Below, piece by piece: positions 1 to 64,000 of a DNA stretch of 64,000 bases. The stretch is from Planctomycetota bacterium (GTDB taxonomy: Bacteria; Planctomycetota; E44-bin39), in NCBI GenBank assembly GCA_004376375.1, contig SOJX01000096.1:20557-84556 (forward strand), in the 5' to 3' direction. Both the position numbers and the translations under genes were made by a program. Position 1 is the first letter of the stretch; each line of letters opens with the position of its first letter. A model generated the notes under the pieces. It was not told where the DNA came from. It ran no database searches and was given only the letters and a program-made list of their open reading frames with translations.

Positions 1-1
1 T

Positions 2-208
2 CACAACAAACGTCGGTTTATCCCCATCGTCAGAGCTAAATCCGCTGATAGTGAATCACTTCCAACCTACCTTGGCGGCGCTCTATACATTGACATGAAA
101 ACCCCTGACTGGAATGCTGAAGGATTTTCTTCCTTGTTAAGAGCTATTTACGACAGACCAGAAACACCGCGGCCACCTCTCGGGAAAATTCCATATGATG
201 ACAGCTAA
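2..208 (+). CDS. 3' end of a gene truncated by the window start; C-terminal fragment with weak TIR-domain-like character
   Basis: Open frame from nt 2 to TAA at 206-208 (...RRFIPIVRAKS...LPTYLGGALYIDMKT...). Local GC is lower than the rest of the window. Family assignment is tentative. Confidence 0.25.
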   Translation, partial: HNKRRFIPIVRAKSADSESLPTYLGGALYIDMKTPDWNAEGFSSLLRAIYDRPETPRPPLGKIPYDDS

Positions 209-478
209 CAAATCTCTTTAGTTGACTTGCAGTTATTTAAACCCATAGGGGAATGGGGTGGAAACAATAAATTATCACAATTCTATCACAAAACTACAAA
301 ACAGCGAAGCGTCTGTTGACATAACTAATTGTAATCATATAGCTAACAAATAATGCGGAAGGTTCGGACTGCGAATCCCCCCTTCGGCACAACACAACTA
401 TCCGGCTGGCCTGTACTTTCAGCGCCAGCCGCTTTTCTTTGCCGCCACCCCCACCGCTTGCCCTCTGCGCGGTCCAGG

Positions 479-515
479 TTAAAAAAACAGGGCGGCATTA
501 AGTAATGCCGCCCTG
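479..515 (-). terminator. Rho-independent terminator for the minus-strand gene ending at 545
   Basis: Hairpin cagggcggcatt-aagt-aatgccgccctg (488-515) is preceded on the plus strand by an A-run 479-487, which is a T-run on the minus strand. Confidence 0.55.
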
Positions 516-544
516 TGGTGATGATAACAAAATCAGGCTTACGG

Positions 545-2311
545 TTAGTGCTCGTATGCGCCGATCTCCACTGTGCCGGTAATGCGGTCGTCGCCGTCAA
601 GGTCGGTTTCAATGCCGGAAGGCACGAGAGAATTACTGCCCTTCTCCAGACATGGTGAGAATATCTGGAGATGAAAATCGTTGTTAGCACCGTTTGCGAA
701 CATCGGGTTGCCGTATATGCATTCCGTATCGACAATGCTTCCGGGGCCCGCGATGTCGCCCGCGTCGTTCGAGTAAACGGAGTAATTCAGAAGCGTCCTG
801 CCGGTGTCATTTACATAAATCTGGTTCCCCTCGCCCGTCGCGGTGTTCGCCCAGATAATCGTATTGTCTATATTCACCGAGAAAGAGTCGTCTCTCTGGT
901 CGTTGAAGTAGAAACCGCCTCCATCCGTCCCGGCCGAGTTGTACGCGATAACACAATTGACCACGCTTTCCAGCCTGCAGAAAAACTCGGCGCAGATACC
1001 TCCGCCGATTGTCCCGGCTGAGTTATTTGCGATTACAGTGTTGACTACAAGCGGCCTTGCCTGGTCGCGGAAGAAGATGCCGCCGCCCTCCTCGCCCGCG
1101 GTGTTACCTGTAATAAAACATCTTTCGATAACGTCGTTTGTTCCCATGCTTGTATGGTCGAACGCCAGTCCGCCTCCATCCGAACCGGCCGAGTTGTTCT
1201 TTATCCAGCAGTCTATCAGAGTACCACCGCCCGAGTGCCACTGCGCTATCGCACCGCCCCTGCCGTTTGCCGTGTTGCCTTCGAAAACGGAGCGATAGAT
1301 TTTCAACGTGGCGTCCGCGCCGATGGCGCCGCCGCTTCCGCCTGAAACGTTGTTTCTGAGAACGCAGTCAATCAGGGTGGCCCTGCTGGAGGTGCGCATG
1401 TAAATCGCTCCACCGCTGAAGCCTGCCTGGTTGTTCTCTATAATTGTATTCGAAATGAAGGATTCGGAGTCGCGGTTGCAGATTGCTCCGCCGCCGCCAT
1501 TCGTTTTGTTGTTCTTCAGGATGCAGTTAGATATCGTGGCGTCGGACGCATAGAGATAAATAGCGGCGCCCTCACCGCTGCCGCTGTAGGCGTTCTGAAT
1601 GGTGAATCCGTCGATTACCGAATCCAGGGTTTCGCCCGTAAGCTGGAAATTGAACGCGCGCCCGTCACCCTCGCAGTCGATAATGCATTTATCCGGGCCG
1701 TTTTCGGACTTCAGGCATATCTTCTTCCCGTCGAAGTGCAGGTCCTTGTTTCCCACACCCATGTAGGTTCCGTCTTTGACAAGTATCAGATCGTAATCAC
1801 CTGCGGCGTCGATGGCGGCCTGCAGGGTCGTAAAATCGCCGTTGCCGTTTACGTCGACTGTGCTGATGCCGTTGGCGACGTGAATGTACGTCACCTTTGT
1901 TGCCGTATCGGAACCGTCAGGACCGGCCACCGTCAGGCTGACGGAATACCATCCGACACTGCCGTAGGTGTGAAGCGGATGCTGAGAGGTTGAATCGACA
2001 ACACCGTCGTAATCAAAATCCCACGCCCATGACGTAACCAGACCGGCTGACTGGTCGGTGAATTGAACGTTCAGGCTTCCTGTTCCGTGCGTCGGGTTGC
2101 CGGTGAAGGCTGCAACAACCGCCTTGAAACCTCCGGGGCCGGTTCCGCCCGGGCCTGTTCCACCGCCGCCCCCCGGCGGAAGGATGATTTCTTTACTTTT
2201 TTTCTTCGTACCGCAGGCGCCCAGGGTCAATCCCAGACTCAACAGGACCGCCAGGCAAATGATGAACCTGACCGAACGGAGCTTTACGGGACTCGATAAC
2301 GACTTCGACAT
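545..2311 (-). CDS. Secreted lipoprotein with a PKD domain and right-handed parallel beta-helix (pectin-lyase-fold) repeats
   Basis: 588 aa ORF. N-terminal signal with lipobox LTLGACG. PKD-like segment (...WDFDYDGVVDSTSQ...YSVSLTVAG). Many NxxxGGAI/xNN repeat turns typical of beta-helix repeats. Confidence 0.7.
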   Translation of the reverse strand: MSKSLSSPVKLRSVRFIICLAVLLSLGLTLGACGTKKKSKEIILPPGGGGGTGPGGTGPGGFKAVVAAFTGNPTHGTGSLNVQFTDQSAGLVTSWAWDFDYDGVVDSTSQHPLHTYGSVGWYSVSLTVAGPDGSDTATKVTYIHVANGISTVDVNGNGDFTTLQAAIDAAGDYDLILVKDGTYMGVGNKDLHFDGKKICLKSENGPDKCIIDCEGDGRAFNFQLTGETLDSVIDGFTIQNAYSGSGEGAAIYLYASDATISNCILKNNKTNGGGGAICNRDSESFISNTIIENNQAGFSGGAIYMRTSSRATLIDCVLRNNVSGGSGGAIGADATLKIYRSVFEGNTANGRGGAIAQWHSGGGTLIDCWIKNNSAGSDGGGLAFDHTSMGTNDVIERCFITGNTAGEEGGGIFFRDQARPLVVNTVIANNSAGTIGGGICAEFFCRLESVVNCVIAYNSAGTDGGGFYFNDQRDDSFSVNIDNTIIWANTATGEGNQIYVNDTGRTLLNYSVYSNDAGDIAGPGSIVDTECIYGNPMFANGANNDFHLQIFSPCLEKGSNSLVPSGIETDLDGDDRITGTVEIGAYEH

Positions 2312-2423
2312 TGTGATTTCTCCTTTGAAAAAGTTGTCTGTCTACTGCCTGCTGAATTTTTGCATAACGTCATGATGCCTAAAGCTTATTTGTCGATTCC
2401 TTTCTAATTGCTGCCACATCAGA

Positions 2424-3152
2424 CTACTGAATCGTCACGTTACAGGTCGGCTCTGCGCTGCCAATGCCCGGGCCGGGGTGCGACCAACCGTGTGTCTGCT
2501 TTATCTGGTTCCAGCACTGCTGGCCACCGGTGCAGTTTGAAGGGTCACACCAGTTGAGCCTGCCTTCGGCGGGCCCGCTGCCCAGGATCATCATTCCCTG
2601 TGCGCAGGTATTTGCGCTCTGGTTCAGGCAGTTGTATTCTTCGGTGTGCCACGGGCCGACCCAGCCGTGTCCGAGCTCGTGCAGGAAACCATGTGTCTGT
2701 ATCTGGCCGGTTGACAGAGTTATCTTCCAGCTGCCGCCACCGGAAGTACAGTAGGCGGGGGGATTGCCCATTGCACCTTTCACGCGGTTTACGACCACGT
2801 TGCCGCTGGAGCTTCCGTCCGAGAGCGTCTGGTTGCGGAGATAGGACTGGCCTTCCGTTCCGATCCAGAGTCCTTTGTTAAACATCTTTATCCTGTCAAC
2901 CATGTATTCCAGATCAGCCTGGGATGATTGCTCTACAACCGTCCATGAAAGGTCCAGCTCGTTGGAATCGCCGGGGTTTCCGCCGCCATTTGCGCCGCCG
3001 CCACCGCCGCCGGTGGTTCCGCCGCCAGGGAGGCCGGATGTGGGAATACCGCTGCGGGAAGACTTGTGCTTCTTGGAGCAGCCTGAGACAAAAAGCAGTG
3101 CCGTTACAACCAGAAGGATAAGAATGCTTTTCTGAAGATGGCTGAATGTCAT
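2424..3152 (-). CDS. Lipoprotein zinc-metalloprotease-like protein (HExxH)
   Basis: ATG at 3152 with AGGAGA RBS. Signal plus lipobox LLFVSGCS. Gly-rich linker. HELGHGW motif. The ORF table gives a longer TTG/ATG-extended version, 2424..3254. Confidence 0.5.
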   Translation of the reverse strand: MTFSHLQKSILILLVVTALLFVSGCSKKHKSSRSGIPTSGLPGGGTTGGGGGGANGGGNPGDSNELDLSWTVVEQSSQADLEYMVDRIKMFNKGLWIGTEGQSYLRNQTLSDGSSSGNVVVNRVKGAMGNPPAYCTSGGGSWKITLSTGQIQTHGFLHELGHGWVGPWHTEEYNCLNQSANTCAQGMMILGSGPAEGRLNWCDPSNCTGGQQCWNQIKQTHGWSHPGPGIGSAEPTCNVTIQ

Positions 3153-3405
3153 GTAAGTTCTCCTTTCAGCTGCGGTGTCGGTTTTCTGTTTTTCATTCGA
3201 TTTTTGTGATTGAGTTGCTCTCATAAGCACAATTTTACCAGAAAAATTTTTCATATCAATTCGAGGCTAGAAACATCCTATTATTGAACAAACCTGGTAT
3301 TTATGTTCGTTTTTCGGCGCATTGCTGTATCAAATGATCGCGGGTTTAACAAATCGGGCAAGGTTATAACAGACTGTTTTGAAAATAGTTATAAATAGAA
3401 TGAGT

Positions 3406-3434
3406 TTGACGTATGACTCCTTGCAAGGTACAAT
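3406..3434 (+). promoter_or_regulatory. Candidate sigma70 promoter for the 3515 gene (TTGACG-17-TACAAT)
   Basis: TTGACG at 3406-3411, 17-nt spacer, TACAAT at 3429-3434, in an AT-rich divergent intergenic region. Confidence 0.35.
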
Positions 3435-3514
3435 ACTGCTAATCGAACAAAACCCGTGAAATGCGAACAATAAAGTAATTTCTGTTCGATTTCCGACACC
3501 AGGCGAGGTCCTGA

Positions 3515-5203
3515 ATGACAAGGGCGAATGTTGAAGAAATCGTAGTTTCCTCCGAAGCTGTCGAGCAACTGCTCGCAGGCAGCCTGCGCATTGCCACTTT
3601 TTCATTCGGCAGGACAAGAATCGTCAAGGCGATGGGCATAAGCATGTCGCGTCTGCATCGCCTGCTCTCTTTGAAAAAACCCGCGAGGCCGACTTTTGAT
3701 CTTGTTTACAGGATGCACAGGAGGCTCGGTCTGGACTGGCCTTATATTTTCACGGCGCGACACCACGAAGGCCTTGCCCTGGACATTCTCGGTAAAAGCC
3801 TTGAAAAAGAATTACCTGAAATCGACGAACAGGAAATCGACCGGGAGGAAGAAAAAACAAGAGAACGATTGAGAGAGATTATCAATCGGATTGGTCTCAC
3901 AAAATGCGCGAAAGGATGCGGGATCGCGCGGGCAACGCTTCACTCATACCTCGAAACGACAGGCCTTTCCGTTTCGCTGCTCTGGCGCATCCACCTTTTC
4001 ACCGGTGAGCCCTATTCCGTTATCTCCTCGGGCAGGCTGGACGAGGAGGAAAAAGCCTTATCCGAATCAATGGAAAATCCTGAAGACGTTACCGGGCGGT
4101 TTTCGGATTTATATGAACCGGTTGTCTGCCTTGCGGAAAGGTGCGCGTATGAAGGCCTGTATGAAACCATTGACATGCATGCGCCTTTTCTTCGAAGCAT
4201 GCTCGAAAAAAAGCTGCGCATATCCCAACACACGAGACTCGTCAGAATTCTGGCCCTGTACGAAAAGGGAAGAAAGAATATCAACGACGCCGATGCCCTG
4301 CTCAAGAAGTGCTGGCAGAAACTGAAGAAAAGCGAAGGAAGCACCAACCTCGCGCTCCTCACCCTTTACATGGGGGTCGCGGCCGGCCTTCAGGTTCCGG
4401 GGCTTTCGAAAGAGATAGCGGACCATATAAAAAGCCTTACCGACGACAACCTGATTCTTGCCAACATTTACAGGGTGCAGGCGAACGAGGCGTGCATCAT
4501 GATGAAGATGTTCGAGGCCGAGCACCTTGCGAGAACGGCAATTCTCCATGCCTCCAACGTAACCGGGCCTTTCAGGAACAACGCGATTGCGTATGCCAAA
4601 TACATCCTCACCATGGCTTCATGGCCGCTGGGGGATTACGAAGAAACGCTTTCAAGAGTAGAGCGCCTGCTTGCCTGGCCGCCGACGCCCCACGGCGTAA
4701 GGATTACTCTCGTCGAAATCGAGTTCAATATCCGCGTCTGGCTGAGAGATGCCGCGGGCACGGGCCGGGCCCTCAAACAACTAAAGAAATACTCCTCGCA
4801 CGTCTCCAATACGAAGGCGTTCCGCCGATCGCACGATATTTACCATCTCAGGTTTCTTCTGCTCAAGGAAGATATTCAGGGAAGCCTGTTCCCGGCCGAG
4901 GAAAGGAAAAAGAACAGCCTGGCCGGCAGGATGCTCACCCTCGGCGACGAGGTGGCAGACACCGACGTCCAGAGTATTCTTGCGGTCTGCCGCTACTATT
5001 CACGGGGCGACCGGGAAGGTCTGAAAACGATTCTGGACGGGCTGCTTGGCGGAACCCTTCCACGGCACAGCGCGCCGATTCTGAGCCTGCCGGACCTGTT
5101 CGAAGCGGCAAGAAAGGCCGGCCTCTGGTCCCGAGACCTCGAGGACTGGAAGGACAGCGCCGTCGAAAACGGTATGCTTTATCTCGAGCTGCCGCGGCCT
5201 TAA
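3515..5203 (+). CDS. Hypothetical 562 aa protein, possibly a regulator with N-terminal HTH-like segments and C-terminal helical repeats
   Basis: Long ORF with good coding GC. Two HTH-like stretches near the N-terminus. No recognisable catalytic motif. Confidence 0.4.
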   Translation: MTRANVEEIVVSSEAVEQLLAGSLRIATFSFGRTRIVKAMGISMSRLHRLLSLKKPARPTFDLVYRMHRRLGLDWPYIFTARHHEGLALDILGKSLEKELPEIDEQEIDREEEKTRERLREIINRIGLTKCAKGCGIARATLHSYLETTGLSVSLLWRIHLFTGEPYSVISSGRLDEEEKALSESMENPEDVTGRFSDLYEPVVCLAERCAYEGLYETIDMHAPFLRSMLEKKLRISQHTRLVRILALYEKGRKNINDADALLKKCWQKLKKSEGSTNLALLTLYMGVAAGLQVPGLSKEIADHIKSLTDDNLILANIYRVQANEACIMMKMFEAEHLARTAILHASNVTGPFRNNAIAYAKYILTMASWPLGDYEETLSRVERLLAWPPTPHGVRITLVEIEFNIRVWLRDAAGTGRALKQLKKYSSHVSNTKAFRRSHDIYHLRFLLLKEDIQGSLFPAEERKKNSLAGRMLTLGDEVADTDVQSILAVCRYYSRGDREGLKTILDGLLGGTLPRHSAPILSLPDLFEAARKAGLWSRDLEDWKDSAVENGMLYLELPRP

Positions 5204-5238
5204 TCCGGCATACCTGCTACACCCCGTTGAATAAAAAA

Positions 5239-5278
5239 AGCCCCGGAATTTCTTTCCGGGGCTTCTGCATTTCATTTT
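5239..5278 (+). terminator. Rho-independent terminator after the 3515..5203 gene
   Basis: agccccgga-atttcttt-ccggggct hairpin followed by a T-rich tail. Confidence 0.45.
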
Positions 5279-5420
5279 CCGTTCGAGCGGCATTCAAAAA
5301 GTAACGTACAGGAACTCTTCCGCCCAGACATCGGAGAGCAGGATAATCAAAGCCGTTATCACAAAAATCAGGAACGAGAGGCCGAAGTCGAGTATAAGCT
5401 CTTTTATCCCGCTTTTCATT

Positions 5421-6569
5421 CTACCGTTTCCTTTTCATGAGAGGCGCTACCTTCCGCGCAAGTTCTTCGGCAACCCGCTCGTTGCCTTTCGGCATCAGAT
5501 GGTCCATATCGATGGTCTCTTCCGAGAGCACGAATTCCAGAAAATCGGTCACATCTTCAACCCCCTCCTCACGCAGTACTGACTTTATTATTTCATGTGC
5601 GTCCCGGATTTTTTCACCTTCATGCCGGGGGTCGCGTTTGATTAACTCCGCGGCATACCTGATAAAGTCGGCGTTGGCGTAGGAGACGTACCAGAACACG
5701 GGAGGTTTCTTCTCCTTCACGAAGCGAACCATTTTCCTGAGGTATTCAATCTGCTCTCTCTCTTCGCTGACATGCATATATTTATCGCTTAGGTACTTCA
5801 TCAAATAGAAAATGTCTCCGATATTGTGGCCGCCCGCATTCTTCCTGTGAATCCAGTTCCGGTGCTTTTTCGTCTCTTTTCCGCCCAGGCGGCCCAGGAA
5901 ATCCCTGCCCGCATCACTGTCAAGCCAGAAACGATACATGTTGCCGGATGCATACAGCCGCCAGCATCTCTTGAGCAGATGTGACGACCGCAGAGGCGCG
6001 CGCCTGAAAAACGACTGCGGCGCGAGCTCATCGAGTCCGGCCTCCCTATGCAGCCGGGTCACTTCAATCGCCACGGCGGGATAAAGCGAAGGCAACCTGG
6101 AAAATAATTCGGTGGCGTTTGAAAACATGCGGTGGCTCAACTGAAGAACAAATAAATCAGCGGAATAATCCGCAAACGCGGTCAGAAGCAGGAGCTTGTC
6201 GGCAGGCCCGCCTGCAACCTCGGAAAGGTTCACGACCTCGACGTTTTCAAGGCCGGGATATTTTCTAAGGGCAGTCTCGAGCTGAGGCGGCAGAATGTAA
6301 CGCGTCCGCATGTTGATTCCCTGGCCGGTGGAATCGCCGAGAAAAAAAACACGGGGATAATCCACGTTCTTGGGAAGGTGGGCAAGGCACCACTCTGTAT
6401 ATGCGGAACTGAAAACGGGGTTTCTGCGAAGCTCTTTCGGAAAGAAGACTCCGGGTGCGGCCCAGAGCAGCACGTCGGCAAGAATAAACCAGAAGAGAAT
6501 AAATAGGGCCAGGCGTATCACTCGGGGGTAGCTGAGTTTGCTTATATATTTTCTTACCGTCAAAATCAT
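5421..6569 (-). CDS. Membrane-anchored putative SGNH/GDSL-type hydrolase
   Basis: ATG at 6569 preceded by GGGAG. N-terminal transmembrane helix. FFLGDSTGQG block (GDS motif) shortly after the anchor. The ORF table extends to 6632 through the upstream repeat. Confidence 0.4.
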   Translation of the reverse strand: MILTVRKYISKLSYPRVIRLALFILFWFILADVLLWAAPGVFFPKELRRNPVFSSAYTEWCLAHLPKNVDYPRVFFLGDSTGQGINMRTRYILPPQLETALRKYPGLENVEVVNLSEVAGGPADKLLLLTAFADYSADLFVLQLSHRMFSNATELFSRLPSLYPAVAIEVTRLHREAGLDELAPQSFFRRAPLRSSHLLKRCWRLYASGNMYRFWLDSDAGRDFLGRLGGKETKKHRNWIHRKNAGGHNIGDIFYLMKYLSDKYMHVSEEREQIEYLRKMVRFVKEKKPPVFWYVSYANADFIRYAAELIKRDPRHEGEKIRDAHEIIKSVLREEGVEDVTDFLEFVLSEETIDMDHLMPKGNERVAEELARKVAPLMKRKR

Positions 6570-6578
6570 CTCCCTGGG

Positions 6579-6648
6579 ATTAGTGGTTAGTCGTTTGTCA
6601 ATTTCTAACCAATAAGCACTAACGACTAACAACTAACCACTAACAACT
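6579..6648. repeat. Intergenic palindrome, 16-bp perfect inverted repeat (TTAGTGGTTAGTCGTT / AACGACTAACCACTAA) plus AACTAAC heptad repeats
   Basis: Direct reading of the sequence. Member of the heptad-repeat hairpin family described in the findings. Confidence 0.7.
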
Positions 6649-6771
6649 AACAACAATATAATGTCGGGATAAGACGCGTTTTACAAGTAAATTTCCTTGA
6701 CTTGTATTTACGACGTGGAATAGGATGCGCCAATCATCCATAAGAGTATAATTCAATCCGGGGGAAACGTT

Positions 6772-7188
6772 ATGAAAAATCCCGCATCACTCTCCATAGC
6801 TGCTGGTATTCTGTTTCTTTCCTGTTCTCTCGCGGCTTTTACCGGTTGCCCGAACATATCCGGCTCAGGCGGAGTGGAAGGCCCGACGCACATGCTCAAA
6901 GAAGACGCGTGCATATACCTGTACAAAGGCGACCAGTGGCCCCATAACCGGCAGTTAACAAATTATGTTGCCAGACAGTGCCGTGGCAATCCGCTCGCAT
7001 TCGAAGGTGAAGCAAATGTCGCAGTGTTGAAAAAGGGAGCCGAAGTGCAGGACCGCGGACCAATGCCTCTACAGATTCCCGGCCCTGAAGGTGCAAAAAC
7101 GGTGTCTGTCCGATACGTGTGCATTGAATCCGGCGAATTGAAAGGCGCGCTGGGCTGGATTTCAGACGAATACCTTGAAAAAAAATAA
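6772..7188 (+). CDS. Small lipoprotein, hypothetical
   Basis: Signal peptide with lipobox LFLSCSLAAFTGC. 138 aa. Confidence 0.5.
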   Translation: MKNPASLSIAAGILFLSCSLAAFTGCPNISGSGGVEGPTHMLKEDACIYLYKGDQWPHNRQLTNYVARQCRGNPLAFEGEANVAVLKKGAEVQDRGPMPLQIPGPEGAKTVSVRYVCIESGELKGALGWISDEYLEKK

Positions 7189-7211
7189 CCCATCGTAGGC
7201 GCGGTACTCCT

Positions 7212-7295
7212 GCCGCGCAATCCATTATGCCCGACAGGAGTGTCGGGCCTACCGGATGCCGCGCAATCCATTATGCCCGACAGGAGTGTCGGGCC
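7212..7295. repeat. REP-like element doublet: two direct copies of a 38-bp unit, each containing the hairpin GCCCGACA-GGAG-TGTCGGGC
   Basis: gccgcgcaatccattatgcccgacaggagtgtcgggcc at 7212-7249 and 7258-7295. A third copy of the hairpin is at 13175-13199. Confidence 0.7.
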
Positions 7296-8697
7296 GGCCA
7301 AAGAACTTCTTCCAGTAGTGTCCCTTCAGGACCCTGAGCGCAATCCACGGCGCCATCAGCCCCAGGTTCAGAATCTGCCTCGGCTTTATGAAGCCATTCG
7401 AAAGCGACTTCCGCATTATCCGCAACACCTGGGGCGCGTCGTAAAAACGCAACGTGATTTTCTTCAAAAGCTCAGTTAACTCTTCCTTTCCAAACTCGGA
7501 GGAATAAACGCCGCCGTCGGGACCCACGAAAACGTCGGAGTCCGCGTCTATCAACTCGCCCAGCCGGCTGTGCTTCTCGTACCGCAGGCGGTTGAGCGAA
7601 ATAATATCAAGCCCCACCCGCCTGGCGAAAGGCACGATTGAAAGCATCGCCCGGTCCGTCTCCCCGATGTTTCCGATAATAAAATAACCGTTTATCAGCA
7701 CCCGCGAGCGCGCCAGGCTCCGCATCGCCTCGGCGACGTCGGAGGTCGTAAAACCTTTGCCGAGCATTTTCAGCGTCCGGTCGACCGCGGACTCGATGCC
7801 TATATTCAGAATCACGAAACCCGCGCTCTCGAGTTTCCTGACCAGCCGCTCGTTCCGGCCGATCTCGATCCTTGCATTAGCGAGAAACTTTGTCTTCAGC
7901 TTTTCTGCCGTCAACCGGTCGCAGATTTCCTCCGCGCGCGCCTCATCGGCGAAAAAGTTATCGTCGATAAACGCGACTATATCCGCACGCGTACCCGCGA
8001 TTTCGCGGACAACCGCGGCCGGGTCGCGCGGCGTCCAGGTGCGCCTCTGGCCGAGCGGGTTCATCTTAAAGGAGCAGAACTTGCAGTTATACGGACAGCC
8101 GCGGCTGCCGAGAACGGCGTCGAAGGTCGTTCCGATGTCCCAGCCCTTGAACGTAATCCTGTACGGCTTCGCGCGGAGCTCGCGGGCGGGCTCGAGATTA
8201 TCGTCGATCTCACAAAGCGGGCGCGACGGATTGTGAACGATACTTTCACCGTTTCTGAAACTGATGCCTTCTATTTTCTTGAGAACTCCCGGGTCGCGCA
8301 AATCGCTTTCCAGCGAAAGCAGTTCGTGAACCGTTTCTTCGCCCTCCCCCCGCACGACAGCGGCCACCCGCGGACAGCGGTTGAGGATTTCTTCTGCGGA
8401 AACGGTCGCCTCGCGGCCGCCGACGATCACAACGGCGTGTTCGGGCAACGCATTGATTGTTTCCATAACGGAATCGAAATCGTAGCGCCAGTTCACGGAC
8501 ACGCAGACAAGGTCAACGGATTCGGGGATCGATTCCGGCGAATCCGGATTCTGCCGTGCGTCGAAAAGCTCGACCTTCGGAACTTTTTCTTTGAGGACGC
8601 GGGCGATATATTCAAGCCCGATGGGTGGGAAGAACTCGTATATCGGGACTTCGCGCCGGTAGGGGTAGAGGCATAACGCGTGCTTGAACTGCGGCAC
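7249..8697 (-). CDS. B12-binding domain radical SAM enzyme
   Basis: 482 aa. The N-terminal half resembles a cobalamin-binding domain. CPYNCKFCSF matches the CxxxCxxC radical SAM cluster motif. The last ~17 codons are supplied by the REP doublet. Confidence 0.7.
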   Translation of the reverse strand: MPQFKHALCLYPYRREVPIYEFFPPIGLEYIARVLKEKVPKVELFDARQNPDSPESIPESVDLVCVSVNWRYDFDSVMETINALPEHAVVIVGGREATVSAEEILNRCPRVAAVVRGEGEETVHELLSLESDLRDPGVLKKIEGISFRNGESIVHNPSRPLCEIDDNLEPARELRAKPYRITFKGWDIGTTFDAVLGSRGCPYNCKFCSFKMNPLGQRRTWTPRDPAAVVREIAGTRADIVAFIDDNFFADEARAEEICDRLTAEKLKTKFLANARIEIGRNERLVRKLESAGFVILNIGIESAVDRTLKMLGKGFTTSDVAEAMRSLARSRVLINGYFIIGNIGETDRAMLSIVPFARRVGLDIISLNRLRYEKHSRLGELIDADSDVFVGPDGGVYSSEFGKEELTELLKKITLRFYDAPQVLRIMRKSLSNGFIKPRQILNLGLMAPWIALRVLKGHYWKKFFGRPDTPVGHNGLRGIR

Positions 8698-8699
8698 TG

Positions 8700-11276
8700 T
8701 TACCTCCCCGTCTCCTTCGGCGGCTCTTCGGGTTTTTTGTCGGCGGGTTTTTGGGATTGTTCGCCGGCTGGCTTTTCTTCGGAAGGTGTCTTTTCCTCAG
8801 GGGCCGCAGGTTTTTCGCCGCCGGCCTTTTTCTCCGGAGCTTCTTCCTCTTTTTCTTTTGGAGCGTGCTTTTCAAGCCACTTGCTTATTACATCGAATAG
8901 CTGTTTCGGCAGGCGGAGTTCCTTCACCGGCGCGGCCTCCGAGTTAATCAGCGCCTCGTTGCCGAATTCGACGGCGTTACGCGTCCAGGTCGGAGCCTGC
9001 TTCGAATCCGGCTCCGAGATAACCAGCCTTGCGTAGTACTGCCAGAGCGCGGCTGTACGTTCAGGATTCGAAGGATAGAGCTTTCGCGCGTTCTGGAGTT
9101 CCGCCACCACCGCCCGGCGGTTTATCCCGAGCCGGATAAGGTCTTCCCTGGAAAGCTTGTCAAGAGCTACATAGCCGGCAAGCGCAAATTTAAACGCATC
9201 GTAATGGAGATTCGGATTAACGCTGAAAAGCTCGTCCTTTCTTTTCTGAAGTTTTGCCATCGCAACGGCGTCATAATCGGCGTCCCACTGGACCAGAGCG
9301 TTATAGAACCGTTCGCGGTAAAAGCGAAAATCCAGCGGATTCAGATTTATGGCTCTGTCAAGCGCCGCATCCGATTTTAGAGCCAGGTCTTTCGCCTTCT
9401 TGTGGTGCAGACGCAGGGCGCTCCGGGCGAGTCGCGTGGGATTCGTCGCGTTCTTGAAAACCATGTCCGCGCGGATAAACCGCATCGTGAAGAGACCCAG
9501 CGCCGCGGTCGCCGCGATAAAAACTATTACAAGTGTATAACGCGCGCCCGTGCCAAGCGGCAGAACGAAAAAGCTCTGCGGTTTCTGGGGCGCGACCGAG
9601 ACGATCGCCAGCGCAGCGACAACAATAAAAGCAAGCTGAACGCCCAGCGAGTAAAAACTGAAATCAACCAGGTTGTGCCAGAGGAACGCGAAAAAAGCGG
9701 CAACCAGCCCGGCGGTGAGCCAGGAATCCTTGAAGAAGAATTGATAACCGGCAATGCCCTCGTCTTTGTCTTTGGGCAGCGGCTCCCTGAAAAGCCAGTT
9801 AACCGGAAGAAGGAGCAGGAAAAATATTATCAGGACCGCAAGTCCGAAGTGCGTATTCATTTCCGTAGCCGGGCTGATGAGGAAACTCGATATCAACGCG
9901 GCAAGCGCGGCGCCGACGCCGATTGATAACACTATGGCCCGGTCATTCCCGAAAATGCTCCGCGTTCGCTCCGCCGGCAGGCGCTCGTGCGGCTCGAACA
10001 CGCGCGTAATTATCGAGGCAAAGAAAAGGAAAAAGAAAAGCAGGCCCGCGGCCCCGAGCTCGGTCCAGAGCTGAATATAAGAATTATGGGTAAGGGTGGA
10101 AGTTTCCGCGCCGGGCGGTTTGTAGATCGAATAGTTGTACTGGTAGTTGCCGCCGCCGACGCCGATCAGCCCGTTTCGTTTTATCATGCGCCCGGCCGTG
10201 CTCCAGTAGCCGTGCCGGACTTTCATGGAAGCTCCCAGCCACGACCCGTCCTTGCTTTTCAGGTTTCCGATGGAAAAAACCACCAGCCCCAGGAACATCG
10301 CGCCCAGAAGGCCGTAGGCATACCAGTCCGCGTGTTTCCTGATCTTCGAGATTATCACAAGGAGCGCAAGCGTACCCAGCCCTATGGCGCAGGCAACTAT
10401 CCCGCCCTTGGAGCGGGAAAGAAGAAGGGCTGACGCGGCAAGAGCGGTGCCGATGCCGGCCGCCGAAAGCCGCACCCAGCGCCAGGTGCCGGAACCCCGC
10501 CGTCTGATTAACTCTGCAACCAGGCCGGCGCCAAGGCACACCCCCATCGCGAGCACGGTGCCCAGGACGTTGGGGTTTTTAAACCACGTATACATGTCGA
10601 ATGCGCGCGCCCGGTCGACCAGGGGCTTTGTGTATATTCCCGCGCCCGCGCGCACATCCGGGCGAAGGCAGAAGTATTCGTAGAGCCCGGCCACCGCCGC
10701 GGCGACGCACGCGGCAAAAACGAGCGCCGCGAGCGCTATACGCACGCGCCGGTCAACGCCCAGATTAACAACGAGAATAAAAACAAGGAGAAACGCCGTT
10801 GCGTGGACGGCAGTATTAAACGCCGGCAGCGCGTAATCGGCGATCGGGACCTGAATCCAGGCAACCAGCGTAAATACGGCGAGAAAAACACCGCTGAGTA
10901 CGCCCGTTTTCAGCAGGCGAATCTCGCGCCGCATAAAGAAAAAAAGGCTCCACAGCGCGGCAGCGACCAGAAGCACAAGGCTTAGCAGGAGGTTTATCGA
11001 AGACAACTGGGGTTTCGTGCCCGTCTCGCTGTAAAATCCCGTTGTAGAATCGAGAATAAGGCTTGAGTGAAAAAACCGCAGAACAAAACCGAAGGCGAGC
11101 ACAACGAGCACGAGCACCAGCAGCCAGCTCTCGGCCTTTGTCTTTACCTCGGCCTGCCCGGCATCGGAGACCGCGGTTGACTTCTTCTGCATCGCATCCG
11201 GCACTGGTGCGGCAGCGTCTGCGTCCCGGCGCTTTTTCTTTTTGCCTTTCTGCCGTTTTCCCCGTTTCCTGGCCAT
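8700..11276 (-). CDS. Polytopic membrane protein of the O-antigen ligase (Wzy_C) family with a C-terminal TPR-like soluble domain
   Basis: 858 aa with more than 10 predicted transmembrane helices. HNSYIQLWTELG matches the Wzy_C/WaaL H-N-x-Y...E signature. The C-terminal ~280 aa are helical-repeat-like with a lysine-rich tail. Confidence 0.6.
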   Translation of the reverse strand: MARKRGKRQKGKKKKRRDADAAAPVPDAMQKKSTAVSDAGQAEVKTKAESWLLVLVLVVLAFGFVLRFFHSSLILDSTTGFYSETGTKPQLSSINLLLSLVLLVAAALWSLFFFMRREIRLLKTGVLSGVFLAVFTLVAWIQVPIADYALPAFNTAVHATAFLLVFILVVNLGVDRRVRIALAALVFAACVAAAVAGLYEYFCLRPDVRAGAGIYTKPLVDRARAFDMYTWFKNPNVLGTVLAMGVCLGAGLVAELIRRRGSGTWRWVRLSAAGIGTALAASALLLSRSKGGIVACAIGLGTLALLVIISKIRKHADWYAYGLLGAMFLGLVVFSIGNLKSKDGSWLGASMKVRHGYWSTAGRMIKRNGLIGVGGGNYQYNYSIYKPPGAETSTLTHNSYIQLWTELGAAGLLFFFLFFASIITRVFEPHERLPAERTRSIFGNDRAIVLSIGVGAALAALISSFLISPATEMNTHFGLAVLIIFFLLLLPVNWLFREPLPKDKDEGIAGYQFFFKDSWLTAGLVAAFFAFLWHNLVDFSFYSLGVQLAFIVVAALAIVSVAPQKPQSFFVLPLGTGARYTLVIVFIAATAALGLFTMRFIRADMVFKNATNPTRLARSALRLHHKKAKDLALKSDAALDRAINLNPLDFRFYRERFYNALVQWDADYDAVAMAKLQKRKDELFSVNPNLHYDAFKFALAGYVALDKLSREDLIRLGINRRAVVAELQNARKLYPSNPERTAALWQYYARLVISEPDSKQAPTWTRNAVEFGNEALINSEAAPVKELRLPKQLFDVISKWLEKHAPKEKEEEAPEKKAGGEKPAAPEEKTPSEEKPAGEQSQKPADKKPEEPPKETGR

Positions 11277-11285
11277 GGTGTCTTT

Positions 11286-11864
11286 CTAACCGGGCTCGAA
11301 CTTACCCTTCAGGAAGTTTGATAACAGATCCCTGCCGACCTCAGTCAGAAACGATTCGGGATGAAACTGGAAGCCTTCGACCGGCAGCGTCCTGTGGCGG
11401 ATTCCCATAAGCTCGTCCCGGTCGGTCCATGCGGTTTTGACAAGCTCGTCCGGCAGCGAGTCCTCTTTAACGATAAGCGAATGGTAGCGCATTGCACGGA
11501 ACGGGCTCTTAATGCCGGAAAAGAGCGAGCGCCCGTCGTGATGAATCATCGATGTCTTGCCGTGCATGAGCCTGTCCGCGCGCACCACCTTCGCGCCCAG
11601 TACGTGCGCAATGCACTGGTGCCCCAGGCAGACGCCGAGTATCGGCAGTTCTCCAATAAACGCTTCGATAATCTCATTCGCATTACCGGTCTCGAGCGGT
11701 GTACAGGGGCCGGGCGAAATAACGAGATGCGTCGGACTCAGCTTCCCGACCTCGCCCGGGGTTATGCGGTCATTGCGCCTGACCACGACTTCCGCGCCCA
11801 GTGTGCCGAAGGCCTGCACGAGGTTATAGGTGAAGGAATCGTAATTATCGATTGTGAGAATCAC
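11286..11864 (-). CDS. Class I glutamine amidotransferase, anthranilate/aminodeoxychorismate synthase component II (TrpG/PabA type)
   Basis: 192 aa with MILTIDNYDSFTYNLVQ, LGVCLGHQ (catalytic Cys) and FHPES blocks typical of TrpG/PabA. Confidence 0.8.
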   Translation of the reverse strand: MILTIDNYDSFTYNLVQAFGTLGAEVVVRRNDRITPGEVGKLSPTHLVISPGPCTPLETGNANEIIEAFIGELPILGVCLGHQCIAHVLGAKVVRADRLMHGKTSMIHHDGRSLFSGIKSPFRAMRYHSLIVKEDSLPDELVKTAWTDRDELMGIRHRTLPVEGFQFHPESFLTEVGRDLLSNFLKGKFEPG

Positions 11865-11954
11865 GGTATTCAGCGGCTCGAAAACAGGTGGAATATTATC
11901 AGAACCGACACGCTAACACACCGTTACATCGAATTCAAGCGAAAATTCATCGCC

Positions 11955-12135
11955 GGAAGCACCACGCCGGAAGGCGTGGTGAACGCCCGGAAGCACCACG
12001 CCGGAAGGCGTGGTGAACGGCAAGGGATCGGGGACATGAAGAATCCGGGACATGTACTTGTTACGTGTCCCGGGATTTTTTCCACGGGGACATGTATCCG
12101 ATTTCGCCTGCGAAATCAGTACGTGTCCCCGGAAG
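11955..12135. repeat. Cluster of GC-rich palindromic repeat units upstream of the island
   Basis: Tandem ggaagcaccacgccggaaggcgtggtgaacg x2, then gggacatgta...tacgtgtccc palindromes. Related to the units at 13130-13250. Confidence 0.6.
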
Positions 12136-12150
12136 GCCGAATAGTAAATA

Positions 12151-12185
12151 TCGCATAAAACAATATTAAATTAGGAACCGTCCCC
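12151..12185. repeat. Left terminal inverted repeat of the AT-rich island
   Basis: atcgcataaa...aaattaggaaccgtcccc. Its reverse complement occurs at 12953-12987. Confidence 0.75.
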
Positions 12186-12408
12186 AGAGATTCAAGTTTA
12201 CATGCGGGATGTAACGATTATAGAAGTATAAACGTTGCGCACTCGAACAATATCATGCACGGATCGATTTGGTTTATAATGATCACGGTGCGAATAGGTG
12301 TCTGTAATGCACGCGCGATTTGCTCTTTTGATAAGAGGTGGTATACTATGGAAAATTTTATGGACACCCTCCTTGAAACACTCGGTTATAGGTATCCCAT
12401 ATTTCTTC

Positions 12409-12925
12409 CTATTTCTTTAAAATTATTTCTTCAGTGTTATTTTTGGGCGACAAGAAATATATATTTTGACTTTCATTATAATATAACTTCTTAATGTCTT
12501 CATTAATAATTAAGTCAAAATCAACCCGAAGATTAGTTATTCCTTTTTTTGCAATACCCTTTACTCCTTCATTGTTGTCATTTGCAAAGCTCATCAACGC
12601 GACTATTTTGAATTTGTGTCTTATATTTGTGATATCTCGAATGGCTTCTACTCGCACAGGAACAGATTTATCAAATCTTAGCGAAGTTAACAAATCGAGC
12701 TTTTTCTTGGGGTCCTCTTCGATTTTCATTATTGCCCTAAGCGCACGTAACCTTAGTTTGTATTCCCTAGAGAGCAAATACTTTCTTATGGTTTTATCAT
12801 CCTCCTTGTCTATTGCGCGCCCAAGCATTTTGCCTTGTATGAATTCTGTATTATAAAAAACGTACCCACTGCACAGCACAACCACAAATAACACTATTAA
12901 TAATAATGTATATCTCTTTTTCATG
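12409..12925 (-). CDS. Cargo ORF of the AT-rich island: N-terminal membrane anchor followed by HEAT/ARM-like helical repeats; function unknown
   Basis: ATG at 12925 with AGGAGA RBS. About 30% GC versus more than 60% in flanking DNA. MKKRYTLLLIVLFVVVL anchor. Confidence 0.5.
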
Positions 12926-12952
12926 CTTTCTCCTCTACTTCTCAAATTCAGG

Positions 12953-12987
12953 GGACGGTTCCTAATTTATTATTGATTTATGCGATT
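12953..12987. repeat. Right terminal inverted repeat of the AT-rich island
   Basis: ggggacggttcctaattt is the perfect reverse complement of 12168-12185. tttatgcgat matches atcgcataaa. Confidence 0.75.
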
Positions 12988-13129
12988 TATTGTGTTATAT
13001 TCCGGGGACTGGAGGTTTTTTGCCAAGGTTTGCCAGAATCATCGTACCCGGTGTTCCTCACCACATTATACAACGCGGCAACCGCCGCCAAAAGACATTT
13101 TTCAGAGAATCCGAGTAAGCTTCAGGGGA

Positions 13130-13250
13130 CACATACCAATTTCGGTAAGCGCGGCACTCTTGCCCCGTGTTTTTATATTGCCCGACAGGAGTGTCGGGGC
13201 TTCCGGGGACACGTACCGATTTCACAAGTGAAATCGGATACATGTCTCCG
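13130..13250. repeat. GC-rich palindromic repeat units (REP hairpin and ggggacacgtaccgatttcac-aa-gtgaaatcggatacatgtctcc) downstream of the island
   Basis: Near-identical, in inverted orientation, to the unit at 12086-12132. Confidence 0.6.
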
Positions 13251-13475
13251 TCTTCACCCGGAAATCGCTTGCAAGGGGGCGAAGGTGGGAGTAGAATTAA
13301 CCAGGAACTGTAAGGCGTAACAAGTGTATTAAAAACAGGGCATTTGGAGCATGTTATTTTGAAGGAAAAAGCCTGAATTCACGTCTTATTATGGGTAGCT
13401 TTTAAGTAGATGTCTTTGTAATCTAGGTATATATACAGTCCGGTCGTCAACATCTTCTAAACGAGGGATAGTAAT

Positions 13476-14870
13476 ATGATTCGCAAACTCCTCCTTTCCG
13501 CATGCATACTTGCGATTGCTCTTGCCTTTTTGCCGCTTGCGCAGGCCAAACTCAGCTCGGCCGAATGGAAGAAAGCCAAGAGCAACCTTGACAAGCTGCT
13601 GAGGGCGGGCGAGGCAGGTAAAGCCCAACTCCCCGACGCGATAAGAAAAGTAGCCGACGACAATTCAGACCGCGCAGTCAAACTGCTGCTCACAGTCGGG
13701 CTGAGGGTTGAAGACTCCGCGGTATATGAAGCGACAAAGTCCGCGCTCTCCTCGATAACGGACCCCAAGGGAATGAAGGCTATCCGCAAGGAGCTCGAGC
13801 GCAAGAGCGACAAGAACTGGCGGATAAAGGTAATACTCGTCGAAGTCGTCGCCCGCATGCTGGGACGCGAGAAAATCAGGATAATATCCGACATCGCCGC
13901 GAACGAGACCAAGCAGGAAGTGCTTCGCGCGGTAATAAGGGCATGCAGAATCATCGACACCAAGGAAGTGATTTCCCCGCTGATCGAGCTGGTGAGGCGT
14001 TTCGAGAAGCTCAAAGGCAGCGTATGGATGGACTCCCGCGACGCGCTGTTCGCCATCACGGGCGGCGAAGATTTCGACTGCGCCGCAGACTGGAAACAGT
14101 GGTGGGACGGCGAGAAGGCAACCTGGAAAAAACCAAGCGAGGAAGATAAGGAAAAAGAAGAATCGGGCGCAAAAGGGGAGTCAGAGGGTTACAGGACGTC
14201 CCCGCGCAAGGCGCCGAGATTTTTCGGCACCGAAGTCACTTCAAAGCTTGTCGTTTTCGTGCTCGATACATCCGGCTCGATGAAGATCAAAGACCCCGGT
14301 GAAAACCCCGAAGATGAAGATGAAAAACCCGACACGCGAACAACCGCGGACCCGAAAAAGAAAAAGCAAAGCGGAGGCGGCGGCAAGGCGGGGAAGCAGA
14401 AACTGCCCGACCACCGGATGAGGGTAAAACGCGCCCAGAAAGAACTTATTAAGTGCATAAAAGCCCTGGATCCCAACGTGGAATTCAACATAGTTACCTA
14501 CGACTCAACCACAACTACATGGAGCAGGTCTGGCCTCAAGGTCGCGAGCGCTGCAAACAAGAAAGACGCTATCAAATACGTCAAGAACTTTCAGCCCAAA
14601 GCCACGACCCACACCGATGACGCCATCATCCGCGCGTTCAAGGAAAACCCGAAGGCCGACACCCTGATTTTGCTCTCCGACGGCTGGCCGACCCACAAAG
14701 GCGATAACAGCGACTGCAAGGAGATTATCGACCGCATCTGGAAGTTTCTGGCAAAAGCCAACAAGTTCCGCCGCGTCAGAATATTCACATTCGGCTTTGT
14801 AGACGCCCACCGCGCATTCATGGTGGAGCTGGCACGCAAGAACGGCGGCAAGTACAAAGATATCAAGTAG
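13476..14870 (+). CDS. Secreted protein with N-terminal HEAT-like repeats and a C-terminal von Willebrand factor A (vWA) domain
   Basis: Signal peptide. VVFVLDTSGSM MIDAS motif (DxSGS). 464 aa. Confidence 0.65.
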   Translation: MIRKLLLSACILAIALAFLPLAQAKLSSAEWKKAKSNLDKLLRAGEAGKAQLPDAIRKVADDNSDRAVKLLLTVGLRVEDSAVYEATKSALSSITDPKGMKAIRKELERKSDKNWRIKVILVEVVARMLGREKIRIISDIAANETKQEVLRAVIRACRIIDTKEVISPLIELVRRFEKLKGSVWMDSRDALFAITGGEDFDCAADWKQWWDGEKATWKKPSEEDKEKEESGAKGESEGYRTSPRKAPRFFGTEVTSKLVVFVLDTSGSMKIKDPGENPEDEDEKPDTRTTADPKKKKQSGGGGKAGKQKLPDHRMRVKRAQKELIKCIKALDPNVEFNIVTYDSTTTTWSRSGLKVASAANKKDAIKYVKNFQPKATTHTDDAIIRAFKENPKADTLILLSDGWPTHKGDNSDCKEIIDRIWKFLAKANKFRRVRIFTFGFVDAHRAFMVELARKNGGKYKDIK

Positions 14871-15014
14871 TTATCGCCCCGGGCCCGAAATGTAACGTTT
14901 ATGTAATACCTTCAAAGGCGGCATTTTTCACTACATTATTCCCCTTTTTAATCGTATAATTCCTAGAGGGAAAAGGTAAATATCTGCCGTATTCGAATAT
15001 CAAGGAGATATAAA

Positions 15015-15746
15015 ATGCGCGTACAAAAAAACCTCCAGTTTCTGCTTGGAGTAGCTATCCTTGCAATGGGCATAGTTCTTCTTATGACCCCATGCGCAAC
15101 AGGGTGAGGCGGCGGTGGAGCCCGGCGTCCGCCGTCGCGGCCGCCAGTAAGCCCGCCTCCAGGAGGAGGAGGACAACCCAGCAGCACACCCGACAGTCAA
15201 TGGCCCGAACCTGACCACGCACCACCGCCATCCACCGACGAAGACAAAAGTGGTGACAAAAGCGACGAAGGCGGTTCGAAAAGCAAAGTAACAAAGAAAC
15301 CCAAGGTGACCATCTTCGACGAGTTCGAAGGACTTGACAGCAAACGCGAAGATAAGCCCGTCATTTTCTTCTTCTACATCGAGGCCACGTCGCAGAAAGA
15401 CCGCAGCAAGCCGGTGCTGAATTCTCAACAGATGGCCAGGATGCTTGCGCACCCGAAAGTTTCCAATCAATTGAGCGAGTTCAGCTGCTACCGGCGCAAT
15501 TACAAAAAGACCAAGAAGGCCATTCGTAAGAAGTACAAGGTCAAGACCGCGCCGATGCTTGTCGTATTCGACGCCACCGGCAAGGTGATCTTCAGGACTA
15601 CGAGCTTCAAGATCAAGCCTGAAAGACTGGTGGCAACGCTCAAGAAGCTGGTCAAGAAATCTGAAAAGAATCTTGAGAAGTTCCAGAAGAAGCGCGAAAA
15701 GGATGAAGAAAAAGCTGCAAAAAAAGCTGAGAAAGAAAACGAATAA
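15015..15746 (+). CDS. Trx-fold paralog 0: signal peptide, in-frame TGA (15105-15107), Gly/Pro linker, thioredoxin-like domain, Lys-rich tail
   Basis: ATG at 15015 after GGAGA. MRVQKNLQFLLGVAILAMGIVLLMTPCATG-[TGA]-GGGGARRPPSRPP... continues in frame into the table ORF 15306..15746. Confidence 0.5.
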
Positions 15747-15772
15747 CAATTTACGACCCGACTGAACTAATG

Positions 15773-15805
15773 CTGAGCCCGGTCAAAGCCGGGCTCAGTT
15801 TCTTT
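15773..15805 (+). terminator. Rho-independent terminator after paralog 0
   Basis: ctgagcccggtcaaagccgggctcag hairpin followed by a T-rich run. Confidence 0.6.
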
Positions 15806-16009
15806 AATTGCCTTTTACATTACACAATCTGATTCTTCCACATAACTTACTGAGGTCAGCATAGATATACGCGCTGCTTCATTCCGTTGCCCCAGGCGTG
15901 AAAAGCCGGACTGGAAAGTCTGTCTATTTATGCCCTAAATGTCCTTTTACCGGCGCAATACAATAACTGTCACGTTTTTGTAATAATTGGATACAAATGT
16001 AATTCAAGC

Positions 16010-16038
16010 TTGTCATAGCAGAATTTCCGGGATATAAT
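16010..16038 (+). promoter_or_regulatory. Sigma70-like promoter of paralog 1 (TTGTCA-17-TATAAT)
   Basis: TTGTCA at 16010-16015, TATAAT at 16033-16038. Conserved TTTTGTAATAA box 24 nt upstream (15976-15986). Confidence 0.5.
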
Positions 16039-16129
16039 AGGAACAGATAAGGGAAGAAAGGTGTAAGGTTATATAGATGGTTTGATCTATGGCTCCGTTC
16101 GCCGAAGAACGGCCATGGAGGGAGGACCA

Positions 16130-17017
16130 ATGCAACGCACACTAGTTTTATTTATCGCGGCCCTGGCCATCACTGTTATGGCCCTGGACCTTCCCGCATA
16201 TTGCTGAGGTGGCGGAGGAGGATCGCGACCGCCGGCGCGGCCGCCAGCAAGACCGCCGACTCCACCTCCGGCACCGCCTCCGCGTCCGCCGAGTACGCCA
16301 CCGCCGAGCACACCGAGACCGCCGAGTACGCCACCGCCGAGCACGCCGACTCCGCCGAGGACGCCGACTCCGCCTCCAAGGCTGTCGACGCCTATTCCGC
16401 CAAGAGCTCCTGTAACGCTCGGCTGGCCGGAAGCGAAGCCGGTAGCGAACCCGACGCCGAAGAACGAGCCGACCATTACCGGCCGCGGCATCTTCGGTAA
16501 AAAGGACGGCAAAGCGGGAAAAGCGGAAAAATCGGCGAACAAGGTTATCGTCAAAAAGAAGGTGAAAATAACCTGCTTCGACGACTTCGACGCGCTGAAG
16601 GGCAAGGAAGAGAACAAGCCGGTCGTCATTTTCGTGTACTGGCCCGACAGGACCGACGACGCCGGCCGCACCTCAAAGCTCTATGCAAACTGCCAGAAGA
16701 TGATTGAAGTCCTTGCCAACGCGGACGTGCAATCCGCGCTGAGACAGTGTCAGTGCTACAAAGTGAATTTCCAGGGGCTTGACAAATCGCGCCGCAAACG
16801 TTACGGCGTGAAATCCGTACCGACGCTGCTCTTCATCGACGCAACCGGCAAGGTTCTCAAGAGACTTACATCACCGCGGATAAAACCCGCGAGCCTGGTT
16901 CGGCTGATACTGACCGTCGTCAAGAAGTCGGACAAGAACATGGAGAAGCTCGAGAAGAAGCGCGAAAGAGCCGCGGAAAAGGCAGCGGAAAAGGCAGCGG
17001 AAAAGGAGCGATCTTAG
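16130..17017 (+). CDS. Trx-fold paralog 1 with in-frame TGA at 16205-16207
   Basis: GGAGGGAGG RBS. MQRTLVLFIAALAITVMALDLPAYC-[TGA]-GGGGGSRPPARPP... No in-frame ATG for 357 nt after the TGA, yet that stretch is conserved at protein level with the other copies. In frame with table ORF 16562..17017. Confidence 0.55.
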
Positions 17018-17065
17018 CGCCGACACTCGGCGGCCTCTGAACAGGCTGCAACTTTACCGGAACCG

Positions 17066-17097
17066 AAAGCCCGGGATTTATCCCGGGCTTTATTTTT
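17066..17097 (+). terminator. Rho-independent terminator after paralog 1
   Basis: aaagcccgggatttatcccgggcttt followed by ATTTTTGG. Confidence 0.65.
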
Positions 17098-17177
17098 GGC
17101 CTCTCCAAGGCCCGAAAATCGCATTATTTGCCTTGTGTAACAGTTTTGTAATAACAGATAATACTGCCCTAACTTAC

Positions 17178-17206
17178 TTGCATCCCGGCCCGCCATGTCT
17201 TAAAAT
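17178..17206 (+). promoter_or_regulatory. Sigma70-like promoter of paralog 2 (TTGCAT-17-TAAAAT)
   Basis: TTGCAT at 17178-17183, TAAAAT at 17201-17206. TTTTGTAATAA box at 17144-17154. Confidence 0.5.
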
Positions 17207-17261
17207 ACAGTGACAGCTAAAAGGTATATTACGAACCAGAGTCCGATAAGAAGGAGAACTT

Positions 17262-18074
17262 ATGAAAAAGCTGCCAATAATATTTATTGCTGCGCTGGCC
17301 ATCACCGTAATGGCCCTGGACCTTCCCGCATACTGCTGAGGCGGCGGAGGAGGATCGCGGCCGCCGGCGCGGCCGCCTGCAAGACCGCCGACACCAAGAC
17401 CGCCATCAAATCCCGGTGGTAACCCGGGTGGCAGTAATCCGGGTGGTGGAGGCACGCCAATGGTACCTACGGGTTCTAAACCGAGTATCAATTGGCCGGA
17501 AGCCAAACCAGTCGCCAACCCGACTCCCAAATCCGAGCCCACGACCACGGGCAGAGGGATTCTCGGGAAAAAAGACGACAAAACTGACGAGAAATCCGGC
17601 TCCAAAGTCATCGTCACCAAGAAGCCGAAAATTACCTGCTTCGACGACTTTGACGCGCTGAAGGGCAAGGAAGAGAACAAGCCAGTTGCCATTTTCGTGT
17701 ACTGGCCGGACCGGACAAACTCAAAAGGCCAGACGTCGAAGGCGTACCAGAACAGTCAGAAGATGATTGACCTCCTTGCCAAGTCTGCGGTTCAGTCGGC
17801 CTTCCGCGAGCTTAACTGCTACAAGGTGAACTACAAGTCGCTCGACAAGTCGCGCCTCAAACGCTACGGCGTGAGAGGCGCGCCGACGCTGCTCTTCATC
17901 GACGCGACCGGCAAGGTTCTCAAGAGAATCACCTCTTCGCGGATCAAGGCTGCAAGTCTTGTGAAACTGATCAAGACCGTTGTCAAGAAATCAGACAAGA
18001 ACCTTAAAAGGCTTCAGAAGAAGCGCGAAAAGGCAGAAGAGAAAAAAGCAAAAGAGGAAGAAGAGAAGAAATAA
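17262..18074 (+). CDS. Trx-fold paralog 2 with in-frame TGA at 17337-17339
   Basis: AAGGAGA RBS. MKKLPIIFIAALAITVMALDLPAYC-[TGA]-GGGGGSRPPARPP... In frame with table ORF 17460..18074. Confidence 0.55.
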
Positions 18075-18112
18075 GAAAACAGCTTCTTCCAGTACAATGG
18101 CAGATTAACTTC

Positions 18113-18146
18113 AAAGCCCGGGACTCGTCCCGGGCTTTTGTTTTTC
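18113..18146 (+). terminator. Rho-independent terminator after paralog 2
   Basis: aaagcccgggactcgtcccgggctttt followed by GTTTTT. Confidence 0.65.
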
Positions 18147-18198
18147 CACAGCAGGTTTATGAAAGACAAGCGGGTACAGTGTTTCCCGAAAGTTAGTT

Positions 18199-19173
18199 CT
18201 ACTGGGAATGAGTCTTGAAGAAATCCCAGATAACGGTGTTGGCGTCCATATCGCGGCAGGTTTTGCCGACCAGCCATTCACCCAGATACTGCCATCCGCC
18301 GGGCCAGGTGTGACCGCCGCCTACCACTTCATAGTAAACGACCTCCGAGCCGCTCAAACCATTGCCGTATACATCCCGCCGCACCAGCGTTCCGTCGTCG
18401 GGGTCCAGGTCGGGCAGCCATGTAACGGTCGGCGCCGGATCGCACACGTTGTTGCTCACCCAGTAATTGACCGTATTTGCCGCCGATATGACGCGCCCCA
18501 TTCCGGTGATGCCGAGGATTACTATATCCCCGCCGCCGAAGGGAACCATCGGATCCTCAACGCCGACCATGATCAGGATGGGAATCGGGCCCATCGGCGT
18601 GAGCAGCGACAGGTTTTCGGTAAGCGAGCCGCAGACCGGGGCGACGGCGGCGAACCTGTCGGACGCTTCAATGCCGAGGCGGTGGGACATGAAGGAACCG
18701 TTGGATATCCCGGTCGCGTACACGCGCTTGCGGTCGATATTATAACTATCGTCGAAGTAATCGATAAGGGTGGAGAGGAAACCCACGTCGTCGACATTAT
18801 AGAGGTGCGAAGCGTAGTCCTCTATGCCGCGCCCGTCGTTCCATTGCTTTTCGTAAGCGTCCGGGTAAACGACGATGAATCCTTCGCTTTCCGAGAGCGT
18901 GTCGAAACCTCCCTGCGTAAGGGCTATCATCCTGTCGCCGTTACCGCCGCCGCCGTGAAGGGCGAAGACCAGCGGCTGTTCATCCGCGTAAGTCCACGAC
19001 GCGGGAACATGGTACTCGAAAGTCCGCGTCAGGCCTATGTGCTGTATCGAATCCTTGTGGTCTCCGGGGCCGATAGAAGGGCCGGCCGGAGGGAAGAAAA
19101 GGTTGCTTTTCTTTTTCCTGCAGGCGGGTACAAGAAGCGCGAAAAAAAGGAGCGTGAAAGTCATATAACGCAT
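18199..19173 (-). CDS. Lipoprotein esterase of the PHB-depolymerase/LpqC-like alpha/beta-hydrolase family
   Basis: Signal with lipobox LLVPACRKK. FALHGGGGNG and GISNG (GxSxG nucleophile elbow) motifs. 324 aa. Confidence 0.5.
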   Translation of the reverse strand: MRYMTFTLLFFALLVPACRKKKSNLFFPPAGPSIGPGDHKDSIQHIGLTRTFEYHVPASWTYADEQPLVFALHGGGGNGDRMIALTQGGFDTLSESEGFIVVYPDAYEKQWNDGRGIEDYASHLYNVDDVGFLSTLIDYFDDSYNIDRKRVYATGISNGSFMSHRLGIEASDRFAAVAPVCGSLTENLSLLTPMGPIPILIMVGVEDPMVPFGGGDIVILGITGMGRVISAANTVNYWVSNNVCDPAPTVTWLPDLDPDDGTLVRRDVYGNGLSGSEVVYYEVVGGGHTWPGGWQYLGEWLVGKTCRDMDANTVIWDFFKTHSQ

Positions 19174-19283
19174 TTTTTATCCTCTGGCCTTGGATATAAT
19201 TCAATCATCAGGCGAGGCACGTCATCGCTTTAATATATCATACAACACCGCATTAAACAAGGTTGCAGAATCTTCAACCCCGT

Positions 19284-20276
19284 TTACGGCGAATCCGTCA
19301 CGTCCGCTTTGCGCACGTCCGTTCCGTCGCTCCAGGTGCCGAGGTGGCGCTGCTTACCGGTGCCATCGAGCCCGTAAGCGCGGTTCCTCCCTTTTACGGC
19401 GAAATCGGAGAGCGCGTCGAACCACTTCCAGAATCCGTACCAGTCCAACGCGTCCGGTCTGAAAAACGACCCCGCCAGAGGCGCAAAGTGGCCCGCGACC
19501 AGAGGCGGTTCTCCGTGCTCGTCGGTATGGACTGTAATGAAATCCTTGTTTTCGAGACTAACCTGCGTCGCTCCGAAAAATATTTTTTTTGCAATCCGAT
19601 TCCCGACCATCCTGTCGTCCGCGCCGACAACCAGGAGCATCAGCGTGTCGGACGGGATGCGCGCGTAATCCTCGAGCGAAGATACCGGACCTCCCGGCTC
19701 GACGCACATCATGGCCCGGATTTTCGGGAGGTTCTCTCTCTCGGCGAGGGCGGCGATGTTCGCGGTCAGAACCCCGCCCATCGAATGCCCCAGCGCGCAG
19801 ACATTGTCGAGCTGTGGCGATACATGGCCTGCTTTTTTGAGTTTGGCAATTGCCGATTTTATCGCGCTTATCGCGTTCGGCGTAAAGTGTCTGGCACGCG
19901 TGAAAATCGAATTCTGGTAACGCGGGTAGATTACAACAGACCCCCGCCGCACGATGTGCTTTATCCATTCAAGGTAAGACCTCGGATTCATCGCACCCCA
20001 GCCGTGATTGAAGATTACGACGGGCGCGCTTTTCGGCTTCGGGTCCGCGGGCTCGAACAGCCAGTACCGCGTCCCTCCCGTGCCGTGGTGACTTTTCGTT
20101 ACGGACCCGTGCGCATACTCGGACGACCCGGGCCCGCTTTTCGGCTGCACCGGAGGAGTAATATCGCCGGTGTAAATGCCAGCCGGTTTATCTGCGAACT
20201 TGCAGCCGCTCCCGACCACCGCCGCGAAGAGCAGGACGACGAAGATGCCGGGTTTGAGTGGTAGAAATGTTTTCAT
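19284..20276 (-). CDS. Lipoprotein alpha/beta-hydrolase (lipase/esterase-like)
   Basis: Signal with lipobox VVGSGCKF. GHSMGG nucleophile motif. 330 aa. Confidence 0.5.
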   Translation of the reverse strand: MKTFLPLKPGIFVVLLFAAVVGSGCKFADKPAGIYTGDITPPVQPKSGPGSSEYAHGSVTKSHHGTGGTRYWLFEPADPKPKSAPVVIFNHGWGAMNPRSYLEWIKHIVRRGSVVIYPRYQNSIFTRARHFTPNAISAIKSAIAKLKKAGHVSPQLDNVCALGHSMGGVLTANIAALAERENLPKIRAMMCVEPGGPVSSLEDYARIPSDTLMLLVVGADDRMVGNRIAKKIFFGATQVSLENKDFITVHTDEHGEPPLVAGHFAPLAGSFFRPDALDWYGFWKWFDALSDFAVKGRNRAYGLDGTGKQRHLGTWSDGTDVRKADVTDSP

Positions 20277-20309
20277 TTATTAAGGCACCTTTGAGAATGC
20301 ATGCGAAGT

Positions 20310-21401
20310 TCAATAGCGCAGCAGGGCTGCGATATTGCCGACTTCGGTCAGGCCCGGAATCGGGTCGACGAAGTCCGCTTCCGCACCGGATGATGCGAGC
20401 AACTCGATTATCTCGTTGACAAGGTCGATTTTAAAAATTGACTGCGAGCCGCATTTGGAACAGGCCGCATGCGCTCCCTCGTCCAGATGATCGCAGTCGC
20501 GGCAGCGGATGCCGTCTATCCGAACATCGCGGCTGACGACAACCTTGCTGACCCGCCCCGCTTTCGCCGCGTCGAGCACGTCCGCGGCGCCGACGGTTGC
20601 CTTGCCTTTACGACAGTATTCGTTCCTGATCCGCTCCCAGAGCCTTTCTTCGGAGCGGCGTTCCTCGTCGAAGTACAGGTCGAATATTTCCCGGTTGATA
20701 CAATGCTCGCCTTCGGACAGGTTCATGGCCTTTTCGCCGACAAGTTTCCTGGCGAGATGGGCCGGAAGCACCCGCTTGATTTCAGCCAGCGTTTCCCTCG
20801 ACCCGGCCATAAGGATGCGGCGGAAGCTCTCGCTCCGGTCCAGTTCCTTAAGCCTGTCGACGATATCCTTGGCGTAATGATGAAGCTGTTTGTCGCGCCT
20901 GCGCTCGTAGCGCTGCTGCGACCAGCCGCCTTTCCGCACGTGGTTTTTTATATTCCCCCTGACTCGCTCCTCGGACTCGGCCTTCGCGGACACGACCAGA
21001 TAAATGCGGGCGGATTTATTGTCGGCGACGACCACCGCGAAATTCTCGTATTCGTCCTGCAGTTCGGCCAGCGGACGGATATAGGGCGAGGAATCAACGA
21101 TTAATAAATCGGGCATATCTACTTCAATCGGAAAGGCCTTGAAATAATCCAGCGCCCAGCAGGCGAAAATGCATATCCCGCCGGACTCGACCGGATTCTT
21201 CTTCAGGTATTTTTCCACAAGCTCGATGTTCTCATCGAAGTATTCCGCTTCGTCCCTGTTATCCCGTAAAAGAGAGCGCGTGTTCCCGATGCGCTTCCCC
21301 AGCGATTCCAGCGCTCCGGCATCGGAAAGGTAGAGGCTCAGAAACGCGCGGTCCGGCGCCGTTACTTTCGCCAATTCGCGCAGGTTGATTTTGTCGAACA
21401 T
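20310..21401 (-). CDS. Hypothetical protein, tentatively eRF1/Pelota-like (bacterial aeRF1-type), with a C-terminal C4 zinc ribbon
   Basis: 363 aa. Central KGGWSQQRYERRRD loop reminiscent of the eRF1/Dom34 central-domain loop. C-terminal CRDCDH...CSKCGS zinc ribbon. Assignment is by motif impression only. Confidence 0.3.
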   Translation of the reverse strand: MFDKINLRELAKVTAPDRAFLSLYLSDAGALESLGKRIGNTRSLLRDNRDEAEYFDENIELVEKYLKKNPVESGGICIFACWALDYFKAFPIEVDMPDLLIVDSSPYIRPLAELQDEYENFAVVVADNKSARIYLVVSAKAESEERVRGNIKNHVRKGGWSQQRYERRRDKQLHHYAKDIVDRLKELDRSESFRRILMAGSRETLAEIKRVLPAHLARKLVGEKAMNLSEGEHCINREIFDLYFDEERRSEERLWERIRNEYCRKGKATVGAADVLDAAKAGRVSKVVVSRDVRIDGIRCRDCDHLDEGAHAACSKCGSQSIFKIDLVNEIIELLASSGAEADFVDPIPGLTEVGNIAALLRY

Positions 21402-21464
21402 GATATGACCGGCCTCCTATTGCTCTGTTACGCCTGATGTGATAAGTAGGCCGTCAATGCGAGG

Positions 21465-21590
21465 AGCGAAGCGACGTAGCAATCTCAGACTAGGTTACAG
21501 GTTACAGGTTACAGGTATCAGAATATATTTTTTACCTGTTACCTGTCACCTGTTACCTGATTTGTCGGCAGCTTTGCTACCTCCTCGCAA
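21465..21590. repeat. Nested intergenic palindrome built on GGTTACA heptad repeats
   Basis: Inner arms CAGGTTACAGGTTACAGGTA / TACCTGTTACCTGTCACCTGTTACCTG. Outer arms ttgcgaggag...gtagcaa / ttgctacctcctcgcaa. Confidence 0.7.
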
Positions 21591-21634
21591 TGACCTGTAC
21601 ATATCATTTGAGGTGTAACGGAGTACTAGTTATC

Positions 21635-22219
21635 TTATCTCCTCAGTTCTTTCCATGTCTTTCCGCCGTTGGCGCGGATGAAATCTGCAATCGCTTCGTG
21701 CCGCAATAACTGCGCCCAGTCAAGGGGCGCACATCCGAATTCGTCTTTTGTATTGATGTCGGCCTTCATTCTTACCAGCGACTCAACAAGGTCCTTGTTT
21801 TTTTCCCGTATCGCCCAGAACAGCGGCGTCCAGTCGTCTTCATCTCTCGCGTCTATTTCCGCGCCTTTGTCGATCAGCAGCATCGCAACGTCATTCCATT
21901 TATTCCTTGCGGCCAGGTGCAGGGGGAAGCTCTTAAACATGCTCTTTGGCACCAGGGTGTTGACATGTTCCCAGTGTTCTGCCAGGAATTCCGCTGCCTT
22001 CTCGCCGCCTTCCAGTTCCCCCGCCAGCACATCGAAGCCTTTCCTGCCTTTGCCGAGCAGCCAGCTGACGGATTTCACCCTCTCTTTCGCGTCATTGGAA
22101 TGCAGACAGGAGGCGTTCCACAATATTCTCACCGGCGTCCACAGCAGGCAGGTCGCTATCACGGCCGCGAAAAGCAGGACGACGAAGATAGTGAGCTTGA
22201 GAGGCAGCGAAAGCTTCAT
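21635..22219 (-). CDS. Ankyrin-repeat protein with N-terminal signal/anchor
   Basis: Three or four ankyrin repeats (LHLAARNKWNDVAMLLIDKGAEIDARDEDDWTPLFWAIREKNKDLVESLV...). The N-terminal 19 aa are nearly identical to those of the 19284..20276 gene. Confidence 0.65.
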   Translation of the reverse strand: MKLSLPLKLTIFVVLLFAAVIATCLLWTPVRILWNASCLHSNDAKERVKSVSWLLGKGRKGFDVLAGELEGGEKAAEFLAEHWEHVNTLVPKSMFKSFPLHLAARNKWNDVAMLLIDKGAEIDARDEDDWTPLFWAIREKNKDLVESLVRMKADINTKDEFGCAPLDWAQLLRHEAIADFIRANGGKTWKELRR

Positions 22220-22309
22220 TTATTCTCTTTTGTCTCTTTTTCGGATTTCTTTTCAGGTTCTGGAACAGGGAGAGTAATTTCCGTGATTTCCTCGACCTTG
22301 AGTGAATCC

Positions 22310-23410
22310 TTAATCGGTATAATGAGCAGGCGCGGTTTTTTTTCCCGTAAGCTGAAGGACAAACCTGCTTCGGTCGCCGGATGAATTGTATAATTCAAAG
22401 CGGTCACCCGGTTTGCTTGGTATGTCCAGAATCACTTTTCGGCCTTTTTCAGTGTGGACGGCGAGAACGATCTCACTGGGCACTTTATCTTCCCTGTCCG
22501 CTTCTTTTTCTGAATCCTCATCATCGCTTTTCGGCTCGGGGATATTCTTCAGCTCTATTGCGTATATCCTGTCTTTAATCATTACAGGCGGCCCCAGAAT
22601 ATTTTTTGAATGACCAATCCAGAGGAGTTTGCCCGTTGAAAGGTCAAATACGCCGAGTTCGCTTATGCGGTCGAGCTTGTATGATATATTATGACTGCCG
22701 TATCTGACGCCGAGAACAATCTTTTTGTGGTCGCTGGAGACTCTTGTGAATATCATCATCTGATCTTTCACTTTAATAATCTTGTCGAGTTCCGGTTTGC
22801 CGATTGTCACCATTTTTTTGGCGCCGGGTGAATAGACTTCGATTTTCTGGAAAGCCCAGCCGAGCAGTTTTTTCGACTCGTCTTCGGGATCTTCAGTTAT
22901 AATACGGAGAAAACAGCCGTCGCCCGCGTTCCATGCATGATAATCCAGAGTGGTTATAATATTCGAAAGGTTATCAAGGGAGTAGACTGTTGTTTTCCAT
23001 TTTTCTTCTTCTTCCTTGCAAGGGACGTAAAGCGCGTTCCCGCCGTCGAAGGTTCCTGTAAAAATGAAAAGCTCGCTGGCTTTTATGGATGTTTCCGTGC
23101 ATTCTCCGGTTGCAGGATTCACCAGCCAGTAAGGACCATCGTCGTTGCTGTTTACCTTCTCGCTGCCTATCAACAGATTACTTTTAATCCATCTAAGGCC
23201 TTTCGGCTCCCACCCTTCGGGAAGTTTCAGGTCTGTAACCTTTTTCGTCGCAAGCTCGACGACGTAAATTCTATTAAGGCCTTCCAAGACCATCACGTGA
23301 ACGGCCACGTACTTGCCGTCGGGCGAGAACTTGGGCAGGACGTCATATATGCATCCTGCAACCCATAAAAATATAAAGACAATAATTAGAAATCTGGTAA
23401 CCCTCAGCAT
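22310..23410 (-). CDS. Lipoprotein with TolB-like/WD40-like beta-propeller repeats
   Basis: N-terminal transmembrane/signal with WVAGC. Repeated PDGKYVA-type blades. The table ORF extends to 23452. Confidence 0.45.
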   Translation of the reverse strand: MLRVTRFLIIVFIFLWVAGCIYDVLPKFSPDGKYVAVHVMVLEGLNRIYVVELATKKVTDLKLPEGWEPKGLRWIKSNLLIGSEKVNSNDDGPYWLVNPATGECTETSIKASELFIFTGTFDGGNALYVPCKEEEEKWKTTVYSLDNLSNIITTLDYHAWNAGDGCFLRIITEDPEDESKKLLGWAFQKIEVYSPGAKKMVTIGKPELDKIIKVKDQMMIFTRVSSDHKKIVLGVRYGSHNISYKLDRISELGVFDLSTGKLLWIGHSKNILGPPVMIKDRIYAIELKNIPEPKSDDEDSEKEADREDKVPSEIVLAVHTEKGRKVILDIPSKPGDRFELYNSSGDRSRFVLQLTGKKTAPAHYTD

Positions 23411-23653
23411 TAATTGATCTCCATTTTGCTGAATACCGAACCACCTGACCACCGTATTCTATCCCGCATTAGAAAAGAATGCAACCAATAGCAGAAAAGC
23501 GATGCCTCAAGAACAGGCAAGATGAACAAAAAGCAGGTAAACAAAGCGAAAAACCGGCAAAAATGCATCATTTCGGACATCTGCATCACCAAATCTGCTC
23601 TATTTGGCTTATGTAAAGGTTTTGTAATAATAGACAGGCGTGTCCTAATATAC

Positions 23654-23683
23654 TTGAAATGATTATCCGCGCTCAATATAATA
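23654..23683 (+). promoter_or_regulatory. Sigma70-like promoter of paralog 3 (TTGAAA-18-TATAAT)
   Basis: TTGAAA at 23654-23659, TATAAT at 23678-23683. TTTTGTAATAA box at 23620-23630. Confidence 0.5.
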
Positions 23684-23725
23684 GGTTTGAGGCTGGAACG
23701 GACCGCTCGCTGAAAGGAATTGAAA

Positions 23726-24523
23726 ATGCAAAAACTGCTTACCACATTCCTGCTCGCTATGTGTGCAGTCGGATTTGCCTTGGACAATGTGGCCTATGCT
23801 GCCGGCGGCTGTTGAGGCGGCGGTGGCACTCCGCGGCCGCCGGCGCGGCCACCTACGACTCCAAGACCGCCTGCAGGAAATCCCGGGAACCCCGGTACTC
23901 CCAGTACGGGAACTCCCATTCAGCCTCGTACGCCCGCAGAACTCAGCTGGCCTGAGGCCAAACCCGTTGCCGAATCGACCCCTGAAGTTGAGCCCACAAC
24001 TACGGGCAAGGGAATTCTCGGTAAAAAGGACGACAAGGGCAAAACGGCTGAAGGGGAAAAATCCGGCAACAAGGTCGTCGTTAAAAAGCGAGAAAAACCC
24101 ACCTGCTTCGACGACTTCGACGCGCTGAAAGGGAAGGAAGAAAATAAACCTGTCCTCCTTTTCGTGTACTGGCCTGACATGAAGGATTCCAAAGGCCGCA
24201 CTTCGAAGGCCTACGAGAACTGCCGGAAGATGATTGAACTCCTTGCCAGGTCGTCGGTCCAGTCAGCCCTCGAAAAGATAGACTGTTACAAAGTCAACTA
24301 CAAGTCGCTCGACAAGGCGCGCCTCAAACGCTACGGCGTGAAAGGCACGCCGACGCTGATTTTCATCGACGCGACCGGCAAGGTGCTCAAGAGGATCACG
24401 TCTCCGCGGATAAAGCCGTCAAACCTTATCCGGTTGATTAAGACCATCGTCAAGAAATCGGACAGGAACCTGGAGAAGCTTCAGAAGAAGCGCGAGAAGG
24501 AAGAGGAAAAGCAGTCCAAGTAA
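23726..24523 (+). CDS. Trx-fold paralog 3 with in-frame TGA at 23813-23815
   Basis: MQKLLTTFLLAMCAVGFALDNVAYAAGGC-[TGA]-GGGGTPRPPARPP... In frame with table ORF 24164..24523. Confidence 0.55.
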
Positions 24524-24578
24524 GGCGATAAAGGCGAGTTTGCAGCCATAACAGACTACCAATAAAAGGGAGATTCCA

Positions 24579-25397
24579 ATGCGAAAACTGCTTATCCCGT
24601 TTGTACTCGCCTTATGCATAGTCGGATTTGCAGTAGATGATGTGACGCATGCATGCGACACCTGCGGCTGCGGTAAAAAAGGGCCTTGCGGTCCGAGCGG
24701 TGGCGGTGGCGGTGGTTGCTGAGGCAGCGGCGGCACTTCGAAGCCGCCGGTAGCTGGGCCTACCGGTAAAAACTCTCAGCCCGACAAGCCCATTGGCATC
24801 CCGTGGCCGGATGCAAAACCGGCATCTGAAGAAACGGTCACCGGCAAAGAAATCCTCAAGAAGAAAGACGACAAGGCCGCGGCCGGCAAAACCGATACCG
24901 GCAAAAACGCGGCAGAAAAGGGCGGAACCGACCCGAAAAAGGCGACCTGTTTCAACGACTTCGACGCGCTCAAAGGCAAGGAGTTGAAAAAGCCGATCCT
25001 TCTCTATTTCTACTGGCCCGAGGACAAGGCTTCGAAAAGCCGGGCGCAATACCGCGATTGTCAGAAGATGAACAAACTGCTTTTCGAGGACCCGGACGTC
25101 AAGGATGAACTTTCCAAACTCGATTGCTACAAGGTTAACCTGTCCATACTGAGTAAAGAGCTCAAGAAACAGTACAAGATTAAGAGCGCGCCGACGCTGA
25201 TCTTCATCGACCCGACCGGAAAGGTGCTCAAGAAAAGCTCTTCAACCAGGACAAAACCTTCGAGAATGGTCCGCCTGATAAAGTCGGTCGTCAAAGCCTC
25301 CGCCCGCAACCTGAAGCGGTACAAGAAAAAACTGGCGCAGGAAGAGAAAAAGGAAAAACCGCAGGCAAAGGAGGAAGACGAAGCCAAGGCCAAATGA
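24579..25397 (+). CDS. Trx-fold paralog 4 with in-frame TGA at 24720-24722; extra Cys cluster before the TGA; probably co-transcribed with paralog 3
   Basis: GGGAGA RBS. ...HACDTCGCGKKGPCGPSGGGGGGC-[TGA]-GSGG... In frame with table ORF 24984..25397. No separate promoter in the 55-nt gap after paralog 3. This copy ends with TGA. Confidence 0.5.
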
Positions 25398-25452
25398 TAC
25401 AAGCGCCTCGTTTCACCGGCCGCATAACCAGCCTTGCGGCCGACGTATTGGC

Positions 25453-25486
25453 AAAGCCCGGGATAAAACCCGGGCTTTTTTTCTGC
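25453..25486 (+). terminator. Rho-independent terminator after paralog 4
   Basis: aaagcccgggataaaacccgggctttttttc. Confidence 0.65.
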
Positions 25487-25570
25487 AGAAATTGCCTTTG
25501 GCTCCAATTATATAATCAGTATGTTTTCACGTCGGAGTCTATTCTTTCGGTATGCCCGTTAAACAGGCTC

Positions 25571-25608
25571 TTAACTTCAGACTTTTAACTTTGAACTTTG
25601 AACTTCTG
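25571..25608. repeat. AACTTTG heptad tandem repeat between convergent genes
   Basis: ttaacttcagacttttaactttgaactttgaacttctg. Confidence 0.5.
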
Positions 25609-25609
25609 C

Positions 25610-26305
25610 CTACCTGTAGACTTTGACGAGCATGCGGAGGAAACGCAAAGTATCGCGGGCGGGTCTGATGGTGGACTGTTCGTCGCCGTAGACGCAGCTT
25701 ATCGGGACTTCCGCGAAGCGAAAACCGCGGCGGGCGGCGCGGATCAGAATCTCCGACTCGAATGCATAACGTGAAGAAGAATACTTCACACCCATGACAA
25801 CCCGCGGGCGAATAAGCCGGTATCCGGTCTGAGTATCGGATATGCCAGGTCCGCCAAGAATGGAAAGTAAAAGAGACTGGGAACGGTTGACGGCCCGGCG
25901 GTGAAGCGGCATTTCTTTCGGATTGCGGAGCCTGTTGCCCAGGACGATATCCGCGCCCGTCTGGGTCATTTTGTCTATAAAGCGGGGCATTTCTTCGGGG
26001 AGGTGCTGGCCGTCGGCGTCGAGAGTGAATGCGGCGTCAAATCCTTTATGTCCGGCAAGCTGCAGGCCCTTTATCAGCGCAACCCCCTTTCCGCGATTGC
26101 GCTCGAATCTGACAACTTCGGCACCCGCCGAGGAAGCAACATCGGAGGTATCGTCGCTCGAACCGTCGTCGATAACCCAGACGTCGTGGAGGTAACGCTT
26201 CACGCGGCGCACCACGTCGGCAATGTGCTTACCCTCGTTGTATGCAGGAATAACAGCGCAGCAGGTCAGTTCAGAGGTGAGTGAATCGGCCGCACAAGTG
26301 GCCAT
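25610..26305 (-). CDS. GT2-family glycosyltransferase (polyprenol-phosphate sugar transferase, DPM1-like)
   Basis: CAVIPAYNE...VWVIDDGSSDDT...NRGKG motifs of GT2 dolichyl/undecaprenyl-phosphate glycosyltransferases. 231 aa. Confidence 0.65.
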   Translation of the reverse strand: MATCAADSLTSELTCCAVIPAYNEGKHIADVVRRVKRYLHDVWVIDDGSSDDTSDVASSAGAEVVRFERNRGKGVALIKGLQLAGHKGFDAAFTLDADGQHLPEEMPRFIDKMTQTGADIVLGNRLRNPKEMPLHRRAVNRSQSLLLSILGGPGISDTQTGYRLIRPRVVMGVKYSSSRYAFESEILIRAARRGFRFAEVPISCVYGDEQSTIRPARDTLRFLRMLVKVYR

Positions 26306-26308
26306 ATC

Positions 26309-28906
26309 TTACTTCTTTTTTTCTTTACCCGCCTTCTTGGCGGGCTTTTTCCTGGACGGCGACGCTTTCTTCATGCTCTTTGTGGTCTTACACGCGGGAT
26401 AGCCGGAGCATGCGAGGAACTTGCCGCGCGGACCGCTCTTTATAACCATTTTCTTGCCGCAGTTTTCGCAGACTTCATCTGTTTCCGGCTCTTTTTCCTT
26501 TTCTTCCTTCTCCAGCGTCCGAGTATTGCGGCATTTCGGATAACCGCTGCAACCGATAAAGCGCGCACCGCCCCGCCCCACGCGGTAGACCAGAGGCTTC
26601 CCGCATTTTTCACACATTTCCCCGGTCTCTTTGGGCGGTTCCTTGGCTTTCTTACCCGCAATTGGCTTCGTGTTCTTGCAGTTCGGATACGCGGAGCATG
26701 CCCAGAAGCGTCCGCGCCGGGAAGCCTTCACAACCATCTGGCTTCCGCATTTATCGCATGTCGGCGCCTCTTCATCCTCCCCGGTCTTTCCGCCGATGGG
26801 GCGGGTATTCTTACAGTCGGGATATGCCGAGCAGGCGAGAAACTTGCCGCGCCTCCCTGCCTTTACGACCATGGGACTGCCGCATTTCTCACACTTCTCC
26901 TCCCCCTCGCCGGGCTTTTCTATTTCACCGTCCTCATTGATTGAAAGAGTTGTCTTGCATTTCGGATATCCGGTACATGCGAGGAAGCGCCCGTGCTTTC
27001 CCGTTCGGATAACCATCGGTTCGCCGCAGTTGGGGCATTTATGGTCGGTCGGCTCCGGCTCGGTTCGGGAGCCGTTAAGCGACATCGCCGTTTTACATTT
27101 CGGGTATTTCGAACATCCGAGAAAACGGCCCCGTTTGTTCAGTTTATACACCATAGGTGAGTTGCACTTGGGACAAACCTCCTCGGATTGCTCCGGGTCT
27201 TTGTTTATATTCGTCATTTCCTTTTTTGCATGTTCGAGTTCAGAAGAAAAGGGCTCGTAAAACTCCCTGAGCAGTCCGACCCAATCGCCCTCGCCCTCCT
27301 CTATGCTGTCGAGACTGTCCTCCAGTTTTGAAGTAAACTCGAGGTTCATAAGCTTGGGAAAGTGCTTCACCAGTTTCTCGGTAACGGCAATCCCGAGGTC
27401 GCTGGCATGGAGCTTGCGTTCGCGGTCCTCGACGTAACCGCGCTGGATAATCGTTGAAAGGATGTGCGCATACGTAGAGGGCCGGCCGATCCCTTCCCGC
27501 TCCAGGGCCCTGACGAGCGAAGCCTCGTTATAGCGCGGCGGCGGCTGGGTAAAATGCTGCTCCGGCGATATCTCGTCCAGCGAAACGCCGTCGCCTTCGG
27601 CAACGTCAGGCAGCGTCTGGTCCTCTTTTTTGCCCTTCGTGCCCGTCAGTTTCGTATAGCCGTCAAACTTTGTAATGCGGCCCGTCGCCCGGAGGAGGAA
27701 CCTGCCGCCTGTGATTTCAACCGTCGTCACGGCATAAACGGCAGGATGCATCTGGCTGGCTACGAACCGCTCCCAGATCAGCGTATAGAGTTTATGCTGA
27801 TGGGGGGTCAAGAACTGCTCCACCTTTTCGGGCATGTACCCGACCTGCGTCGGGCGGATCGCCTCGTGCGCCTCCTGTGCGCCTTTTTTCGACTTATAGG
27901 TGTGGGGCGCCTCGGGAAGGTACTTTTCGCCAAACACCTTGTTGATATGGCCGCGCACCTCCTCGATAGCCTCGCCGGCGACATTAACGGAGTCGGTCCG
28001 CATATACGTGATAAGTCCGACCGGCCCCTCCTCGCCGATATCCACTCCCTCGTAAAGCTGTTGGGCCAGCATCATCGTCTGCTTGGGGTGGAAGCGGAAC
28101 CTGGTGGACGCCTGCTGCTGGAGCGTGGAAGTCGTGAAAGGGGGCGAGGGGTTGTCCTGCTTGTCTTTCTTATCGACAAGTGTAATTGTAAAGTTCTGTT
28201 TCCCAATGTCTTTGACCGTTTTTTCGGCCTCTGCCTGAGATGAAATTTTAGGGTCCTCTTTATCGATTTTCTTCAAATCGACAATAAACGGAGTGTCCCG
28301 GTGCTTATCCGGAAGGGCTTTCGCTTTTACTTCCCAATACTCCTCCGGTTTGAAACCCTGGATTTCCTTTTCCCTCTCCGCCACCATGCGCACGGCGACG
28401 GACTGCACGCGCCCGGCGGAAAGGCCTCTCCAGAATTTTTCCCATAAAAGCGGTGAAAGCTGATAGCCCACGATCCGATCCAGGATTCGCCTGGCCTGCT
28501 GGGCGTTGACCTTGTTCATCGATATCTTGCCGGGGTTCTCAAAGGCTTTCAAGATGGCTTTTTTGGTTATCTCGTTGAAAGTCACGCGGAAAAGCTTCTT
28601 ATTCGGCAGCCTGAGGGCCTTGGCGATATGCCATGCAATCGCCTCACCCTCACGGTCGAGGTCGGGGGCAAGGTAAACCGCATCCGCTTCCTTTGCCGCT
28701 TTCCGCAGTTCGGCCAGTACTTTGGCCTGCCCGCGAATGGTCTTATAGGTGGGTGTAAAATCACTTTCAATATCAATGCCCAGCTCTTTGGGTGGAAGAT
28801 CGCGGACATGGCCTTTCGACGCCTTTACAACATATTTCCCACCAAGATACTTGGTTATGGTTTTAGCCTTGGTCGGTGACTCGACAATTACCAGTGGTTT
28901 CCCCAT
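26309..28906 (-). CDS. topA: DNA topoisomerase I with six tandem C-terminal C4 zinc ribbons
   Basis: MGKPLVIVESPTKAKTI...KGHVRDLP Toprim start. Type IA core throughout. Six repeats of CxxCGxxM...RGxFxxCSxYPxCK in the C-terminal 300 aa. Confidence 0.9.
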   Translation of the reverse strand: MGKPLVIVESPTKAKTITKYLGGKYVVKASKGHVRDLPPKELGIDIESDFTPTYKTIRGQAKVLAELRKAAKEADAVYLAPDLDREGEAIAWHIAKALRLPNKKLFRVTFNEITKKAILKAFENPGKISMNKVNAQQARRILDRIVGYQLSPLLWEKFWRGLSAGRVQSVAVRMVAEREKEIQGFKPEEYWEVKAKALPDKHRDTPFIVDLKKIDKEDPKISSQAEAEKTVKDIGKQNFTITLVDKKDKQDNPSPPFTTSTLQQQASTRFRFHPKQTMMLAQQLYEGVDIGEEGPVGLITYMRTDSVNVAGEAIEEVRGHINKVFGEKYLPEAPHTYKSKKGAQEAHEAIRPTQVGYMPEKVEQFLTPHQHKLYTLIWERFVASQMHPAVYAVTTVEITGGRFLLRATGRITKFDGYTKLTGTKGKKEDQTLPDVAEGDGVSLDEISPEQHFTQPPPRYNEASLVRALEREGIGRPSTYAHILSTIIQRGYVEDRERKLHASDLGIAVTEKLVKHFPKLMNLEFTSKLEDSLDSIEEGEGDWVGLLREFYEPFSSELEHAKKEMTNINKDPEQSEEVCPKCNSPMVYKLNKRGRFLGCSKYPKCKTAMSLNGSRTEPEPTDHKCPNCGEPMVIRTGKHGRFLACTGYPKCKTTLSINEDGEIEKPGEGEEKCEKCGSPMVVKAGRRGKFLACSAYPDCKNTRPIGGKTGEDEEAPTCDKCGSQMVVKASRRGRFWACSAYPNCKNTKPIAGKKAKEPPKETGEMCEKCGKPLVYRVGRGGARFIGCSGYPKCRNTRTLEKEEKEKEPETDEVCENCGKKMVIKSGPRGKFLACSGYPACKTTKSMKKASPSRKKPAKKAGKEKKK

Positions 28907-29235
28907 TAATACCTCATCGAACTGTACAGCCGGCGTCTATGGTGTTACCGAACAAAAAACAAAACATTTCCCTTAAATAATCGGGCTATTCTAGCAGAAA
29001 CTGAAGTCCTGTCAAAATAATTTTATCGCCAGACGGTCGTAAACCTGTAAATCCAGCCATTTCGAGGAATTTGTATTGAATTTCCCCGTCATTTTTTATA
29101 TAATAATAAAAGTAGTTGTCGGACACTTCCGCAATGCGGGGTAGGGGGATAAATCAAACGCCCTTCCGGGCGTGTGATTACATTCCCATATTCGATTTCT
29201 ATCGTTCGCTGAGCTTCTTAGTGGGGAGAAGAGAT

Positions 29236-31368
<2,133 letters not shown>

Positions 31369-31426
31369 GGATTGAAACTATAATCAGATAGGCTGGCAGC
31401 ATCATCCTGGTTAAACCGGCAATCAT

Positions 31427-31461
31427 CACCCGGCGCCGAATACGGCGCCGGGTTTTTTTTC
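31427..31461 (+). terminator. Rho-independent terminator after 29236..31368
   Basis: cacccggcgccgaatacggcgccgggt followed by TTTTTTTT. Confidence 0.65.
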
Positions 31462-31871
31462 GTCTTTGTACAGGTTTTACTTGCCTGCAAAGGCTTTTAT
31501 TGGTAGAATATTGTGACTGAATATGTGAACACCTCACCGGGGAAGAGAATTTTGCCCAACGGCAGAACTGATTGAACCCTTAAACCAGGTAAAGGAGTAA
31601 TCTTGCGGGGCCCATGATACCGCGTTTATACTATTGAAAATTGGAAATTCCGGCGAAAAAGAACCCGGCTCTTTGAAAGCGCAACTGACTTACGAGCAAA
31701 TAGTTACGCCAATCGCAGGTAATTTGCTTGGATTTTTTGCAAGGTTAAGAGATATAATCAGTCTTAATATCATGTGAGACATTATATGTATACTAGAATG
31801 TCTCGAGGAAAATTGCTCGTGGATCATTAGCGGAAACTTAACACGATCCTTATCTAAGCATAGGAGCAATC

Positions 31872-32582
31872 ATGCGCAAATCTCCAATCTTGGTCCTGGC
31901 AATAATCTTATCCGTTTCAGTAGCTTTCTCCATTAACTGCGGCGGCAGCGGCGGGGGAACGAAAATCGTCTACCCGAGCACGAACACCGGCACGGGCACG
32001 ACGGGAACCGGAACCGGCACAGATACCGGGACCGGCACGGGAACCGGAACGACAACTTCCACAAATACTCTCCGGGTAGAACTCGGTCCCAACAATCCCG
32101 GCGGAAAAATGACCTGGCAATTGCCGGACACGGGAACGTTCGACTGCTGCCTGCTTCAATTCAGGTTCGAGGCAATTGGCGGTAACGTCAGCGTTATCTC
32201 GATGGTGGTCACTGATACCGGAGACGGAAGCCTGACCAATGGAATCGCGATGAAATGTAACGTCTGGGAAGACATAGGCGACTGTGCGGGAAAGTGGGAC
32301 CCAAGCGACGTAAGGGTAGCAAACGACGTTGCCTGGGACGACACGCGAACAGTAACGATTACATTCACCACTCCTATTAAACTTGAAAACCTCGTACGAA
32401 GAACTTTTATTATCTGTTACAAGGTAATATGTCCCAATTATTCACTGGATCCTCTCTACTATCAGGCGGTAATCCCTGTTGATCAGATTGACGCCGTGGA
32501 AACAGGCGGGTCTCTGAAAGTACCAACCGATCCGCCTAGCGGCAACATAACCGGCCAGCAAACCTTATTTGCGCCCATTTGA
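31872..32582 (+). CDS. Paralogous smaller lipoprotein with a Gly-Thr linker and a C-terminal domain related to that of 29236..31368
   Basis: Lipobox [33 protein letters not shown] linker (DNA array 31984-32056). 236 aa. Confidence 0.55.
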   Translation: MRKSPILVLAIILSVSVAFSINCGGSGGGTKIVYPSTNTGTGTTGTGTGTDTGTGTGTGTTTSTNTLRVELGPNNPGGKMTWQLPDTGTFDCCLLQFRFEAIGGNVSVISMVVTDTGDGSLTNGIAMKCNVWEDIGDCAGKWDPSDVRVANDVAWDDTRTVTITFTTPIKLENLVRRTFIICYKVICPNYSLDPLYYQAVIPVDQIDAVETGGSLKVPTDPPSGNITGQQTLFAPI

Positions 32583-32603
32583 CGATATTATTATATAGAC
32601 AAG

Positions 32604-32637
32604 AACCCGGGCATATGCATGCCCGGGTTTTTTTTAT
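32604..32637. terminator. Bidirectional rho-independent terminator between convergent genes
   Basis: aacccgggcatatgcatgcccgggtt followed by TTTTTTT. Confidence 0.65.
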
Positions 32638-32659
32638 TCTCTCCCAAATACCCGCTTCT

Positions 32660-33340
32660 TTATCCTTTAAACTTATACCCCACGCTGCGGACGGAGATGA
32701 TGTACCTGGGGTCGGTCGCGTCTTCCTCGAGCGCCTTGCGCAGCTTCACGATATGGTTGTCGACGGTGCGGGTGGTCGGGGCGACGTCGTAGCCCCAGAC
32801 CGCTTTTAACAGTGCTTCCCGCGTAACAACCTTGCCGCGCCTTTCGATAAAGACCCTCAGAATATGAAACTCGCGGGTCGTAAGCTCGATCTTCTTCTTG
32901 CCTTTAACGACCTCCATCCGCTCGAAATCCACGCGGACGTTGCCGAACTTGTAGGATTTGAGCTCGGATTCCGGCTCCACCTCGCGGCGAAGGACCGCCT
33001 TCACACGGGCAAGAAACTCCTGCACGCCGAACGGCTTGGTGATGTAGTCGTCCGCGCCGAGGTCGAGGCCGCGCACCTTGTCGGTCTCTTCCCTCTTGGC
33101 GGAAAGGATTATTATGCGCGCCGGGTTCTTCTCCTTGCGCAGGCGCTTGCAGACCTCGAACCCGTTCATCTTCGGCAGCATGATGTCCAGGATAATCAGG
33201 TCCGGCGCCTTTTGCCGCGCGAGGGTGAGCCCTCTCTTCCCGTCCCGGGCGGTGAACACCGTATACCCATCCATCTCGAGATTGTCCTTAATGCCCATAA
33301 GGATCGGTCTTTCGTCCTCGACTACGAGTATCTTCTCCAT
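32660..33340 (-). CDS. OmpR/PhoB-family response regulator
   Basis: Receiver domain (VVEDE...D...ILDIMLP...K) plus winged-helix output domain. 226 aa. Confidence 0.85.
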   Translation of the reverse strand: MEKILVVEDERPILMGIKDNLEMDGYTVFTARDGKRGLTLARQKAPDLIILDIMLPKMNGFEVCKRLRKEKNPARIIILSAKREETDKVRGLDLGADDYITKPFGVQEFLARVKAVLRREVEPESELKSYKFGNVRVDFERMEVVKGKKKIELTTREFHILRVFIERRGKVVTREALLKAVWGYDVAPTTRTVDNHIVKLRKALEEDATDPRYIISVRSVGYKFKG

Positions 33341-33357
33341 GGATTATTCCTTCCCGC

Positions 33358-35571
33358 CTACCCGCTTTCATCAAGCGGCAGCGCTATGGTAAAAATACTA
33401 CCCTTGCCCGGAGAACTCTGGACGTCGATCTGCCCGCCGTGAGCGGTTGCCACGGCCTGGACAAGCGTAAGGCCGAGCCCTGTGCCGGATACTTCCGGAA
33501 TCTCTCTGCTGCCGGCGCGGTAAAACTTATCGAATATCCGCTCCAGGTCTTCCTCCCTGATTCCAATCCCCCGGTCGCGTACGCTGATACGGACGTGCCC
33601 CTCAACCAGTTTGACCGAAACATCGATTATGCGGTCCTCTTCCCGAGAATACTTCACAGCGTTCGACAGGAGGTTAAGAACGGAACGGCTCAGGGCGTCC
33701 TGGTCCATCTGAATTACCGGTACGTCTTCGTCGAAAGAAGTCCGCACCTCGAAATCCTGCTCCTGCATGTAATAGCTGAAGACCTGAAGCGTCCTGCGCA
33801 CGACTTCCACCGGGTCGGCCGGAGCGAATGAGTAACTTTTCTTCCCGGCCTCGAGCCTGGAAAAGTCCAGGACATTATCAATTAATTTTGTGAGCCGTTC
33901 GCTTTCCGCGGAAATAATGTCGTAGTATTCCCGCCGTTTGTTTTCATCAGGTACGCGGTCGAGCTTCAGCATCTCCCCGAACATGCGAATCGAGGTAAGG
34001 GGGGTCTTGAGCTCATGCGAGACATTGGATACGAAACTCGCGCGCAGCCGGGTCAGCTCGAGCTCTTTGCGGATAAACCTGAGCACCAGGAAAACACCGA
34101 GCAGGAGACTCACAACCAGAACGGAAATGAGCGCGATATCCAGGTTTCTTCTCCTCGCAAATATGCGGGAGAGCTCGCGCGGGTCACGGAAGAAAACCTG
34201 AAGTTTCATATCCGAAAGCGGCGCCGGCATGGCAACTTCAAGATGAGGCTTCGCCGCTTCGAGCGGTTTTGTTCCGGCGAGCACTTTTCCGTTTTTGCCA
34301 ACCGCCGCCACGGAAATTTCTTCCGGGAAGCGCTCGGCGGAAAGCAAGGGAGGCAGAACGTCCCTGATCAACCTGACCTCGTCAAGCGCAAAACCGGCCG
34401 CGATATATTTCCTGTCGCTCCGCTGTCCGACCCGGAAGATAAAGCGAAAATCACATTCCTCCCTTTCCACGGTATAGTCCAGCCGTTTATCAAGATATTC
34501 TCCCATTTCGCTGAACTTTGATTTGAAATCCATTGCAAAAGAATCGCTGATAACGCCCCCGAGTTTCTTTATCCATGTCTCACGCCGTCTCTCATGACGC
34601 AATAACGAATACCTTCTTCGAATTTCATCGTCAACCGGATTTCGCTTCAACAACGAATCCAGCCTGCCCCCGGCAATGTCAAGATAGGCCCGTTTCTCCC
34701 GTGCCGAGATACTGAAACGGCGCTCGAGAAGCCCTTTGTACAGTTCACTCAGGGCGTTCGCCGCGTTCCGCGTGCGGCCAAGCTTCAGGGCGCAGTCGGC
34801 CCATTGAAAATATGCAATAAGCCTGAGCGGAATATCTTCGCCGGCAAAAAGAGACGCGACTGCGCCTCCCGCACCGTCACTTGAAACTGCAATCTCGCGG
34901 AACAGGCCCAGCGCCTTTTCGTAGTTCTTCTCGCGGTAGTAAGTGTTTGCAATCATGTCCCGCGAAAGCAGGGCTAAATCGCCGTTGGAAGGTTTTGCCA
35001 GTTGTGTAATCGCTATATGCTGATTGCGGGCTGCGGTCCGGTCGCCCTGAACGTTCTGCATCTCAAGCGCATTTTCGTAAAGATCGAGCAGTCTGCCGCG
35101 CTCAAGATGCAAACGCCGTAAAGCCTTTCCCTTAAGCTCTGCGCCCGGTTGAGACGTCACGAGGAATTCAAGCAGGTCGGGCCTTCCCGCCGCGGAACCG
35201 GACGGGGGCGGGTATAGAACTTCCCCGGTCGTATCGAATGCGAACGCTTCTACAATAAGCGGCTCCTCTTTTACAAGATCCTTTACCAATCCGCCGAAGT
35301 TTTTTCCAAGCCTGCCGCCCACGGCTCGCGGGATAATTTCCTCCGTGATAGCGTAGTCCATAAGGCCGAAATGCTTTTCCAGGCTGTCCATGACCAGCCC
35401 GAGCTGGCGGCGGTATTCTTCGCGGTAACGCTGTTCAAATACAAGCTGTTCCTGCCCGAGGCTGGTGAGGCTGTAATACGAAAGGAAAAGGCCCGGCAGC
35501 ACAATCAGGAAAACGAAAGTGAGCACGATGTAAAGATAGGTGCGTTTTGCCGATACCGGTCGCTGCGCCAT
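33358..35571 (-). CDS. Sensor histidine kinase with a large N-terminal sensor region (helical/TPR-like)
   Basis: One transmembrane helix near the N-terminus, a second before the HisKA domain. H-box SHELKTPLTSI. HATPase_c G-boxes (GTGLGLTLV). Adjacent to the response regulator. Confidence 0.8.
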   Translation of the reverse strand: MAQRPVSAKRTYLYIVLTFVFLIVLPGLFLSYYSLTSLGQEQLVFEQRYREEYRRQLGLVMDSLEKHFGLMDYAITEEIIPRAVGGRLGKNFGGLVKDLVKEEPLIVEAFAFDTTGEVLYPPPSGSAAGRPDLLEFLVTSQPGAELKGKALRRLHLERGRLLDLYENALEMQNVQGDRTAARNQHIAITQLAKPSNGDLALLSRDMIANTYYREKNYEKALGLFREIAVSSDGAGGAVASLFAGEDIPLRLIAYFQWADCALKLGRTRNAANALSELYKGLLERRFSISAREKRAYLDIAGGRLDSLLKRNPVDDEIRRRYSLLRHERRRETWIKKLGGVISDSFAMDFKSKFSEMGEYLDKRLDYTVEREECDFRFIFRVGQRSDRKYIAAGFALDEVRLIRDVLPPLLSAERFPEEISVAAVGKNGKVLAGTKPLEAAKPHLEVAMPAPLSDMKLQVFFRDPRELSRIFARRRNLDIALISVLVVSLLLGVFLVLRFIRKELELTRLRASFVSNVSHELKTPLTSIRMFGEMLKLDRVPDENKRREYYDIISAESERLTKLIDNVLDFSRLEAGKKSYSFAPADPVEVVRRTLQVFSYYMQEQDFEVRTSFDEDVPVIQMDQDALSRSVLNLLSNAVKYSREEDRIIDVSVKLVEGHVRISVRDRGIGIREEDLERIFDKFYRAGSREIPEVSGTGLGLTLVQAVATAHGGQIDVQSSPGKGSIFTIALPLDESG

Positions 35572-35788
35572 GTTGGCTGTTTCCCCCGGGCGTTATGCGG
35601 AATGCTTTACCCCCGTTAGTATATTCAACATCTGCGCGCCTGTCAAACCCTTACCGGCAAACATGGTGTTGTAAAATGAGATTCGATGTGTACAATAGAG
35701 CGGTCAGCTTTCAGCAATCAGCTTTCAACTATTTATTAATTATTGGCTGATCGCTGAATGCTGAGCGCTGAATGCTTGAATAAGGGCC

Positions 35789-36415
35789 GTGAAAATGCCG
35801 GACGACCATCCCACCCGCACATGGCAGGAAGCTGAAGACCTGCTCCACTCGCTCGCGTCTCCGGACGAGCCCTGGGTCCACCATTCCCGCAGGACAAGCG
35901 AGGTTGCCGGCCGAATCGCGGACGCTCTTGCCGAGGCGGGGCAGGATATAGACCCGGCTTACATCCGCATCTGCGGGCTCCTGCACGACGTGGGAAGAAG
36001 CATTGACCACGGGTTCCTGCACGGCTGGGAAGGCTACCAGATAATGATGGAACGCGGTTTCGGCGCCTATGCGAAATGCTGCGTATCACACTGGTTCAAG
36101 GGCCGCTCCAAGAAACTCATCCGCGACGAAAACATCTCGCTCGAGACAGCGCTCCTGGAACAGGACATCTACGACAAGGTCGGAGCCGACACATTCGAAC
36201 TGGATGAAAAAATAGTCGCGCTGGCCGACAGCATGACCCTCGTCGACAGGATGGTAACCATCGACGAGCGCTATGACGAAGCTGAAGAAAGGTACGGCAC
36301 TTCCCCCTGGATTACGGGGAACCGCAGAATCTCGCATGCGATCAAGGCGGAATTCGACGCGCTTCTCGGTTACGACCTTGAAACGCTGTTTCCTGAGCTT
36401 GGAAAGCAGAAATAA
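35789..36415 (+). CDS. HD-domain phosphohydrolase
   Basis: H...LLHDVGR...D motif set. 208 aa. Confidence 0.65.
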   Translation: MKMPDDHPTRTWQEAEDLLHSLASPDEPWVHHSRRTSEVAGRIADALAEAGQDIDPAYIRICGLLHDVGRSIDHGFLHGWEGYQIMMERGFGAYAKCCVSHWFKGRSKKLIRDENISLETALLEQDIYDKVGADTFELDEKIVALADSMTLVDRMVTIDERYDEAEERYGTSPWITGNRRISHAIKAEFDALLGYDLETLFPELGKQK

Positions 36416-36416
36416 T

Positions 36417-36506
36417 GGTCCCTTGGTCCCTCAGTCCATTGGTCTATTGGTCTATATATTATTCTTAATAAGACCAAGAGACCAAGGGGCCAAAGGACCA
36501 ATAGAC
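36417..36506. repeat. Intergenic palindrome built on TGGTCYM/ATTGGTC heptad-like repeats
   Basis: ggtcccttggtccctcagtccattggtctattggtct...agaccaagagaccaaggggccaaaggaccaatagacc. Confidence 0.65.
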
Positions 36507-36595
36507 CTGTTTGGATTTGTGTTGCGTTCGTGCCGGGCTCATGCTAGGATGACGTCGAATCTCAGGCGCATTTTGTTATCGGAAAGGAGAAGGTC

Positions 36596-37138
36596 ATGTT
36601 GCGGATTTTGCTTCTTTTCCTCGCGCTTTTTGCCATTGCGTCCTTCCCGGTTATGGTTTCAGGTTGCACGGGTAGAAGTGACTACGATCCTTACGAAGAA
36701 GATGACGTGGATGATTACAGCGACTATTCGTCCTCGTCGTCACCATCCTCATCCGGGTCGCCAATGCCCGGCGCCGGCGTCGGCATCTCACCGGGCGGCG
36801 GCACACCTACCGCCGGGTCCGGGGCCGTCCGCCTTGCCGACGGCAGAGTAATGAGCGGCGCCGACCGGGGCGGGCAGCTTAACAGGACCGATTACGAGCA
36901 TTACCGCAAGGGGTCTATCGCCCTCGGGCAAGGCCTGAAAATCTACAAGAGATATTTCCAGATGAAAGGCGACGGCGCTGAAGTCGATCCCGCCATGGCC
37001 CACCGTGGAGTCGCCAAACTCAAAGAAGCCCTCACGGCATTTGAAAAGATCAGAAGCGTAAGAGGCAGCATGAAAGAGCAGATTGAAGACGAAAAGAGCA
37101 AAGCTGCCCACTGGATAAGCGACCTGTTGCGCGAGTAA
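36596..37138 (+). CDS. Lipoprotein with an acidic/Ser-rich linker, hypothetical
   Basis: Lipobox VMVSGCTG. 180 aa. Confidence 0.5.
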   Translation: MLRILLLFLALFAIASFPVMVSGCTGRSDYDPYEEDDVDDYSDYSSSSSPSSSGSPMPGAGVGISPGGGTPTAGSGAVRLADGRVMSGADRGGQLNRTDYEHYRKGSIALGQGLKIYKRYFQMKGDGAEVDPAMAHRGVAKLKEALTAFEKIRSVRGSMKEQIEDEKSKAAHWISDLLRE

Positions 37139-37230
37139 CGGGTATTTTCTATACCGGCACGAAATCACGCGGCGGTTTCCCGGCGCATGTTCAGAACGAA
37201 CCGTGCGATGGATCGCCGCTTTTTTATTGT

Positions 37231-37266
37231 AACCGAAGAACCGAACAACCGAACAACCGAATAACT
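37231..37266. repeat. (G/C)AACCGAA tandem repeat upstream of the 37270 gene
   Basis: aaccgaagaaccgaacaaccgaacaaccgaataac. Confidence 0.5.
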
Positions 37267-37269
37267 ATT

Positions 37270-37656
37270 ATGTTTCTAGCCTATCTCGGACTGACCGCCG
37301 TCATTATCCTCTGCACGCTCGCCGTCTGGGAAGCGCGCCGCAAGTTCGGCAACAGCGGAATCGAAGTTCCCATCATCGGGGCCATCGTATGGTTCCTCAT
37401 GACGGTTGGATTTCTCGTACACGCGGTCTCCATGCCGCCGGCGGTAAAGGAAAAGGAAGAACCCGTCAATATCCAGGAAAGAACACTGCCGAAGACGGAC
37501 CGCTCGGCAAATCCAAGAGGCGTTTTCCATCCTCCAAAAATGAAACGGCGGCCCGGTCGAAAGCCCCGGGGGGATGAGTTTGAAGAAGAGGACATGTTCG
37601 GCGGCGAGCCCGAAAATCTGTTTCCCCCGGGAGGGGAAAACAGATCCAACCGCTGA
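37270..37656 (+). CDS. Small membrane protein, hypothetical
   Basis: Two transmembrane helices then a basic/acidic tail. 128 aa. Confidence 0.4.
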   Translation: MFLAYLGLTAVIILCTLAVWEARRKFGNSGIEVPIIGAIVWFLMTVGFLVHAVSMPPAVKEKEEPVNIQERTLPKTDRSANPRGVFHPPKMKRRPGRKPRGDEFEEEDMFGGEPENLFPPGGENRSNR

Positions 37657-37840
37657 AGAAAGTATGAAGTATGAAGGCTGAAGTATGAATTAAGAATATT
37701 TATTTTATAATCCGTCCTTCATCTTTAAAGAACTCGCCGAGCAAACCGGTCTGGTTGCGCTCGGCGGCTAATTATTATATTATTAGCATATTCTTCTTTT
37801 CATCCTTCATACTTCATCCTTCATACTTTCTTCATACTTT
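37655..37840. repeat. Pair of inverted GTATGAA(G) heptad arrays flanking an AT-rich spacer
   Basis: gaagaaagtatgaagtatgaaggctgaagtatgaa... and ...tcatccttcatacttcatccttcatactttcttcatacttt. Confidence 0.65.
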
Positions 37841-37854
37841 TTCCAACAGCCCTG

Positions 37855-37883
37855 TTGACAGCAAGTTCTGCACATACTATAAT
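37855..37883 (+). promoter_or_regulatory. Perfect-consensus sigma70 promoter for parA (TTGACA-17-TATAAT)
   Basis: TTGACA at 37855-37860, 17-nt spacer, TATAAT at 37878-37883. Confidence 0.55.
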
Positions 37884-37948
37884 GATTTACGACCTCGAGG
37901 GGTGGGTCCATCCACTGCCGCGTTTTTGCCGTTCAGAGAGGGGGATCA

Positions 37949-38881
37949 ATGCGCAAGATTGCAGTAATAAATCAAAAAGGCGGCGTCGGCAAAACAACTA
38001 CCGTCGTAAACCTCGCCGCGGCTCTGGCAAGAATGGGGCAGCGCGTCCTGGCCTTGGACATTGATCCCCAGGCAAACCTTTCGGTCCACCTGAACATCGA
38101 CGTTGCCACCGCCGAGCGAACTATATACGAAGTCCTGAGCGGAACATTTTCCCTCACCGACGTAATCCAGACTCTGCCCGACGAGGGATTCGATATGGTC
38201 TCATCGAACATCGACCTTGCCGGCGCGGAGATAGAGCTCGTCAGCCAGATGGGCCGCGAAACCATACTGCGGGACGCCGTGGATGCGCTTTGCAAATCGT
38301 CGCCCGATTATGATTTCCTGATTATAGACTGCCCGCCCTCGCTCGGTCTGCTCACGATCAACTCGCTCACGGCCGTACGCGAGCTTTTCATTCCGCTGCA
38401 GGTCCAGTTCTTCGCGCTGCAGGGCGTAACCAAGCTGCTGGAAATCGCAAACCTTGTCCGGAGCCGCCTGAACCCGGACCTTGAAATCACCGGCATCATT
38501 CCGCAAATGTTCGACCAGCGCACCAAGCTCTCCCATGAAGTGCTCGAGGAGATACATACCTTTTTCAAAAACACGGTTACAAACACCGTTGTGCGGTCGA
38601 ACATCCGGCTGGCGGAAGCGCCGTCGCACGGGAAGTCGATCTTTCGCCACGCCCCCTCCTCCTTCGGCGCGGCAGACTACCAGGCGCTGGCCGAGGAAGT
38701 CCTGAACATGGTTCCGCAGGAGAGAGTCTATCAGATGCCGGAGATACCCGAGCTCCCGCCGGAGCCGGCCGCTGAACAGACGCAGAAATCCGAGGAGCCG
38801 CCCGCCGAGGGGCCGCCCTCCGAGGAGCCGAAAGACAAGCAGCTTGAGGTCGAAGAAACCTTCATGAAGCATGAAGTATGA
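37949..38881 (+). CDS. ParA/Soj-family P-loop ATPase with a Pro/Glu-rich C-terminal extension
   Basis: KGGVGKTT deviant Walker A. ParA blocks throughout. About 60-aa acidic/Pro-rich tail. TGA stop at 38879-38881. Confidence 0.85.
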   Translation: MRKIAVINQKGGVGKTTTVVNLAAALARMGQRVLALDIDPQANLSVHLNIDVATAERTIYEVLSGTFSLTDVIQTLPDEGFDMVSSNIDLAGAEIELVSQMGRETILRDAVDALCKSSPDYDFLIIDCPPSLGLLTINSLTAVRELFIPLQVQFFALQGVTKLLEIANLVRSRLNPDLEITGIIPQMFDQRTKLSHEVLEEIHTFFKNTVTNTVVRSNIRLAEAPSHGKSIFRHAPSSFGAADYQALAEEVLNMVPQERVYQMPEIPELPPEPAAEQTQKSEEPPAEGPPSEEPKDKQLEVEETFMKHEV

Positions 38882-38924
38882 AGAACAAAAAATAAAATCT
38901 CAGCCTTCATACTTCATGCTTCAT
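38863..38924. repeat. Perfect 21-bp inverted repeat (CATGAAGCATGAAGTATGAAG / CTTCATACTTCATGCTTCATG) overlapping the parA stop
   Basis: Direct reading. A-rich loop. Followed by CCTTATC tandem repeats. Confidence 0.7.
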
Positions 38925-38967
38925 CCTTACTCCTTATCCCTTATCCTGTTATGCACTCGTTTTTCGC

Positions 38968-38995
38968 TTGACAGCCCTGAAGGCCGTGATAGAAT
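38968..38995 (+). promoter_or_regulatory. Near-consensus sigma70 promoter (TTGACA-16-TAGAAT) for the 39038 gene
   Basis: TTGACA at 38968-38973, TAGAAT at 38990-38995. Confidence 0.45.
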
Positions 38996-39037
38996 GGCTC
39001 TGCTCTTCTGGACCGCCGAAAAAGGAGACAATCTGCC

Positions 39038-40279
39038 ATGGCGTCAGCTATTAAGAAGATGTCCGCACTGCTCATTCCGCTTATTCTTTCCATTATCGTG
39101 AACGTGGTCCTGATTTTCGTTCTCGTCCATCTCAATTCCAAACAGGAAGAGATGGGAATCCGCGTGCGTCAGGGCGACCGCAAGGCCAAAGAGGCTATAA
39201 AAAAGAAAGCGAAGTCGGACGACGACGTAAAAAGACTCTCCAAAATAATCGACGGAAGCGAACAAGGGGTTGGAATAATTCCTGAAGTCCAGGATACGCT
39301 TCTCAAGCCTCAAAACGTAGACAGGTTAAGCAAGCTCGAGAATATCGATAAGAAGAGATTTCTCTACCGCGAAGACCGGCAAAACCAGTACGCCCATTTC
39401 GCGGAATACATCCCCCAGCTTTATCTCGACCGCGTCCTCCTCCTGGAGGAATACGTTCGCCAGAAAACGAAGCTGTATCAACTCGAGGCGCGCGGCCTGA
39501 AGCTGGAAAACGAGAAGAACAAGGTAATCGTCCAGAAAGAGGAGGAAATCACCGACCTGCAGGAGCAAAACCAAAAGCTCGTGGAGGAGAAGGAGTCGAT
39601 CGCCAAGGAAGCGGCCGAAGCCAGGACCCAGTACATCTTCGAGAACCAGAGGCTCAAGCAGCTCATCGAAGAACAGAAAAAAGCCCATAACGAAGAGATC
39701 GCCAAGCTGGAATCCCACATCGCCGAGCGCGAGGCCCGCATCCGCGACCTGACGAAGAAGGACGCGAAAACCCTTGCCTCACTCGAGCCGGACGGGGAAA
39801 TCATCCTCGCGGAATCCGATCTCGGCGCCGCGTGGATCGACCTGGGCCGCGTAAACAACATACGCAAGGGGCTCCGCTTCAAGGTGTTCCGCTATATCAA
39901 GGGCGGGCGCCCGAAGGAAAAAGGCACCATCGAAGTCAAGAACGTGAACGACAACCACTCCTACTGCGCCATTATTGAGACCAAGGACCCGCGCGACCCG
40001 ATCGTCAAGGGCGACTATTACATCAGCCCCCTATTCGATAAGCACGAGAAGAAGATCTTCGTATTCGCGGGCGAGCTGGTGAACCTCCGCTACTCCCGCC
40101 AGGAACTCAAGAAAAAGATCGAGGAGGCCGGGGCGGCGGTCGAGTTGACCGTATCCATCCACACCGACTTCCTCATCGCTGGAAAGAACGCGGAAGCCGA
40201 CGAGGCCTTCACCAAGGCGCTCCAGTTCGGCGTAATTATCATGCGCGAGAAAGACCTTTTCGAGTACCTCGGCGACTAA
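39038..40279 (+). CDS. Membrane-anchored coiled-coil protein with a C-terminal BRCT domain
   Basis: N-terminal transmembrane helix. About 200 aa of heptad-rich coiled coil. The C-terminal ~80 aa (KIFVFAGELVN...DFLIAGKNAE...GVIIMRE) match BRCT as in LigA C-termini. Confidence 0.55.
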   Translation: MASAIKKMSALLIPLILSIIVNVVLIFVLVHLNSKQEEMGIRVRQGDRKAKEAIKKKAKSDDDVKRLSKIIDGSEQGVGIIPEVQDTLLKPQNVDRLSKLENIDKKRFLYREDRQNQYAHFAEYIPQLYLDRVLLLEEYVRQKTKLYQLEARGLKLENEKNKVIVQKEEEITDLQEQNQKLVEEKESIAKEAAEARTQYIFENQRLKQLIEEQKKAHNEEIAKLESHIAEREARIRDLTKKDAKTLASLEPDGEIILAESDLGAAWIDLGRVNNIRKGLRFKVFRYIKGGRPKEKGTIEVKNVNDNHSYCAIIETKDPRDPIVKGDYYISPLFDKHEKKIFVFAGELVNLRYSRQELKKKIEEAGAAVELTVSIHTDFLIAGKNAEADEAFTKALQFGVIIMREKDLFEYLGD

Positions 40280-40309
40280 CCGGGTCCGCATATAAAGGCA
40301 CGAAAACAT

Positions 40310-40347
40310 AACCGGCGCACCTTGAAAAAGGCGCGCCGGTTCTTTTA
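40310..40347 (+). terminator. Rho-independent terminator after the 39038..40279 gene
   Basis: aaccggcgc-accttgaaaaag-gcgccggtt followed by CTTTT. Confidence 0.55.
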
Positions 40348-40374
40348 TAAGGCTTGAGACTTGAGGCCTGAGAA

Positions 40375-40476
40375 TTTTCGATTTACGATTTTCGATTGTC
40401 GATTTCGGATCGAATTTAACCGCTGAGCCGCAGTGAAATATTTGAACCGAAGAACCGAACAACTGAAGAACCGAAG
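40375..40476. repeat. TTTCGAT heptad array followed by a GAACCGAA array
   Basis: ttttcgatttacgattttcgattgtcgatttcggatcgaa ... gaaccgaagaaccgaacaactgaagaaccgaag. Confidence 0.6.
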
Positions 40477-40477
40477 C

Positions 40478-41305
40478 CTACGCCTGGTGCAACCTCCCGG
40501 ACTGGGCGGACTCTATACTCTTCGCCAGCTTCTCTATCTTCTTTCCAAGGGGTTCCATCGCAGCTTTCTTGAGCTTCCCGTTTTTCAGCTTTGCCTTGGC
40601 CTTGCGAAGTGCGATCCGGGCCCGGTCGTAAAAGCCCGACTCGTGGAAGCTTTTCGCCGCCTCGAAATATCCGCCGGCGGGCCCCAGCTTCGGGTACATT
40701 ATCCCGTATAACGATTCAATGCCGTCAGCATAGATTTTCTCCAGAAAGTCGTTCCCGAAAAGGTAAAGCGAGCGCACGAACACCGTATCCCGTTTCCACT
40801 TGGGGAGAAGTTTTTCCAGCCTCGTCTTGGCTTTCTCGAAAAGCTGGTTTATGGTCCGCATCTTGAGCGGAAACAGGTCGGCTGCCTCGGAAAGCATCGT
40901 CTCGGCAATATCCTTCTCTTTGCTCTTTTCATACGCGGGAATGTAATGCTCTATCGAGTAGTGCTCTTCCCGGAGAACCGACATCTCATGATAGGCCTCG
41001 GAAACGTACCTGTCAAAATCGTCGTTCCCTTCGTCCGTTCTGAAGAGGAGATGCGAAAGCTCTTTAAGCTTAAAAAGGGCTTCGTCACGAAGTGTGCCGA
41101 GGCGTTCCTGGTCGACAAGCGTCGCGACTTCCGACGCATCCAGATGGAGTTTCTCGCGCTCCTCCCCATATTTCTTGACAAGTTCCCCAACCAGCCTCTC
41201 ATAGGTCTCGTATTGTTCCTGAAAATCGGCCATGCAGCGGTAGAATGACTCTACAACATCCCACATTACCCTGGCGTGGTCGTTTATCCCGGAACTCTTC
41301 ATCAA
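40478..41305 (-). CDS. Hypothetical protein (275 aa, helical)
   Basis: Long ORF with coding-like composition. No motif recognised. Confidence 0.4.
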   Translation of the reverse strand: MMKSSGINDHARVMWDVVESFYRCMADFQEQYETYERLVGELVKKYGEEREKLHLDASEVATLVDQERLGTLRDEALFKLKELSHLLFRTDEGNDDFDRYVSEAYHEMSVLREEHYSIEHYIPAYEKSKEKDIAETMLSEAADLFPLKMRTINQLFEKAKTRLEKLLPKWKRDTVFVRSLYLFGNDFLEKIYADGIESLYGIMYPKLGPAGGYFEAAKSFHESGFYDRARIALRKAKAKLKNGKLKKAAMEPLGKKIEKLAKSIESAQSGRLHQA

Positions 41306-41519
41306 TCAGCATCCTTTTTGCATTCCTGATACGGAACAGTTTTATGATTGTAACCGTCACGATGAAAAATGTCAAAATCTTTTTCAGAACCGCATGGCCT
41401 GTGGTTTCGCTCCAAAGCTAGGCCTTGACTTGTTTGCCTCTCCAAGATAGACTGTCTTGCCGGCTGCTTAAAGGCCACATCTGCCGCGAACTGCTCTCAT
41501 CCGAACAGAGGCAAACCTG

Positions 41520-43205
41520 ATGGGGACACTGATTCTCAGCCTGATAGGCCTGATGATCGCCCTGACGTACCAGGCGCCGATCACCCCGCCCGACGCCCCG
41601 CTCAGGACGACGCTTCTGTTCCTGGGAATCTTCATCGCGATGAGCATCGTCCTTGCCGTGTTTCTCAGGCAGGCGGCTCTTCGCGCCTTCGAAAATATCC
41701 GGGACAGCCATCAGGGCGGCCCGCCGATACTGGGATCGGGCGACCCCGCACGCACGCTGTACAATATGCTGACCTACCGCAATTTCGTGCGGATGAGGCG
41801 CCTCTACTGGGCGGCCGTCCTCGTCGGATTCTATATCCTCATACACAACTTCCACCTGCCGTATATTATCGAGCGGCCTCCTTTCCTGGGCCTTGGAGAC
41901 GGCACGCATTCGAAAATCATCCAGGCCCTGCCGTTCTTCACCGTTTTCATAATTGCCCTGGCTCTCTTCTGCCGGGTTGATAACGCCTTCACCGCAGGGC
42001 GCTGGAAGCTGCGGCACTACCTCGTTTATCATATCCGGTGGATGCTTGTAGTGGCGTTCCCGCTGACCTGTCTCGGCTTCACTTTCGACGCCGTTCGCCG
42101 ATACGTTTTTGACTTTGAGGCCTGGGCGTTCCGGTACCCCGCGGTTCACGTAGTCGCCAACTTCGCCGTCTTCATTGTCCTGTTTATTCTTTTCCCGCTC
42201 GTGCCGCGGATTCTCTTTCGCAACCGCTCGCTCACGCGCCGGCCGATGAGAGAACGCCTTGAAAACCTCGCAGCGCGCATGGAAGTGAAATACCGCGACC
42301 TCCGTGTATGGGTCACCGGAGGCGGAGGCGCCACGGCATTCGTCGCGGGGCCCATCAGGTGGACCCGATACATCTTCTTCGCCGACACGCTGCTCGACGG
42401 GCTCAGCGGCCCGGAAATAGAAGCCGTCGCGGCGCACGAGTACGCGCACGCGCGGCGAAACCATCTCATCGTTTACATGGGCCTTATCTTCGCCTTCACG
42501 GCATGCATCAGCCCGCTTGAAACCTATGACCTGTATTCCGCGCTCGGGATTTCGAGCGGGCTGGCGACGGAAATTAACGTTACGGCGCAGCTTGCGGCTA
42601 TGCTGGTATTCCTGCTCACTTTCAGCTACCTTGCAAAGCGTTTCGAGCTCGAGGCCGACATCCTCGGCGCGCAGGCGGTCGGCGATTTTCCCCTGTTCAT
42701 CATCATGCTCGAAAGGCTGGCAATCCTGAACGGCGTGCCGACGACCGCCTGGTCGCCCATGCACTTCTCGATTGCAACGCGAATGGAGCGTCTTACGATG
42801 TTCCATATGTTCCCCGGGGAGATCGAAAAATACCTGTCCCGGATCAGAAAAGCGAGAACCGTTATCGTCCTGTTTATCGTGCTCGGGATTATCACACTCA
42901 TAAGCGGAGGCTATCGAGACCTCACCCGCTCACCGGCAGAGATTGCCATCCGCGATTATTCCTACGCGATACACAAGCAGGACTATGTCCGGGCCTTCAG
43001 GCATCTGGAAAGGTGGGCGCCATATGTAAACCAGGAAGACGCAGCAGAAGAAGCTGATAAGCTGAGCGGGAAACTGCTGAGAGCGGGCTGGCTGGAAGAG
43101 GGCCTCCTCGCCCTCAAGCGCGCAGGCGAATTTGACACGGAAAAAAAAGCGCTCTACCAGGAAAAACTCGAGCAGTTGAAAAGACTTATTGCGCCGCGAA
43201 ACTGA
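41520..43205 (+). CDS. Polytopic membrane HExxH zinc metallopeptidase (M48-like)
   Basis: About 8 transmembrane helices in the N-terminal half. HEYAHARRNH motif. TGA stop at 43203-43205. Confidence 0.5.
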   Translation: MGTLILSLIGLMIALTYQAPITPPDAPLRTTLLFLGIFIAMSIVLAVFLRQAALRAFENIRDSHQGGPPILGSGDPARTLYNMLTYRNFVRMRRLYWAAVLVGFYILIHNFHLPYIIERPPFLGLGDGTHSKIIQALPFFTVFIIALALFCRVDNAFTAGRWKLRHYLVYHIRWMLVVAFPLTCLGFTFDAVRRYVFDFEAWAFRYPAVHVVANFAVFIVLFILFPLVPRILFRNRSLTRRPMRERLENLAARMEVKYRDLRVWVTGGGGATAFVAGPIRWTRYIFFADTLLDGLSGPEIEAVAAHEYAHARRNHLIVYMGLIFAFTACISPLETYDLYSALGISSGLATEINVTAQLAAMLVFLLTFSYLAKRFELEADILGAQAVGDFPLFIIMLERLAILNGVPTTAWSPMHFSIATRMERLTMFHMFPGEIEKYLSRIRKARTVIVLFIVLGIITLISGGYRDLTRSPAEIAIRDYSYAIHKQDYVRAFRHLERWAPYVNQEDAAEEADKLSGKLLRAGWLEEGLLALKRAGEFDTEKKALYQEKLEQLKRLIAPRN

Positions 43206-43273
43206 CGTGCCCCTTTTCAAGCTCGAATCCTGAAGATTCTTTCACCCACATGACTCATCCCCGAAAAAATGCA

Positions 43274-43356
43274 CAGGTTTCAGGCGTCAGGTTTTAGGTA
43301 TCAGGTTTTAGGTGTTAGGTTATTATTTTCTTATGCCTGAAACCTGATACCTATTA
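43274..43356. repeat. Intergenic palindrome built on CAGGTTT/AGGTWTC heptad-like repeats
   Basis: caggtttcaggcgtcaggttttaggtatcaggttttaggtgttagg...gcctgaaacctgatacct. Confidence 0.65.
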
Positions 43357-43364
43357 AATACCAT

Positions 43365-43386
43365 GCGCCCCTCCCGGGGCGCATTT
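43365..43386 (+). terminator. Rho-independent terminator (GCGCCCC-TCCC-GGGGCGC followed by ATTTT)
   Basis: Perfect 7-bp GC stem followed by a T-run. Confidence 0.55.
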
Positions 43387-43430
43387 TCCGGCTCTACTGC
43401 TCGCGTTCGACTTCAAAGGCCAGGGCAAGG

Positions 43431-43664
43431 TTACCTGTTACTGTATTTCCAGTCTTCCTCGTCCCAGGAAGGCTGGTAGCCTTCCTCGTCTTCCATAAAT
43501 TTAATGTCTTGTTTTTTCTGCCGATGATAGGCGGCCGCGGGTGAAAGGTCGCTGGCCTGCTGCGGGTCATCGATTTCGGCCGACGGCGGCAACGGGCCTA
43601 TAACGCAACCGGCCAGTTGAAAAACAAGAACCGCGATAACCAGCCATGCGAGAAACGATTTCAT
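43431..43664 (-). CDS. Small lipoprotein, hypothetical
   Basis: Lipobox FQLAGC. 77 aa. Confidence 0.45.
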   Translation of the reverse strand: MKSFLAWLVIAVLVFQLAGCVIGPLPPSAEIDDPQQASDLSPAAAYHRQKKQDIKFMEDEEGYQPSWDEEDWKYSNR

Positions 43665-43731
43665 ATTGCCTCCCCGCTCTTTATACTCATCCCCACGTTA
43701 CGCGCTGCAATCATCCCGGGCATCACTGCTA

Positions 43732-44253
43732 TTACCGGGAAAACTCTTTGTATCGCTCCTGCGCCTTGTCCGTGAAAAGGGTTTCGATAAGGCCACGCAG
43801 ACCCGGCGCCGGCTGGTAGTAACCAAGCGTCGGCGGCTTGTCCTCTTTTATTTCAATCAATACCCGCACAATTCCTTCATCGGCAAACAGGTAGCAGTCG
43901 CGCCATACGACCTTTTGTTCCTCGTAATGCGTAAACACCAGCGAGATTTCAAAGTACTTGCGGACAATATCGGCGCCGCCGCCGCTGCCTTCCGATGCAC
44001 GCACTTCTTTCCGGTATGCGGTGTATTTATCCGCCAGAGCTTTTTTCCTGTCTCCGTCGGCAGGATCAAAGGGCGTCAGGTCCTTCAGGAGCTTCGGCAG
44101 CCACTCGAACGCGGCTTCGCCCGGCAGGATCTCATAAAACCCGTCTCCCGATTTTTCATACTTGGCGAGCGAAACAAAAGTGCCGTTCAGGTGCGAACAT
44201 CCGGCAACCAGGGCAACTGCACAGAGGACCGATAAAAGGCGAATTGTCCGCAT
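43732..44253 (-). CDS. Lipoprotein, hypothetical
   Basis: Lipobox ALVAGCSH. 173 aa. Confidence 0.5.
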   Translation of the reverse strand: MRTIRLLSVLCAVALVAGCSHLNGTFVSLAKYEKSGDGFYEILPGEAAFEWLPKLLKDLTPFDPADGDRKKALADKYTAYRKEVRASEGSGGGADIVRKYFEISLVFTHYEEQKVVWRDCYLFADEGIVRVLIEIKEDKPPTLGYYQPAPGLRGLIETLFTDKAQERYKEFSR

Positions 44254-44280
44254 ATTGATCTCCGATCAAGTATTTCTTAA

Positions 44281-44385
44281 TATTTAGTGCTTCTTACTTG
44301 GTTCTTGGTTCTTGGTTCTTGGTTCTTGGTTCTTGGTACTTGGTACTTGGTACTTGGTACTTGGTACTTGGTACTTCTTATCACG
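44281..44385. repeat. Tandem heptad array (GGTTCTT)x5 then (GGTACTT)x6 ending GGTACTTCTTA
   Basis: Direct reading. Generates spurious ORFs in three frames. Confidence 0.8.
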
Positions 44386-44388
44386 CAA

Positions 44389-44484
44389 TTATTTGCCGCG
44401 TTTCTTGCGACGACGACGACGGGCGCGGCGCTTTTTCGAGCCGATCTTACGGCGCCCGCGGCCCGTTTTCTTTCCACTGGCCAT
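44389..44484 (-). CDS. 31-aa arginine/lysine-rich small protein (MASGKKTGRGRRKIGSKKRRARRRRRKKRGK)
   Basis: ATG at 44484 preceded by GGGAGA at the right distance. TAA at 44389. Too short for the ORF table. Flanked on both sides by heptad arrays. Confidence 0.4.
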   Translation of the reverse strand: MASGKKTGRGRRKIGSKKRRARRRRRKKRGK

Positions 44485-44559
44485 ATCCGTCTCCCGTACT
44501 TTGAGTTACGACTGGTAGGATACCAAATGAATATCTGTATAACAAGTGAAAAATCATCT

Positions 44560-44650
44560 TGAGTACCGAGTATCGAGTTACGAGTTTCGAGTAAAAACAT
44601 AATTGCGGAATTCTTCACTCGGTACTCGGTACTCGGTACTCGATACTTCT
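44560..44650. repeat. Inverted heptad arrays (CGAGTAN)n / (CGGTACT)n ending GGTACTTCTTA-G
   Basis: gagtaccgagtatcgagttacgagtttcgagt...actcggtactcggtactcggtactcgatacttcttag. Its TTA is the complement of the TAA stop of the permease gene. Confidence 0.75.
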
Positions 44651-45531
44651 TAGAACCTGCCGAGCGCGCGGGGCGGGCGGACCGCAATATTGAAAACGCA
44701 CAGGACGACAATCGTCAGGACGTAGGGCAGCATGCGCCACACTTCCTCCGGCACCCCGAAACCGGTAAGCGCGTAACCGGCTTCATAAGCTGCGCCGATG
44801 AGAAGACACGCAGCCGCCGTTCTGACGGGCCGCCAGTTTCCCATTATCAGCGCGGCAATCGCGATAAAACCACGGCCGTGCGTTATCGTAGTCATAAACT
44901 GGTTCAGGTAGCCTATGGAAAGAAAAGCGCCTCCAAGCCCGCAGAGAATCCCGGAACACAGGAGCGCGAAATACCTGACCCGCCTTGGAGAAACGCCGGT
45001 GGCAACGAGCGCGGACGGGTCTTCCCCGGCCGCGCGGAGGTTGAGCCCGAAAACGGTCCGCCTGAGAATAAACCACACAACGATAACCGCGACAAACGCC
45101 ACCGGGACAAGAATCGAAATCTCCCGGCGGAAATCTCCGAATGCAATCGGAATGGAAAACAGCTTTTCGACCGGCGGCGAATTCTGGCTTATGTTCCATA
45201 TCCGCTTGACGAGAAAAGCGCAAATCCCCGCCGCGAGAAGATTCATGACTATTCCGGCCACGATCTGGTCGGCGCGGAGGTCCAGGCACAGGAACGCGTA
45301 AACAAGCGCGAAAACGGCGGCGGCGATGACTGCGCCGATCAGACCTGCAAGCGGCGAGCCGGTAACGTAGGTAACCAGCACGGCCCCAAACGCGCCAACC
45401 AGCATGAACCCCTCGAGCGCAAGGTTTATCACGCCCGCCCGCTCCGAGCACAGCCCGCCGAGCGCGGCGAAAATAAGCGGCGTCGCCCCCGCGAGCGCGC
45501 CGAGTATCAGCCCGAGAATTACCGCGGTCAT
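44650..45531 (-). CDS. ABC transporter permease (BMP-family nucleoside transporter, second permease)
   Basis: ATG at 45531 overlaps the upstream stop (ATGA). About 9 transmembrane helices. The table ORF is extended to 45771. Confidence 0.7.
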   Translation of the reverse strand: MTAVILGLILGALAGATPLIFAALGGLCSERAGVINLALEGFMLVGAFGAVLVTYVTGSPLAGLIGAVIAAAVFALVYAFLCLDLRADQIVAGIVMNLLAAGICAFLVKRIWNISQNSPPVEKLFSIPIAFGDFRREISILVPVAFVAVIVVWFILRRTVFGLNLRAAGEDPSALVATGVSPRRVRYFALLCSGILCGLGGAFLSIGYLNQFMTTITHGRGFIAIAALIMGNWRPVRTAAACLLIGAAYEAGYALTGFGVPEEVWRMLPYVLTIVVLCVFNIAVRPPRALGRF

Positions 45532-46586
45532 GCGGCACCCCGCTCTTGCGACCGCAAGGTTTTCAAAATCCGCGCCAGCATCGGCGTCAGCCTCCGCGCC
45601 GAAATCGTAAGAACAAGCGTCATCGTTATTATCAGGGTAAGATCGCTGGAGAGCGCAAGCTCCTGCTCGAGCCAGAAACCGCCGACCTTCAACACGCCGA
45701 AAAGCAGGGCGACCGGCACGACCGCAAGCGGGTTGTTCCGCGCCACCAGCGCGACCGCAATGCCGAGCCACCCCGCGCCCCCGGAAATATCGGGAAGATA
45801 TGCGAAACTCTCGCCGAGGACTCTGCTCGCACCGGCAAGACCGGCCATCGCGCCCGAGACGCCGAGCGCGAAAAGCATCACCTTTCCGACATTAATTCCC
45901 TGGTAACGGCTGACGTTGCTGTCGGCGCCGACCGCTCGTACTTTGAAAGCCGCGCTCGTGTAACGCTCGTAAAGAAAAACGAGAATAACCATTGCCAGGG
46001 CAATCGCGCACCCGATATGGATTCCCCCCACACCCGGAAGGTGCGCTGCGGCTGCAATCGGCGGCGACTTGTAAGCCCCGGGCGTACCGGCCCACACGCG
46101 CATCAGCCACTCGAACAGGATATTGAGTATATGGAACAGCATAATTCCGGTAATGACTTCACTGGCGCCGAACCGCACGCGGAGAAGCGCCATAACAAGC
46201 CCGACGGCGCCGGCGGCGGCGGCGGCCAAAATAAAGGCGAGCGGGATAAGCAACAGGCCCGAGCCGACGGGCCAGGAACCGACCCACGCCGCCACGAATG
46301 CGCCCGCGAGCACCTGCCCTTCGATGCCGATGTTGAACAATCCGCCGCGCATCGCGAATGCGAACGCAAGGCCGGTAAAGACAAGCGGGGTTGCGGCGAG
46401 AATCGTGCGTGAAAAAGAAATCCAGCTTCCAAAAGCACCGCGCAGAATAGCGCCGTAGGCGGCAAAAGGGCTCCGCCCGGCGGCCAATACGAAAACACCG
46501 CCGACCAGGAGCGCGATGATAAACGCAATCGAGACTTCGAGTGCCGCGTGTTTCCAGTCTTCCCGATTCTTCCCGCCCCGCATCAT
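45528..46586 (-). CDS. ABC transporter permease (BMP-family nucleoside transporter, first permease)
   Basis: ATGATG start at 46586 overlaps the ATPase stop. Polytopic. Confidence 0.7.
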   Translation of the reverse strand: MMRGGKNREDWKHAALEVSIAFIIALLVGGVFVLAAGRSPFAAYGAILRGAFGSWISFSRTILAATPLVFTGLAFAFAMRGGLFNIGIEGQVLAGAFVAAWVGSWPVGSGLLLIPLAFILAAAAAGAVGLVMALLRVRFGASEVITGIMLFHILNILFEWLMRVWAGTPGAYKSPPIAAAAHLPGVGGIHIGCAIALAMVILVFLYERYTSAAFKVRAVGADSNVSRYQGINVGKVMLFALGVSGAMAGLAGASRVLGESFAYLPDISGGAGWLGIAVALVARNNPLAVVPVALLFGVLKVGGFWLEQELALSSDLTLIITMTLVLTISARRLTPMLARILKTLRSQERGAA

Positions 46587-48043
46587 GCCCCACCCCCGGT
46601 CATGAGCGAGGCAAGCGACTGCCGCGGAATTTCTCCGCGTGCAAACGTGCCGCGGCTCTCGCCCCGGTAGAGCACGGTTATCGTATCGGAAAGCTCGAGC
46701 AGCTCCTCGAGGTCGTAGCTTATGAGCAGCACGGCCCCGCTTATTGCGCGGATACGCGAATGCAGATACGCGCGGCTTGCGAAATCTATTCCCCGCGTCG
46801 GGTTGAAGAGGCACGTGACAGGCGTTCCATGCTTGGCAAGCTCGCGGCCGACAAGGAACTTCTGCGCGTTTCCGCCCGAAAGCGAGCCGTAAAGCGTTTC
46901 CGGTCCCGCGTTCTTGACGTCAAGGTCGCCGATAACCTTTTTCGCCACAAGCGCCGCCCCGGCCCGGTTGAGGATAAAACCCGAGCGGATGTCACCATGC
47001 GCAAGCTCGACGTTTTCCGAAAGAGTAAAGTCCGGTATCCCGCCCTGGCGGAAGCGGTCGCCCGGCACTCTCGCAATCTCTCCGGGCTTGACCATGACCC
47101 TGCCGCGCGAAGGAGAAATCACGCCGGCAAGCAGATCGAATATTTCGTCCTGCCCGTTCCCGGCCACGCCGGCGACGCCGTGGATGGCGCCGGGAAAAAC
47201 CTCCAGTGTAAAATCCTTCAGCCGCGCCACGCGCTCGCCCCGCCGGATAACCGTCGCGTTCTCCAGCAGGGGTATCGGCATCTCTTCCTCAAACAGCCCG
47301 GCTTTGAGGCGCGGCTCCGCCTCAACCTCGCCGACCATCATAACGGCGATTTCATCCGGCGTTGTTTCTGAAACCTTCCGCTGGCCAACCTTACAGCCGG
47401 CACGCAGCACGACAATACGCTCGGCGATTTTGAAGACCTCTTCCAGCCGGTGAGTTACAAAAACGATTGCAGCCCCCCTCGAGGCTTCCTCGCGCAGGAC
47501 GGTAAAAAGCTCCTCAGTTTCCTGCGGGAGAAGAAGGGCCGTCGGCTCGTCGAGCAGGAGTATTTTTACGCCGCGATAAAGGAGGCGGGCGATCTCGACT
47601 TTCTGCCTTTCCGGCAGAGTCAGAGAGGCAAGCAGCTCATCAGGTCCGCGATCCAGGCGAAGCCGGTCGAAAAGCTGACTGACTTTCTCACTCAACTTAT
47701 CGCGGCTGATAATACCGCACCTGGAAGGCGGTACGCCGAGGGCAACGTTTTCCGCGCAGCTCAAATCGTCGACGAGGCGGGTATGCTGGTAGACGAGCCC
47801 GACTCCGCGCGACAGCGCGTCAAGCGGACGGCTCAGCGCGAGGGTTTCTCCACCCGCATTTATTTCACCGGAATCGGGCCGGACCGCGCCCGCGGCGATG
47901 CCTACCAGGGTCGTCTTCCCTGCGCCGTTTTCGCCGACAAGCGCGGTTACGCTGCCGGCCGGTACGGAGAAATCAACATTATCAAGCGCGAGGATATTTC
48001 CGAAACGTTTTGTGATACCGCGAAGCTCTAGTGCAGGCGGCAC
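46583..48043 (-). CDS. ABC transporter ATP-binding protein with duplicated ATPase domains
   Basis: Two Walker A boxes (GENGAGKTT ... GVAGNGQ) and two LSGG signature boxes. 486 aa. Confidence 0.85.
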   Translation of the reverse strand: MPPALELRGITKRFGNILALDNVDFSVPAGSVTALVGENGAGKTTLVGIAAGAVRPDSGEINAGGETLALSRPLDALSRGVGLVYQHTRLVDDLSCAENVALGVPPSRCGIISRDKLSEKVSQLFDRLRLDRGPDELLASLTLPERQKVEIARLLYRGVKILLLDEPTALLLPQETEELFTVLREEASRGAAIVFVTHRLEEVFKIAERIVVLRAGCKVGQRKVSETTPDEIAVMMVGEVEAEPRLKAGLFEEEMPIPLLENATVIRRGERVARLKDFTLEVFPGAIHGVAGVAGNGQDEIFDLLAGVISPSRGRVMVKPGEIARVPGDRFRQGGIPDFTLSENVELAHGDIRSGFILNRAGAALVAKKVIGDLDVKNAGPETLYGSLSGGNAQKFLVGRELAKHGTPVTCLFNPTRGIDFASRAYLHSRIRAISGAVLLISYDLEELLELSDTITVLYRGESRGTFARGEIPRQSLASLMTGGGA

Positions 48044-48046
48044 AAC

Positions 48047-49024
48047 CTACTCCGGTGTGGCAAGTGGTTTAATCTTGCCGGAAATAATATCGGCGATGGT
48101 CTGTTTCAGTTTCTTTCTGATTTCCGGCGTCACCGTTTTTAAGGAATGTTTGAAATCGGTGAGCTCGAGGCCCTTTTCCCTCAACCCGTAGGAGCGGTGG
48201 CCCGGCTTGAAATCTTTCCCGATCGCCTCTCCGATAAGCTCTTCAAGGACCCGGTCCATCCGCTTCATCGCAGAAGTGAGGACATAGCCGGGTGCTTTAT
48301 CGTCCTGATTATCGTCCGAGCCGATGACAAATTTTCTCGACTCCCTGGCGGCCTGTATGACTCCAAGGCCGGTTTTACCCGCGCCCTGGAAGATCACGTC
48401 GCAGCCTTCCGCGTACATCGTGTTCGCAATCGCCTTGCCCGTGGCGGGGTCGTCGAACGTTTTCGCGTACCTGGCGGCAACCTTCTTCGCGCCGCCGGCC
48501 CTCGCGCCGAGCCTGAACGCTTTCTCCCAGTTCACAAGGAGAGGAATTTTGGCGCCGCCGAGGAACCCGACCTGGCCCGTCTTTGTAATCCCGCCTGCAA
48601 GCACCCCCACCACGTAGGCTATTTCGTAGCCCCGGAAGTCGGCGGAAAGAATATTCTTACCCTCGGCCTTTATATCAGCGATAACAAACTTCACCTTCGG
48701 ATATTTCTTTGCAACCTTCTCAAGCGGGGCCTTGGCGTAGAAGCCGATGGTCACGACCACGTCAAACCCGGACTGGCAGAAGTTTTCCAGCCTGGGTTCG
48801 AACTCATCCGCGTTTTTCGGCTCGACCGTCTTGAGCTCGAAACCCAGCTTCTCCGCCGCCTGCTTCAGTCCGGCGTGGCCCATATCGTTGAACGACTGGT
48901 CGCCGAGGCCGGCGATCGAGGTGACGAACCCGACGCGGACTTTTTCCGCATCCTGCTTCTCACCGGTGCAGCCGGCGATGAAAACGGTAATTATCGATAA
49001 TAGCAGGAAAGTTGGGCGGTTCAT
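48047..49024 (-). CDS. BMP-family (PnrA/Med-like) substrate-binding lipoprotein of the ABC transporter
   Basis: Lipobox FIAGCTG. VGFVTSIAGLGDQSFND block typical of basic membrane protein/purine-nucleoside-binding proteins. Confidence 0.75.
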   Translation of the reverse strand: MNRPTFLLLSIITVFIAGCTGEKQDAEKVRVGFVTSIAGLGDQSFNDMGHAGLKQAAEKLGFELKTVEPKNADEFEPRLENFCQSGFDVVVTIGFYAKAPLEKVAKKYPKVKFVIADIKAEGKNILSADFRGYEIAYVVGVLAGGITKTGQVGFLGGAKIPLLVNWEKAFRLGARAGGAKKVAARYAKTFDDPATGKAIANTMYAEGCDVIFQGAGKTGLGVIQAARESRKFVIGSDDNQDDKAPGYVLTSAMKRMDRVLEELIGEAIGKDFKPGHRSYGLREKGLELTDFKHSLKTVTPEIRKKLKQTIADIISGKIKPLATPE

Positions 49025-49036
49025 TGGGGTCCCCCG

Positions 49037-49990
49037 TTATCGATTCTCGAACTTTGTGCCGGCGTGGAATTCCTCGAGGTATACCTCGGCGCCTCGCGCG
49101 GCCGTGGCGCCCTCCCCGACGGCAACTGCAATCTGCTTGAACAGGTTGGCGCGGATGTCGCCGCAGACGAAAAGTCCGCGCGTCTTTGTTTCCATCGACT
49201 TACCTGTACGGATAAAACCGAGCCTGTTCCTGGCCACCGGAACCTTGATGAAATCCGTCTTCGCGAGAAAACCGACGAAGATAAAGCAGCCTTCGACGTC
49301 CAGGCTTCCGGCTTCTTCCGTCTTGACATTCTTCAGCGCTACGGACTTCAACAGGTCCTCGCCGCAAAATTCCGTTACAACTGTATCCCAGTGTACTTTT
49401 ATTTTATCGTTTTTTGCAGCCCTCGCGGCAAGGCCCGGGTCCGCCCGGAGCTTGTCGCGCCTGTGGATAATGTGAACCGCATCGGCGAAACGCGTAAGAA
49501 ACAGGGCCTCCTCGACGGCGGAGTCGCCGCCCCCGACAACGGCAACCTGCCTGCCGCGGTAAAGCGGGCCGTCGCACGTCGCGCAGTACGAAATACCCTT
49601 GCCGGAGTACCTGTCGTGGCCGGGCACATTGTACTGCCTGCGCTCGACGCCGGTGGCGACAATCACCGATTTTGCATCGAGTTTTTCGGAATCAGTCTCG
49701 ACCATGAACTCGCACTCGTCCTGTTTTTCAATCGAACTCACGGCCGCGGTCTTTATCTCGGCGCCGAACCGCCTGGCCTGCTCCGCCATCGCGCTTGAAA
49801 GCTCCATTCCCGTTACAGGCTTTGGGAACCCCGGATAGTTCTCAATCTCGAAAGTCTCGTTCATCATACCGCCGGGAAGCCCTTTCTCGAGAACAACCGT
49901 CGTGAGCTCCGAGCGTGAGGCATATATGGCGGCCGTCAGGCCCGCAGGCCCGCCGCCGACGATTACGACATCGTAACAGGACGCGTCCAT
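49037..49990 (-). CDS. trxB: Thioredoxin-disulfide reductase
   Basis: VVIVGGGPAGLTAAIY FAD motif. CATCDG redox-active disulfide. Second GGGDSA NADPH motif. 317 aa. Confidence 0.85.
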   Translation of the reverse strand: MDASCYDVVIVGGGPAGLTAAIYASRSELTTVVLEKGLPGGMMNETFEIENYPGFPKPVTGMELSSAMAEQARRFGAEIKTAAVSSIEKQDECEFMVETDSEKLDAKSVIVATGVERRQYNVPGHDRYSGKGISYCATCDGPLYRGRQVAVVGGGDSAVEEALFLTRFADAVHIIHRRDKLRADPGLAARAAKNDKIKVHWDTVVTEFCGEDLLKSVALKNVKTEEAGSLDVEGCFIFVGFLAKTDFIKVPVARNRLGFIRTGKSMETKTRGLFVCGDIRANLFKQIAVAVGEGATAARGAEVYLEEFHAGTKFENR

Positions 49991-50159
49991 GCAACTCTCC
50001 TTGAACCCCGGCGTGAAACTCGATACACGCGTGAATTGTCAGGACATTATACGAACCGACGGCGGGACAGTCAACGGTTGGTACTTAAATAAAACGGGAC
50101 GCGGTTCTGGCCGCGTCCCGTTTCGTTTTACACTGCAAACTTCCAAACCATCCCGGCTT

Positions 50160-51746
50160 TTACCAACTACGGCCGCTGCCTCTGATGTTGGCGCGTGCGT
50201 AGCGGTAGTAAATCTCGAGCGTAAGGACGTTGACTGCGGTCGCGTAGGTACGCCCGCCTACGATGCACCATTCGCCAACCGGGTCCCAGCTGCCGTCCTG
50301 GCATATCCGTCCGGCGCGCTGGGTCTTCAGAAGCGATCTCTTCATCGCCTCGTTCCAGGTCTTCCATTTCGGGCCGCCGACTTGGAACATCGCGTAAGTA
50401 GCGTAGTACCAGTAGTAGAAGTTAACCTTGTCGTTCCTCGGCTTGTTCCAGTCCGGCAGGTTGGCCATGAGAATGCCCACGCCCTGCTGTATCTTCTTGT
50501 GCGTGCGCTTCTGGCCGCAGAAGATACGGCACAGCACTGCGACCGACGTCATCGTCGGCAGGCTCTTGAACGTGTCCGCCGCGCGGCCGGCAAGCTTGGC
50601 GCCGTTGTCGCCCGGGCGCATGTAACCGACCTTGCCGTCTGATACGCGGGTTACGCGGTCGAACCAGGCGATAGCGCCGTTGAAAGCGGTCTGCGGTATT
50701 ACCAGCTTGCCCATCTTGGCAGCCTTCAGTGCAAGCACCATCCACCCGGTAACGGATGTGTCGTTCTTGCCGTCGCGCGGCTCATACTTCCATCCATATC
50801 CCGGGTTCTGGGCCTGGACCATGTAGTCGACAGCCTTCTGGGCCGGACCCTTCAGGATGTTGTCGCGGGTGACCGCGAAGGCCTCGCACATGGCCATTGT
50901 GCCGAGCGCGTGGTTGTAGATCCAGCTCTCGCCCTCGGTGTGGCCGAAGCATCCAGAAGCCTGCTGAGCGCCCTTGAGGTATTTCAGTCCGCGGCGGACA
51001 GTTCTTTTGAACTTTCCCACGCGGTGCGTCTGCCCGTGGCCGAGGAATGCCAGAAGGGCAAGACCTGAAACACCCGCGTCAAACGTGGCGGCGGGCGGCT
51101 GGCCCTGGTTCATGTGAGAGCAGGGCGAGCCGGGGCCTTTGCAGTTCTTCTGATAGTCGTCCACGTCCCAGTTGCCTCTCGGCTTGTCCTGGTGGAAGTG
51201 GAGCCAGCGAAGGCCTGCAAGAACCGCCGACTCGGTACCGGGGCTGCCTCCCTCGTTAATGAGAGAGCCTTTGCCCCATCGTTGACCATAGGCACCGGCT
51301 GCACCGCCTCCGACGCCGTACGCGTCAACGACCGATGTAGAGTTCAGGTTCTTGTTGGAAAGGTTGTCGAAAGACGTTCCGCGGGGAATATCCTTCGTAA
51401 TCTCAACCTCTTCCTCGAGCATGATAATCGGTTTCTCGACGATCTTGTCTGCGAGAATTCTCGGCGTCTTGAAAATAGCACGCTCGAGTTCGGGGTCGTA
51501 TTCCTGCTCCTTGTGCTCGCGCTTGGCAAGGATCGTAATCTGATCCTGCTGTGTAATATAGGTTGTAATAATATAGGCCGCGATCAGAAGCATAATAGCG
51601 TGGAAACCGCCGGAGATGAGCAGGGGGGGAGCTTTGCGTACCCACCATGGCAGGTCGCTACCCCCTGCAAACTCCTCCTCCTCCTCCTCGTCAAACTCGT
51701 CGTCGTCTAACATCTCATCATCATCGTAGTATTCGTCCTCAGCCAT
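50160..51746 (-). CDS. Membrane-anchored protein with prenyltransferase/squalene-cyclase-type alpha-alpha toroid repeats and a highly acidic N-terminus
   Basis: MAEDEYYDDDEMLDDDEFDEEEEEE, then one transmembrane helix, then repeated GWxxxALKAA / YYATYAMFQ-type helical hairpin repeats. Confidence 0.5.
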   Translation of the reverse strand: MAEDEYYDDDEMLDDDEFDEEEEEEFAGGSDLPWWVRKAPPLLISGGFHAIMLLIAAYIITTYITQQDQITILAKREHKEQEYDPELERAIFKTPRILADKIVEKPIIMLEEEVEITKDIPRGTSFDNLSNKNLNSTSVVDAYGVGGGAAGAYGQRWGKGSLINEGGSPGTESAVLAGLRWLHFHQDKPRGNWDVDDYQKNCKGPGSPCSHMNQGQPPAATFDAGVSGLALLAFLGHGQTHRVGKFKRTVRRGLKYLKGAQQASGCFGHTEGESWIYNHALGTMAMCEAFAVTRDNILKGPAQKAVDYMVQAQNPGYGWKYEPRDGKNDTSVTGWMVLALKAAKMGKLVIPQTAFNGAIAWFDRVTRVSDGKVGYMRPGDNGAKLAGRAADTFKSLPTMTSVAVLCRIFCGQKRTHKKIQQGVGILMANLPDWNKPRNDKVNFYYWYYATYAMFQVGGPKWKTWNEAMKRSLLKTQRAGRICQDGSWDPVGEWCIVGGRTYATAVNVLTLEIYYRYARANIRGSGRSW

Positions 51747-52176
51747 ATCTACCCTCCTTATACGGGCCGAAGTTGGTTGCAGGATTTAAAGACCTTCTTT
51801 GATTCTGCTTCAAGTATACTCCGAATTGAGATTTTGTCAACAAAAAATTGAGGAATTTTTCTATTTATCCGATAATTGCCAATGCGGCAACTATAGTTGA
51901 CACCCAGATATGAGACAATTGAGGAGGTTTCTCTGTCTTGCAGTATTTCTTCGGCATAATATTCCAATTCCGCCTGCGGGGTGAATGCAAATACAACCCC
52001 GGGATACTCAAGAAGTTGCGGACATGAACCGGAGTGTTTTGGATTCCAGTTTATTGTGAAGAATATTCATACATTGCACTTCATAATGGAATCGAGAAGA
52101 ATTTCGGGAACATTCCGTGGTATTTCGAGTCAAATAATAATAGGATATATAATTATTTCTTCAAGGAGTCTCTGAA

Positions 52177-53493
52177 ATGATTCACCGGACAACCGGTATT
52201 TTCATTGCAGTTCTCGGCCTGCTTGTTGTCGTCATCCTCATCCTCATCAGATTTGACATCCATCTCGCCGCGAAGCGCGGGCCGAGATGGAAACGAAACC
52301 TGGTTACGGCCGGCATACTTGCCATGTCGCTCCTGGGGCTGACGATACCAAACGTTTCGTGCACCAACGGCAAGGACTCGACAACGGTGACGGGCCGGGA
52401 CGGAAAGAAAACCGGTGATGAAGGCAGGCCGGAAGAACAGAGCCACCTCGAAAGCGTGTGGAGCGAGGCAACTGAAATCGCAAGCGGCAAGCGCGGCGCC
52501 TACCCCTTCGATAAGAAAGGCAAGAAGAAGATACTCGCCGAGCTCGAGAAAGCAAAGACAGACATTGATACGCTGGAATCGAACGGCACGATATGCGGCG
52601 CGCTGGCGTCCATTCTCAGAAAAGACCTTGCAGTTTTCGTAGTGGGGGTAAATGAAAAGCAGCCGACCGAGTTGCGCCCCCTGATGTGTTATTCGCCGAA
52701 GATGTTCCTTCCCGCGAAGGCCAGCATGAAAAGGCTTACCGAGCGCATGCCGCTGCTGGAAAAGCTTCTTGCCAGAGAGAAAGTGAACAAGGCGCTTGTA
52801 TCAAAGGTGCTTGAGAATATTGAAAAAGAGATTTCCATACTCGAACAAGAGCATTACATCAGAATGCTTACGCCGGATGAAAAGACTGAAGCAGAAGAAC
52901 TGAAGAAAAAGGCTGCCAGTCAGATAGAAAAAATCCGGGCAAAGCTCGAAAGCAAAGAGGTAAGCCTCAAGGATTCCGGGGATATCAAAACAATCGAAGA
53001 GGCCCTGAATTTTGCCAAACCATTCGCGGACAGCGGTAAAAGCACAACCGCCCAGCGAAAGAGTATCTGTAAGAAGCTTGACGAGGCCGACAAGGCTGCA
53101 GGGCAACTTTCCAAGGCGGGATTGATAAGCATAGAGGAAGCGGAACTGATCCAGACCGAGACCGCGCGGGTGAGAAACCGGGTACTGCGAAATCCTCCCA
53201 CTGACAACCGGATAATGTGTTACGACATGATGTTTGTTTATCCTTCGCAAAAGAGCATGAACAGGATTTCAAAACGTCTGCCGCTTCTGAAACGGATCGT
53301 AAAAGACGGTAAAGTCGCGCCGGAAGTAATAAAAAAAGTCCTGCCCTCGATTGAAAAGGATATCGAAACACTATCTTCGGAAAAGGAGCTCAAACACCTT
53401 CAGGCCGATAAACAATCAGAAGCAACTTCGTTGCGTGATGACATGAAAAAAGTCGTTTCTGAAATAAAAAACATAATGAATAAGAAAAAATGA
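52177..53493 (+). CDS. Membrane-anchored coiled-coil protein with two internal ~95-aa repeats, each carrying a conserved M-C-Y motif
   Basis: Repeats ...LMCYSPKMFLPAKASMKRLTERMPLLEKLL... and ...IMCYDMMFVYPSQKSMNRISKRLPLLKRIV... The stop overlaps the start of the radical SAM gene (ATGA). Confidence 0.5.
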   Translation: MIHRTTGIFIAVLGLLVVVILILIRFDIHLAAKRGPRWKRNLVTAGILAMSLLGLTIPNVSCTNGKDSTTVTGRDGKKTGDEGRPEEQSHLESVWSEATEIASGKRGAYPFDKKGKKKILAELEKAKTDIDTLESNGTICGALASILRKDLAVFVVGVNEKQPTELRPLMCYSPKMFLPAKASMKRLTERMPLLEKLLAREKVNKALVSKVLENIEKEISILEQEHYIRMLTPDEKTEAEELKKKAASQIEKIRAKLESKEVSLKDSGDIKTIEEALNFAKPFADSGKSTTAQRKSICKKLDEADKAAGQLSKAGLISIEEAELIQTETARVRNRVLRNPPTDNRIMCYDMMFVYPSQKSMNRISKRLPLLKRIVKDGKVAPEVIKKVLPSIEKDIETLSSEKELKHLQADKQSEATSLRDDMKKVVSEIKNIMNKKK

Positions 53494-54548
53494 CCGACCC
53501 GGAAACCATGACGGACTCCCGCAACCACGGCACGATGATCTTCGAAGTAACACAAAAGTGCAACCACGACTGCCTGCACTGCTACAACGTCTGGAAAAAT
53601 CCTGCGCCCTACCCAACGGGCGAACTGGGAACCGATGAAACACTGGCCATGCTGTCCAAACTGCTCGATGAAACCGGTGCGACCAGCGTTACCCTTACCG
53701 GCGGCGAGCCGCTGCTGCGGAAAGATATTTTCGACATCGTCGACTTTCTGGACGAAAAAAACGTCTCAGTCAACCTGATTACGAACGGAACGCTGCTCAA
53801 TGAGAAAACGATCGGGCGGTTTGGTTCGAAAATCGACGTGTACGAGCTTCCCCTCCTCTCGGTCGAGGCGGAAATCCACGACCGGATGAGCGGAAGCGCC
53901 GGCGCGTTCGACAAAGTCACGATGGCAATCGCCGACCTCAAGACGGCGGGCGCGAAAATCGTCACCGTGTTCGTCGCGACGAAACTGAACCTCGACACCT
54001 GGCCGGAAACGGCAGAGCTTGCGTTCGCGCTCGGCGTGGACGCGATAATGTTCAACAGGTTCAACCCCGGCGGTGAAGGCTTCAAGAATTTCGACATGCT
54101 TCAGGCAACACCAGAGCAGCTTTCAAGAGCGCTGGACCACGCCGACGGGTTTTCGAAAGAATACGAGATGCCGATAAGCTGCTCGATCGCCATGCCGCCT
54201 TGCCTTTTTGAAACGTCAAAATATGAAAATCTCACCTTCGGATTCTGCGCGGCCGGGACGGAGCGGGCATATTACACGCTCGACCCGCTCGGCAATTTGC
54301 GGCCGTGTAACCACTCGGCCACCATCCTCGGCAACATCCGCGAGACCGGGTTCTGGGAAATGGCGGACGGCGGGCTTATGAAGGACTTCACCGCCGCCTG
54401 CCCCGAGTTCTGCAGCGGCTGCAGGCTGGAGAGAGAATGCCTCGGCGGCTGCAAGGCAGCCGCGGAGGTTTGCATCGGTTCTCCCGCCGACCTCGACCCA
54501 TTCATCGCCGCATTCCGAAACGAAGCCAGGCCTCTGAAGACACCGTAA
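53490..54548 (+). CDS. Radical SAM enzyme with a C-terminal SPASM domain
   Basis: CNHDCLHCYN (CxxxCxxC) near the N-terminus. C-terminal Cys-rich region CAAG...C-x13-C...CPEFCSGCRLEREC typical of SPASM auxiliary clusters. 352 aa. Confidence 0.7.
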   Translation: MTDPETMTDSRNHGTMIFEVTQKCNHDCLHCYNVWKNPAPYPTGELGTDETLAMLSKLLDETGATSVTLTGGEPLLRKDIFDIVDFLDEKNVSVNLITNGTLLNEKTIGRFGSKIDVYELPLLSVEAEIHDRMSGSAGAFDKVTMAIADLKTAGAKIVTVFVATKLNLDTWPETAELAFALGVDAIMFNRFNPGGEGFKNFDMLQATPEQLSRALDHADGFSKEYEMPISCSIAMPPCLFETSKYENLTFGFCAAGTERAYYTLDPLGNLRPCNHSATILGNIRETGFWEMADGGLMKDFTAACPEFCSGCRLERECLGGCKAAAEVCIGSPADLDPFIAAFRNEARPLKTP

Positions 54549-54834
54549 AGGTAAAATTCCTTCCCAAGCTCTGGATTACCGAAACGCGACTTTTACCGAA
54601 ATACGACAATTTCATCGGCTGTAATATTCTGCATTTATATCAAACGGCTCAATTTTTTATAATAACCTCTTGCGCTGAGCGGGGAAATCTGGTAAATTGG
54701 AATATCTGTGTAACTCAGCCGGTCCACACAGCGTTTGTAAAATTTGCAGGTTGTCCGCTTTCATAATGCCCTTTTTAGTCGGCATTATGAACGCAGAAAC
54801 CGGGTGAACCGCAACCCCGATAAGGTGAGGTAAT

Positions 54835-55179
54835 ATGCTTACCATTGAAGTAAAAGCAGATATACTCGGCCTGCGGGTTATAAATGTCGGAGCCGCGTTC
54901 GACGAAGACTGCCTGACGCGCATGCACGATGAAATCAGCCGCGCGATAATCGAGGATCAACACACCATTATTTACGATTTCTCCGAGGTGAAGGAAATCA
55001 CCTCAGGCGAAGGCGCGATTTTCCTGGGATTGCTTGCCACCGTGCGCGACCACGGTATTTTCCAGGCTATTGCGAACCTGCAGATTCCGGTCCGAAGAAT
55101 TTTCAACCTCATCGGAATAACGCAGGTGGTTAAGACTTACGATTCGGTGGAAAGCGCAATAGGGGTCCTGGCTGCATAG
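54835..55179 (+). CDS. STAS-domain protein (anti-sigma-factor antagonist-like)
   Basis: 114 aa. SpoIIAA-like pattern (MLTIEVKADILGLRVINVGAAFDEDC...). Confidence 0.55.
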   Translation: MLTIEVKADILGLRVINVGAAFDEDCLTRMHDEISRAIIEDQHTIIYDFSEVKEITSGEGAIFLGLLATVRDHGIFQAIANLQIPVRRIFNLIGITQVVKTYDSVESAIGVLAA

Positions 55180-55258
55180 GACTCAGCCGTATAGATAAAG
55201 CTATATCCCTCCTCTTTAAGCCCGTAATCTTTACTGAGAAAAAGGAAATACGCAAACC

Positions 55259-56734
55259 ATGTGCGGCGTTCTTGGAATTCTGACCGGCGGACACGCAGCC
55301 GCCGAGATTTACGAGGGGCTCACCGCCATCCAGCACCGCGGCCAGGACGCCGCGGGCATCGTCACATGGGACGGCGCCTTCCACCTGAAAAAAGGGAACG
55401 GCCTCGTCCACGACGCCGTATCGGAAAAAAACATAAAGCGTCTCAAAGGGCATATCGGCATCGGCCACGTCCGCTATCCCACCGTCGGCGGCGGCGGCGC
55501 GGAAGACGCCCAGCCCTTTTTCCTCAGCTACCCGCTCGGCCTCGCGATGGTATACAACGGGAACCTTACGAACTACCACGAGCTGAAGCGCGAGCTCGAG
55601 ACGAAAAAGTTCCGCTACATCAACACCACCTGCGACGTCGAGGTACTCCTCAGCGTTTTCGCGGAAGACCTGCTCAAGCACGGGCCGACCCGCACCGAGC
55701 CGGACGTTTACTTCGACGCGCTGCGCGACACGTACGCAAAAATAAAGGGCGCGTACTCCACCGTCGCCCTTATAGCGGGCCGCGGCATGCTGGCCTTCCG
55801 GGACCCGTACGGCATCAAGCCCCTTATCATGGGGGAGCGGATACTGAACGGGGAAAAAGACTACGCAATCGCCTCCGAATCGGTCGCGCTCGCCATCCTG
55901 GGCTTTTCAAACCACCGCGATATCGGCAACGGGGAAGCGATTTTCATCGACCTCGACGGCAAGGTTACAAGCAGGATAATCGAGCGTAAAAAGCACACGC
56001 CCTGCATCTTCGAGTACGTCTACTTCGCCCGCCCCGACTCGTTTATCGACAGGATTTCCGTGTACCGCACCCGCCGCCGCTTCGGAAAAGAGCTGGCGAA
56101 ACTCTGGCGGGAAAAAAAGCTGAAAGCCGATGCCGTCATCCCCGTGCCCGATTCCGCACAGGGCGCTACACTCGCCCTTTCCGACGAGACCGGCATCAAG
56201 TACCGCGAGGGGCTGGTAAAGAACCGCTATATCGGGCGCACGTTCATAATGCCCGCCCAAAAGAAGCGGCGCCAGTCGATCAGGCGCAAGCTCAATACAA
56301 TCAACACCGAATTCGGGAAAAAGAACGTGCTTCTGATCGACGACTCCATCGTGCGCGGCAGCACCTCGGCGCAGATAATCAACCTCGCCCGTCAGGCGGG
56401 GGCGAAAAAGGTCTATTTCGGCTCCTACTCGGCGCCGCTGCGACACCCGTGCTATTACGGCATCGACATGCAGACGCGAAGCGAGTTTGTCGCCCGTGAC
56501 CGCGACGTCGACGAAATCGCAAAGAAAATCGGCGCCGACGCGCTGGTTTACAACACGGTTGAAGGAATGGTCAGCGCCGCCCATAAGGGAAACAGGAAAA
56601 TCACCGAATTCTGCACCGCCTGCTTCACCGGCTGTTACCCCGCCGGAGACATCCCCGAAGAAACCAGAGAAGCAATCGCCCGCGACCGCATACGCGCCGA
56701 CCGCGACAGAGATTCCGTAAATACGGAAGAATAA
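55259..56734 (+). CDS. purF: Amidophosphoribosyltransferase
   Basis: MCGVLGI N-terminal nucleophile Cys. QHRGQDAAGI block. C-terminal PRTase motif (VLLIDDSIVRGSTS). Confidence 0.9.
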   Translation: MCGVLGILTGGHAAAEIYEGLTAIQHRGQDAAGIVTWDGAFHLKKGNGLVHDAVSEKNIKRLKGHIGIGHVRYPTVGGGGAEDAQPFFLSYPLGLAMVYNGNLTNYHELKRELETKKFRYINTTCDVEVLLSVFAEDLLKHGPTRTEPDVYFDALRDTYAKIKGAYSTVALIAGRGMLAFRDPYGIKPLIMGERILNGEKDYAIASESVALAILGFSNHRDIGNGEAIFIDLDGKVTSRIIERKKHTPCIFEYVYFARPDSFIDRISVYRTRRRFGKELAKLWREKKLKADAVIPVPDSAQGATLALSDETGIKYREGLVKNRYIGRTFIMPAQKKRRQSIRRKLNTINTEFGKKNVLLIDDSIVRGSTSAQIINLARQAGAKKVYFGSYSAPLRHPCYYGIDMQTRSEFVARDRDVDEIAKKIGADALVYNTVEGMVSAAHKGNRKITEFCTACFTGCYPAGDIPEETREAIARDRIRADRDRDSVNTEE

Positions 56735-57203
56735 AAATGCAAAGGCGGGTTTCAAACCCGCCCATAACGCGCAAAGCTGATTGTGGCGCTCGACGCCTGA
56801 CCCATTAATAAAAACAGGGCGCCCGCCTGACTTCTCCTAGGCGAAGTCGGCAGACGCCCTGCTATGGATTCCTCAATTATAGTTACTTAACTATACTCCC
56901 TAAATTCGAAATTGTCAAGCTTAATTTCGACTTTCCGGTCATCGTAACCTATTCACCAAGGTAAAGTTACGCAAGAGCGCGTGAAACGCAACAAACCGGA
57001 CTACAAAACTTAGACTCGATTGTAATTCCCAGGAAAGCCGCTTTTGCGGTTTTACTAACGTGACCTGCCTCATGCGCTTCATTAATATACTTGCCCTTCT
57101 CCGGTTTTAGAAGTAAAAAACTGTTGTCGCTTCCGTATTATATATGTATAATCAAATCAAAGGCTGAGATAACAAACGCCCGAGGGGCACAAGGGGTGGC
57201 GAA

Positions 57204-57413
57204 ATGGTGCGCGAATTTCCGTGTAAGGGGTGTCAGAAACCTATCCTGCTCAAAGGTGCGTGGTGCTACAAGTCCAAAGAGCAGATCTGGAAACGCACTG
57301 AAAAAGAAGACGTTATGGACCTCGACCCCGACCACATCAATACGGACTCGCGAACCGACATCACGTTCTACTGCGACGAGTGCCACGAAAAATTCGGCAA
57401 GAAAGACGATTAG
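57204..57413 (+). CDS. Small zinc-ribbon protein (two CxxC pairs)
   Basis: 69 aa with CKGC...CDEC. Confidence 0.4.
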   Translation: MVREFPCKGCQKPILLKGAWCYKSKEQIWKRTEKEDVMDLDPDHINTDSRTDITFYCDECHEKFGKKDD

Positions 57414-57418
57414 CATTA

Positions 57419-57520
57419 GGTCCAGAATACCCGGTACCCGGTACTCGGTACTCGGGACTCGGTACTCGGTACTCGGTACTCGGTACTCGGTACTCGGTAC
57501 TCGGTACTCGGTACTTCTTA
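57419..57520. repeat. (CGGTACT)x11 tandem heptad array ending GGTACTTCTTA
   Basis: Same unit and same terminal motif as the arrays at 44281-44385 and 44560-44650. Confidence 0.8.
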
Positions 57521-57525
57521 ACTGC

Positions 57526-59853
57526 TCACCGCCTCTTTTTCGGCTTCACCGTAACGTTCCTGTACTCCACAATAACCGGATCGTTGATTTCAAGGCTGCC
57601 TTCGGTTACTTTAATAGTTATTTTACTTTTATTCTTCCTGGATACGCCTTCAGCGCCGATTTTCCAGACTTCTGAACCGTCCAGGAAAGCGATATATTTC
57701 CCGCCGTAAAGGCGGACTTCCACTTCAAATTTTTCGAAAGGCGCAAGCTCCCATTTATGCTCCCTCAGTTTCCCGGATTTTGCGCCCGCGATCATCACCC
57801 GGGCATGACCTGCGGCGTCAGCCTTCCAGACAAGGCCGCTGTCGCCCGCCGGCAGTGAAATGCTGAAAGACGCCCCCTGGTCGAGCGCGCACAACGAGGC
57901 TTTGAACCTGTATGCCGGGCCAATCTGTTTCGTGACCGTAAGCGAGCCCTTCCCGTCGCACACCGCACTGGTCGCGGCCTTGATATCCCATTTGCCTTTG
58001 ACGGCAAGGTCTTTTGTGCCGAAATACTGCATGGCCGGTTTGTAGAGGGCGGCGTCCTCCTCCCACTCGTAGACCCATTTGGTCATCAGCGTTCGGGACG
58101 ATTTTTCCTGCAGTTCCGACAAATGCGAGCGCGCGGAATCAAAAGCACCTTTTACAACAAGCCACGCGATCCCCGCCGGCCACCCGTCAATCATCGCACC
58201 CGGATACGCGCCCACGCCGAGGCGCATTATAATTCCCGGCTCGAGCTCGTCCCACCGAACCGTCAGCGTGCGCGACTCGACCCTGATGTCGAACGATTCC
58301 GCGTCGGCGCGGAGAACCTTGCCGGTGAACCTGATGCCGGAAGCGCGCTTCACCTTATATCTTTTTCCAACCAGCAGGTTTATGCCTTCGGCAACGGCGG
58401 CGGCAAAAGTCGGGACGTCGGAAAGCACCCGTGCGCGCTCCCTGGCCATCTCGACGTCCTCGGCCGAGCTATCGGCCGCCTCGTTGGCGAAAGAGCGCAG
58501 CGCGCTGACGGCAGGCTCCAGATTTCCCTGAAGCGCGTCTATCCGCGCCTTTCGGTTTGCAGCCTGTGCGGCCGCGAACTGCTTCATGCGCGGCAGCTTT
58601 GCACCCTCGCGCAGCTTTGCGATATCGCGATACGCACGCTCGACATATTCCGGCAGCCCGAACTTCCCGGCAATTGACTCATAAACCTTGATTGCGCCTT
58701 CCAGGTCGCCCGCGGCGGCACGGTTCCGGCCCGAGGACGCAATCTCCTGGTAGCGACGTTTCGCCTGTTTTTTCAGGTCATTGGAAAGTGCCTGGTACCT
58801 TTTCAGCTCGCCGAACTCCTCTTTTCCCTGCTCGAGCACTTTGAACGCGACACCGAAACTGTCCTCGGCCGCGATTTTCTCAATCGGTTTGTAGAACGAT
58901 TTCCAGCGCTCGTCCAGCTCCGCGTTTCTGATTCTCCGCTTTATGTCCTTCAGAAGTCCGAGCATCCTGGGTGTATGCTTTGTTTTGGGATTCTTTTTCA
59001 GGAAATCCTCTATCTCCGAGCGGATGGCCCGCAACTCCGCCGTGCTCGCCCGACCGGCTTTCAGCGAAATATCATTGGCCACCTTGTTGGCCGCGCGCTG
59101 CCTTATCTTTATTTTCAACTCCTTAATTCTCGAATCGAACTCGGCGGCGTATTCGCTGGTCGGGAACCTGCGACTGTACGTGCGCAATTCCTCCAGGAGC
59201 GCTTCATCGCCGAGATCTTCAACGCCGATCCGCGACATCAGCTCATCGTACGCCAGCTTTGCCTCGTCGACCTTCCCCTCCGGCGCGGAACGCAGGTAAA
59301 CAAACACCGCAACCCCGACTATAATGCCGAGGAGCGCGACGACACCGATCAAGCCGACCAGTGCGCGAATAGGCGCCGCACCTCCGCTTTCCTGAGCCGA
59401 CTCCTCCGGCCGGACATCTGTTTCATCATTAGCGTGCAACCCGCGGGGACGATCGGAAGGCCGTGCAACGCGGGGCGCACGCTCCGGGCGGGAACGGACG
59501 CGTCCCCCGGCGACTTCCGGAAGCTCTTCCCCGTCGGCGCCGGCCAAAATCACATGCTGCCTGTCTCCGGTAATCCTGCGACCGGAGGAATCGTCTCTTC
59601 CGCGGATTGCTTCGACTTCGTGTTTATTGATTTGCTGGTTGGTCGCAAGGGTGCGCTGTATCGCCTCGCCGATAAGTTCTCCCTGCTTTTGAGAAAGTAT
59701 CCCGATCTGGCAGGCGATTGCGAAAAGGGTAAGGTGCTCGCCGTCCTGAAGAAGTTCTTCCTGCTTTTCCCGCAGGTGGTCAAGCACAGACTCGCCCAGA
59801 AGGTTGTGCTCCCGGACGAATTTTACGAAGGCTTTGTCGATTTGTTCATCCAC
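57526..59853 (-). CDS. Large bitopic membrane protein (775 aa), hypothetical
   Basis: Cytoplasmic N-terminal region, one transmembrane helix near aa 170, long helical periplasmic region. TGA stop. Confidence 0.45.
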   Translation of the reverse strand: MDEQIDKAFVKFVREHNLLGESVLDHLREKQEELLQDGEHLTLFAIACQIGILSQKQGELIGEAIQRTLATNQQINKHEVEAIRGRDDSSGRRITGDRQHVILAGADGEELPEVAGGRVRSRPERAPRVARPSDRPRGLHANDETDVRPEESAQESGGAAPIRALVGLIGVVALLGIIVGVAVFVYLRSAPEGKVDEAKLAYDELMSRIGVEDLGDEALLEELRTYSRRFPTSEYAAEFDSRIKELKIKIRQRAANKVANDISLKAGRASTAELRAIRSEIEDFLKKNPKTKHTPRMLGLLKDIKRRIRNAELDERWKSFYKPIEKIAAEDSFGVAFKVLEQGKEEFGELKRYQALSNDLKKQAKRRYQEIASSGRNRAAAGDLEGAIKVYESIAGKFGLPEYVERAYRDIAKLREGAKLPRMKQFAAAQAANRKARIDALQGNLEPAVSALRSFANEAADSSAEDVEMARERARVLSDVPTFAAAVAEGINLLVGKRYKVKRASGIRFTGKVLRADAESFDIRVESRTLTVRWDELEPGIIMRLGVGAYPGAMIDGWPAGIAWLVVKGAFDSARSHLSELQEKSSRTLMTKWVYEWEEDAALYKPAMQYFGTKDLAVKGKWDIKAATSAVCDGKGSLTVTKQIGPAYRFKASLCALDQGASFSISLPAGDSGLVWKADAAGHARVMIAGAKSGKLREHKWELAPFEKFEVEVRLYGGKYIAFLDGSEVWKIGAEGVSRKNKSKITIKVTEGSLEINDPVIVEYRNVTVKPKKRR

Positions 59854-59874
59854 CGGAACCTCGGCTCGGTGGGT

Positions 59875-60147
59875 TTAGCGGATCAACTGCTCCATCAGGC
59901 GGCCAGGTTTGAAAGTAACGACCTTCCTTGGAGGAACGTTTACGATATCCCCGGTGCGGGGGTTGCGGGCGACTCTGCCGTTGCGTTCTTTAACTTTGAA
60001 AACGCCGAAATTGCGAAGCTCGATCTTGCCGGTCTTGACAAGAGTCTCGATTATGGTGTCAAGCATTCCCTGAACGATCTCCTTGACTTCAAGCTGGGTC
60101 AGGCCGTATTTTTCAGCAAGCATTTTCACAATTTCTTTTTTTGTCAT
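59875..60147 (-). CDS. HU/IHF-family nucleoid-associated DNA-binding protein
   Basis: 90 aa. MTKKEIV...RNPRTGD...FKPG signature arm. Confidence 0.85.
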
Positions 60148-60421
60148 GATGACTCCCCTATGAAAACCGGATCGCGTAAACCCGGAAAATTTGTAATGAC
60201 TACAGCATAAGCTGCATACCCGATTTTACAACTCGGCAGGCAATTTTCGAAAACCGTTTCTGGAAGGAATAGCCCGCCCCCGCCGGCACTTTGCGGAGCG
60301 CCCGAACTTCTTATATATCCAAGTACGCTTCCGAAGTCAAGAAAAAATATAATCCGGGCAACAGGAATATACGACACCTCCGCGGGAATGCCCGTAAACC
60401 GCCTGATCTTCTTGATTTTCG

Positions 60422-61249
60422 CTATTTTACCCGGAAAGAACCCGTATAGACTTTGAGAGCGCCGCCGCGAACCTGCATCAGCGTAAGGTTGCACGCATCC
60501 GCCGTCTCCACGGCAAGCGAGGTCGGAGCGCCGCGGGACAGCAGAAACGGAACACCGACCCGGAGGCCCTTCAGCACAATATCGAACGACGGGCGGCCCG
60601 ACGTCGAAAGAAGAAGATCGTGCATCGCCGCGCCCGAGAGAACCGCCATTCCGATAACCTTGTCGACCGCGTTGTGGCGGCCGACGTCGTCCGCGAACGC
60701 GATTGAGTCCTCTCCCCGCCACAGTGCGGCCGAATGTACGCCGCGGGTACTGCCGTAAAGCTCCGACATCTTCACGAAGCGCCGCTGGCAATCGATTACC
60801 GCGTCCGCGGCGACCGACGCCATCATGTTTATCTTGAAATCGCAATCGGAAAGATCAATGTGGGATGAAAACGTAATGCCCCGGCCGCACCCGGTGGTAA
60901 ACGACGCGCGGGCCGCCATGTCTTCAAGTCTTTTCTCATCGATCGCGGCGGTGACGCTGACAACCCCCTCCTCCCGGTCCACATCAATGGACGATATCTC
61001 CTCGCGCCTCCTGACAATCGCCTCGGTAAGAAAATAGCCGATCACCATTTCCTCGAGCCGGCCGGGCGAGCACTGTAGCGTCATGAAGTGTTTGCCGTTC
61101 AGGAGGATCCTGACGGGAGCCTCGACTGCAACGGAAGCGCCGGTCTCTTCCTTTTTGCCCGACCGGTAAATGACTATGTTTCTGTCTACCTGCATCTTCC
61201 CGAAAGCCACAAGAAACTCCTGGTCTTGAATGTAAAAAGTTAATAACAA
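60422..61249 (-). CDS. fdhD: FdhD-family sulfurtransferase (formate dehydrogenase accessory protein)
   Basis: Conserved Cys loop ...TGCGRG... and GRHNAVDKVIG block. 275 aa. Confidence 0.7.
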   Translation of the reverse strand: MLLTFYIQDQEFLVAFGKMQVDRNIVIYRSGKKEETGASVAVEAPVRILLNGKHFMTLQCSPGRLEEMVIGYFLTEAIVRRREEISSIDVDREEGVVSVTAAIDEKRLEDMAARASFTTGCGRGITFSSHIDLSDCDFKINMMASVAADAVIDCQRRFVKMSELYGSTRGVHSAALWRGEDSIAFADDVGRHNAVDKVIGMAVLSGAAMHDLLLSTSGRPSFDIVLKGLRVGVPFLLSRGAPTSLAVETADACNLTLMQVRGGALKVYTGSFRVK

Positions 61250-61380
61250 ATAAAATCATCGGCGCGACATTGTATCAGAAGAAACGTATACATTGAAGAA
61301 CAAATTAGCCGGGCGCAAAAGACTTGAAAGGAGCATTTCCTTTTGTTATAAGCTGCAAAAACCGCGGGGAGGCAAAGACG

Positions 61381-63723
61381 ATGATGAATACAAACGTTTT
61401 CAGCCGGAGGATTGCGGTAACTTGCTCATGCATTCTTATCGCGTTCGCCGTTCCTCTATTCGCGTCCCGGGCGATTGCGGGAGAAACGGAAAATAAAAAG
61501 CCGGCGGAAATCCTCCTCGCTGAGGCCGGCAAGTCCGTCTATCGAATCGTCGTCGCGGACGACGCATCGGAGTCCACCATGCACGGCGCACGCGAGCTTC
61601 AAACTTTCCTGAAACAGATTACAGACGCCGATTTTCCGGTTGTTTCCGACAACACATCCCTGAAGCCGCATGAAATCATAATCGGCAACAATTCTCATCT
61701 GGCGCAAATCGGCGTCAAAATCGATTTCGAGAAACTCGGCGACGAAGGATATGTAATAAAAACATCGGGCAACCGCCTCGTTATCGCCGGCGGTTCGCTC
61801 CGGGGGAACCTGTACGGCGTTTACGGGCTTCTGGAAGACCATCTCGGCTGCCGCTGGTTCACGTCGGAAGTGAGCCGTATCCCGAAACGCAGGAAATTAA
61901 CTCTACCTGAAATCGACGAGACCAGAATCCCCGTTTTCGAATACAGGTACCCGTTCGTCACGGAATGCTTCGACCCGGACTGGAGCGCGCACAACCGCAT
62001 GAACGGCTCAAAAAAGCTGACGAAAAAGCACGGCGGTTACGTCAAGCGGTGGCACGACATTTTTGGACACAGTTTCCAGTTCTTTTTGCCGCCGGCGAAA
62101 TATTTCGATAAACACCCCGAGTATTTCGCGCTTGTAAAAGGTAAGCGGCTGAAAGATCATTCGCAGCCCTGCTGCACCAACGAGGACGTGATAAAAATAA
62201 TCAAAGAAGGCGTTCTGAAAGCGCTCCGCACGGATCCGGCCTGCTCCATTGTCCACGTATCCCAGAACGACAATTTCAACCAGTGCAGGTGCGACAAATG
62301 CAAAGCGCTGTCGGCAAAGGAAGGCTCCGACATGGCGCCCGTATTGAAGCTGGTAAACGCTGTCGCGGAAGCGGTCGAAAAAGAATTCCCGAAAATTTCG
62401 GTAATGACCTTCGCCTACCAGTGGACGCGCAAACCGCCGAAAACCATCCGCCCGCGGAAAAACGTGATTATACAGCTCTGCAGCATCGAGTGCTGCTTCG
62501 CCCACCCGCTTGCAGAGTGCAACGACGAGCGGAACCGCGCTTTCGTCAAAGACCTCGAAGCGTGGTCGAAAATCTGTAACCGGCTGTGGATATGGGACTA
62601 CAACACTTCTTTCACCCACTACCTCGTCCCCTTCCCGAACCAGCGCGTCCGCGACGACAACATAAGGCTGTTTCAGAAAAATAACGTTAAAGGCGTTTTC
62701 GAACAGGACTGCTACAACACCAGAGGCGGCGAGCTTGCGGAGCTCGGCGGCTATATCACGGCCAGGCACTTATGGAACCCGGACTACGGCGAAGACCGTG
62801 CGATGAACGAATTCCTCGAAGGCGTTTACGGCAAGGCCGCGCCTTTCATCAGAAAATACATCGACATGCTGCACGACAGGTCTGAAAAGGAAAACATTCA
62901 TAACAATATCTGGATCGGCTTCGACTACCGGCATCTGACTGAAAAGCTCCTCGCCGAAGCGGACAGGCTTTTCGAAAAAGCTGAAGCCGCCGTCGCCGAC
63001 GGCCCCGGCGTTCTCAAGCGGGTGAAAATCGCGCGCATGAGCGTGGACTACGCTATCCTCGAGCGCGCCCGCTTCGGCATATCGAGAAACTACAAAATTG
63101 ACCACGAGAATTTCCGTATAATCCCCGACCCGGTCTGCGTCAGGCGTATCGGGCCTTTCTTTGAAGCAATCAGGCTTTCGGGTTTGACCCGTCTGAGAGA
63201 ATGGAACAGGGCGGATTTCAAGAAATACAGGGAAGGTTTCAAGCACGTCGTCACTGAAAGAAAACTCACGCCTATGGAACCGGTAGATTCGAAAGACCTC
63301 GCTCCCGGCCTGGCTTACGAATACTACGAGGGAAACTGGAGAAAGCTTCCCGATTTTGCGAAGCTCACGCCTCTGAAGTCCGGCATTGCGAACAGCTTCG
63401 ACATCGGGATAACGAAAAAAAAGCAGAACTTCGCCGTGAAGTTTACGGGCTTTATCGAGGTTCCCGCCGACGGGATTTACACGTTCATTACCACATCTTC
63501 AGCCGGTAATAAATTGTATATCGGCAATCAACTCGTCGTGGACAACGACGGTTTTCATCACGCGGCGGAAAGGGTGGGCCTCGCCGCCTTGAAGGCGGGA
63601 AAGCACCCTGTCACCGTAACTTATTACGCAGGCACGATGGACGGCATGCTTGACGTCAGCTACAAAGGCCCGGGTCTGAAGAAACAGAAGATTCCTTCGA
63701 AGGCTCTATTTCACAAAAAGTAA
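61381..63723 (+). CDS. Secreted protein with a DUF4838-like (glycoside-hydrolase-like) region and a C-terminal PA14 domain
   Basis: ATGATG at 61381. Signal peptide. C-terminal 150 aa are PA14-like (GFIEVPADGIYTF...YYAG). Confidence 0.5.
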   Translation: MMNTNVFSRRIAVTCSCILIAFAVPLFASRAIAGETENKKPAEILLAEAGKSVYRIVVADDASESTMHGARELQTFLKQITDADFPVVSDNTSLKPHEIIIGNNSHLAQIGVKIDFEKLGDEGYVIKTSGNRLVIAGGSLRGNLYGVYGLLEDHLGCRWFTSEVSRIPKRRKLTLPEIDETRIPVFEYRYPFVTECFDPDWSAHNRMNGSKKLTKKHGGYVKRWHDIFGHSFQFFLPPAKYFDKHPEYFALVKGKRLKDHSQPCCTNEDVIKIIKEGVLKALRTDPACSIVHVSQNDNFNQCRCDKCKALSAKEGSDMAPVLKLVNAVAEAVEKEFPKISVMTFAYQWTRKPPKTIRPRKNVIIQLCSIECCFAHPLAECNDERNRAFVKDLEAWSKICNRLWIWDYNTSFTHYLVPFPNQRVRDDNIRLFQKNNVKGVFEQDCYNTRGGELAELGGYITARHLWNPDYGEDRAMNEFLEGVYGKAAPFIRKYIDMLHDRSEKENIHNNIWIGFDYRHLTEKLLAEADRLFEKAEAAVADGPGVLKRVKIARMSVDYAILERARFGISRNYKIDHENFRIIPDPVCVRRIGPFFEAIRLSGLTRLREWNRADFKKYREGFKHVVTERKLTPMEPVDSKDLAPGLAYEYYEGNWRKLPDFAKLTPLKSGIANSFDIGITKKKQNFAVKFTGFIEVPADGIYTFITTSSAGNKLYIGNQLVVDNDGFHHAAERVGLAALKAGKHPVTVTYYAGTMDGMLDVSYKGPGLKKQKIPSKALFHKK

Positions 63724-63728
63724 TTCCT

Positions 63729-63998
63729 CTATTCCATGGAAACCGCTTCGGCTGGAACGGTCACGCTGACTTTCTCGCCGGGCAGCAGCTTTATGGAATT
63801 GTATTCATCGGCGCTCAGCACGACGACAAGTTGAACGCCAACGTCTATTGATAATTTAATCGAACTCCCCGCGCTTTCAATTTTCCACACCGTACCGGAC
63901 GGTTTCTCCGTTTCAGGCGTCCTTTCGATTCTTATTTTTTCCGGAGATAAAACAACTTTAATCTTTTCACCGGCAGTTGACTCGACCGGCAAAGGCAC
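63729..63998 (-). CDS. 3' end of a gene encoding a TOBE (molybdate/sulfate transport-associated OB) domain; 5' part lies beyond the window
   Basis: The open frame runs to the window edge. ...VVLSADEYNSIKLLPGEKVSVTVPAE... is TOBE-like. Typically the C-terminus of a ModC-type ABC ATPase. Confidence 0.4.
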   Translation of the reverse strand: MPLPVESTAGEKIKVVLSPEKIRIERTPETEKPSGTVWKIESAGSSIKLSIDVGVQLVVVLSADEYNSIKLLPGEKVSVTVPAEAVSME

Positions 63999-64000
63999 TG

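Follow-up and report, generated by a model that had tools for sequence, protein, structure and literature searches.

The window analysed here, a stretch of 64,000 nucleotides from a Planctomycetota bacterium (GCA_004376375.1 SOJX01000096.1:20557-84556), holds five paralogous genes of one common plan (copies 0 to 4, here c0-c4) that probably encode exported selenoproteins, judging from their sequences, with a hairpin distal to an in-frame UGA as the putative bacterial SECIS (bSECIS). The hairpin is probably a bSECIS, a known type of element, in what appears to be an undescribed family of exported selenoproteins. This reading, which bears out the proposal in a first-pass annotation of the same DNA that a bSECIS-like element serves the in-frame UGA, rests on the fit to the bSECIS consensus, TGA at the putative Sec site throughout the family, hairpins of other sequence at a similar place in distant members, codon permutation together with a bias in Arg codons, and the lack of such a hairpin in relatives that have no UGA.

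In each of the five genes, a Shine-Dalgarno sequence and an ATG are followed by a hydrophobic signal peptide, a Cys and, 0-3 residues later, an in-frame TGA, after which come a run of Gly, the repeat RPPxRPP (in c0-c3), a long Pro/Gly-rich low-complexity stretch and a C-terminal domain of ~150 residues. Copy 2, which in read-through translation occupies 17262-18074 on the plus strand, starts at ATG 17262 with a GGAG Shine-Dalgarno ahead of it. Its in-frame TGA, the putative Sec codon at 17337-17339 (plus strand), is codon 26, and the frame then stays open up to the TAA at 18074. The product consists, in order, of the signal peptide, C-U, GGGGG, RPPARPPARPP, a Pro/Gly-rich tether and a thioredoxin-fold domain that lacks CXXC. 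The annotated protein P0001 spans only 17460-18074 of this gene, and the best database match of c2 is the hypothetical protein E3J72_14435 from an uncultured Planctomycetota MAG. The putative bSECIS of c2 lies at 17357-17376 on the plus strand (GCGGCCGC-CGGC-GCGGCCGC, -17.1 kcal/mol), with the 5' arm at 17357-17364, the CGGC loop at 17365-17368 and the 3' arm at 17369-17376. Its stem of eight perfect pairs begins 17 nt after the UGA and its loop 25 nt after it; the coordinates and pairing given for it in the first-pass annotation were exact. The arm GCGGCCGC is itself a palindrome, supplied by the codons (x)xG-CGG-CCG-CC.

Equivalent stems with at most one mismatch had also been claimed for three other copies, and each is found where it was placed, with one mismatch in every case. 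Copy 0 (15015-15746, plus strand), in which the motif reads C-A-T-G-U and the TGA lies at 15105-15107, has the hairpin GGCGUCCGC-CGUC-GCGGCCGCC at 15124-15145 (plus strand; one U.C mismatch, -13.2 kcal/mol), with its loop at 15133-15136, 25 nt from the UGA. Copy 1 (16130-17017, plus strand), with a C-U motif and its TGA at 16205-16207, has GCGACCGC-CGGC-GCGGCCGC at 16225-16244 (plus strand; one A.C mismatch, -9.9 kcal/mol), and copy 3 (23726-24523, plus strand), likewise with a C-U motif and with its TGA at 23813-23815, has GCGGCCGC-CGGC-GCGGCCAC at 23833-23852 (plus strand; one C.A mismatch, -11.3 kcal/mol), which includes a perfect 6-bp core at 23835-23850. The loops, at 16233-16236 in c1 and 23841-23844 in c3, are again 25 nt from the UGA. 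Copy 4 (24579-25397, plus strand) carries a Cys-rich insert before its C-U motif, has its in-frame TGA at 24720-24722 and is truly terminated by a second TGA, at 25395-25397. Folding places a 7-bp hairpin close to its UGA (CGGCGGC-ACUUCGAA-GCCGCCG, 24728-24749, plus strand); this is the hairpin that the first-pass annotation had named for c4, correctly as to the seven pairs but not as to the coordinates, given as 24727-24748, or the offset from the TGA, which is 5 nt rather than 6. With a loop that stands 12 nt past the UGA and lacks a G at its start, this hairpin falls outside the bSECIS consensus. It is a second hairpin, GCCGGUA-GCUGGGCC-UACCGGU at 24746-24767 (plus strand; -9.5 kcal/mol), distal to the first and overlapping it by 4 nt, that fits the consensus, with its loop 30 nt from the UGA.

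The bSECIS consensus (bSECISearch model; PMC13188914, Fig. 2A) describes an apical loop of 3-9 nt on a stem of 4-16 bp, a G within the first two loop positions that is followed by G or U, a distance of 16-37 nt between UGA and loop, and a free energy of -7.5 kcal/mol or lower. We coded these rules before the last five family members were fetched. In the window copies the in-frame UGA lies directly 5' of the hairpin and within the coding region, the 4-nt loop and 8-bp stem of c2 and the 6-8 model pairs of c0, c1 and c3 are within the prescribed sizes, and all five energies are below the threshold. The loop G is found in CGGC or CGUC in the window copies and in GGCC, GUCC, GCCCG (L013) and CGUGUA (L009:2345) in distant members. 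Among the 18 distinct members of the family described below, the distance from UGA to loop is 19-34 nt in the 17 that have a model hairpin, 13 of them at 21-25 nt. The full consensus is passed by 14 of the 18, whereas a TGA triplet picked at random in the window does so in 5.8% of cases; in the other four (L009:2345, L010, L016 and L017) the model-fitting hairpin is weak or absent, L017 having a hairpin like that of the main group at 34 nt that nevertheless fails a rule of the model.

Within each window copy, no other in-frame position has an equally good model hairpin, the Pro-rich linker included (positional P = 0.000). When synonymous codons were shuffled within each gene's own first 90 codons, 17 of the 18 genes had a permutation P between <0.0025 and 0.27 (0.025 in c0, 0.27 in c1, 0.003 in c2, 0.007 in c3 and 0.22 in c4), and L017, which lacks a model hairpin, had one of 1.0. 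Combined over 10 lineage representatives including L017, that is, one value for the whole main group and nine for other lineages whose independence is only approximate, these give 5e-6 by Fisher's method and 3e-5 by Stouffer's. Arg is encoded by CGG in 15 of 20 stem codons versus 19 of 130 elsewhere in the same genes, a statistic that ignores shared ancestry, and the commonest Arg codons (CGC, AGA and AGG) do not occur in the stem at all. In the UGA-less relatives L002 and L012 no hairpin fits the model, even with the energy limit set at -3 kcal/mol. Other ORFs in the window that could be read through a UGA with a model hairpin were also considered, and only the five family genes were credible; a plus-strand ORF pair at TGA 58675, a formate dehydrogenase candidate adjoining FdhD, was dropped as it had zero Pfam hits. 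Rfam gave no match over the whole window at gathering thresholds, and none at the hairpins (15000-17500) with E up to 10.

If only the window is considered, duplication of a peptide repeat could have yielded the hairpin as a by-product. The first-pass annotation had argued that the structure is kept beyond the protein's need, the encoded residues being different among the copies. Those flanking the stem and in the loop do differ, but the arms encode R-P-P (RPPxRPP) in every copy and form a 12-nt direct repeat, GCGCGGCCGCC(G), while the stem differences between close paralogues are all third-position changes that break a pair (CGG to CGA or CGT; CCG to CCA), none of them compensatory. Because the arms always encode R-P-P and the paralogue differences only break pairs, that argument is weak. 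Synonymous-codon identity over the 22 codons after the UGA is, moreover, barely above that in the rest of the gene, which together with the mismatch-only differences indicates that shared ancestry explains much of the similarity among paralogues.

The constant R-P-P arms with their direct repeat and the within-group differences that are mismatches only would also be expected if UGA encodes Sec while the distal hairpin is a by-product of a tandem-duplicated palindromic unit (CGGCCG, CCUAGG) in a peptide repeat (RPPxRPP; PRPR in distant members) and the element bound by SelB lies elsewhere, for example in a hairpin proximal to the UGA. We consider this unlikely, although, when the same peptide is recoded at random with synonymous codons, 10-38% of trials satisfy the consensus model, and although the global minimum free energy (MFE) is unexceptional. 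Compared with dinucleotide shuffles, the 66 nt after each UGA in c0-c4 do not fold exceptionally well (z = -1.1, -1.6, -1.7, +0.4 and -1.3); synonymous recodings drawn from the codon usage of the window fold as well or better, and in most members the local MFE is weaker than the recoding mean. Such global tests of folding energy are uninformative here because Gly (GGN), Arg (CGN) and Pro (CCN) codons pair whatever the codon choice. What speaks against a by-product is the placement of particular codons, since the CGG bias is concentrated in the stem, and RPP repeats further along these linkers have AGA, CGT or CGC for Arg and give no hairpin. The Cys paralogue keeps the peptide RRPPRPP, yet its hairpin is lost.

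The distant members of the family bear on the same question. In this subgroup (~30% protein identity), tetraloop hairpins are formed from other sequences at a similar distance from the UGA (19-25 nt to the loop): GCCUA-GGCC-UAGGC in L010 (25 nt), CGGCCUA-GGCC-UAGGCCG in L015 (19 nt), GCCUA-GUCC-UAGGC in copy A of L009 (22 nt) and GGGUUA-GGCC-UAACCC in L011 (25 nt). The L011 hairpin, equivalent to the others, is encoded by RVRPNP, a peptide without a repeat, and this argues against a mere consequence of repeat duplication. So does L013, where a different stem stands at the same distance; by eye it reads CGGCC-CGUGC-GGCCG with the loop at 26 nt, whereas the model's best call is a 9-pair stem with the loop GCCCG at 23 nt. 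In an alignment of 13 hairpins that was anchored on the predicted loops and hence leans towards structure, 88.6% of cells pair, compared with 26-50% in slid-register controls. Changes on both sides of the stem, such as C-G to U-A and C-G to G-C, occur between subgroups at five of eight pairs of this loop-anchored alignment, and its covariation score of 0.43, likewise dependent on anchoring at predicted loops, compares with 0.11 for shuffles and was reached by none of 500.

The codon pairs behind the stems (CGG-CCG, CCU-AGG) are palindromic and belong to short peptide repeats; tandem duplication could create them.

A second, proximal hairpin recurs in the family, in which Pro codons further downstream pair with the Gly codons right after the UGA. 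In c0, c4, L010, L011, L016 and L017 this hairpin is the MFE fold, and the hairpin of c4 chosen in the first-pass annotation is of this type. Its recurrence and its rank as the MFE fold in these six genes lend some weight to the view that the SelB-binding element is not the distal hairpin. Its loops, however, are only 8-13 nt from the UGA, outside the 16-37 nt of the consensus and in the region covered by the ribosome. With the UGA in the A site, a ribosome would have unwound the stretch 8-13 nt past it. The proximal hairpin overlaps the 5' arm of the distal one, and the two may therefore alternate.

The family extends well beyond the window. Word-indexed protein searches returned only 5 and 3 matches, and an exhaustive search with an HMM profile was needed, which recovered 364 proteins at E of 0.001 or lower. 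We obtained DNA for relatives that appeared to be truncated at the N-terminus, from assemblies and metagenomes held at JGI, NCBI, ENA and Logan, and every such relative proved to have a signal peptide, an in-frame stop and a frame continuing beyond it. Together with the five window copies, the 18 distinct members comprise L001, L005 (three copies), L006 and L017 as well as the distant subgroup of L009 (two copies), L010, L011, L013, L015 and L016. MAGs that carry the family include GCA_030588815.1, GCA_054868705.1 and the E3J72 assembly. All 18 members, c2 included, have TGA at the homologous, putative Sec site and none has TAA or TAG. In the main group the motif is C-x(0-3)-U-GGGG, in most of the distant members it is U-G-x(2-4)-C, and L011 and L015 have no nearby Cys. 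L007 and L008, the only two sequences returned by a family-profile search of genome contigs, were rejected as members, being ordinary CXXC thioredoxin-like proteins.

Two relatives without UGA are informative. P0003 (L002), on another contig of a closely related assembly (GCA_030588815.1), reads AGC-RRPPRPP-C, and P0052 (L012) reads AQ-C-C-GGG where c2 has AY-C-U-GGG, i.e., it has Cys at the Sec position. The domain of P0052 matches the family profile with E = 1.5e-11, and it is the single clear example of a Cys/Sec exchange. A homologue with Cys aligned to the UGA is the Cys/Sec pair asked for in a published review (PMC13188914), and P0052 supplies it. New selenoprotein families have been recognised by at least 10 examples, 100% TGA at the site, similarity that runs through U and lengths matching those of non-Sec members (Haft, bioRxiv 10.1101/2022.07.06.499078). 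The present family offers 18 distinct members with TGA in 18/18, one frame from signal peptide through tether to domain, and read-through products of 243-295 aa compared with 242 aa for P0003 and 238 aa for P0052.

These features also weigh against the possibility that UGA does not encode Sec, either because it is a real stop between a leader peptide and a separately initiated protein or because it is leakily read by a standard tRNA, the hairpin then being incidental or serving only to slow the ribosome. All 18 members keep the frame across the UGA, and in none is the stop anything but TGA; neither a start codon nor a Shine-Dalgarno sequence recurs consistently beyond it, and the downstream part would go without the signal peptide; most members have a Cys next to the UGA, one relative has Cys at the exact position, and the published hallmarks of a new selenoprotein family are present. 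On the other side, database annotations call the downstream part only, although gene callers begin it at inconsistent internal codons and miss the signal peptide. The machinery for Sec (selA, selB, selD and tRNA-Sec) was found neither in the 64-kb window nor in ~10 kb of left flank or the fetched loci: ARAGORN gave no tRNA-Sec in the window and 13 loci, and Pfam and NCBIfam searches of the ~45 window ORFs gave no selA, selB or selD and no known selenoprotein either. Taken together, we judge a non-Sec origin of the UGA to be improbable.

Even less credible, and to be given hardly any weight, is an artefact or a genome-wide change of code, with the genes being pseudogenes or assembly errors or with UGA decoded as an amino acid throughout (codes 4 or 25). 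A reading of UGA as Gly (code 25) would suit the Gly codons that follow it in a run, but TGA terminates 11 of the 51 long ORFs in the window, c4 among them, which refutes such a code in practice, and the G+C content of the window is 54%. As TGA is otherwise an ordinary stop, genome-wide reassignment is excluded and the event at the UGA is site-specific. Against artefacts stands the presence of the same TGA in independent assemblies and metagenomes from JGI, NCBI, ENA and Logan.

The C-terminal domain was predicted with good confidence (AF2 pLDDT 85), and a Foldseek search against the PDB placed the DsbD C-terminal domain and thioredoxins on top (E = 4e-6, probability 1.0, TM 0.5-0.7). The thioredoxin fold is thus present in the model, but the CXXC (or UXXC) at the start of helix 1 is not; each member has YWPDRT or a similar sequence there (FVYWPDRT). 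Hits to Pfam Thioredoxin_2 and to the DsbH/DsbD models of NCBIfam were weak and all below the curated cut-offs, and none of the NCBIfam selenoprotein models matched at cut-off. The residues preceding U or CU form AxG, AxA or AxC (AYC|U, AYG|U, QAAG|U, QATA|U, PALG|U), and signal peptidase is predicted to cleave at this motif, which would place Sec at or beside the N-terminus of the mature protein.

Taking the distal hairpin as the probable bSECIS, translation would begin at the ATG preceded by the Shine-Dalgarno sequence and make the signal peptide, after which the ribosome would reach the UGA, which adjoins a Cys or stands a few residues before one. The hairpin, with its 4-nt loop (CGGC or CGUC) ~25 nt past the UGA, would act as a bacterial SECIS: with the UGA in the A site it would lie just outside the mRNA entry channel and could tether SelB-GTP-Sec-tRNA(Sec), such that selenocysteine is inserted instead of termination taking place. 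The ribosome would then melt the hairpin and read it as the first RPPxRPP turns of the Pro-rich tether, which would join Sec to a thioredoxin-fold domain that has lost its CXXC. SelB binding, the actual insertion of Sec and cleavage of the signal peptide are steps that we infer from sequence.

We put forward a wider proposal tentatively, with slightly less than even confidence, namely that uncultured Planctomycetota possess a family of exported selenoproteins not described before, with as many as five copies in tandem at one locus, in which Sec stands at or next to the cleavage site of signal peptidase, and so at or near the N-terminus of the mature protein, on a long Pro-rich 'swinging arm' of a CXXC-less thioredoxin fold, and in which the codons for the first turns of this arm (RPPxRPP or PRPR) make up the SECIS, the peptide repeat and the RNA signal co-evolving via palindromic codon pairs. 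The unusual architecture, in which the signal peptide leads straight into Sec and this, by way of a Pro-rich tether, to a thioredoxin fold without CXXC, would suggest an extracytoplasmic arm for redox reactions or metal handling. If the selenoprotein reading is correct, current annotation mis-calls all five genes, and the databases contain only truncated fragments without a signal peptide (e.g., P0001, P0008 and P0009); the full-length products would constitute a selenoprotein family absent from Pfam and from the curated selenoprotein models of NCBIfam. The genes would also show, in compact natural form, how a SECIS can serve at once as the coding sequence of a repeat peptide, and methods of SECIS prediction could be tried out on them for coding regions that are GC-rich and of low complexity, in which ordinary folding-energy statistics fail.

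The SECIS elements of E. coli fdhF and fdnG have a bulged U and contain the UGA within the lower stem. As in these elements, the hairpin described here follows right after the UGA, exposes a G and then G or U in a small apical loop, and would be read as codons once Sec is inserted, but there is zero resemblance in sequence. With the bSECIS consensus (PMC13188914) it shares the position of a coding-region stem-loop 3' of an in-frame UGA, a loop of 4 nt, a stem of 8 bp and a loop distance of 25 nt, as well as G as the second loop nucleotide with G or U after it, and energies of -9.9 to -17.1 kcal/mol. Unlike that consensus, the stem in this family is nearly pure G-C, is built of a palindromic unit in a 12-nt direct repeat and contains no bulge; its 5' arm is overlapped by a competing proximal hairpin, and its function and its binding by SelB are putative.

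At the protein level, the predicted fold of the C-terminal domain is that of the DsbD C-terminal domain and of thioredoxins (PDB 2fwf, 1vrs_D, 2lst), unlike which the CXXC is replaced and the candidate redox centre is the N-terminal C-U. Mammalian thioredoxin reductase carries its Sec in a C-terminal GCUG, and the window proteins resemble it in the vicinal Cys-Sec pair borne on a flexible segment outside the globular domain. The same likeness extends to the CU-motif selenoproteins described by Haft (bioRxiv 10.1101/2022.07.06.499078), among them SaoB and the N-terminal extension of HgcA, whose genes are likewise truncated at the UGA in databases and whose marks of discovery recur here. In contrast to those proteins, the present proteins form another family with another fold, with Sec placed directly after the signal peptide on a Pro-rich tether.

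The locus in a second MAG (GCA_054868705.1) that is syntenic with the window (L005, positions 1630-8888, corresponding to window 13476-28906) encodes a VWA protein, three UGA copies, a GT2 glycosyltransferase, and topoisomerase I. One of these copies, with its TGA at 3245, carries an identical GCGGCCGC-CGGC-GCGGCCGC hairpin, which is displaced 9 nt downstream by an added ARPP repeat written in non-pairing codons (GCA CGA CCG CCA). A paralogue without the UGA is found on another contig of the closely related assembly GCA_030588815.1 (locus L002, 6001-6729), with identical sequence in L003 and L004. It reads AGC-RRPPRPP-C and retains the RPP peptide motif, but this is written in the codons CGT CGT CCG CCG CGG CCT CCA and the hairpin is absent. 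A second, proximal hairpin recurs at window 17340-17365 and equivalent positions, as well as in the distant-subgroup relatives L010, L011, and L016 and in L017. It pairs the Gly codons right after the UGA with Pro codons further downstream and is the minimum free energy fold in several members. The distal SECIS-like hairpin and this proximal one are in competition, and the proximal hairpin may act as an alternating structure.

The cluster of UGA genes is interrupted by a block at 18.2-23.4 kb containing two hydrolases, an ankyrin protein, and an eRF1-like gene (20310-21401, minus strand; Pfam baeRF_family10, E = 1e-23) that NCBIfam ribosome-hibernation-factor models match below cut-off. The block is missing at the syntenic locus L005 and is therefore not a conserved partner. 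Even so, an eRF1-like gene beside recoded stop codons makes for a curious neighborhood. Elsewhere in the window, genes on the minus strand encode a thioredoxin reductase (49037-49990; TIGR01292, above cut-off) and the formate dehydrogenase accessory protein FdhD (60422-61249; TIGR00129, E = 1e-54); a formate dehydrogenase catalytic subunit was not found within the window. Long ORFs overlap on both strands at 57526-60210. The minus-strand ORF is 775 aa long, and the two plus-strand ORFs, of 272 and 510 aa, are linked through the TGA at 58675; none of them, on either strand, has a Pfam match.

Copy 4 has an additional Cys-rich insert ahead of the Sec residue (24654-24722, plus strand; CDTCGCGKKGPCGPSGGGGGGCU); with five Cys plus Sec, it looks like a metal-binding segment. 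This copy follows copy 3 after a gap of 55 nt and lacks the conserved element TGTAAC-N5-TTTGTAATAA that precedes copies 0-3 (14901-14919, 15966-15986, 17134-17154, and 23610-23630) and their orthologues, including in the upstream regions of L001 and L005. The element contains two TGTAA half-sites, with a TATAAT-like box ~45 nt downstream, and the motif TKTGTAATAM occurs three times versus 0.17 expected. The element is probably a promoter or operator common to the family.

Follow-up and report, generated by a model that had tools for sequence, protein, structure and literature searches.

Heptanucleotide repeat arrays, most of them paired into palindromes, are unusually dense in the intergenic DNA of an uncultured planctomycete

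Results

The focal spacer is a palindrome that carries a heptamer array in each arm

The DNA analyzed here, a stretch of 64,000 nucleotides that we call the window, comes from an uncultured planctomycete. The closest relatives of its TopA belong to Brocadiales-like Planctomycetota MAGs (55% identity at best), and its baeRF protein is identical to one in an NCBI MAG named "Planctomycetota bacterium." The focal spacer (21417-21629) separates two minus-strand genes, the ankyrin gene (stop 21635) and baeRF (start 21401). It is an imperfect palindrome of ∼215 nt: the left half aligned to the reverse complement of the right half with a score of 81 (20 ± 4 for shuffled sequences), and the single-stranded DNA folded with a z of −7.4. 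The loop of the hairpin has 15 nt and 13% GC. In line with the initial annotation, which described a GGTTACA hairpin nested within a second inverted repeat, an outer repeat of 14 nt pairs 21453-21466 with 21581-21594 at 93% complementarity, and further pairing outside the hairpin links 21473-21482 to 21574-21583. The outer arms of the spacer are two inverted copies of the baeRF leader, the distal one (21596-21628) matching 31 of 33 positions of the leader of a relative, L176, where that leader is single copy.

The two focal arms mismatch systematically, with a T-T opposition once in each unit, and because they differ at one position in every unit, each arm has been homogenized on its own. Both this spacer and the structure at 37660-37839 have the appearance of inverted duplications at the DNA level, which either brought heptad arrays with them or gained them. 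We also considered a promoter within the focal hairpin, where, on both strands, the heptads provide a −35-like GTGACA or GTTACA and the loop provides a −10-like TATATT; the other loops fell below the scan threshold, so we did not generalize this candidate.

Period-7 arrays exceed chance and are confined to spacers

We called arrays in the window with Tandem Repeats Finder (TRF) and with our own uniform scan (at least 3 copies, at least 80% identity), and we took gene boundaries from the calls of public assemblies that share the window's proteins. The uniform scan yielded 12 period-7 and 2 period-8 arrays at 13 loci (Table 1), and copy numbers by the two methods ranged from 3 to 12.6. The initial annotation had reported tandem 7-mers in at least nine intergenic regions. 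Every locus that it listed was recovered in place by TRF and by the uniform scan; the inverted pair at 35700-35727 / 35746-35780 had been overlooked. The period of 7 attributed to all of them holds for most arrays, but those at 36416-36507, 37231-37265, and 40444-40476 have a period of 8 by both methods. Thirty first-order Markov shuffles gave 0.07 period-7 arrays per window, versus 12 observed. With the uniform scan, we found zero arrays of periods 4, 5, 9, 10, and 11 in the window, and its period-3 and period-6 arrays were coding, except one. Among non-triplet periods, the view that 7 is special, rather than one of several random periodicities, is borne out in the window and in 1.29 Mb of other genomes (see below).

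Table 1. Positions, repeat units, and settings of the arrays in the window
Position	Repeat units and copies	Setting	Fold z	Remarks
6577-6654 (arms 6577-6599 / 6605-6654)	GRTTAGT x3 / ACTAACN x5-7, inverted pair	Divergent spacer 6564-6771	−4.1	
21492 to ~21516	AGGTTAC x3.6	Focal left arm		TRF, scan
~21532-21559	TTACCTG/TCACCTG x4	Focal right arm		One unit more in L082
25571-25606	AACTTYR x5, direct	Convergent spacer, 3 nt past minus-strand glycosyltransferase stop		TRF
35700-35727 / 35746-35780	CAGCWWT x4 / GCTGARY x5, inverted pair	Promoter-like site 35669-35696 upstream, HD-domain gene (35795) downstream		AT-rich loop
36416-36452 / 36471-36507	TGGTCYNT x4.6 / AGRNCCAA x4.6, period-8 inverted pair	First base directly after HD gene stop	−6.7	
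37231-37265	AACCGAAS x4.4, period-8 direct	Ends 4 nt before ATG at 37270		
37660-37689 / 37799-37839	AAGTATG x4.3 / TTCATMC x6	3' of palindrome, promoter 37855-37883, then parA	−11.9	Outer stem of three-way palindrome; center, AT-rich inverted repeat and GC-rich terminator-like hairpin (about 37734-37768)
38863-38883 / 38905-~38946	CATGAAG x3 / CTTCATR x3.4	Over parA stop	−9.8	Stem followed by CCTTAYY x3.8 (locus end 38947), then promoter 38968-38995
40355-40404 + 40444-40476	CTTGAGR x3, ATTTTCG x4.6, GAACCGAA x4.1, three direct arrays	One convergent spacer; canonical terminator hairpin 40310-40341 adjoins		
43274-43321 / 43335-43356	YAGGTNT x7 + complementary arm AAACCTG...	Canonical terminator 43363-43384 directly beyond	−6.5	
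44295-44376	(GGTTCTT)5(GGTACTT)6, direct			11.7 copies by TRF/scan
44561-44593 / 44617-44647	GAGTAYC x4.7 / ACTCGGT x4.4, inverted pair	Touches ABC-permease stop (44650)	−6.9 and −7.5	
57428-57515	GGTACYC x12.6, direct	88 nt of 112-nt convergent spacer		

We then looked at the location of the arrays relative to genes. Intergenic DNA represents 16.3% of the window and holds 14/14 of the period-7 and period-8 arrays, as the earlier claim of confinement to intergenic DNA would have it; the sole coding overlap is the left arm 38863-38883, which crosses the parA stop codon and covers the last 19 nt of parA. Arrays were present in 12 of the 48 spacers (6/31 co-directional, 4/8 convergent, and 2/9 divergent) and clustered at 35.5 to 44.7 kb, where 9 of 11 consecutive spacers carry them. 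They adjoin stop codons at 36416, 37660, 44647, and 25606 and a start codon at 37265. An Rfam scan (gathering threshold) and a tRNA scan of the window returned no matches.

Some units recur, but homology stops at the array edges

More than ten distinct units occur in the 64 kb, none of them G-rich. According to the initial annotation, the 7-mer was a different one at each locus. Units do differ at most loci, but four families recur at separate loci: GTATGAA (4 arrays), GAACCGAA (2 arrays), GGTACTY/GGTTCTT (4 arrays), and CAGGTTW (at 21492 and 43274). The arrays at 37231-37265 and 40444-40476 match at 33/37 positions, including the order of the variant units, and a TAAGAAGTAYC junction is common to three arrays. 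Recurring families with the same variant order or with this junction are not predicted by purely independent seeding. Between arrays of the same unit, homology ends at the array edge or within 4 to 7 nt of it, on one side only. Shared GGT or AAGU cores among the units were only marginal, by a hand estimate, once non-independent families had been merged, and we make no claim about them.

The initial annotation favored a common generating process acting in place over the spread of one mobile sequence. Our results agree, since units differ, flank homology ends at or close to the array edges, and the units at the atpG-atpD junction of other bacteria are local copies (see below). It had also considered a site-specific system that seeds heptad arrays, which we do not retain, as the annotation of the window contains no gene for a recombinase, a transposase, or a reverse transcriptase.

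Predicted hairpins and transcription signals

The eight inverted-pair loci have stems of 20 to 35 bp, and their single-strand folds reach z values of −4 to −12 relative to dinucleotide shuffles. Their loops have 13 to 24 nt and 6 to 29% GC, versus an intergenic mean of 46%. That inverted pairs with AT-rich loops are the usual arrangement, as previously noted, is correct for these eight loci and not for the other five, which are direct only. The inverted repeat reported as perfect over the parA stop is a perfect stem (38864-38883 / 38905-38924), with 20 pairs instead of 21. We note separately that the five direct-only loci cannot form hairpins on their own.

When we compared folding of the sense and antisense strands, the antisense strand folded better in 11/16 cases; therefore, the mRNA strand shows no enrichment of G-U pairs, and over these 16 cases the test gave no signal of selection for pairing on that strand. 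The long AT-rich loops fit a DNA-level origin better than they fit an optimized RNA hairpin. U-rich tracts lie beyond 3/8 hairpins in the sense orientation (36416, 37660-37839, and 44561).

A consensus scan indicated that the organism possesses consensus sigma-70 promoters and canonical intrinsic terminators. An intrinsic terminator has a short, GC-rich stem, a loop of 3 to 8 nt, and a U-tract directly at its 3' side. The array-pair hairpins have stems of 20 to 35 bp and loops of 13 to 24 nt, and accordingly none of them scored as a terminator in the consensus terminator scan; the only match inside an array was a short stem within the 38863 arm. Because canonical terminators directly adjoin two arrays (Table 1), the arrays do not simply stand in for terminators in this organism. 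The initial annotation envisaged possible phase variation through altered promoter spacing. The promoter scan of the window revealed no array between a recognizable −35 and −10; next to the two best promoters, the arrays stop 15 to 20 nt short of the −35, on its upstream side, and therefore copy number would not alter promoter spacing. For the predicted hairpin at 35700-35780, located between a promoter-like site and the HD-domain gene, a position in the leader is plausible.

Arrays change by whole units between strains and turn over between relatives

Two near-identical genomes allowed us to compare array lengths. In L082 (98% identical over 7.4 kb), the focal 246-nt segment differs solely by a 7-nt insertion, GACAGGT, in one arm, which is exactly one extra heptamer in the right arm. 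We consider this gain of 7 nt in a 28-nt arm credible. GCA_030588815.1 (L085), from the same strain, has 0 mismatches over 16.5 kb, with only one difference, +14 nt (two units) inside the 57428 array, and it is identical over a further 21.7 kb spanning nine array loci. An assembly error might account for the +14 nt of the 88-nt array, which leaves one clean polymorphism. Because these near-identical genomes differ by exactly 7 or 14 nt, with identical flanks, the arrays change in unit steps, which agrees with the slippage-type length change proposed initially (the second case being possibly an assembly effect). We considered polymorphism as the reason for Logan contig ends that fall inside arrays (L084, L086, L088, L172, and L173) or, for L083, in the outer inverted repeat 25 nt past the focal arm, and rejected it, as the contigs break off after some three perfect units. 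We assume that contig ends of this kind come from a short-k de Bruijn assembler looping on the tandem repeat.

In the more distant L176 (baeRF 90% identical at the amino acid level), the array that follows the glycosyltransferase stop (25571-25606) is kept at equal copy number, with concerted unit changes, next to an outer flank that has diverged. Upstream of baeRF, L176 carries a different array, AACTCGA x3.9. In L177 (79% amino acid identity), we found no array in the baeRF-upstream spacer and none in 21 kb. Given the replacement in L176 and the absence in L177, arrays turn over quickly, and repeat richness is itself lineage specific.

Heptamer palindromes in other phyla and at the atpG-atpD junction

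We extended the analysis to a comparison set of 80 TopA loci (1.29 Mb). A scan of ParA-bearing metagenome loci gave relatives at ≤52% identity, without orthologous spacers, and these loci served as a generic background for the period spectrum. The density of period-7 arrays was 188 per Mb in the window, 75 in the TopA loci of Acidobacteriota/Thermoanaerobaculia, 22 in those of Planctomycetota, and 6 in those of other phyla, with 11 per Mb in the generic ParA-bearing loci. Over the 80 TopA loci, period 7 was the commonest of all, with 55 arrays (period 4, 3; period 5, 6; period 8, 11; period 10, 1). An inverted partner within 200 nt was present for 37/55 period-7 arrays and for 4/40 period-6 arrays.

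Heptamer palindromes are frequent in Thermoanaerobaculia, where each array in the atpG-atpD spacer has its own unit. Among 25 Acidobacteriota loci, this spacer contained a heptamer-array hairpin in 11, a short stem of 7-nt repeats in 1 (L067), and was plain in 13, with a length of 15 to 76 nt in these array-free loci. The units differ by genome (GAACGAT, CAACGGN, GAGAACN, GACAACN, and CAACGAC), and they are variants of ...CAACGGAGAAC..., which stands beside the ribosome-binding site in the array-free relatives. Because the units vary the motif of array-free genomes, they are direct evidence of seeding from local sequence and of an architecture that recurs as its sequence changes.

Discussion

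A palindromic form of a known kind of repeat

The initial annotation did not recognize these repeats as a described class. Heptanucleotide long SSRs were, however, published in 2007 and, as summarized in PMC4679880 and PMC4692102, Mrázek et al. found that they outnumber the other long SSR classes in most prokaryotic genomes; in these summaries, slippage is the explanation, and 7 nt is proposed to match the stretch held by the polymerase. Heptamer arrays have also been described in Calothrix, Nostoc, and Xanthomonas, including inverted pairs in the last (PMC4692102), in Beggiatoaceae (PMC4679880), in Chloroflexus (PMC6749651), and at the hmw loci of Haemophilus influenzae (PMC12721329). RNase III cleaves a long hairpin in the hmw1 leader, one arm of which is made by the repeat, and transcription, folding, and cleavage are required for expression and for copy-number change (PMC12721329). 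Tandem heptamers occur as well in the recF and recO leaders of Nostoc. The arrays of the window display what characterizes long SSRs, namely, head-to-tail units beyond chance, an excess of period 7, exclusion from coding sequence, and variation in unit steps. They belong to a known kind of repeat, of which they are a palindromic form in a new lineage, and do not constitute a new system. In the literature searched, locus-specific heptamer palindromes were not described for either Planctomycetota or Acidobacteriota.

Resemblance to each known system is partial. With the long SSRs of Mrázek, Guo, and Shah (2007), as PMC4679880 and PMC4692102 present them, the arrays share the 7-nt excess over periods of 5 to 11 nt, an intergenic and patchy distribution, many units per genome, and a proposed origin by slippage. 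In comparison with that account, most arrays here are inverted pairs with AT-rich loops inside larger palindromes, and the host is an uncultured planctomycete, whereas the repeat-rich taxa listed there are Burkholderia, cyanobacteria, actinobacteria, and Xanthomonas. The cyanobacterial STRR and the Xanthomonas GGGAATC repeats (PMC4692102) are also spacer heptamers near gene starts or stops that vary among close relatives, and some Xanthomonas copies form inverted pairs, as here. However, those systems use few units at dozens of loci, many of them G-rich and quadruplex-prone, whereas the window has more than ten units in 64 kb with the hairpin arrangement in the majority; the STRR hosts (Calothrix and Nostoc) are heterocystous cyanobacteria and not planctomycetes. 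The ATCTTTC repeat of H. influenzae hmw1/hmw2 (PMC12721329, PMC8262952) is likewise a noncoding heptamer SSR that serves as an arm of a long hairpin and changes copy number by units, but its partner arm is nonrepetitive and G-rich, whereas both arms are repeats here. For hmw, experiments demonstrated cleavage by RNase III, an influence on expression, and a requirement for transcription, whereas the hairpins of the window are predicted from sequence. The Beggiatoaceae TAACTGA repeats (PMC4679880) form short spacer arrays often a few nucleotides from a start codon, like that at 37231-37265; unlike the arrays of the window, they consist of one unit genome-wide, are almost always direct, and are proposed to bind a translational regulator.

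Proposed origin of the arrays

We propose that the arrays are heptanucleotide (occasionally octanucleotide) SSRs of the known long-SSR type, generated in place and unusually dense here, with a lineage-specific mutational bias as the main driver, an explanation that we hold to be fairly probable. A short local sequence would be duplicated head to tail by strand slippage, one unit per step; the steps in copy number are observed, and slippage would be their cause. Concerted turnover within an arm would then keep its units alike. Many arrays sit in larger palindromes that resemble inverted duplications of the local spacer, a duplication that is demonstrated for the focal locus, and fold-back or template-switch replication may make these palindromes, mirroring the array of one arm in the other. 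Spacers would be the only places where arrays persist, as a step of 7 nt disrupts a reading frame, and the mutational bias of the lineage would set their density. Once transcribed, the pairs are predicted to form stems of 20 to 35 bp, and some are probably 3'-end or intercistronic hairpins that might act as terminators, RNA stabilizers, or RNase III sites.

Several points qualify this explanation. It leaves the preference for 7 unaccounted for, and the idea of a polymerase footprint has been published as a conjecture, not as a result. Some observations hint at selection and not at mutation pressure alone: the array at the glycosyltransferase stop is conserved in L176 next to a diverged flank, roughly half of the 25 Acidobacteriota genomes have hairpins at one and the same operon junction, and arrays often touch stop or start codons.

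Alternative explanations

In the main rival, the paired arrays would primarily be selected cis-regulatory RNA hairpins, intercistronic or in UTRs (terminators, stability elements, or RNase III sites), in which copy number tunes expression, on the model of the RNase III-processed 5'-UTR hairpin of hmw1. We regard this as possible but rather unlikely. The stems of 20 to 35 bp with z of −4 to −12, the U-rich tracts beyond three sense-oriented hairpins, the conserved array of L176, and the hmw1 precedent (PMC12721329) all argue for it, as does the recurrence of the architecture, with differing sequences, at atpG-atpD in 12/25 Acidobacteriota loci (L067 with a short stem only). However, the sense strand has no folding advantage, the AT-rich loops of 13 to 24 nt are poor for RNA hairpins, and canonical terminators stand right beside two arrays (40310-40341 and 43363-43384). 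Hairpins are found in divergent spacers too (6577-6654 and, in part, 35700-35780), the focal hairpin is missing or replaced in relatives at 79 to 90% amino acid identity, and a short plain atpG-atpD spacer (15 to 37 nt) suffices in about half of the Acidobacteriota genomes.

A broader and more speculative reading, which we think unlikely to be right, is that heptad palindromes are self-renewing intergenic hairpins found across phyla (so far, Planctomycetota and Acidobacteriota), whose position and architecture would be kept while 7-nt slippage of local sequence, for instance that beside the ribosome-binding site at atpG-atpD, rewrites their own, giving copy-number-tunable control of processing or translation. 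If it were true, the fixed 7-nt step would be a measurable mechanistic constant of the replication or transcription machinery.

The region of parA suggests another function, as heptads can be operators. In plasmid pSM19035, heptad arrays upstream of the promoters of delta (a ParA) and omega are bound by the omega protein, which is of the ribbon-helix-helix type. Protein-binding heptad operators or centromere-like sites could accordingly be envisaged here, especially for the GTATGAA unit, which occurs at four arrays bracketing the one ParA gene. Contiguous GTATGAA heptads, direct and inverted, precede the two strongest promoters of the region and end 15 to 20 nt before the −35; these promoters are 37855-37883 (12/12 consensus positions), before parA, and 38968-38995 (11/12), before the next gene. 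This is the point of likeness with omega/ParG-type operators. The difference is that no ribbon-helix-helix, ParB, or ParG-like protein was detectable adjoining parA: its neighbors encode a 128-aa membrane-like protein and a 413-aa BRCT-domain protein, and a Pfam scan of them (E ≤ 0.05) returned the BRCT domain only. Moreover, more than ten units in 64 kb would demand an equal number of specific binders, unrelated genes and other phyla display this architecture as well, and array lengths differ between strains. We judge an operator or centromere role improbable.

It is very improbable that the arrays are a dispersed mobile or REP-like palindrome family spread by a transposase, as RAYT spreads REP: several units do recur at separate loci, two arrays share 33/37 positions and their unit-variant order, and three share a junction, but units differ at most loci, homology stops within 4 to 7 nt of the arrays on one side only, the array sequences of the window show neither conserved termini nor a GTAG or CGTC tag, the annotation of the 64-kb window includes no transposase or RAYT gene, and the Acidobacteriota units derive from local sequence. 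REP/BIME elements (PMC3733652) are also intergenic hairpins, often just past stop codons, and have been proposed to act in termination and in stabilizing mRNA. Each of their families has one conserved sequence of 20 to 40 nt, carries a GTAG or CGTC tag, and is spread by RAYT, whereas the hairpins of the window are built from tandem units, vary by locus, and are untagged.

Significance

The reason for the bacterial preference for 7-nt repeats has been open since at least 2007, and the published function studies that we found cover few loci (H. influenzae hmw and Nostoc recF/recO). The lineage described here combines a density of about 190 arrays per Mb with many units and with paired arms that preserve a record of evolution within versus between arms, and the Acidobacteriota atpG-atpD junction offers a natural series of hairpins gained, lost, and rewritten. 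Together, they would allow mutational bias to be separated from selection and roles in RNase III processing or termination to be tested. On a practical level, such arrays interrupt k-mer assemblies and can be given a wrong length, a concern for MAG quality.

Promoter-like sites and arrays in gene spacers

We examined the hairpin (arms 21492-21517 and 21533-21559) in the spacer between the ankyrin and baeRF genes with a promoter scan and found 3 promoter-like sites, versus 0.5 expected. At 21501-21549, the heptads supply the -35-like hexamers GTGACA and GTTACA, and the AT-rich loop supplies the -10-like TATATT, at a spacing of 16 to 17 nt and on both strands. The loops of the other array hairpins were below the threshold of the scan.

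An inverted pair of heptamer arrays was also found between the atpG stop and the atpD start in about half of the Thermoanaerobaculia/Acidobacteriota loci (L022, L024, L030, L031, L036, L041, L055, L061, L066, L067, L072, and L076), with the right arm entering the Shine-Dalgarno region. The array unit differs in each genome and is derived from ...CAACGGAGAAC..., and the remaining loci, about half, have a plain spacer, mostly of 15 to 37 nt.

Within the window, three GGTACTY-family arrays share the end junction GGTA(C/T)TTCTTA (reverse complement, TAAGAAGTAYC), past which they have no homology. The uncalled open reading frame (ORF) at 44389-44484 encodes an extremely basic product and may be a real small protein.

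Features of the window accompanying the heptamer arrays
Feature	Position	Strand	Context
Perfect tandem duplication, 34 nt x2.0, 100% identity	11953-12019		inside 544-nt spacer 11865-12408
Thioredoxin-like paralogous stretches	16418-16985, 17493-18030, 23942-24514		
baeRF10/VLRF1-like (Vms1/ANKZF1-type) release-factor gene and ankyrin-repeat gene	20310-22219	-	
Coding GGAACCGGCACT-type repeats, periods 6/18/24/42	29341-29515, 32001-32050		near start of 29116-31368 gene
GGTACTY-family end junctions	44370-44380, 44640-44652, 57510-57521		near stop codons of minus-strand genes
Uncalled 31-codon ORF MASGKKTGRGRRKIGSKKRRARRRRRKKRGK	44389-44484	-	between 44295-44376 array and 44561-44647 hairpin

Other repeats and gene families

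The unit of the 34-nt duplication holds its own hairpin, CACCACGCC GGAA GGCGTGGTG. In the relative with a 90% identical baeRF, an 860-nt spacer without genes (L176, 6283-7141) is dense with GC-rich perfect hairpins, such as GGGGCAAGGCATGCCTTGCCCC and GCCCGGGATTGCTCCCGGGC, and contains a weak CGRGTCY x4 array.

The three paralogous stretches, which span small thioredoxin-like genes, are ∼75% identical at the nucleotide level and represent a local gene family. The near-identical NCBI assembly GCA_030588815.1 stops at the GGAACCGGCACT-type coding repeats, where 15 mismatches and 7 small indels separate it from the window; the public assembly is therefore broken or uncertain at that repeat.

The baeRF10/VLRF1-like gene lies directly downstream of the ankyrin-repeat gene in the window and in the 79% identical relative (L177, 8268-11092). 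Eukaryotic ANKZF1 carries a VLRF1 domain and ankyrin repeats in one protein, a domain combination echoed by this gene pair.
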